DNA of 62,636 bases, the filler included, from Collodictyon triciliatum (Eukaryota), in the NCBI GenBank assembly GCA_043381765.1. It is 5 parts of 5 records of this genome, joined end to end, with 100 filler letters (N's around TTAATTAATTAA, not from the genome) between each part and the next. Parts side by side here need not be neighbours in the genome. Positions count along the whole stretch, not along the records: positions 18,137 to 36,117 come from JBHJMP010001410.1; positions 36,218 to 51,730 come from JBHJMP010001411.1; positions 51,831 to 59,526 come from JBHJMP010001477.1; positions 59,627 to 62,636 come from JBHJMP010001546.1; 1 more part is not named here. One strand, written 5' to 3'. Position numbers and translations under genes: made by a program. The notes beneath the pieces are model-generated. The model saw only the letters and a program-made list of their open reading frames with translations, was not told the DNA's origin and ran no database searches. Position 1 is the stretch's first letter, and each line of letters starts with the position of its first letter. Below are positions 1 through 62,636 of the stretch, piece after piece.

Positions 1-186
1 AGAAAAAGAAGAAAAAGAAGAAGAAAAAGAAGAAGAAAAAGAAGAAGAAAAAGAAGAAAAAAAAGAAAAAGAAGAAGAAAAAGAAAAAAAGAAGAAAAAA
101 AAAGAAGAAAAAGAAAAAGAAGAAAAAGAAGAAGAAAAAGAAGAAGAAAAAGAAGAAGAAAAAGAAGAAGAAAAAGAAGAAAAGAA
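1..186. repeat. (GAA/GAAAAA)n purine tract, intronic
   Basis: Direct reading. Confidence 0.9.
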
Positions 187-213
187 TGTAAATATCCACA
201 CTGACAAACATAC

Positions 214-3200
214 CGGGGGTCAAATCTTGCTGTGGAATTCTTGTTGAAACAACATTCAAGGTATCGGATATATGGACTTCGTTTGCATAGCGGAATGACC
301 TTTATATGACACAGTAATATAGATTTGAAACAATAATGTTGATGGTAAAAAAAAAAAAAGAAAAGAAAAGAGGGGCGATAATTTCAGAAAGACGAAAATA
401 TTTCAGAATATAGTTGGTGACCTATAAAATTCTATAATAGGGTTCATGGTGATCGTATATGAATATTTGCTTACGGTAAAGTAGTAAGACCAGATTCGTC
501 TGTCCCTATGTATGGTTTATTGTCAAAGCACAAGAGGAATAGTTCCTTGTCCAACTTCTCGTAATCACACATAGCGAACAGCCCCCGTCCGTAAGAATAA
601 TCTATCCTGATGCAAACATAAAGCAACGACTCTAGTTCTTTTCTGAGAATATAATTTGTGCTATAGTCCAAGTCGATAATTTCAGCCGAGGATATCTGTT
701 CCAAATCAATCGACCAGCTGGGCCTCTTGATCTTCGGCTAATTGAAGATTTTTTTATATACCAAAAGTAGACCGAAAAAAAAATGAAAGAAAAGAAAACG
801 GATACATAGTTCAGATGAGATCGATCATAAATCGATAATATATATGCACGATCTTGGCATTACCTGATTAGTCTTCGGGTCTATTTCGGCAAACGGATCG
901 TTCTTCATCTCGTTGATCTAAGATGAATGAATGTAAATTATTCACGAAAATCGGTTAATGCGGTTTTTTCTTACTAAAAAAATAAAATATATTTTAGGCC
1001 TATAGTTTCTTTTAACAACGCGACAAAGTCCCATATGATAGGTATATACTAATACTAATAAAATTAAAAATAAAACAAAAAAACTACGGTACCCTCAGAG
1101 TATGAACGCGATTTAGCAAATCATTTTGGTATGCTACAATTTGCCGAATCATCTCCATCGGAATTCTTCCTTCAAGTGAAGAATTGATCAAAGCAAACAC
1201 TACCGGGGTCTACCAGAGGCAACATCCGCATTAGTGCTTCTGAGAATTGCATAGGGTCTGAATATACAAGTATAACGCCGGTAATTTTCAAGAAGAAAAA
1301 ACGAAACAAAAAACTGACAAACCCCTTCATTCATTAGTGGAACTTTGGCATTGCCGTTTTCTTTACGCAGAGTATCTTCAACACTCTCTCGCATAATGTT
1401 CCATCCCGCACAGAATTCATTGAATGTAAGAGAGAACGTATTTGAAGGGGTTTCGCTGGATAGAATAGAGAGTGTTTCACCCATAGTTTTTGCTCGAGCT
1501 TCGTCTCTGGTCATGCGTTTATCAAACAAGTTGTAAAGGTATTTCATCCACTTGATCATACTCGGTAAGTATCTGCAAGTTTACAAAATAAATGAATATA
1601 TAAGTGATGCATACTGCTAGTATATATGTATCAGACCAGTTATTCAACAAACAAACAAACAAACAAACAAACAAACAAACAAACAAACAAACAAACAAAC
1701 AAACAAAAGGTTATACATATAATTAATTTTTCACATAGCTGATGAAATAAAACCGGAATTGTATAAAGGCTAAAGAATAAATAAATATTTATATCGAATA
1801 ATTTGTTACCGAAGAGAAAGGACCGAATCTTGACGCTCCTTGAACGAGAATAGTGAATGCATGTTACTATCAGTTGAGGGAGGTAATCTCATGTACGTGG
1901 TGTCAAATAGGTCAAGTATATTCAATCGAATGCGGAATGATAATGGTAAGCTGTCTCGGACAAATTCAGGTCGTGTAACTTCTGCTGCAGGCAATGTGTC
2001 TTCCATGTCGAAGCAAAATTTTTCATTCATTTTCTGAACCTCCCTCAACAAATGTCGTGAATCATGAATAGCCTCATTGATGTCCTTTGAATATCTATTG
2101 AGGCATGATAAAAAGAGCGTTTCCTCGAAGTTCTTCCGAAGTTCGTAAGATTTGAGTACAGAAAAGTTTTCGCTCGACCTTGTGCCTAGCTCTCTTAAGG
2201 TCATATGAACAGTGATGGCCACATCCTCGTCGCTTTTTTTGGTGACCTCACGGAGAACTGCCCAATCACTACAAATTCTTTTGAAGATTACGTCAGGTTG
2301 TGAGATGGATTTGATATTGAGAGATCCTTTAGAAGTAGCAGCAAGGAAAAGAACTGAGTGCAGAAGTACTCTCATGATTCGGAAGGAAACAACATGCATC
2401 TCTCTTTCAGTGTACGTTTTAGAATCTAAAGTGGATGTTGGGACATCATATCCCTTTGGAGCACGTTCAGTGAGTTGAGAAACCATAACTTTCTCCACAT
2501 TTCGAGCAGGAACGTAAGATAAAGAATCTCCATCACGAATCACTCGGCGATGTCCTGAGAGCTGAACATTAACAATAAGTAGTCATTGAGCGAGTTGAAA
2601 GTTAATTCAATATAGGGCAATAATTCCGATACGGAGGAATTAAAAAAATGATGAAAATAAGTGAAAATGAAAATTAATGATAGTTTAAATATATTTTGGT
2701 TTATGAGAAGACGTAAAGAGGAAGATTGGCAGGAGGAGGCAAACATTAGGAGCAATAAAAGGGGGCACAATTTCTTACGGGATTATGATTAGTCCCTCCA
2801 GTATCTTCATTGCCACATTCTTGGCATCGAACGACCTCCATCGGCCAGGTACAATTCCACACGTTGTACAAGCATCCTTTCGGAGACACATAAACACCGT
2901 ATTGTGCATTAATCCATGCCACTAATGAATATAAATATTAATGAAACATGTAGCAGGATTCAATATGCGGGTAGGTCCATGATAATATACTGAAAAAATA
3001 AATCAAAATTCATAGTCAATTCGAAATATTCTTAAAGCACAGTAATACATACATGCATTCTTCTTTCGAGAGTCATCAGGCATAGATACCCAATAACTGT
3101 CAATGACGGAATCTGGATCTGCAAGTAGCTTGAGGAATGGGGTAGAATTTTCAGGAACGGAAACAACACTGGCAAAAACATTTGCGAGCACTGCCGAGAG

Positions 3201-6200
3201 ATACGCAAATGAATGGGGATAGTTTGGTTTGCAGACAAGGTCCGGAATAGGGAATTTGTTCTCTGCAAACATACTGAGAATATTTTTCATGTATTTTGGC
3301 CACGGTAGATCGTTTATGTACTTGATAATATCGGATATGGTAAACTTTCGAGCATGCTCATCAAGGGCACCATAGCGAAGATAAACCTTTAATTCAATTC
3401 GATGTGAATATAATTGCATTAAGGATATTTTTATGTAGGATTATTTTTTATCTCTCCGAAATGAAATAAAAAGATAGAAAAAATTTTAATTATTTACGCG
3501 ATCATATATGGCCAATATGAATGCCCTCATGAATATTGGATTGTTTTTTTCTTCAGTTGTATATTTGGGCAGCTGTCCCGCCTTTCCAACGAGTGAGAAT
3601 TCCAATTTATCCACAATATTCATGTAGAATGCACGGTAAGTACCAATATCTTGAAGGCTGTTGGTAAAATGAGAGAAGGGCACCACAGTTGGCACGTCAC
3701 TAGCATTTTGTTGGTTAATGAACCGAATGACTTCGGAATTTGAGAGATTTTTGAATTTCAAAAGTAAAAGCATCATGATCGTGCGCGAGAGCTGGAAACC
3801 ACTCTTGCTGTAAATTTTCTTGATAAAATATTTGATGAGAGCAGAGAAGTAAGGTCCCTCAGCACCCGGTAGCGTCAGGCCAAAGAGGGCCATATATTCA
3901 TCGGGGATGATGTTCAACTCCTGAAATTTCACGGTAATATCATGCGATATCAAGTCATAAAACTGCTTTCTGAATGCAATGTTCTCGAGGACATCGATCA
4001 TCGATTTACATGAGGAAAGAGGATTGTGATTTACAAAGTTGACAAACGCTTGATTATTCCCTCTATACAAATCTGAAATAAAGTCCTGGAAGGTTTCAAC
4101 ATAAAGAGCAGCGAGTGGACACGAAATGGAAGTTAGAGGCTGCAGAAGGGTCTTCGCTTTTGCTCTCCATTGGCTATCGGCCCAATTATTACCCTCCAAG
4201 TGCAGGATTTTCCCGAGGATAGAAGTGCGTGTAGACTGTGAGACTGAAATCTCATTCCTTACGAGGCGGCTGTCACTATCGAAGACAACGCGGGATATTT
4301 CATCCAAAAGGTAGTCATCCTTGATATTGGTGTTCAAAAATATGATGCGTGTCGAGTCGTGGAAGATTCTCTCAAAATGAGAGTTTTGCAAATACAATTC
4401 CCTTTTCACAGAAACACAAAAAGTAACGAGTTCCTCCCACAGCTCGAATGATTGAAAGTGCGATGGATCTGTCATAGTGGATTTCAAATTGCCGATGAAG
4501 GTTTCAATTCGGTCGCGAACTTCTTCATTGGTCAGATTTGAGAAAAGAATCCGGGACAACTGTAGATGACGATATCTGACAATCACATCAAGAATTCCCT
4601 GCGTATCTAAAGAGATTGAAAAATCATCGCTTTCAGTAACATTGTTTTCTGAGTCGAGTATATTCACGAGTTTCCCAAGCTTCAAAAAGAAGGTGTGATT
4701 TTCATAGCTAGATGTTGCTTCACCATCTAACAACGAGTAGATAATTTTTACTTTCAGCTCCAATATTGAACCAAAATCCTCATCGCTTATATTGCTGTAA
4801 ATAGTGTCCAATAAATTGTTGGGCAAAAACGACAGGGCTTGGTTCAACTCCAACAAAAAGGTACCGTGATACCAGGAGATAACATGTACTGTGTGGACGT
4901 AACGGTATGATTTCAACAGCTTGAGAGCAGTCTCAAAGAAAATGAGCAATATATTTGAAATTTTTTCTCGCTTCTGCTCGTCCTTATGAACGGAAAGGTA
5001 TTCCAGGGAGCGGACGTAGTCAACAAGATATTGGTGAGTAAGCTTATCCAGTACTTCATCATGGATTGTGTAGAGGAATGGGAACGAAGAACGACAGAGA
5101 CCTTCCAGCAAAACGATACATTGGTTCATCTTTTTGTTACTGTCGATACTGGATCCTATTTCCCCGCGATATCCTTCAATGGACCCAGCTATGAATGTAC
5201 TAAAGGGGAAGAATAGCTTGCTTCCAACCCTCAGAAGCCTCTTTGATACACCCAGGGCAACTTTGCCCTTCATGGCCTGTGATTCAAGCCTCCACAGAGG
5301 GTCATACGACAAGAAAGACAGCCAAATGTCGTGGATGGACTGTCTCAATTCTGGATGGTCATTTGATTGCAACAAGAGAAGGTTGCGTCCGTAACAGGAT
5401 ATATCCAAGAGATGGGACAGCTCGGTGTAGAATGCCTCGCGCAGCTTCTCAAACATAGCATTTCGCAAGCAGCCCTCCTTCTCGAGCAGCCTGATATCCT
5501 GGGGTTCGGAGGGATTCCACAAGCTCGAGCCGAGGAAGGTAGATGTTTTGTTTCTGAATGCTGCTATGAGTCTCTGCAAGAATTTCAGACGGAATGCCTC
5601 GTCTCCACCAACTCTGAAGAGAGTCCCGAACAACTGGATTTGCTCGGTCAAGTGAGAGCCCATTTGCGTGGCTGAGAGAGGCATGGCATGGACATATTCT
5701 TTCTCGACAAGTATTTCAAAGTTCATAATGTTTGTATCGCTGATGGCTTGTGAGACCGTCTTTTGTACCAGGGATGAAAGCTCTGGAATACCGTCGATGT
5801 ATCCAGGAAGCAGTGTGTCAAGGTAGATGTGGGTCCATGTGCGGTCAAATATGGCGGGTGTCTCGGTTTTCTTTTGATCTTTTGTCTCAAGCGCATTCAT
5901 CTTATCTGAACGCCTCAAACGGCGTGGGACGTAGTGAATAAGAATGATATGCTTCTTTGAAGGGTTGTGGCATGTAAGCTGCTTCTCCAAGTAGATAAAT
6001 TTGAAGTGATCAAGCCGCTCTAATGAACAGTATGAGGATTGGAATCCAACAATAAGATAACTCTCTTCCTGTTTGCTGAAGAATTCACCAAGACTCGCGT
6101 TGAGTGCTTGCTCTGTCAGGATGCAGCCGAGGTCGAGGGTGTCAACAGTCCAATGGAACTTGCGTTCGAGTGTTTGTTTCATAATGTCGAGGCCGGAGCC

Positions 6201-8522
6201 AAGCGCGTGAGTCCAGACAGAAAGATGAAGTCCGCTGGATTTTGTGTGTGGGAAACTCTTTTCCACTCCGTGCTCACCAATGTAAGACATCAAGTCCACA
6301 AGATTTTGGTGAGACTGTTTGTCAAAGTATATGTCTCGGACTGGAAGGTTGCCTATCTCAAGCTCACTTCTGAGGTTCAAGGCCCACTCCGGCTTGGCAA
6401 TCCAGATGAGAAGCTTCATGGAGTAGGCGAAGATGTCCTCCGGTGTCTCTGCAATATTACTGGTGCATAGGACAAGGGATTGGAATATTTCATCATGGTA
6501 ACCAGCGAAGACAGACTCTGGAGTAAAAGTGTCATTCTTGACATGCTGAGAGACCCAGTTCTAAATAAAGAAAAAGTATGTAATTAAACGATGAAAGAAA
6601 AAGAAAAAGAAAAAGAAAAAGAAAAAGAAAAAGAAAAAGAAAAAGACCTTCAACATCACGCACACATCAGAAAGCACAGGGGTTAGTAAGTCATCCACAG
6701 TGAGAAGCTGCTTTTCAAATCTGTTGAGGAACGGTGGCGGCAGACCATCAGGAGGCAAAGAATAGACTTCTTGTTGATTGGCAATCACGATGCACTTGAA
6801 GCGGTCATCCACAACGTAAAGCTCCTCTGATTGGGCACCGATGGGGAGATAGCAATACTTTCTTTGATTGAGCACAACATAGTGCTGGTTCAGCACGTCG
6901 TAAAGACTTTCGTAGATGTTTTGCTGTTTCACCAAAACAATACACTTTCCGGCTTCCATGCACTCACGAATGTTAAACATGACCTTGCTGATGTGATGGT
7001 CGTCGTGGTTATCTGGGTAATCTGCTGCATAAAAGATTCTTGTGTTCTCGTAAGATAGTTTCCCTTCATCATACAGATACTGAAGACCGTAGTTGTTATC
7101 GGTGACAACCATCAAATGGCGAGCGAAGGGGTCGGTCAAGTTTCTTGCAACAAGGTCAACCACAGGGATTTTGTGCAAGTCTGCAACACCCATTTCTTGT
7201 TGAAATACGCCAAACTTCTCCAACAAACGAGAAATACGGTCGCCATTCAGATTGCGGCAGATGGCCTCAGAGACAGAGTCTGATGTAACATCACGATTTC
7301 TTCTTTCAAGAAACTTGACAAAGTTGTAGAAATCGCGGAGTCCATAGTAATCATCCTTTGATGTTTTACCTGATGTCTCTTTTGCGAGGTCGAGTCCGAA
7401 AATCTTAGGTTGGAAGTTGTTGTACACAGTTTTGTAGGCAACTGATACCTTTTTTAAAGTATCTGATTTTGCAGGTTGTGTCCTTGCATCAAACCCAAGA
7501 ATTTCAATCGCAGTTTTGTGCAGGTCATCGATGCTAGGGTCAGGTCTATTGAGCACCAGCATGCGATTGGCCTTGGCTGCATCCAGTTCCCAGTTGGAAA
7601 TACCCACAACAGCAACTTTCGGCTTATCAAGCACCCAATGCAGCACCTTAAGGGGAAGGTCTGGACTTTGCTCGGCAAGTCCCACTTCATCTAATAGAAC
7701 CACTGGTAACATGTTTTCGGCCAGGCCGTGATGGGCTCGGTTGTAAACATCAAGGATTCCATTTGGAGTGGACAGAGGAGAGCATTGGTAAGTATAAAAG
7801 ACCAAGGAGGGAAATTTCTTAAAGAAGCCTGTCTTTTTCCTTTCAACGTTGAAGTTGCTCTTGAGGACTTGGATAGAGAAGGACTTTGAGCTTCCAGGTT
7901 TACCGACAATCAAAGAAGGCATCAAGCAAAAAATGGATACTATCATGATAAACAGGTTTTCGGTCAGAGCAAAGTTGCGAGACGTGTTTGATAAAAGTTC
8001 TAGATTTCGCATGTAGCATTGCTGCTCTTGGCTAAGGACACTCAAGTAAAATTTCGCATCTACTCGGAGAGGCCTGGCAACAAACAGGTCTGTGCCAGAT
8101 GAGCCTTGTGGAGGTTCTGCTTTGATACATTCGACCATTTTCGCCACGTAAGCAGTTCTGTTTTTATCGCCAAGTCGGTAATAGTAGCAGCATGAAAGAG
8201 CAAGGATAATAGAAGTGAGCTCCTTGTCAAGTCTCTGGGTGGTTGGAATCTTGGCCTCGGTATAGAACTTGACTCTATCTGGGTCATGTGAAATGAACCA
8301 TTTCTGCAGGGAAGTACATCGGTGCACATCACGCAAACTCACACAGGAGTTATCTTTGTATATACCTCTAAGGAAATCATGAGAGGCAACGATCATTCTC
8401 GAAAAAAGGTTTGTTTTCTCGGGCTTTCGGTCGTTACATAAAGTTGACGTATCAGTTAGCAAATTCGGATCATTTTGAAGAAGTGTGCATGAATGTATAT
8501 GTGTAGAATACGGGAGAAGAGG

Positions 8523-8611
<89 letters not shown>

Positions 8612-10945
8612 AAAAAAAAAAAATCAAAAATCAAAAATCAAAAATCAAAAATCAAAAATCAAAAATCAAAAATCAAAAATCAAAAATCAAAAATCAAAAA
8701 TCAAAAATCAAAAATCAAAAACTTACATTCAAGGTTGGATTCTGAACAATTGAGGGGACATACTGGTTCTCATCTTTGATAGATAGCGAACCAAAGTCCC
8801 AAACATGCATAGCCATGGAAGGTGGGATAGGATATACCAAGTATACCAAGCGGTCAAGTAACTCATCTTTGAACAAAGCGTTCTGAGGAGAGTTGTACTT
8901 GAAAATGAGGCCGGAGACAGCCCGGTTTTCAGTTTCGACTCGGAAGCGGTAGGGATTACAAGCTCCAATAATTGCGACATTGGCTGGGAATGGAATTCCG
9001 TCACAACTTCTATCGCACAGGCATTCTAGATAGACGTGTTGCTTTTTTTTTAGGAACACAAGTATTGGCCGTTCACTTTCTAGAGAAAATCGTAGAAATA
9101 TGGTGCTTTCTTCATTTAAAAAGAGAAAACAAGTAATATATCAAGATTAACCTTTGAAAAGGCCCATACAATTGGCGGCATTAATCTCGTCAAAGAATAA
9201 ATAAATTTGTTGTTTAGGGTTCTCCATAGCCGCATCTATGGGACATTTAAGACAGAGAAAAAAAAAAAGAAGATTAATTCTGATAAGATTGTGATTTATA
9301 GACACATCAATTTTTTTTATTTGTTTGTATGCACGTATGTATTAATTTTTCTATGTTCCTAGGTTTGTTTCATCATTCGAGCTACCTCTTGCTTTCTGTG
9401 CAATTTCTTTGACATCTTGCTCCTTAATGCCACCTGGGATAAAGAGAATATTACTCCTTTTGTTTTATTTTATTTTTTTAAAAAAAAGAAATATTCATCG
9501 GTTAGATATGGTCATACGCCCTCCACTACAAATTGGATGTGCATACCATGAACATCGAGAGTGAAGCTTTGACCCTCCATAATATCACAAAGGAATTTAA
9601 TGAGCCTCGTTTTCCCACATCCAGTTTCTCCCTTTTGATATGTATAGGGGGCTCAATAAAATGAATAAAGGCTGGTTGAGGGATTATGCAGAATTCTTGT
9701 GAATTAGTTAGGTTTGTGTATACTTTTAAAGACTCACCATAATAATGATTGGCAGACCGCTCTTAATTCTAAAGAACACAGAGACAATCTTGAGGAGATT
9801 ATCACGTGTGATAATAAACTCTTTTCCTGGCTGCTCGGCCATGAGTTTGATTTTCTCGACTCTTTCTCCAAATAAGATGGAAAGTTCCTCGTAGGCTTGC
9901 TCCTTGGTTATAGTGGTTATATTCGTTGGAGCAATCCCAAATTGAGCCATTTGCCGAGTCAATGTATGATAGAATCTCTCTTCAGGAGGAACAAGGACTC
10001 TGAACGAGCCGTCTCCTTTATGATTGAGGAGCACAAGAGGATGGTCCGAGTCAGACCATGTTCGTTTGAGTTCGAACGCGTTGTAAGCATTTGCTTCAGT
10101 ATATTGACCTGCGATGAATAGATTTCGGTCGAAGCAACTGATCGAAAAGTCTATCGCAGATTTCAACAAAACTTTGATGATTTCTTCTCGGATTTTCTTT
10201 GATTCCTTCAATCGAGTCGGAGTTAAGTGTTCGCTCATTTCAAACAGCTCCATTTGATAGAAACAAAACTTGACGAAACTGATTTGGAACGGTCTATCTT
10301 GTGGGCAAAACTCATCTAGAAGCTCCTGGCATCTGAGATCGGTATATTGTGTGATATATACTCCATTTCAATGAAATTTCATGAGTATGTACGTACAAAG
10401 TGGGCTCTTATAATTAATATTTGGTGGACATTCATATTATGCAGTCTCACCAGTAATTGATAGATAAATACATATGCGGCGATGGTAATGAATGAGTGAT
10501 TGATAATAACAATAACAAAATAAAATCTTTGAATCGAATAAAGGAAAAATAATAAAATAATAAAATAATAAAATAATAAAAACAACAATAATAATAACAA
10601 TAACAACTATAATAAAATAATAATAATGCTCAATTACGTCATTTCAGGTAGATCGGGGACCATGTGGGGGTTGAAGAGTAATGAGCGTATCTTATCCTCT
10701 TTGTAGGCCTTGATGGTTTTGCAGACGTATTGAATCATGTTTTGTGCCTGTCCAGACTTTGCTTTCACAACCAGATCTGGATTATATATGCTAACATCCA
10801 GCGGCAGCTTTACATCGATGATAGGAAGGAGAGACAAGAAATGCATGGCAGTGTGGGTCAGCCCATGGTTCATATTTGGAACTTCGATGAAGATGTGCTG
10901 TGGATAATTTAGAGATTGAACCATCAAGGTTAGCATTTCTTGGTG

Positions 10946-11042
<97 letters not shown>

Positions 11043-14000
11043 TGAAAATAACGCTGAATCATTTACTACTCCTCTAAAATGGTTTATTAAAACAAGTTTA
11101 GCTTATCATATTTACAATCACTTCTCATCTTATTGATACTTACACAAGGTTTGTCGAGATGAAATACATGTCCATTCATATCTTCCAGGGAACGTAGAAT
11201 CAAAAGAGAGAAGAATATTTTTCCGACTTCCTGGATTGTAGTTGTCCCAAGATTGAAATAGATCAATCTGGGTTCGGAAGAGAGCTTCTGAGTTAGCTGC
11301 TCTATTAAGTGGCTGACGGTGACGGAACCGTTAATTTGGATGGATTGAAAGTTTCCGCCCAACTCCATATATTTCTTTTTGACCAAAAAAGTCTTTCCGT
11401 AGCCAGGGGATAGGCTTGTTAGGATAAACGCACTGATTTTACTTTCAGTGAACAGGAATTCAGATGCCTTCTTCAGGCGAATGTCATCATAGGCAGATTT
11501 TGGCATGTTGCGGCGGCATTTGGCAAAGGCAGTGAGAAGAGGCTGCTTTTCTTTCTCCTTGGACACAATAACTAGGTAAGGCGTAAAGGTCACAGGCATT
11601 TCGTTTTTGTAAAACTGAACCATCGATTGCTGAATATCATGAGAGAGGTTCTCAGGCTCAAGCACCATGTAAACACTGTGTCGCTCAGATTGCTTCTGGA
11701 AACAGCGATAGAGGAATATCTGCACCTGCTCTAGTGTTGTAGTGGAGGTGCAGTCAAGAACCTCATCAGCAGTAGGTGCACGGCTCAAAAGCCCATAGTA
11801 AATGGACATGCAAATCATGAACACAGTTTTGGCATCAGGTGAATAAAGAATGTTTGGTTCATTTCGGCGAAGAGATGCCCAGTCGAGAGGACGGTCTTGC
11901 AATTCCAGGTCCCTTGGTGGGGGTTCAACAAAGGAATCTTTAAATTTCTCGAGTGCCTCTACAGTTTGTACAAGCCTGCTAGATAATCCATCATCGACAT
12001 TCCTAGATGCACTCACAATTCTAGACGTGTGAGTTCTAGTTATATCTTGGGTCGAAAAAGGAAGGACTCTCTGGATAAACTTGTAGAAAGTCTCATTTTC
12101 AGGAATGCGTAAAGGAAAGCCGGTGTTCATGATGGAGAATAACTGCTTTGTAGTAAAGAAGTTCACCACTGTATACTCTCTGCGTAGGGTTTGGACAATA
12201 CCTTCAAGCTCCTTAAATCTATGGTTTTCTAATTTACTTATTTGTGCAATTTTCTCGGCATCGAACGGCATGTTGTACGTAATGGTGCCCTCCTTTATAT
12301 AAAAGATATTATTTGTATTAGAATTTTTATTAGTAATTTTTTTCCCTATCTTTTACAGGGGTCATGTTGAGATTGTCTTGTTTTTAGGACTGTTTCGATC
12401 ACGACGCTTTATTCATGCGTTTTTTTTATAAAAAAAAATGATAAATAATCAAATTCATATAAATCATATATAAATAGAAGAGTTCCATTATTTGTTGAAT
12501 AAATTGACAAACTTGATAGTCTGGGTGGCCACTGGCTTTATAGTCTGAAATCATATGGAAATATTTGAATATCTCGACAATAAAGTCAACCAACGTCTTC
12601 ATGGACACTGCTTTATCCTCGCTGATGTCTCTTCCCAAGGACAGCATCAATGAAATGCGGGATCTGAGGGTATCGAGCTCAAGGTATGGGAATACCTTAG
12701 CATCACTTTCTGAGATATGTTTGCATAACAGGTCTATGCTACTTTTCGTCATGATAATTTGGAATTGGTAACCCTATAAATTAAAGTTCAATATTTTAAA
12801 GGAAAGATTCAAGAGAAGCTGAAAGATTTTTTTTTTTTAGGTATAAGATGAAACTAAAAGTAGAGATTGTATATTCTCACCTTCAAGATAGACTCCATAT
12901 CATTAATTGCCTGGCTCGAGGGTGTGGTGAGAGCTGTTTCGAGAATCACTTGAATATTCTCCATATTTTCAGTGACGTTATTGACGGCATCTAACAGTGC
13001 TTTCTTTGCTCTTTTCTCAGAGAGGCACTGGACATATTCACGTAGACTTGTGCTTCCACTCTTTTTCCACATGAAGATGGGATAAAACGCTTGCCAACAC
13101 GAGCGCAAGTCACGAATATATCTATGCTGAATATCACTCCTACAACGCACAACACACATTTCAAAAAGAGTCCTGACACCCTCCCAGTTGCCTTTATTTA
13201 GGCCTTCCAAGAATTCCAAGAATGTTGGCTTTGAAATGGTGTATAGATCTGCCAAAGATAGCTCTAATTTTCCAAAGTGATCGAAGGATCGATGCCACAG
13301 TTGCTGAATATGCTTGATGGTCAGTGCCGATTGAGGGTCAAGAATGGAGGATGTGGTTGGCTTGGTGGTAGAGGGCTTCTTTTCAATGTCCTGGGTAACT
13401 TGGAATGTCTTTTGGACGATGTAAATTTCATGGTCCTCTGAGCTCGGAATTTCATACTTTATATTTGAAAGGAATTTCAGGAATTTAGGGAGGATGCAAA
13501 CCGTTCTCTCGTAAGTTTCCAGACGATAGATATCTTGGGGGTCAATCTCGAGAGTTCGGGTCAATTTCTTGGACTGAAGAGTTTTCTCCAACGATAGGAG
13601 ATCCCTTTCCACTGTTTTGTTCTCGACAATACCGACTTCAATATAGCGCCTAAAGACGACTATATCCATCTCTTGAGATGACACTTGTCTGTGGAACTCA
13701 GAAAAGATTTGAAGAGCAGGTTCTACATATCGCAGGCGAAGGGTTTCTGTCAATATTTCAAGGTCCGGCTCGGCTCCAAATGCGTGGATCTGTTCAGAAC
13801 TGCCCTTTATGGATAAGGCATATGTTGTCCATAGATTTTTTGCCAATTGGTTACCACACAAGTTTGAAAAAACAGGTAGGTGAGGCCAAAGTGAAGGCAG
13901 AGGGAGGCGGTTTGTTGATGATTCGATATTCAACCCACCCCAAGCACGCTCAATCGAAGTATACATGGTTTCAAGAGTGTCGTAAACGACCGCGTTTCCA

Positions 14001-17000
14001 AGAGGGAATATAAAATACTTGTTGAACTCTTTTAATTGACGGAAAATGAGCGTCATTTTCTGCATCTCATCGTAAAGAGCCTTGTACTGCTCCAAGAAAT
14101 GTGCACCGAAAGTCACTTCGATCTGGGTGTGGAACAAGCGCACGTCCTCTAATAACGAGAAAGAACCTGATTTTTCCTCCACGTGTATTTTGAATGTTGT
14201 TAAGAGAGATTCCAGGTTCTGATAAACATGTGAGAGCCTCATAAGGGACGATGATTTTTCTTTTAGCCTCAAGAAGAGGCTATGCCAATGAGTGTGATGT
14301 TTGAGTAATACAGGGAATTCTCGTGGAATTTTAAGGGCTTGCACCAATTCAAACATCAAGTAATCGATAACAACGTTGGATACATCATCAAACTATATAT
14401 TTCAAGCAAAATGATTAAAGAAGAGTATAGGAATTTTTTTAAAATAAATAAATAAATAATTGACTCATTCATGATTGTAGTCAGAAAATGTATATTAAAG
14501 AAGAACCTGGAGCAAAAACATTATGGAATCAAATTTGGGTTCTGAGACAAATATCGAACTCAGTCCTTTCAATAGAAGTAATGTAAGTGAATCTGGAAGA
14601 GCTTTAAATTCAGCCGTAGAATCATATAAGGCTTTGATTGTCTTGTCCAAACGATTGCTCTGGACATACGAAACCACAGTGTTTTCATATATTTGAATTG
14701 CTGCTTCATTTTTAAAGATTAAGTAGAAATGACCCAATGACTGCACAAATTCTCTAAAGTTGGTAAATATTGTATCGTTAGCCTTCAGAGACCTGAGCAA
14801 AGAATCTTCTGTTAATTTCAAATGACCCTTAGACATGCCTCTCTTGAACAGAATTTGGTACCAATCCAGAACTCTTGGCCAGTAACAGACGTCAGGATTG
14901 GTTAATAGGGCTCTTATTATACGGTCCTGGATTAAGTCTGGATTGCTCGATAATATGTCAAAGGTTCTTAATAAGTAGATAGATGAGCTTAGCAATGATT
15001 CAAGAATGAGCTGACAAGCATCAGTGGTGGTCTGGGTCCATCGATTCCCTCTTAAGAGGGTTACGGCCATATCCAGGTTGGCAACTTCAGGTTGTGTAAG
15101 AAGGCTATGAGCGAATGAAGCTACCAAACTATCTCTCATGCGAAAGAGGACAACTCCAACAGAGGCTGTTGGATCTTGATTGGAACTAGACTCTTCCCTT
15201 TTCGATAGATTCACAACTTCATGAATTGCTCTTATTTGATCTGCCACAAGAAAAAAAACATTTTTTATTTACTTCCAACTTTTTTTTTTAAAAAAAAAAT
15301 ATTGTAGGAATAAAAAAAAAAAAGAAGTGATCTATCGGACAATATAGATGAACGATAGAGCGGACAAGAAAAACAAATATAAGGAAAGGGAAATGAAGAA
15401 ATAACTACCCTCGAACGACAGAAATTTGGACATGTACGTGACCAGTGCAAAAGGATCGTGAATTTTTTGTTGACTTCCTTGTTTTTTTATGACCTCACAA
15501 AACTTTGAGATACTGTATTTAGCAGTTTGCGAAGAACGGATTGCAGAAAAGCCTTCGTAAGAACACTCAATCTTCTCTATCTGGTCCATTTTGAAATCGT
15601 TGATAGAGTTGAAGACATTGTTAAAAGCGCATATGGGGGCAACAAAATCATCATTCGTTCTATTGATTATATCTGTAAGTATGTAAAAAAGGGATGTCAT
15701 GATAACACGAAGGGGGACCATAACTCCTCTTCTAGATTTTAATGTGCTTAGAAGAGCATCTGTGTATGGCTCAAAAACAACTTTTGCCGGATGGAACGTT
15801 GATGAAAGAGGGAAAACTGATTTGTTTCCAAAATAGCGTAAGTTATGAACTACCCAGAGCCAGTGGGAAATAGCACTAAAAAAATTGACAGAGTTATACG
15901 AGTCCATCAATATGTTAAGGGACTGGCCCATAGTCAATGGAGTAGGGAGGAGATTGTACTTTTTCAGGCTGTCAAATAGTGAAACGTAATCAGCATAATC
16001 CAGTTGGTGCCTCTTAGTTTCTTGCTCCAAATCGGCGGTGGAAATTCCTTCTGGAAATAAAATGGTCAGATATCTACGGAAGCATGCCGTAATTCCCATT
16101 GTGAGTCCATGTCTTGATTCTGCAAGGAATGCTTCCGGAACGGGCTGGTTGGCCACGATGTGCATGGTACAAAAGCAAGCATGCTCGTCAATATCAATAA
16201 AGAAAGTTTGGGCATTTCGCACTGATCCATTCTCATCCAGCAGAACAACACTGATGGCCTGTGCGATCTCAGTCTCCCATGGGTGGATTTGGATATCTGC
16301 AACGAATACGTTGGCAAAGTCGTCAAGCCTTTCGCTCAGTTTCAAAACTTGATAGGCGTTGGACTGTCCGTAGCTGTAAAATACTCCTACTCTTGGAGTA
16401 AAGCCCTCGATATTCGTGACATAGGTCCACACTGAAATTTTCTTTCTTTTTTCTTGCCTCAAATCCGCCTGGTGCAGTTGCATATGATGCCTGGCCCCCT
16501 TGATAGTGGCGTCTAATTTCTCGAGAGTGGACTCTGATTGAGACGTGCGAAATTCTGTCGAGATGTGACTAACATCCAGAGGGCGGAGTTTTTTAGAATC
16601 CATTCCTACCTGCTTGCTTTTAAACAATCCCGCCAAAGGGTTCTTGGTGTCTGGTTTCTTTTTCTGGTCACTCTCCTTTGCAGCCTTCAGGATGTTCAAG
16701 TATTTGGCAATTTCAGGATACTTAAACCCAGAGTCAGTGTTAGCTCTTCCAAACCCTCTCATAAGATGACCTGGAGTATCATCGTTGGGTATCTGAGAGA
16801 GTTGTTCATAGCTCAAAACAGGAAGGAATTTGCTACTCTTTTCTGAGCTAGATGCATCCCCTGCCATTAAATGCTCTTGCTCCTGGAGCATCTTAGCAAG
16901 CTCTGCATCGTTGCTTGTATCCAGCAAAACGGTCACGCCTAGAGGCGAAGATGAGGAGGGAGAAGGGGCAGAAGCAGAAGCAAATGCAGACGCAGACGAT

Positions 17001-17893
17001 TCTGGGTCGGGCTTTGGGATGCTGCCCTGAACCTTAGGCTGTTGTGGAAGAACGATGCCAACGAGCTCCTCGGGCGGGGTGCTGTTCTTGCGCTGCAGTA
17101 TAACAGGACGAGGCTTCGAAGCCAGTGGTGGCTCATCTCCGGCCTTAATGGCGTTGTCGATGGAAGCCTGCCGCTGAAGCAGAGTGGATGCAGTCCTCGT
17201 AGGACTAGGTGTGTGGGTTGAGGCAGATGCACGGGGGCCATCTGAAGGCAATACGGAAGCCTGGGAAGTATAGGCAAGGCTTCGTGGATGGTCGGCTGGT
17301 GGCGAGGCTGAGGCTGAGACAAATGTAGAAGGAGAAGTAGAAGTAGCAGACGTTCTGACCGAGTCGCCCAGACCTGATGATGTCTGCCGCAATGCTGGAA
17401 GGAGTGAGCGCGGCTGTCCGAAGCCCGGGCTGGCTCTCATGGACTGGGCAGGCAATGTGCTGACCACGCCCTTTGGTGACGCACTGGGCGATGGTTGGAT
17501 GGTCTCGGCTATCCGGTGCTGGGCTGCTTCGGAGAGACCAAGGTCTTTGAGCAGGCCTTGCTGCGTGCCAAAAGGCAAAGCGTTGCGGATGCCCTTGGCC
17601 AAGAGTATGGCGGTCTCGTCGCCGAGTCCTCTACTTGCCCAGAAGACGGCCCCTTCGAGGAAGTTTCGCCCACGGGCCTGATTTGTCCGGGTCATATCCT
17701 GGAGGATCGATTCGCAGTCCTTGGCTTGCAGAGTGCCGAGAGACTCGGCTGTCCTGAAGTTGCGCGAGTGCAGAGCATTCAGAAGGAAGGAGACAGACTG
17801 GGACTCAAGCACCTTCTCCAGCGTCAAGCTGCCCGGTGGTGGTTCCGGTGAGCTGGGCGCCTTTCCTGACGGCCTTAAGTCCTCTTGCGACAT
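214..17893 (-). CDS. RNF213: RNF213/mysterin-like giant AAA+ ATPase / RZ-finger E3 ligase, multi-exon, 3' end runs off the window start
   Basis: Hand-spliced ORFs give the RNF213 motif series in order: SPGYGKT (~11400), IM|GETGCGKT (9548-9632), YLFFDEIN, IIGACNPYR, LVYLVYPIPPSM..VWDFG, VSLRDV, LIVGKPGSSKS, VLLDEVGLAE.SPDLPLKVLH, VGISNW.LDAAKANR, YGLRDFY, NIYESLYDVLNQHY, PPPFLNRFEK, then an RZ finger (2779-2921) and YSYGRG (~590). GT-AG junctions keep frame where checked. The last exon seen is 214-299 with no stop. Confidence 0.93.
1646..1707. repeat. (CAAA)n microsatellite, intronic
   Basis: Direct reading. Confidence 0.95.
2779..2921 (-). other. Exon encoding the RZ-type zinc finger of the RNF213-like protein
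   Basis: AG/GT-bounded 143-nt exon missed by the ORF track. Spliced translation MPDDSRKKNALAWINAQYGVYVSPKGCLYNVWNCTWPMEVVRCQECGNEDTGGTNHNP aligns with the recalled RNF213 sequence MPED...WYTCPNGHPCSVGECGRPMEQSICIDCHAPIGGIDHKP. Confidence 0.85.
6594..6645. repeat. (AAAAAG)n next to a 5' splice site
   Basis: Direct reading. Confidence 0.9.
8523..8721. repeat. poly(A) plus (AAAAATC)n, intronic
   Basis: Direct reading. Confidence 0.95.
10526..10548 (+). mobile_element. 3'-end copy of the same element in an RNF213 intron
   Basis: TCTTTGAATCGAATAAAGGAAA followed by (TAAAATAA)n. A TSD cannot be resolved in the low-complexity flanks. Confidence 0.6.
10946..11039. repeat. (AAT)n microsatellite, intronic
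   Basis: Direct reading. Confidence 0.95.
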
Positions 17894-17965
17894 TCGCGTT
17901 TGCTCGGGTTTGTCTATTGGAGAAGCTGCGTTAGGTCAGGATCCGGTGAGCAGTACTTGCAGTGA

Positions 17966-18004
<39 letters not shown>

Positions 18005-18036
18005 CCTTTTAAAATTTTTTTTTTTTTTTTTGGGGG

Positions 18037-18136
18037 NNNNNNNNNNNNNNNNNNNNNNNNNNNNNNNNNNNNNNNNNNNNTTAATTAATTAANNNNNNNN
18101 NNNNNNNNNNNNNNNNNNNNNNNNNNNNNNNNNNNN
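18037..18136. other. Artificial contig linker (N run, TTAATTAATTAA, N run)
   Basis: Six-frame-stop spacer embedded in Ns; the same design occurs four times. Confidence 0.97.
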
Positions 18137-18247
18137 ATGGTAATGGTAATGGTAATGGTAATGGTAATGGTAATGGTAATGGTAATGGTAATGGTAATGG
18201 TAATGGTAATGGTAATGGTAATGGTAATGGTAATGGTAATGGTAATG
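18137..18247. repeat. (ATGGTA)n at a contig end
   Basis: Direct reading. Confidence 0.95.
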
Positions 18248-18392
18248 ATAAAAATAATCAAAAACAAAAAATAGGGAAAGGGAAAGGAGGAAAGGGTTGC
18301 ATATCACAAAGATAGGATGTCATATTCTTTTTATGTAAAATTTTCTTTTTACAAACTGTGTTTATTAAAACATAAGGGGAAAATATATGTAC

Positions 18393-19709
18393 CGGTCATT
18401 TTGGTCTCGACCACAGTGACTAGCGTATGCTAATGTATTAGAACCACATCCATCACTCCCATAGGTGAAAAACATAATTATGTCTGCATTTGGAATCCCT
18501 GTGCCTGCTGAAATAGGAGTACATGCTGTTGCAGATGTACAAAGCTGGACATTTTCATTAATTTAGCCATGATAGACAGGCGATTTGTGTAATATCAAGA
18601 TGAAGAGGTGCTCTTCATGGAGATGGAAATCTGAAAAAACTGCACCGCGCCAGCCCCAAGGTATTGCTCTGGGACCGTGGTCGAGCCGCATGTGGATGTA
18701 CCATATTGGGCACAGGCTCCATTGTTGTATGCGCTTATGCAGTTTCTTGGAAGGCTTAAGAATTTAGTTAAAGATTATTCAATTATTGATTTAAACTACC
18801 TAAGAAAAAAGGTATTTTCAAGCTAAATATAAGAAAACACTATTTATAATATTTTCTTGTTCGGAGTATTTTGCTGCGTAGATAAACCAATTATGAAAAG
18901 TGAAACATGTTCTTTATCATTGTAGTATGATTTAGGGTGGAGAGTGAGTGATTAGAATACTAGTGTTGTAGCTGCTTTTAATGACTTACAGAAGATTTCC
19001 TTGAACTGAGTTAACATAGAGCATACTAGAGAGTGAATCGATGGCCATGGGCAGAATGGTATTTGTAAAAAGAGACCTTCATATGGCGCCCACAGAAGTA
19101 TAATATCAGTAAATATATATAATGTCGGATTTTTTTATTAAACGAAACCCCCTCCCCTGGCATAAAGATATGTTTGGCAGACTATGTGGCTTTGAAAATA
19201 AGACGACCTTATTTCATCCATTGATAAAAAGATCATACAAAATGCGATAAACACCTGTTTGCATCATCCATGCCGCTGAGGTTAATACTGGTGTATATGC
19301 GAAGATTTCCCTTAGTTCCACGACGACCAAGTGCTCCGTATGTTTGGTTGTATCGACCAAATGACTGGCGGCCTCCCGTTCGTGCCATCACCTCGTCATG
19401 GTCGCATCTGCCCATGATTTCGCCCTCCTGTGTTTCGAGAAGTATGTAATGGTGAAAGGCTGAGCTCAAGACTCACACATATACGGTGAACACATCACGA
19501 ATAGGTGGGAAAAGATCCTCTTTATTTTCATTCTATTTTTTTGTTTTTTTATAAAAAAAAAAAAAACTAGACAAGATTCTTTGTGCAAGAGGCATCAAGA
19601 GTTTACAATATCTCCCCAATAAACCAACCTGAACAAAGCAAAGACACAAGGGCAAGGTCACGAGGAAGACAGCAGCAATTAATGCCGAGAAGCTTGAGCC
19701 TCGGGTCAT
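18393..19709 (-). CDS. Leishmanolysin/GP63-like metallopeptidase (peptidase M8), 5' part, truncated by the contig end before HEXXH
   Basis: Spliced: signal peptide MTRGSSFSALIAAVFLVTLPLCLC; propeptide cysteine switch RCDHD; ILPMAIDSLSSMLYV; CGSTTVPEQYL; GTGIPNADIIMFFT; TLAYASHCGRDQNDR (M8 'AYA..C..D...RP' motif). Confidence 0.85.
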
Positions 19710-20917
19710 CTCCAACCTAGCGATATTTGGTGATTTAAGTAAAAGAGCTGAATCGGACTACCTTTACGCCAGTTTAGCCTTAATGACGGCAGCATTCTTT
19801 TCACAAGATTTTTTTTTTATTCTTCCTTTCAATTTTGTGCAGGATGGTGAAGATGTTGGCATTCTTTTCACAAGATGAGTGATCCAAAGGCACACAGAGA
19901 GCAGCAACACAAGGCAGTGGGGAAAGAGAGCAAGTAAATAAATAAATGTTTTTTCCACATGATTTAATACCCGCAGGTGGCTGAACCTATTTCCTTTGTG
20001 AGGTAACTGTGTTTGGTTATTGTATCAATCGCACCATACACACACACACACACACACACACAGATAAACTCAAAAGAAAAAGGGTCGTGATTATGGCAGG
20101 AGGGAAAATGACCGCGTATTATTTTAACACAGCCAGCAAATGCTCCGCTGTTTCTGTCTGGCCGTATACACCTTCCCGCCCGCACGAACATCCTCTCCGT
20201 TTGCCCATGTGTTTGTCTGAAATCCATTCTTCGCTTGGGCCATGCAGGGACACAACCCCGAGCAGGATGGGTTGTGTGTCGCAGGAAGTGTGACTCAGTA
20301 TGTTTTGTGGGTTCCAGTCCACTTTTCAAGGGCGCAACACACTGTGACTCTGGGTTGTTGTTAATGCCGGTCGATGGACGGGCTTGTGCTCTCACGGCAA
20401 CAAAGTTTCAAATGTTTCGGTTGCACATGCGACTCTTTCTTTTTCTTCTTTTTTTTTTCATTTTTTTTTAGGTTAAGGTTTTTCTTTTCTCATCCGCAGT
20501 CGGGTTGGGTTTTTGCGGCTCTCAGAAAACGGCAACGCGCTATTACGGTATGTGCAAGCAGTTTATATGTCTGCGCAGGGATCGGGTCGTGAGGAACGGA
20601 AAAGATAGGAAGTGCGAGAAGGCGAATTGGACAGGCAAAGCTGAGGAGCCCAATCTATTCACAGGGGGCGATGCAGAGTATTGACAAGAGGGCACACAGG
20701 CCAGGATAAAGGCTGTTGATAATGGAGCAAAAGCAAGGGAATTGAAGCAGGGGAGATGCAGCCGGAGCTCAAGCTGCCGAGAGAATAGAGAATAGAGAAT
20801 AGAGGAGGAAGGAGAGAAGGATGCGTGTGCCAAGCACGAATCAGCAAGTGCAGAGAAGCGAGCCGAATGTTGAAAGGCTGGCGGCAGACTCTGCCCATCC
20901 AGAAGGCAGCTGAGCGC

Positions 20918-22800
20918 TTATTCTTTGCTGCGGCGGCGTTTGGAGGGCGTTGTGTTGTGGGCCGAGGCAGCGCGCGGCGTTTCTGAATCGATGCCTTTGG
21001 GCAAAAGGCCACGGATAAGCCGCTCCATCTCCTGGCTGCTTGCTGCTGTGGAGAGTCCGTCCCGCACACTCAGCAGGGCCCGGCGCAGCTGCTCGCATCG
21101 GCTGTGAAGGCGGTCGCATTCTCCTTGGTAGAAGCTAAGCTGCTCCCGCTTCCTCTGTCTCGACAGCTGGGCCGACTGCCGATTCTTTATCATCCGACGC
21201 ACTCGACGCCACAGGCGCCGCGTTTCTGTGTCCATGGCTTTCTCGTTGGGCCGAGAATTTAGAAGCTCCACCGTGACCTCCTTTCGCTCAATCAATCCTT
21301 TCAGATACTCTGCGTCCAGCTTGAGTGCAGACTCTCCAGTTGCTCGCCCTCCTTTGGCACTGTCTTTCCTTGGATTGCCTGCTGTTTGGTTGGAGGAGTA
21401 CATGGAAAGCTTGCGTTTCCCTTGTTGTGTCTTTGGGAGATATGGATGGGCACTGTGTTCAGACTGGAAGGAGCTAACCTCATCATTCTTGGACTCTAAG
21501 TCTTCCTCTGGCTCGCTATCGGTGCTACTGATACATCCAAGCTCAGAGCTAGAAGCATCACTGCTATTTTCAGAGCCAGTGAAGTCGCTGGATTCAGATT
21601 CTTTGTTGAAATTAGAGATTATATCGGCATCGCAGAGGGGCCTGATGTGTTGGTTGTTGGATTGGTTCCATCCGGATGCGGTGAGGGCGATAGCTCCCTT
21701 GCTGCCACCTGACGAAGGTGAGTGATCAATTCGTATGGACGTTAGGCTCTTGCCTCCTCGTCCATTCTTTGTCGTTGGTGTGCGTGTCTCATTTTGCTTA
21801 TAGTCTGATATAGTCTCTTCTGTCGCGGCAATTGGATATTTTCTAGGTCTTCCGACCGGGCGACCGGTGCTTCCGCCTCGTCCTCTACCTCGTCCTCTTC
21901 CTCCTCGTGTAGCACCTCGTGTAATAGGGCTGATGCTGTCCAGTCCCTCACTCACTTCAGATTTCTGGGAAGGAAGTGATAGTCTCCCATATTTGTGATT
22001 TCCCCCTTCCTCATTCTCTTCTTCAGGATGCACATTCGCTTCTTGAATGTCTGTAATCGTCACTGAATCAGAATCTTCTTCGGCTTTACAATCTTCGCGA
22101 GCTGCAAAATCCACCTCTGGTGCAGAGCGGAAATTTCGAGTGACCTCCTCGAGAGCCCGGTTGAATTCCGAATCACTTACTTCGTGTAAATATTCCAAGG
22201 GTAGAGGTGTCTCTTTATCATTCTTGGGGACACTAAATACATGGGGTGGGGTGGAGAATATTGTTGTCGGGCAATACTGTGGTGTTATGAGTCCATCTTC
22301 AATACTGGCAGTCTCCGGCTTCACCGGAACAAGAGGAGAAAATATATCGGCATCCATCTCCACCTCATTCTGATATTTCAGGTCTTCGAGGGTCTCGTAA
22401 TCTGATGTAAGGTGGGGTGAGTGGAAATCCAAGTGCCATATGGGTATACGTAAGTAAGAGTTTTGAGTAGGGGTGAAGTTAAATACTGCATACCTTTTGT
22501 GTGGGGAGAGAATAGGCTTTTTCCTTGGCCAAACAAGGGGGACGGCATATGGCCCAGCGGTAGAGTGCTCTGTGGCTGTCTGAGTGACTGGGATATGTTG
22601 TAGGGAGAATCCTCTGCTGTGGACGAAAGCATTCTTGCATCCAAACGAAGATTTCTAATTGCGTCGAATCTTGGTCGACATGCATAGAATTCTGGATTCA
22701 TGTTTGAGGGCTCGTCCCAGGAATGCATAGGGACGCCCAGACTTTGTGATGACTGCATATCACCTAGCTGGAGGTCTAAATTATCGACGTTGTCTTCCAT
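20918..22800 (-). CDS. bZIP transcription factor with AT-hook and RG-rich segment; 2 exons (intron 22402-22493)
   Basis: Basic region RRMIKNRQSAQLSRQRKR followed by a short zipper; AT-hook RPVGRPRKY. A GTATGC...CATCAG intron joins ORF 22378-22800 to ORF 20918-22432 in frame. A further upstream exon is possible. Confidence 0.88.
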
Positions 22801-24044
22801 CGTGTCTTTGTGAGTGTTCTTGTCGGGAATCGGTTCTGCGTCGAAGTACTCTTTGAAAAAAAAGAAAGGCCCTATGTTTGTGAAAGAAGTGAATCATAGG
22901 CTGGCAGAGGGAAAGAGACCTGCTTCTCTATCTGTTACATCCTCAAGAATAAATTCAAAAAAAAATGAAATGCGGGAAGGATTTTTTTTGTAGGGAAAAA
23001 ATGATGGTTTGACTCATGTAGACTATCATTCCCCGGGCCCAACAATATTAGAATGCGGGAAAAGTTATCAAGCCAACACAGGCGGGCTATGCTGAAGCAC
23101 ACTCCCTCTTCCGGTGCTAAACAAAGCTCCCCTACTCTCTGTCGGCTACCGACCAAGTGAAAAAAAGATCCGATGTTTCTAGATCTCTCTGGTGGCCGGT
23201 TGTCTGTGCTCTTGTCCTTGGATGCTTCTATCGGCTTGGGTTAGACCGAGCGCAGGATCTAGATCGAAATGCGCTTCGAAAACATTGGCTTGTCCTTTGA
23301 GAACTGAGCCGCCGGCTGTTTTTTTATAGATCGCATGGCTTCGGTTATGCTTGGATTCTTCCTCGAACAATCTATACCCACATTTGTAATTTGATCTATT
23401 TTTATTGCCAACTTCGGTCCATTCTCTGAATATGACGCACTTTTCCGCGAAAGGCCCGCGGTCAACCTTTAAGTTAGTTGGTGTCGAGTTGCTAAATTTG
23501 TCCTGTGTTTCTTATTTTCAAAGGAAAACACCCTTTTTAGTTCTCCTTAGAAAGGTATGTGCTTAAAAATTATATTTATAGATTTTCGTGGCTGTTTAGA
23601 TTAGCCACAAGTGCAAAATCGGTGTGTGTGGTGCTTGACATTCTTATATAATCAATTTGTATGTATGAAGATATTTTCAATTATCGAAAGATGACTAATG
23701 CTCCATTATTGGCTCTTTATAGATATTATATATTAAATTCCATAAATGAATATTTAGCAAGATTACATTCACTTTAAAGTAGATATAGATTCACATCCGA
23801 GAATGGGGTGCCCTTCAGCGTATTTATTCAGCGCTCCCTTACCCGTGCCGTTTCTGGCGGCGTGGCCTTGGGGAAATTGGGCCCACAGATTCCAAGCAGC
23901 CCCACAAGTAGAATCAGTCCAGGCGTGCTGTTGATGTGTAGATCATTACGGAACGATGGAGAAACCCTCTTAACTATCTCTTACATTGTGCCAACTTTAA
24001 AGGCGCGGTGCTTAAAATCAAAAAGACAAGGAAAAGAAGCTACG

Positions 24045-25874
24045 ATGTCCTTTTTGCATCGTCTCGCACGGACGGTTAGATCTGGTGAGTCCCGCTACCT
24101 TTGCAAAGGGTGCCACCCTAACGCTTATCGACTTTTCAATATAAATGAATTCTTTCCTGGCTGCCCTATGAATATCTTTGCAAAACAATTATATATCAGT
24201 TGGAGTTGCCATGACCTCGCTGCACTTTGAATCGAATAAAGGAAACAATTATATATCATTTGAAGTGATATGCTTTTCAACAACATAACTGCTTCCTTGG
24301 AATCCTGGGCGTCCTTTCCAAGCCAGTCTTCATCAAGGAGACACACACGCCGCAGAAGGTCTTTCCATTTTCGCATTTTCCGGAGGACAAGGAAAAGTGG
24401 TTTGTTGCAAACGATAAAGGCCTTGGAGGTTTGTATTTTGCTAGTTTACATCTCTTGAAGACACTGAGCGGCACAGAAAAAGCAAGAAAATAAATAATGA
24501 ACAGGTACAAAACAAAGACAATAAAATAAAAGAAATAGAGAATTCATCAATTAGATGGGTCCAGGGCAGTGGTATGTTTAGATGGTTTATTCGGTTTTGA
24601 GTGTAATGCTCACAAAATCAAATTCTAGGCACTTCAACAGGTATGATTGAAGAGGGAGAGGACAATCAGGGTAAGCATTTGAAATATCCTTTGATATCGA
24701 GGCAATTGGGCTGGATTACATAAATCCTTTCCATTTCCTTCTTTATTCGATATGAAGTACACGAGGCGTCCATTCTTCTTCAAATATTCATCAAAATCAC
24801 AATAGCATGGTTGAATTATATCACTTGAGTCTCTTTGACGTTGTTATAAATTCACTTACATAGGTATTGTGTTCAGCGGAAAACTTGCAATGGCTCTTCC
24901 TGACAAGAGAATGAAAACGGGCTATGTTGCGCTGCGACTTCGGGTTTGTGACAAGTAGAAGGCCATCATCAGACAATTATTTCTTCTATTGATGCCACTC
25001 TCAAGGAGGATATACGTTTGGTACTTGTGCCACTGCTATTGTGTATATGTTTAAGTGGTGTATTATCGAAACATTGTACTTTTCCCCAGAAAAACTCATG
25101 GTACATCTCTAGGAGTTTGGTGCGCCAATTCCCTTATCATTTTATGATAAGATATCCATCAATTTGAAAGGGGTTTGTATTTTTTTTTGAATTAGGATCA
25201 AACAAACTCAACCAGATTCGGTTTTTTTTTTTAATTCTTGAAAGATATCTGGCTATTGTAATTCAACTCCTACTAATCAACCATTGACCACATCAGGACG
25301 ATAGGCGGTACGTCATCACAATGCGCCCAGTTATTGCCGAAAGCCACGACCAGATATTCCAGGCACCCATCATGATTCGAAATCCTGGGCAATGGGAAAC
25401 CATCGATGTGAGATACGATAGTACTATTTGAGATACAGCCAGCGCTATCATTTCAACCTTTTGGAGTTTGCGTTAAAAACACTCTGTATTTGCAATTTTG
25501 CTCTCTTTCGCCGTTATTGCGTGAATCACCAGATGATGGACTACATCGACAGTTGGTGCGATGTCATTTTATTTATCTATTTACTCAGGGTTTCTGATTA
25601 GATTCCGCTGGAAACCTTACAACTAACGTGGCGCGGAAAGCCTGTTCTTCGTCGTTTCCCGATTCGAGGGTCTTCCGTGGAATCCTTTGGGATTACAATT
25701 ATGGACTCCAACGTAAGTCCGTGGGTTTTATGACGGTCTTTTCCTGCAGCCAAATTCCGCCTGACTGATGATTTGCTTAAGGAGGACCCGTTCAGATTGG
25801 AGATCAAGTCCATCAACTTCAGGCTGGATGGAAGTGTGTGGGTTCCCGAGGCTCCAAAGAAGGCATATTTTTAA
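24045..25874 (+). CDS. NDUFAF1: Complex I assembly factor NDUFAF1/CIA30, 8 short exons
   Basis: Hand-spliced: MSFLHRLARTVRS (presequence-like) | ..KWFVANDKGLG | GTSTG.. | GIVFSGKLAMALP..TGYVALR | ..ISINLKG | DDRRYVITM..PGQWETID | IPLETLQLTWRG..SFGITIMD | EDPFRLEIKSI..AYF*. These match the CIA30 motifs W..sD..GG.S, F.G.L, GDGR.Y, PG.WET, T..G and F.LEI..I. Confidence 0.9.
24183..24258 (+). mobile_element. 44-bp retro-insertion (24199-24242) with a perfect 16-bp TSD, in NDUFAF1 intron 1
   Basis: AAACAATTATATATCA at 24183-24198 and 24243-24258 flanks GTTGGAGTTGCCATGACCTCGCTGCACTTTGAATCGAATAAAGG. Confidence 0.8.
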
Positions 25875-26234
25875 GAGTAGAAGTCCGGGTGCCCTCATCT
25901 CTGCTACTTTATCTCTTTACTACTACACTTCGGATTTGTCTGCGCCTGATAAACTGGCTCTGCGAAAAGCCCCAATCACAAGTCGGGCTGCTTCTGTTTT
26001 GCTTCTCCCGGCTGGCTGTGAAGCAGGCGAGTAAGTGGCACCCTTTGTACGATGGTGCTATCAAGATAATCTGCTCGGCATCATGGCATACTCAAAAAAA
26101 AATAATTAATGATTGGCAGCGAGCGATACGCATCGCGGGGACGGCTTCTAGGGACACTACGCGGTGAGATTTATGTGTTTTTCTTTCGGGATATTGGTTT
26201 CCTGTCCGTCGTTTTCCTGAGGGAAAGGACACAC

Positions 26235-55001: not shown

Positions 55002-56905
55002 TAATGATTTTTTTTTATCCTTTTGACAGACTGCTTGTGAAACCATTGAAAACAACAGAAATTTTTCATGATAAATCTGTATTTTTTTATATCCCCAAAC
55101 ATATGAGTCCTTTGATACAGGGATGGTATGAATTTGGTTGGCTTTAATGGTTCCTTCAGTTTATTTTCATCCAATTTCAATAATTGTAGACTGCTGTAGC
55201 CACTGCACAACCAAATCGCTTTCATGCTGAATAACTTAATATTGATGTATATAATAATTATATTCATGATTGTGCCTACGTTGACGAGAAAGATAATCAT
55301 TCGTTTAAACCATCCAGGAGCCAGTTGGAGGCCTTTGAATGTCCAATATGACCGAAAGTAGACGAAGTTGTTTGCTTATCATGTTGTGTGGCTCACGGTT
55401 TATTACGTAACCTTAAATGAAAGATTATATTAAACAAATGCTTTTATTTGACCTCATTTTCTTAACACGATGGAAATGCATGATTCTTAAATTTATCAAC
55501 TATTTATGTTCCAACGCGAATGTGTCTAATATCAGAATAGCTCAATACATCACATTTTTAATTGTTTATTTTGAATCTATTTAATCGTAAACTGTTTTAT
55601 ACAAAAAGAGGTTTTTATAAATCACTCCATAAGAATATCGAGATTTGTCATTCATTTTATCTTGATTTTGCAACAAGAAGCTTGTTTAATGATGAATTAG
55701 AAGTAACGTATGAATGAACAATGATAGTCATACTTCGGTTTGTAAGAACGAAACAGCTGATGAGAGAAAATGACAACTTAATATCAATGCATCAGTTCAC
55801 CAGCCGACGGTGATAAATGATCATGTTTTGAATCATTTCCATCTGAAACAACGACATGTATATAAATAAATCATCTTTGTGTACCATGTTTCGCTAAGTT
55901 TATCTCCTGCTCTGAATCCTGCGAAGGTCATGGTAAAGGGACATGCGACAAAACAACCAAGGGAAAGGGAACTGTCCGATCTGCTGCTACTACCGAGGGG
56001 GGAGCGGTGGTAGGATGGACGGCTCCTAGTTTTTCCGGTGTTATGGAGAGATGGTCTAGGGAACGATTCGTGGGGTGTGGGGATGAGTTGTCGTGTGAGA
56101 AATAGTAAGTCTCTTTGTTGTCCATAAATTTCATAAAAATAATAATAATAAAAAAAATAATTTCAACATATTTGATGTGTTAAAATTGAACATGACTGAG
56201 CAGGTATGCAATCACAAAACAATATTATATATTTGTATGTTGTGTTGCATTCATGTAGTATTTTACGATTTCTATTTTATTCAATTAATGAATATGTCAA
56301 TGAAGTTAAAAATTACATGTGTTTCTTCAGTGCAATTATATTTTACTTAACAAACCAATCAAAACTTAATAAAGCACCAGCGATGCCCATGCCTGCAGAC
56401 TTCAGAACTTATCTTTTCTAATTTATTAAAAACATTATGTGAATGATGAATTTTAATTTTGCCATCATTCTAATTTGCCAGCTGTGTCTATTTATTATGA
56501 AACTGAAAGGAGTCCTTGCCGAGCTGATGGCCACGTTTACCACAAAAGGAGTATCTTATTCTGTGTATATTCCATTACTATAATATCCTTTATACTCAAG
56601 AACAACTATCTGCTCGGAAATATCCTTGCCTCAGTTCGCTGCCTGTGATGCCACCACACCTCCCCCAACTCGGCTGGGAACGCACACTTGACAACAGCTC
56701 ATCCTCGCCTACATAAATCGTTGCCTCGCTCTGGCTGCCTTTTTGTTGGTGTGTGGTAAGGAGCGTGAAGTGTTTTATCCGAATAAATATGTGCATGTAT
56801 GTGGTGTTCGCTGAAGCTCATTTATTTATTCTTTTTCTTTTTTCTTTTCTTGTCATATCTTTTTATTCTACATATACCTAGAATAAAAAGATGTCATCCT
56901 GGTGT

Positions 56906-56963
56906 AGATTTAACAAATCCTCTTTGAATCGAATAAAGGGAAAAAAAAAGATTTGACAAATCC
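56906..56963 (+). mobile_element. 28-bp retro-insertion of the same family with an A-tail and a 15-bp TSD
   Basis: AGATTTAACAAATCC (56906-56920) and AGATTTGACAAATCC (56949-56963) flank TCTTTGAATCGAATAAAGGG plus A8. Confidence 0.78.
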
Positions 56964-58893
56964 AAAATCACCCCTTCCTCCCCAGGTAAGTACAGAAAAG
57001 GAAATAGAAATGAAAATATCAGTATAGAATCTATATATGGATACCCTCAAAGCACCTTACTATAATTTCTTAATCTGGAATAACCAAGATCGGTTTTCTG
57101 ACTATTCGTACTCTTTCAAATCATAAACCCTTTCGACTTGTTGACGTTTTGTCGTGGCAGCTGTCCTTCGCCCAGCCATTCATCACCCACTCTCCCCCTC
57201 ATTGATTTCGTTTTATTCAATGACACTCAACACTGGCTGCTAATCGACTTGTTTGTGGATTTATAGGTATTCTTGACAACCACGAGGCATATTTTCAGCC
57301 GATCACCAGTCGATGCTTTCACACGCTCGATCCAAGGTTCATTCCCCCGTCTTATTCCCACAATCAACCGAGAACTTAATAAGAGTATCTTTGATAGAAA
57401 AGTAGTGAAGGTTTTCTGAATCAATATTAATTATTTCTCTTTTTATTTTCTTACGAAGATCCACATACACTTTGACAATCTTGCATGCCATAACTATTTT
57501 TTTTTTATTTTCTCTTTTTCTTTCATTTTTTTACTTGGACGGAATAACGACATGGAGATTGAAAGCGCCGACTGGAAGCAAACACACGACCAAGCACAAG
57601 AATAAAGCCCTCCGCTCGACCAAAGCTTCCCAGTCACAGTTATTCGCTGATCAATGAGCGCCCGGAAGCAGAACCTGTACGACCCAGCTGCCACGTCCAC
57701 CTTCGAGGTAAACACAAATGCCCAGAACTACCACGCCCATATACAGTCAAGGAAAGAATGAGCCCAAGTCCTGAAAGATCTTGAGTGCCGCAATGAGAAG
57801 ACTATCAACCAGCTATTCGATCAACTTCAAAAATGCACAGCAGACTATTCCAAAAGAAAAAATCGCAGAGACGAGAGTTAAATAATGCTTAAACATTCTT
57901 ATTCGCCCATACCTAGAGAGAACAGCTTTTTGCTACCCATTATCTGGGGCATTCCTCCTGGCTTCATTAAGGGTGACATTGAAGGTCCGTAAAAAAACAA
58001 CAAACAATATTTTCATCTTCCATAGTATGCTTCAAAGGTTAAAACGTGCTTTGATCAATGAAGCGCTGAACAAGAACCCCACATCAAAACTACCCTAATT
58101 AAAAAAAAAAAAGAATTAGCTTCTATGCCACGTTCTCTCTTATCCATAATTCGTGCCAGAACTCAAGGAAAAAGCCAAAAGAAAAATCATGGTAAACACC
58201 ACCGCAAATACTAACAGACCGAGCAGTCAAGTATAGAAAGAGAGTAATAAAATTTTAAAAAATATAATTCCTAACGAGAACATTTTTTTACTAACGATTT
58301 GTATGCATACGTAAGGCACATATGGAAAACATGCAGATGTTTAATGGGAGGAAAACATCTTAAGCCTGGTAAACTTAACGGGTGATGGTTCGGTGTGTTT
58401 ATTTTCAATCTAACGTAAAATCTTCACGATGAAAACCTCATGGTATGATTAGCGGAGAGTTTTACACGACTTTCGATATTACAATTTATTTATTTCGCAT
58501 TCTGTAGCAACATACTAATGATTACGTATAGTTTGAGACATTTGCACAATTTTGAATAGATTTAAGGGATTGTATAAATATCGACCAGGAAGAATATCGA
58601 TTCAGCGCGCAGAGATTTGCAGACATCACATTTCTTATATTTACGAAACATTTTAACATTAACTGAATGTTTATGGCTTGTGATGCATAAGCAACCCATA
58701 TCAATATTATTTATAAATCAAGAAGCAATTGAGAAAAATAAATGTAATTCGTCTCATGTATTGATATAATTTTATTCACGAATGATTTATTTCATAATAA
58801 ATAAAAATGAAAATATTCAGAGGTGATGATATCGAGCTTTGAGCAGTAGTACAATATAACCTTGCTAGCCTATTGAAACTATCCAAAAAGCAT

Positions 58894-58997
58894 TCAATAT
58901 GAATCAATATGAATCAATATGAATCAATATGAATCAATATGAATCAATATGAATCAATATGAATCAATATGAATCAATATGAATCAATATGAATCAA
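58894..58997. repeat. (GAATCAATAT)n 10-bp minisatellite upstream of the CH-domain gene
   Basis: About 10 perfect units. Confidence 0.95.
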
Positions 58998-59132
58998 ACA
59001 ACAGTCATTCATGAAAAACGAATAGCTTAATTTGTATTAGACTTGTTTGATAGTTCTCAAATATTATAACCGATGTAAACGATGTTTTTTTTATTCATCC
59101 AACGCAAATAAATGAATAGGAAGATTCAAAAC

Positions 59133-59417
59133 ATGTCTGCAACCGAAACAAGCACCGAGGCCAACGTCAGCCTTGTCACCATTGACGAAGTATGTCACAA
59201 ATACATACATTTTCGTCAATAAACATTTCATATATTAGGGAGGGTTGGTTACTTACGCCAATAACTGAGCACAGGCTGTCCTCGAATGGGTGAACCATCA
59301 CCTGGCAAAAATCGAGCTCAAGGCGAAGAACATAAGCGATGACTTTATGGACGGGTTCTTTTTGGCCATGCTGATTGAGGCGATCACCGAAAATTCCTTG
59401 GGAAGCTACCATTCCCG
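59133..59417 (+). CDS. Calponin-homology (CH) domain protein, first two exons (truncated by the contig end)
   Basis: MSATETSTEANVSLVTIDE | AVLEWVNHHLAKIELKAKNISDDFMDGFFLAMLIEAIT matches the CH motif W.N..L....L..DF.DG..L..LIE. Confidence 0.8.
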
Positions 59418-59526
59418 CTTGTTTGCGTATGATTTATTTATGATGTTCAATTTTCTTGATTTTTTTTTTTTACGGACTGGTATTTCATCCCTTTTTTTTT
59501 TTTTTTTTTTTGGTGCCCAAGTTTTT

Positions 59527-59625
59527 NNNNNNNNNNNNNNNNNNNNNNNNNNNNNNNNNNNNNNNNNNNNTTAATTAATTAANNNNNNNNNNNNNNNNNN
59601 NNNNNNNNNNNNNNNNNNNNNNNNN
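59527..59625. other. Artificial contig linker
   Basis: N run, TTAATTAATTAA, N run. Confidence 0.97.
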
Positions 59626-59769
59626 NTTTTTTTTTTTTTTTTTTTTTTTTTTTGTTGGGTGGGGGGGGGGGGGGGGGGGGGGGGGGTTTGCTTTTTTAGG
59701 CTTAAAAACTGTTTAATACGTTGTGCGTGTTCATCACTTATACTCCAAAAGGAACTTATCAGATATAAG

Positions 59770-62459
59770 TACACATCAAATACGACTGAGAGCTCTCTTG
59801 AAGGCCTCAGTGCTTCTGGTATTTCAGGATAAGGTATAGGCTCAACCGCACTTGATGGATAAACCTTAAGAAATTTGCCTCTGATTTCCTCTGCTGTCCG
59901 TGTTGGATGTTGAGCTAATTATGGTTGTGTCATACTGTTTGAATAGCCATTCCTCAGCTTACAATTGGCAAACATAAACAAAACTTTACATCAAGCGTAT
60001 TTCAGTAATTAGATATCGGCAACGTGTTGCCAAAACAAATTCATGTTTGGTACTTGTACCAGCTCAAAAAAAATTACATTCACTTAGCACGGGTTTGGGT
60101 GAGGTTGAGGGACTCTGGAAATCGTGGGACAACCACAACAACATGTCGATAAATTTGTCAAACCCTCCTATGGACTTAAACCGCTCTATACTTTCCTTCG
60201 AGGACCTGAAGAGAATGTTATTTGTAGAAGAATATAGGTAAGAAGTTTGTCACAAAGGATGACCAATTTTTTTATGGAAGAATATGTCAAACTGTTGCTA
60301 ATTTTAAATTTTATAACATATATATCAATGGAGTGGAAAGATATTCTCACAGCAGTATGCAAAGGTATTGCAATGTGATAAGCTGCAAATCATATTGAAT
60401 TTGCAAAAGTTGCGACTCTCTGATTTTCGAATTTAAGGTATTAATTAGTAACATATAACTGTTCGAATATATGTCAGGTAAATCAGCTGGGGGTGGGGGA
60501 TTTGGTTGGGGTGAATCATTAAGGAATTTGAAATATATGTAAGCATACTTTCGGAATGAAGGATGAGGCCATCCTAGGATGTCTTGAAAAAGCTCTAGAT
60601 ATTTTGACTGATATGATAGCATATGGTGAACCTCCCTGTTGTCGACTATTTTAGTATAAAAAAGTATTGTCTTTTTCGAACAGTGAAATGTGGGGATATG
60701 CTGGCACCGACAATCCAGTTTTCCAAGGTCATCTGCCAAACATACAGCAATAACAACAGAGAAAGATGAGCACATATCTAAATATTATTACTTCAATCCA
60801 GTTGTGTATGATCCTATTAATGCGACTATCAGTATCTGAATTTGCGTTGTATTCTGAGTGATTGGAAAGAATCCGTTCGTCTGGTCTGATGGCTTTCTCA
60901 GATAATTGAGATGGTCTGTTGTTTTACCAAATTAGTTAATTGGTGATGTTGATTCATCTTAGTGATTTAGATGTTGTTGAAAGGTTCATGGATTTGATAT
61001 ACAAATAATGCACGCACGCTCACAAAAAAAAATAATTGTTTCCTTTATTCGATTCAATGTGCAGCGAGGTTATGCCCTCACAAAAAAAAAATAATAAAGA
61101 TAAAAAAATAGAAAGTCAAAAATAAAAAGTCAAGTATACCGATAAATGATAATCACCTAGTAAGCTTTCAATGAATAGATTTCCAGAGTAACGTTCTGAT
61201 TTCGATTCCGGGACAAGTCCCCAATCATTATCATAAGAAGAAGGGTCAAATTTATGGAAGAAAACGGGCTCGTTCTAATAAAACGTAGTAATGGGGGAAG
61301 CCCCTTTCAGTTATTTTTTGGAATCACGGCAGTATTTCGAAAGTAAATTTTAGAAAGAAGTCCTTACATATAATGCAGAAAGTAGATAAAATTTTCTCCA
61401 TCCATGAAGGTTCGGTGTAAGATTTGATATTGCCAAGACAGATAGATTTGCCATTGCGTTGACGCATTGAATAAGATATGGTGATGGTGATATGGTGGAT
61501 TTTGATAACGATAGGGTTTTGATGCATTTGATCGCCTTTTGAAGACAAAGAGGATATGCAAAGAGAAAAGAATGCCAAATTAAAAAAATTGCATTCTTAT
61601 TTAAGTCTTTTGTTGCCTATCATATAATAAATTTGGTTCTTTTTGTTTGATTCAAGTTTGCATAATAATAAAATTTGTCCAAATGACAGGATTGCTATTT
61701 GTTGGTTCGTTTTTAGATAAAATAAAAGGCAAAGAAATTTTGTCACCAAGTTATGCAAGGCCATAAGATGTTCTGACATCCGGTGGTGGCAGAGAACAAC
61801 CTTATTATCATGCTTCCTTGAAATTATTTCCAAAATTTGAACAGCATTTAGCATCGTTTTCATTTGGAATATATCTTGCTGTGATATTTCTAGTAGACTC
61901 TCAGCTGACCTCGACAGAATACTTCCAGCGTCTGAACAGGGCAAAAATTGTCAGGCGTTATACAGCATTCACTCATTAATGTGAAAGAGGAGGCAGTGGC
62001 GAAAAAAAGAGACATTTATAGGTATTAGAAAAATGTCCCACATTTTTTGAATAATTCCAGGCAGAACCGCATGAGTGGGAAACAAATTTCTAATGGGTGG
62101 TATGCTACTGATTCTTGTATGGGATTGGTCTGATTGTACTCGAACTTATAGATATATATCTCAGAGAACTCTCGAAATGCGGTCAGTTTCTGTTTGGATG
62201 AGATAGAATAATTTTTTGTTTTATTTTAGGTATTAAGATCTTAATTGTTGCAAAATAACCAAATTACAGGAGTTCCTTGTATTTCTTTTTCTTAAAAACC
62301 AAAAAATTCACGTGTTTACCTGTGGATTTGAATTGTCACATCTCGTAATGATTCATTCTATAAAAGAAAAACTGCATTTTGCTACTCACTTGTTCCCAAT
62401 CTTTAGACTCTTGGAATATCTTAAAGTATCGAAGAGGCTCCTGGAAAATGTCGGCTGGT
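59770..62459 (-). CDS. Internal exons of a large, probably alpha-helical protein; tentatively BEACH/WDFY3-LvsA-like N-terminal region
   Basis: A series of AG/GT-bounded open exons: PADIFQEPLRYFKIFQESKDWEQ; KLTAFREFSEIYIY..; LNAVQILEIISRKHDNK; ELFQDILGWP; LQLITLQYLCILL; ERFKSIGGFDKFIDMLLWL. Coding status is likely; the family call is only a resemblance. Confidence 0.45.
61019..61095 (-). mobile_element. 40-bp retro-insertion of the same family with an 18/19-bp TSD
   Basis: CTCAC(A)9-10TAAT at 61019-61036 and 61077-61095 flanks a sequence reading GGCATAACCTCGCTGCACATTGAATCGAATAAAGGAAACA on the minus strand. Confidence 0.8.
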
Positions 62460-62516
62460 CTGCAAAACAATAATTAGTTATTGATATTCAAATGTATGTA
62501 TTTTTATGTAGCTAAG

Positions 62517-62636
62517 CATACATACATACATACATACATACATACATACATACATACATACATACATACATACATACATACATACATACATACATACATA
62601 CATACATACATACATACATACATACATACATACATA
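62517..62636. repeat. (CATA)n at the window end
   Basis: Direct reading. Confidence 0.95.

Follow-up and report, generated by a model that had tools for sequence, protein, structure and literature searches.

An RNF213-like gene with an RZ finger

The window, by which we mean the whole stretch of DNA that was analysed (62,636 nucleotides from Collodictyon triciliatum, filler included), carries near its start a long gene on the minus strand that resembles RNF213. Towards the 3′ end of this gene lies a short exon encoding an RZ finger. As an active site, the RZ finger enables RNF213 to attach ubiquitin to bacterial lipid A, and it also serves ZNFX1 in the defence against viruses. The gene, its AAA motifs and the exons and introns around the finger are as follows.

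209..17260, minus strand: whole RNF213-like gene, as matched by residues 34-4637 of the orthologue P0002 (tblastn)
9608..9631, minus strand: Walker A motif GETGCGKT of the first active AAA module, with its Walker B motif FFDE at 9186-9197
7881..7904, minus strand: Walker A motif GKPGSSKS of the second active AAA module, with its Walker B motif LLDEVG at 7680-7697
3053..3386, minus strand: upstream exon, 3′ part, ending in ...SRKKNA plus one base; covered by cDNA to 3386 (X1 record 2, X2 record 9)
2922..3052, minus strand: intron upstream of the RZ exon, 131 nt, GT..AG; joint of 2921 to 3053 in X1 and X2
2779..2921, minus strand: RZ-finger exon, 143 nt; from sequence, cDNA joints and Pfam
2562..2778, minus strand: intron downstream of the RZ exon, 217 nt, GT..AG; joint of 2561 to 2779 in X1
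1810..2561, minus strand: downstream exon, starting with LSGHRRVIRDGD and encoding the region after the RZ finger; cDNA pieces 1810-2206 and 2249-2561

The orthologue that delimits the gene, P0002, is a 4817-residue EukProt transcriptome protein. As its last approximately 180 residues are unmatched, the 3′ end of the gene probably lies beyond the start of the window. An open reading frame is maintained throughout the gene, and both Walker A/B pairs are intact. The ORF at 6690-8480, an AAA region which carries the second Walker pair, matches mouse RNF213 with an E-value of 5e-63, and residues 1651-3041 of P0002 match the same protein with an E-value of 1e-127. A weak match (20.2 bits, E 0.0003) also connects residues 4525-4782 of P0002 with the C-terminal region of mouse RNF213 (4326-4582). 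As judged from homology, the host protein is RNF213-like and not ZNFX1-like. In RNF213, the C-terminal domain that follows the RZ finger is described as the E2-binding region in the available text of 10.1101/2025.09.05.674436.

Pfam scans of P0002 and of window ORFs returned neither a RING nor a U-box, and a regular expression for RING domains found no match in P0002 or on the minus strand of positions 1-18000; several protist relatives are likewise devoid of a RING. A Miz/Z-RING partner domain was not detected in the host protein either. This leaves the RZ finger as the sole E3 element that can be recognised in this protein. Another RZ-like pattern occurs at 5279-5320; its frame differs from that of the coding exon, and it was discarded as a chance occurrence. 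The genes adjoining the RNF213-like gene include formate/nitrite transporters.

Splicing and expression of the RZ exon

The RZ exon is real and expressed. Contigs of cDNA from two runs (X1 and X2) were aligned over positions 1720-6580, and the spliced contigs of both runs include the exon. Record 2 of X1 (790 nt) joins 2561 to 2779 and 2921 to 3053, i.e. both borders of the exon, and record 9 of X2 (438 nt) joins 2921 to 3053. The stretches absent from the contigs have CT..AC ends on the plus strand, corresponding to GT..AG in the coding orientation. The runs carry no more than the label ‘RNA?’, but two features show that they derive from spliced RNA, namely that their contigs are intron-less and that they share a loose-end oligonucleotide, which we take to be the complement of a template-switch primer. 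At position 1810, the loose end of a contig runs on into the next exon, and the upstream exon (3053..3386) may extend further in the 5′ direction.

The exon is entered in phase 1 and left in phase 0 and, once joined to the final base of the exon before it, encodes L-AWINAQYGVYVSPKGCLYNVWNCTWPMEVVRCQECGNEDTGGTNHNP. The exon string given by a previous reading of this DNA (hereafter the sequence-only reading) is contained exactly in the minus-strand translation of 2779-2919, AWINAQYGVYVSPKGCLYNVWNCTWPMEVVRCQECGNEDTGGTNHNP. With an upstream exon that closes in phase 1 and a length of 143 nt, loss of the RZ exon from the transcript would put all downstream sequence, including the C-terminal region, out of frame. 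The same reading had remarked that the exon is missing from the ORF track; it is indeed absent from the default list, which takes ORFs of at least 60 residues with an ATG, GTG or TTG start.

Over its 143 nt, the exon shows zero base differences between the genome and the X1 and X2 contigs. In particular, the codon at 2884-2886, which the sequence-only reading had singled out as Ser, reads TCT and not TGT in the cDNA, and this agreement of the genome with two cDNA runs indicates that the Ser codon is real. It also bears on the idea that the finger is an artefact, whether because the Ser codon was wrongly sequenced or assembled, because the gene is a pseudogene or because the exon is not used. 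Such an explanation, in favour of which nothing was found, we regard as barely credible: the cDNA evidence is at the level of contigs and not of raw reads, which leaves room for rare exon skipping, but genome and cDNA agree on TCT with correct GT..AG joints, the frame is open across the gene, and two independent orthologue transcripts (see below) encode the same Ser and Cys. Pieces of the gene with 99% identity are also found in lake and freshwater metatranscriptomes (including X3 and X4); these pieces lie outside the RZ exon. We take the organism to be a microbial eukaryote of fresh water.

An RZ finger with altered ligand positions

The RZ exon is a domain match and not a chance pattern: scored against the Pfam profile PF20173 (ZnF_RZ-type), as the sequence-only reading had suggested for the zf-RZ profile, the 63-residue stop-to-stop frame of the window reached 34.2 bits, above the cut-off of 27 (E 2e-8).

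The functional residues of the RZ finger have been described for several proteins. In human RNF213, the metal site consists of C4505, H4509, C4525 and C4528, with C4516 as the proposed nucleophile and H4537 as the proposed base, according to the available text of PMC11549300, with which the roles given for these residues in the sequence-only reading agree. In the mouse protein, mutants and UV-vis measurements showed that metal binding needs Cys4451, His4455, Cys4471 and Cys4474, that mutation of any single metal ligand abolishes autoubiquitination, and that Cys4462 and His4483 form the catalytic dyad (PMC12075652, in the parts available). The RZ finger of ZNFX1 follows the layout of RNF213, with C1849/H1853/C1869/C1872 and C1860/H1881 in the corresponding roles (available passages of 10.1101/2025.10.14.682297 and 10.1101/2025.09.05.674436). 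The equivalent positions in the window finger are listed below.

2884..2886, minus strand: Ser12, codon TCT, aligned with zinc ligand 1 (human C4505, mouse C4451); from the alignments, and the same in X1 and X2 cDNA
2872..2874, minus strand: Cys16, codon TGC, aligned with zinc ligand 2 (human H4509, mouse H4455); from the alignments
2851..2853, minus strand: Cys23, codon TGT, aligned with the transthiolation nucleophile (human C4516, mouse C4462); without variation in alignment A2, role from the literature
2815..2826, minus strand: C-Q-E-C knuckle with Cys32 (TGC, 2824-2826) and Cys35 (TGT, 2815-2817), positions of zinc ligands 3 and 4 (human C4525, C4528); invariant in A2
2785..2787, minus strand: His45, codon CAT, aligned with the proposed general base (human H4537, mouse H4483); without variation in A2, role from the literature

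These assignments agree in three alignments, made with mouse RNF213, with a local profile and with MAFFT (A2). Moreover, the P-x-G between the first two ligand positions is kept, so that the register of the alignment is not in doubt. The usual four-ligand pattern, Cys-x3-His...Cys-x2-Cys, is not present in the window finger, in which ligands 1 and 2 are changed and ligands 3 and 4 kept; over the key columns, the finger reads SCCCCH, the catalytic loop Cys and the His after GG both being there. The non-conserved Cys4457 of the mouse aligns with a Tyr. From the genetic code, the change of Cys to Ser (TGT to TCT) takes one base and that of His to Cys takes two, which indicates that the Ser/Cys pair is no trivial polymorphism.

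Like the finger of mammalian RNF213, that of the window is situated after a long post-AAA region and before the C-terminal region, and it displays a P-x-G knuckle, a nucleophile Cys, C-x2-C and GG-x2-H; as far as C-x2-C, the two fingers are spaced in the same way. The differences are those that had been announced from the sequence: in the alignment to RNF213, the ligand set is Ser/Cys/Cys/Cys (Ser as ligand 1 and Cys as ligand 2) with the catalytic Cys and His retained, and in two alignments WNCT replaces GECG and one extra residue is inserted between C-x2-C and GG. To these is added the lack of a RING in the host. With ZNFX1, compared by description only, the window finger shares the domain family and the Cys/His transthiolation chemistry proposed in the available text, whereas its host is an RNF213-type AAA protein instead of an SF1 helicase. 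We found no account of an RZ finger with Ser in the full-text literature as far as it was available, where only the usual Cys/His pattern appears (supplementary alignments might show variants).

RZ fingers are characterised by a beta-sandwich fold that binds one Zn2+. An AlphaFold2 model of the exon, computed from a 29-row alignment, is of no more than moderate confidence (mean pLDDT 67), with strands at 8-11 and 17-20 and two-residue strand stretches at 30-31 and 39-40. A Foldseek search of the PDB with this model gave no match at an E-value of 0.001 or better, the top rows being actin and WW domains. The alignment is dominated by usual fingers, so that the effect of the two substitutions could not show, and the AlphaFold2/Foldseek result neither supports nor weakens any reading of the RZ fold.

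Distribution and conservation of the variant

The AAA core of P0002, used as a query, retrieved 1886 RNF213-like proteins of 2649-8430 residues, from which the best 120 were kept. RZ fingers were then surveyed in 125 sequences (124 database proteins and the window frame) with a local profile built from seeds picked by regular expression, the variants being among the seeds; the survey thus covers RNF213-like proteins only, and the best 120 of the 1886 matches. A finger scoring at least 15 bits was found in 36 sequences, the other 89 falling below that score. Four kinds of finger were distinguished:

— Usual fingers, reading CHCCCH, account for 29 of the 36.

— One further finger (Physarum P0038) reads CHCCC-, i.e. 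it has no terminal His.

— Three fingers (P0056, P0062 and Naegleria lovaniensis P0111) have a C-x2-C first knuckle, P0111 also being without the terminal His.

— The pattern SCCCCH is seen in three fingers only, those of the window, P0002 and P0009.

No finger of the S...H or C-x3-C form occurs among these 36 RZ fingers of RNF213-like proteins. Likewise, SxxGC, which might have turned out to be common once surveyed, is absent from the 33 other fingers, RNF213-like proteins again being the scope. Some of the 89 fingerless sequences hold a ‘CPCGT...CPECK’ remnant without the nucleophile loop. Fingers that look decayed lose catalytic residues, as seen from the missing terminal His in P0038 and P0111, whereas the window, P0002 and P0009 keep all of them.

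Usual fingers of protist RNF213-like proteins, such as those of Thecamonas (P0029), Salpingoeca (P0066) and the nearest one, P0020, belong to the same protein family as the window finger. The 30 fingers with the usual ligands, those reading CHCCCH or CHCCC-, keep C-P/x-x-G-H at ligands 1 and 2, unlike the window finger; P0020, for its part, has CTWPMEV after the nucleophile, as in the window. Natural RZ fingers with Cys in place of His at ligand 2 do exist, namely P0056, P0062 and P0111, and in this they resemble the window finger. However, they keep Cys at ligand 1 and have ligand 2 moved by one place, and none of them has Ser.

The two other carriers of the variant, P0002 and P0009 (also a EukProt transcriptome prediction), both read V/L-S-P-N-G-C, followed by the nucleophile Cys, C-x2-C and GG-x2-H. 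Compared with the window, the 39-residue RZ core is identical at 36 of 39 positions in P0002 (92%) and at 30 of 39 in P0009 (77%), versus 62% and 33% (337/1020), respectively, for the neighbouring 1024-residue exon. Between themselves, P0002 and P0009 are 38.6% identical overall, versus 74% in the RZ segment. When 3640 sliding windows are ranked by identity, this segment is within the top 6.4%, a group whose other members come mostly from the AAA core and its surroundings. By these identities, the variant finger is under strong purifying selection, and its presence in two orthologues that have otherwise diverged speaks for a function.

A quick tree of the AAA region (midpoint-rooted and with long branches, the careful search being unfinished) groups the window with P0002 (97), then with P0009 and the truncated P0010, and has P0020, with its usual ligands, as neighbour of this variant clade (100). 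The sequence of P0010, which is 43% identical, ends before the RZ region. The tree topology is consistent with a single origin of the variant from the usual form.

Larger collections were searched as well. HMMER with the 1024-residue exon against 1.84 billion representatives gave only six hits, of which one (P0002) was useful; another, P0005, is a low-complexity false hit. In word-index searches, the 47-residue exon had no candidate with three common words among longer proteins, and P0002 4040-4400 had 7539 candidates among shorter proteins, none at an E-value of 0.001 or better. Scanning metagenome contigs for YNVWNCT and CQECGNE led to 379 pattern matches, and a single one (L001) was confirmed by tblastn. 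The latter was rejected as a chance match, since it spans a 13-residue stretch only (query 26-38, with CQECGNE) and has no RZ motif; by eye, it is presumably a bacterial anhydro-MurNAc-kinase-like sequence.

How the variant finger could work

From the comparisons above, the variant is best read as a lineage-specific, selected re-arrangement of the zinc site. The proposal of the sequence-only reading, a structurally rewired but possibly active RZ E3 module with altered metal or substrate chemistry, is thereby borne out in part. The usual Cys3His site amounts to three thiolates and a neutral imidazole; the variant would keep this count, the neutral ligand having moved from position 2 to position 1. 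Indeed, because the charge of the site is preserved and only the neutral position has moved, the two changes can be read as a compensated pair. The finger would then fold round one zinc through the thiolates of Cys16, Cys32 and Cys35, with the hydroxyl of Ser12 or a water molecule at the fourth, neutral position, and Cys23 would accept ubiquitin from the E2 with His45 acting as the base. We consider it somewhat probable that the finger still binds zinc and presents Cys23 and His45 for ubiquitin transfer. This reading as an active finger relies on the retention of the catalytic pair, which is lost in decayed-looking fingers, and on the fact that the protein has no other recognisable E3 element.

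Several points speak against activity. Serine is a poor and rare zinc ligand. On PF20173, seven fingers with the usual ligands from RNF213-like proteins score 62.6-76.6 bits and the window finger about half as much; of the other two variant fingers, P0009 scores 35.5 bits and P0002 22.9 bits, the latter under the cut-off of 27. In addition, conservation reflects selection on sequence and not on catalysis, and the variant is present in three sequences only, two of which are transcriptome predictions. Finally, the single-ligand mutants of mouse RNF213 are inactive, including that of the very Cys which is Ser here, so that the Ser could mean a dead finger.

These points lead to a first alternative, in which the finger would be conserved but catalytically inactive, the loss of ligand 1 having turned it into a structural or binding module (e.g. 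for ubiquitin binding or scaffolding). In that case, Cys23 or His45 might have been recruited as the fourth metal ligand, and the protein would rely on its AAA core or on some E3 element that has escaped recognition. The abolition of activity by any single ligand mutation in the mouse (PMC12075652, in the parts available), the low Pfam scores and the altered loops, in which a Trp-Asn peculiar to the clade precedes the nucleophile Cys and one residue is inserted after C-x2-C, would all fit such a module. It is nonetheless difficult to reconcile with the nucleophile Cys, the base His and the preceding GG being retained in three of three clade members at 33-62% background identity, or with the failure to find another E3 domain in the protein, and we hold it to be rather unlikely.

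A second alternative starts from the loss of metal ligands itself. The U-box is a precedent, relative to the RING, for an E3 zinc-binding fold that loses its metal ligands and stays functional. By analogy, the window finger could be active but metal-poor, on its way to a zinc-free fold, in which hydrogen bonds of Ser12 and the packing of a new Trp21 would take over some or even all of the metal's structural role. The bulky, clade-specific Trp21 near the nucleophile and the Ser at ligand 1 would agree with this scenario. However, the U-box lost all its ligands, whereas the window finger retains three Cys, which makes a full loss of metal unlikely; the strict conservation of these three ligand-position Cys in all three species is hard to explain without metal, and the replacement of His by Cys at ligand 2 provides a better zinc ligand, the opposite of decay. 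A metal-poor finger thus seems to us a quite unlikely outcome.

Returning to the selected re-arrangement of the zinc site, a more speculative version of it can be formulated. The three-cysteine site could be open, with a labile Ser hydroxyl or water, and the metal could serve as a switch of the ligase or as a Lewis acid for ester-linked ubiquitylation. As a switch, it would be controlled through Ser phosphorylation, redox state or metal availability; as a Lewis acid, it would help to activate hydroxyl acceptors for the formation of the ester linkage. We deem this version quite improbable. If true, it would represent a new mode of control or a new chemistry for RZ-type E3 ligases.

Implications for RZ-type ligases

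The metal site of RZ fingers has so far been treated as four invariant residues, and the variant described here has a Ser at an essential Cys along with a neighbouring change of His to Cys, conserved in three organisms. Such fingers can be missed by profile cut-offs, as one of the three falls under the Pfam threshold, and a simple ORF list leaves the exon out. To judge from its sequence and conservation, the variant looks like a working natural form of the RZ finger and not like a defect. It would be a ready-made compensated double mutant, from which structural biologists could learn what the site can do without, and it provides a straightforward way to test if the RZ metal site truly requires no more than three thiolates and a neutral ligand.

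Sequence composition of the window

The RNF213-like gene (window 209-17260, minus strand) contains simple repeats, of which the long homopolymer and short-period A/T-rich ones (A runs of up to 101 nt on the plus strand) lie between its coding blocks:

6594-6646 and 8523-8721: homopolymer and short-period A/T-rich repeats
10946-11039: (ATA)31 repeat
1646-1707: (AACA)15 repeat

Four pairs of 44-N runs were also recorded, the members of each pair being separated by 12 bases (352 N in total):

18037-18136: first pair, just upstream of the RNF213-like gene
36118-36217: second pair
51731-51830: third pair
59527-59626: fourth pair

These stretches had been put down as masked or unresolved sequence; their positions are, however, exactly those of the 100-letter filler placed at the joins between records, and they are thus not genomic.

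Contigs of two cDNA runs, X1 and X2, were aligned to window 1720-6580. The organism labels of the two runs differ, and 9 of the 14 base differences listed from the window are common to both; X1 and X2 seem to hold a single strain, slightly unlike the sequenced one.

Other genes

Pfam searches of the window identified the following genes, all on records other than that of the RNF213-like gene, so that they need not be its neighbours in the genome:

20921-22654, minus: bZIP factor
27443-27829, minus: 2-oxoacid dehydrogenase acyltransferase fragment
31629-32691 and 34627-35079, minus: two adjoining formate/nitrite transporter genes (Form_Nir_trans, E 1e-34 to 1e-36)
37992-38402, plus: RRM protein followed by Arg/Ser repeats
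46156-46731, minus: SGT1-family protein
48639-49505, plus: eukaryotic porin

The two transporter genes look like a tandem pair. The others are ordinary housekeeping genes, and no sign of a defence cluster was detected among them by Pfam in the window.

RING, U-box and RZ finger in RNF213-like proteins

Neither a RING nor a U-box was found in the window homologue with Pfam and regular expressions; among 11 relatives scanned, protists included (Pfam, E 0.001 or better), a U-box was present in the database protein P0104 alone.

The RZ finger itself takes other forms among RNF213-like database proteins. In P0056, P0062 and P0111 the first RZ knuckle shows a second naturally occurring variant, with C-x2-C-G/D-Y in place of C-P-x-G-H; the first two proteins form a single clade, and P0111, from Naegleria lovaniensis, is placed apart from it in a quick, midpoint-rooted tree of the AAA region with long branches.

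Many RNF213-like proteins of approximately 4000 aa, from metagenome and run assemblies, display at the RZ position a 'CPCGT...CPECK' remnant (e.g. P0078, P0082, P0088, P0091 and P0094). This remnant keeps four Cys without the nucleophile loop or GG-x2-H, and looks like a zinc ribbon remaining once the catalytic parts were lost.

Follow-up and report, generated by a model that had tools for sequence, protein, structure and literature searches.

What leaves one short sequence, always with the same 3' end, at four unrelated sites in 62 kb of the Collodictyon triciliatum genome? The window, ie the whole stretch of 62,636 nucleotides analysed, consists of five contigs joined by N linkers (1-18036, 18137-36117, 36218-51730, 51831-59526 and 59627-62636). 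The initial annotation had read the repeats as very short retro-insertions of an unrecognised LINE/SINE. They are examined here as a family of four copies within this one 62 kb window.

The four inserts and their flanks

The exact 16-mer core TTGAATCGAATAAAGG occurs four times, on both strands and on four of the five contigs (1, 2, 4 and 5), as had been claimed; the count expected from composition is 7e-5. When up to three mismatches are allowed there are six matches, compared with a shuffle mean of 1.48, and none of 100 shuffles reaches six. The core is the sole non-simple 16-mer present at four dispersed sites in the window, and the 16-mers present at three sites are its shifted versions. 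The 3-mismatch matches at 54258 and 58552 are at chance level. A candidate fifth copy at 24741-24766 (-) was not accepted (36 of 100 shuffles reach its score; profile E 0.44). The density of four copies in 62,236 bases is about one per 15.6 kb, replacing an earlier figure of one per 12-15 kb, and its margin is wide, which from Poisson limits we take to be roughly one per 6-57 kb. The core 16-mer is absent from the literature searched, and as it stands the family is a previously unreported retroelement family. Its features are as follows.

10529-10544 (+), 24227-24242 (+), 56924-56939 (+), 61042-61057 (-): core TTGAATCGAATAAAGG, four exact matches
10501-10518 / 10589-10606 (+): copy 1, possible duplication, 17/18, in simple A/T/C sequence, unproven
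10526-10544 (+): copy 1, 19 bp body, then A-rich simple sequence as its tail
24183-24198 (+): copy 2, left target-site duplication (TSD), 16 bp, exact
24199-24242 (+): copy 2, insert of 44 bp, the longest copy, intergenic
24243-24258 (+): copy 2, right TSD
56906-56920 (+): copy 3, left TSD, 14/15 match
56921-56948 (+): copy 3, insert of 28 bp, ie a 19 bp body, G and an A8 tail
56949-56963 (+): copy 3, right TSD, 15 bp
61077-61095 (-): copy 4, TSD on the 5' flank of the element, 19 bp
61037-61076 (-): copy 4, insert of 40 bp, ie a 35 bp body and AAACA
61019-61036 (-): copy 4, TSD on the 3' flank of the element, 18 bp

The reported co-terminal 3' ends, AATAAA and 5' truncation are present in all four copies. 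The bodies are 44, 35, 19 and 18-19 bases long and have three distinct 5' ends, those of copies 1 and 3 starting at a nearly identical base. The tail is A8 in one copy (copy 3, as previously noted), AAACA in two (overlapping the target in copy 2) and A-rich simple sequence in one, with pure poly(A) in just one of the four. The two longest copies, 2 and 4, had been described as sharing their sequence; they are similar, with three differences across the last 35 body bases. The first 5-10 bases of the right duplication of copy 2 are identical to the sequence 3' of the core in copy 4, and the 10-mer following the core in these two copies has no other site in the window (three occurrences).

Locus-specific direct repeats of 15-19 bp surround three of the four copies, in agreement with the initial annotation: 16 bases exact, 14/15, and 18/19 with one indel within a homopolymer. 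Copy 1 is ambiguous, since it lies in simple sequence; taking its 17/18 repeat as a duplication would make the insert 70 bp long, its A-rich tail having expanded, which is unproven. The identical search at 3955 random sites of the window gave a non-simple repeat of at least 14 matched bases at 11 sites and of at least 18 at 6. The copy 4 repeat falls just below the complexity cut-off (0.53), and the fair comparison for it is 72 of 3955 random sites. The duplications in three of four copies exceed the random-site rate. In a scan of AATAAA sites, from which the complexity filter dropped copy 4, a flanking repeat was present at 5 of 171 sites (four loci) compared with 2 of 591 random sites.

The settings of the copies vary. 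Copy 1 is antisense to an RNF213-like gene and lies within an inferred intron (about 10333-10637), whose limits were taken from GT/AG, the exons being taken from ORFs; a downstream exon matches RNF213 with E 1.5e-62. Copy 2 is intergenic and copy 4 lies in a putative intron. Copy 3 is about 25 bases upstream of a GTAAGT donor-like site.

That the copies are not retro-insertions at all, being instead a dispersed regulatory motif, a DNA-transposon footprint or a patch captured in double-strand-break repair, is very improbable. Staggered-break repair can also give short duplications, and the donor-like site beside copy 3 would suit a regulatory motif. Against this, no constant position is found among the four copies, splice-site-locked or otherwise, and no terminal inverted repeats are visible. 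The truncation is one-sided with a fixed AATAAA end, the duplications reach 15-19 bp, and one template end is found at four unrelated sites.

A LINE family in the window and its 49 bp stub

The same window holds the remains of a LINE family and one further insert.

52982-53440 (+): decayed, 5'-truncated LINE, C-terminus of ORF2 and 3' end, about 460 bp
54500-54763 (-): second, older remnant of the same zf-RVT LINE family, 3' limit approximate
19792-19876 (-): independent stub, a 49 bp insert (19810-19858) between exact 18 bp repeats (19792-19809 / 19859-19876)

The remnant at 52982-53440 contains frameshifts and stops and has no clear duplication. Six of its seven matches among 1.84 billion representative proteins align with it, and in three of these six relatives (P0003, P0005 and P0007) zf-RVT (PF13966) scores above its cut-off. 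P0008, one of the seven, is an unrelated repeat endonuclease and was excluded from the alignments. The Atlas matches of P0005 are zf-RVT clusters in 27 of 30 cases, with a recognition score under the tool's threshold, and are a lead only. There was no match for this LINE in the PDB, and word-indexed protein searches with the remnant, a host Tom40-like exon and the LINE alignment gave none. A full-length relative was not found by alignment search, which by the tool's own note is weak evidence. In this family the ORF2 stop is followed by seven bases and AATAAA.

The stub ends in AATAAA with an A9 tail and aligns with the LINE remnant at its 3' end (53400-53440), 35 of 42 positions being identical (blastn, E 8.2e-7). 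Because this TSD-flanked insert of 49 bp matches a LINE 3' end, a LINE in this genome leaves stubs of less than 50 bp. The four clean duplications, ie those of three copies and of this stub, all start with A, three of them after a pyrimidine, and none has TT/AAAA, the L1-type nick consensus on the top strand; the starts resemble that nick loosely. The duplication lengths in the four-copy family (15, 16 and 18/19 bp, n = 3) are at or slightly above the L1-clade peak of 13-15 bp given in PMC4245944. In PMC2104539 LINE insertions are described as truncated at the 5' end, A-rich at their ends and flanked by TSDs of 10-20 bp.

On balance, each of the four inserts is likely to be the very 3' end of a young non-LTR retrotransposon (LINE), made by target-primed reverse transcription. 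The earlier reading of LINE-type retro-insertion is supported by the anatomy, the LINE remnants and the 49 bp stub. Its APE assignment was not, there being no EN or RT domain in the 204 intergenic ORFs of the window scanned against Pfam. In such an event the element protein would bind the RNA at its observed 3' end, AATAAA-GG and an A-rich tail. The target would be nicked on both strands 15-19 bases apart, as the duplications of three copies suggest, and the nicked 3' end would prime cDNA synthesis on the RNA tail. Pairing of 5-10 bases between tail and target may sometimes aid priming, as the junction identity at copy 2 suggests. Synthesis would be halted or cut off after about 20-45 bases, which is consistent with the 5' variation, and host repair would then join the 5' end and fill in the duplication. 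The stubs are most likely dead and without function.

The parent of the four-copy family

The four-copy family is not detectably homologous to the zf-RVT LINE family and, judged by sequence, does not appear to come from it. Profile searches in both directions gave no cross-match at E up to 50, and comparison with the 3' regions of the two remnants gave p values of 0.05-0.94. The resemblance to the stub at 19810-19858 is weak and scoring-dependent, both for copy 4 (16-82 of 17,539 windows and 2-4 of 174 AATAAA-ending windows) and for copy 2 (220-874 and 6-17, respectively). A motif shared by the copies' end and the remnant at 53389-53403 is equalled by 134 of 24,661 windows; it was rejected as a terminal signal because it is internal to the element and lost in the second remnant. 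No parent element ending in the stub sequence is present within the window. The best reading is that the family belongs to a second LINE, younger than the zf-RVT LINE and probably L1-like.

Copy 2 reads nine open codons, TGA, four bases and AATAAA. This stop-spacer-AATAAA layout is like that of the zf-RVT LINE, and the stubs may represent the final codons of an ORF2 that has hardly any 3' UTR. Read in this proposed frame, copies 2 and 4 differ non-synonymously, and the encoded peptide is the C-terminal end of none of the LINE-like database proteins.

The same machinery could have copied another template in trans, either a non-autonomous RNA (a SINE or a tiny Maque-like element) or the 3' terminus of an abundant mRNA of the cell, an alternative we regard as doubtful. 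It would account for the lack of homology between the stubs and the LINE of the window; AATAAA with a variable A-rich tail suits any polyadenylated RNA, and L1-clade elements are described as able to act on unrelated poly(A) RNAs (PMC3747384). Copies 1 and 3 also begin at almost one base. The 5' ends nevertheless vary between copies, four insertions of one cellular mRNA tip within 62 kb would be extremely frequent, and the parallel stub at 19810-19858 is a LINE tip. The copies contain no tRNA-, 5S- or 7SL-derived head or Pol III promoter, although 5' truncation would remove any head. The window lacks tRNA genes, and none of the copies overlaps an Rfam match, the 12 weak Rfam matches all lying outside them. 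No stable 3' stem-loop was found in the copies (z +0.4 to +1.5), and an origin from a structured or small RNA was rejected. A prokaryotic or phage origin was likewise rejected (no matches in two GTDB genome scans; phages at only E 0.3).

Shortness of the inserts and comparison with known systems

The initial annotation had offered very early abortion of reverse transcription or a very small RNA as the reason for the shortness. That choice is under-determined, because simple repeats lie at the contig ends and long inserts may be lost to selection. Of the two options a tiny fixed template is less likely, given the variable 5' ends and a parallel stub that demonstrably represents the tip of a long element. 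The extreme shortness may be real or may be a product of short-read assembly and selection. In the latter case the lengths would have an ordinary spread, long young copies breaking or collapsing in short-read assembly and being purged from gene-dense DNA, which we consider quite possible, if somewhat short of an even chance. It is compatible with the explanation by LINE 3' tips. The contigs are 3-18 kb long and nearly all end in microsatellites or homopolymers, so long young copies may be absent from the assembly. Longer inserts do reach this genome, as is shown by the older and diverged LINE remnants (about 260-460 bp). Under a simple exponential model, the probability that all four copies are below 50 bp is 0.03-0.07 (means of 100-900 bp) if repeats are assembled only to 100 bp, but 0.009 (100 bp mean) or 0.0009 (300 bp mean) if they are assembled to 300 bp. 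Two further points tell against an artefact, ie a search of the window for TSD-flanked inserts of 71-700 bp with a terminal AATAAA gave none, and the size class is identical in two families.

Alternatively, the host might keep LINE insertions to about the length of a single reverse-transcriptase footprint. Two or more unrelated families would now leave almost only stubs of 20-50 bases, because the RNA is destroyed or sliced to a protected 3' tip or cDNA synthesis is cut off at once. This idea is speculative and on present evidence unlikely. It counts five of five young duplication-bearing inserts as stubs, the duplication of copy 1 being unproven. If it were true, thousands of stubs missed by repeat finders would be expected genome-wide, and older insertions would be longer, dating the gain of the defence. 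If lengths truly peak at 20-45 bases in several families, this organism would lend itself naturally as a model for the open question of what causes 5' truncation, in which host end-joining factors are implicated (PMC2666801).

The stubs share with truncated copies of L1-clade LINEs, for example of the Mucor Grem-LINE1 type (APE, RT and zf-RVT, as described in 10.1101/706580), a common 3' end, AATAAA, an A-rich tail, a variable 5' end and TSDs in the 13-20 bp range, and zf-RVT LINE remnants occur in the same window. They differ in that the bodies are only 19-44 bp, pure poly(A) is present in one of four, and EN/RT was not found in the window. Partial RTE elements of moths are described in PMC2887409 as abundant TSD-flanked stubs of the last RT ORF codons and a short 3' UTR, whose matched lengths go as low as 39-60 bases; full-length parents are few, and the stubs can readily be confused with SINEs. 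The moth elements differ from the present stubs in belonging to the RTE clade and in having microsatellite tails, eg (TGA)n, and most of the listed examples are hundreds of bases long. Maque of Anopheles gambiae, reportedly described by Tu in 2001, is said to be an extremely short interspersed family thought to be mobilised by non-LTR machinery. It is about 60 bp long, with TSDs, an A-rich CAA-like end and a defined length and 5' boundary, whereas the 5' ends of the stubs vary and the copies are shorter. It is termed a SINE in PMC2278371. The closest parallel in the window is its zf-RVT LINE, which agrees in stub size, TSD length, AATAAA end and stop-spacer-AATAAA layout but shows at best a weak collinear resemblance in sequence.

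The process that forms the stubs is well known, and only their extreme shortness might be unusual. No LINE family with nearly all copies below 50 bp was found in the literature searched, most subscription papers being beyond its reach. The AATAAA-plus-duplication scan finds insertions of less than 50 bp and can tie them to a LINE, and the stubs would serve as presence/absence markers.

Four copies of a shared 3' sequence

The exact 16-mer at the core of the short-insert family occurs four times in the window, on contigs 1, 2, 4 and 5, three times on the (+) strand and once on the (-) strand, against an expected count of 7e-5. No other non-simple 16-mer was found at four dispersed sites anywhere in the window. 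All copies are co-terminal after AATAAA-GG, and their bodies, measured up to the shared 3' end without the tail, are 44, 35, 19 and 18-19 bases long. The initial annotation had described one 3' sequence on four contigs and both strands, with a common 3' end and a variable 5' end, and on these points it holds.

Copies of the core sequence
10526-10544 (+): copy 1, in A/T/C simple sequence, with a 17/18 repeat 70 bp apart
24199-24242 (+): copy 2, insert 44 bp, direct repeats 16 bp, exact
56921-56948 (+): copy 3, insert 28 bp, direct repeats 15 bp, one mismatch
61037-61076 (-): copy 4, insert 40 bp, direct repeats 18/19 bp, one homopolymer indel

The three flanking duplications reported earlier (16, 15 and 18/19 bp) were confirmed and are rarer at random sites, where non-simple repeats of at least 14 matches were seen at 11/3955 and of at least 18 matches at 6/3955. 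When simple repeats were included, which is the fair class for copy 4, the figure was 72/3955. The 17/18 repeat at copy 1 may mark a duplication that encloses an expanded tail, and is indistinguishable from background. The settings of the copies differ: copy 1 is antisense within an inferred intron, copy 2 is intergenic, copy 3 immediately precedes a donor-like site, and copy 4 falls in a putative intron. Since these positions are mutually unrelated, the core is not locked to splice sites, an arrangement that the initial annotation had named as evidence against insertion.

A possible fifth, decayed copy at 24741-24766 (-), 500 bp from copy 2, was not significant (36/100 shuffles, E 0.44) and was rejected; it has a loose flanking repeat. 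The core was not mentioned in the literature searched and had no match in GTDB genomes. We conclude that the copies are a real, previously unreported family of a known kind.

Insertion mechanism and insert length

LINE insertions are described as having common 3' ends, A-rich tails, duplications of 10-20 bp and 5' ends truncated when reverse transcription aborts (PMC2104539; PMC3956500), and in the L1 clade the commonest duplication length is 13-15 bp (PMC4245944). The proposed LINE-type retro-insertion is borne out on all three testable features, namely the shared 3' end, the A-rich tail and the duplications; the copies are accordingly assigned to the class inserted by target-primed reverse transcription (TPRT), with the L1 clade as a candidate only. 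TPRT ending after 20-45 bases is the best-supported account, the copies working like 5'-truncated LINE copies anywhere. Copies 2 and 4 share the ten bases that follow the core, a 10-mer found at no other place in the window. Because all ten are target-derived in copy 2, and the last five in copy 4, the RNA tail of the element may pair with target DNA at priming; the five-base part, noticed after the fact, would arise by chance with a probability of about 0.007 in AT-rich DNA (123/17,466). No stem-loop supporting stringent 3' recognition was found in the copies, and no function is indicated for them.

Maque is reportedly an extremely short published family. Under a simple exponential model of insert size in which repeats of up to 300 bp can be assembled, the probability that four of four bodies fall below 50 bp is 0.009 for a mean of 100 bp and 0.0009 for a mean of 300 bp; with an assembly limit of 100 bp it is 0.03-0.07. 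Since selection against long inserts lies outside this model and the window also holds older remnants, 260-460 bp long, a skew toward very short copies is no more than suggested. Inserts can be shortened by host end-joining factors (PMC2666801). A host-imposed cut-off of insertion at one enzyme footprint we regard as unlikely.

A 49 bp stub, LINE remnants and the question of a parent

A search, blind to sequence, for short inserts flanked by direct repeats gave 14 candidates in the window. Four had repeats of at least 15 bp: copies 2, 3 and 4, and one new insert, which the initial annotation does not list.

LINE-derived features
19810-19858 (-), with repeats 19792-19876: new stub of the zf-RVT LINE family, 49 bp, AATAAA and A tail, exact 18 bp repeats
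52982-53440 (+): LINE remnant 1, a decayed 3' piece, from a family with zf-RVT-bearing relatives
about 54500-54763 (-): LINE remnant 2, older, revealed by the relatives' proteins over 54763-54564

At 35/42 bases the stub aligns with the 3' end of the first remnant, 53400-53440 (E 8.2e-7; the runner-up had E 0.06). This match shows that a LINE in this genome has left a duplication-flanked stub of less than 50 bp. Flanking repeats of at least 14 matches were present at 5/171 AATAAA sites versus 2/591 random sites. The five sites are four loci (copy 1 twice, copies 2 and 3, and the stub), copy 4 being removed from this count by the complexity filter, and their inserts were all 28-70 bp in a search allowing up to 700 bp.

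The stretch at about 52960-53410, which by its motif resembles the C-terminus of a LINE ORF2, was translated through with X at breaks and searched against 1.84 billion representatives. Six of the seven matches align with the remnant (23-75% identity), and three of these six have a zf-RVT domain that passes the Pfam cut-off and lies directly upstream of the shared region. Atlas gives a lead in the same direction, with zf-RVT in 27/30 matches at a low recognition score. This domain accompanies APE and RT in L1-clade elements, eg Mucor Grem-LINE1 (10.1101/706580). Neither an EN nor an RT domain was found among 204 intergenic ORFs of the window (90/94 and 114/114 of those listed), and no full-length relative was found.

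On sequence grounds the zf-RVT LINE was rejected as the parent family, as the profiles miss in both directions at E up to 50: the LINE-tail profile finds 0/4 copies, and the four-copy profile finds neither stub nor remnant. Comparison of the copies with the remnants' 3' regions gave p = 0.05-0.94. Weak collinear likenesses to the stub were noticed after the fact; that of copy 4 is equalled by 16-82/17,539 windows and 2-4/174 AATAAA-ending windows, and that of copy 2 by 220-874/17,539 and 6-17/174.

The ORF2 frame of the second remnant continues into the region covered by the stub, and there the stub reads as far as a TGA, with seven bases between it and AATAAA. In the longest copy, nine open codons are followed by TGA, four bases and AATAAA. 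This similar layout of stop, short spacer and AATAAA suggests that the copies may be the tip of a second ORF2. In the proposed frame, copies 2 and 4 differ in ways that are not synonymous, which counts against that reading, and no protein with such an end was found among the LINE-like proteins fetched. In moths, RTE elements are the source of abundant stubs that consist of C-terminal codons and a short UTR, with matches down to 39-60 bases (PMC2887409). The copies resemble these in being very short and, if their putative codons are genuine, in make-up.

Gene content of the window

The contigs, of 18.0, 18.0, 15.5, 7.7 and 3.0 kb with N linkers between them, are eukaryotic, with spliceosomal-type introns. 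Besides the features listed, there are genes for a bZIP factor, an SGT1/ECD protein and a eukaryotic porin-family protein.

Genes and fragments
about 1200-17935 (-): large, multi-exon RNF213-like gene (AAA region versus solved RNF213, E 1.5e-62)
25602-25730 (+): CIA30 fragment, weak match (E 0.003)
about 26200-29900: 2-oxoacid dehydrogenase E2 gene, adjoining the transporter pair
31626-32691 (-): formate/nitrite transporter gene, first of a tandem pair (Pfam PF01226)
34123-35079 (-): formate/nitrite transporter gene, second of the pair (visible similarity)
59269-59520 (+): calponin-homology fragment (E 1.3e-5)
61600-61950 (-): TANC1-like winged-helix fragment, weak match (E 0.005)

The RNF213-like gene sits in a non-animal-looking genome, and an intron inferred for it contains copy 1. 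Islands richer in GC, with disrupted reading frames, interrupt the gene-poor DNA at 57540-58000 (+), 19320-19500 (+), 55930-56100 and 56620-56760; they gave no match in a Pfam search and may be further mobile elements in decay. A microsatellite or a homopolymer stands at nearly all contig ends, which suggests an assembly of short-read type. Microsatellites of 4-10 bp are very numerous in introns and contig ends throughout, the contigs breaking at such repeats, and T-run/A-run palindromes are present within introns.
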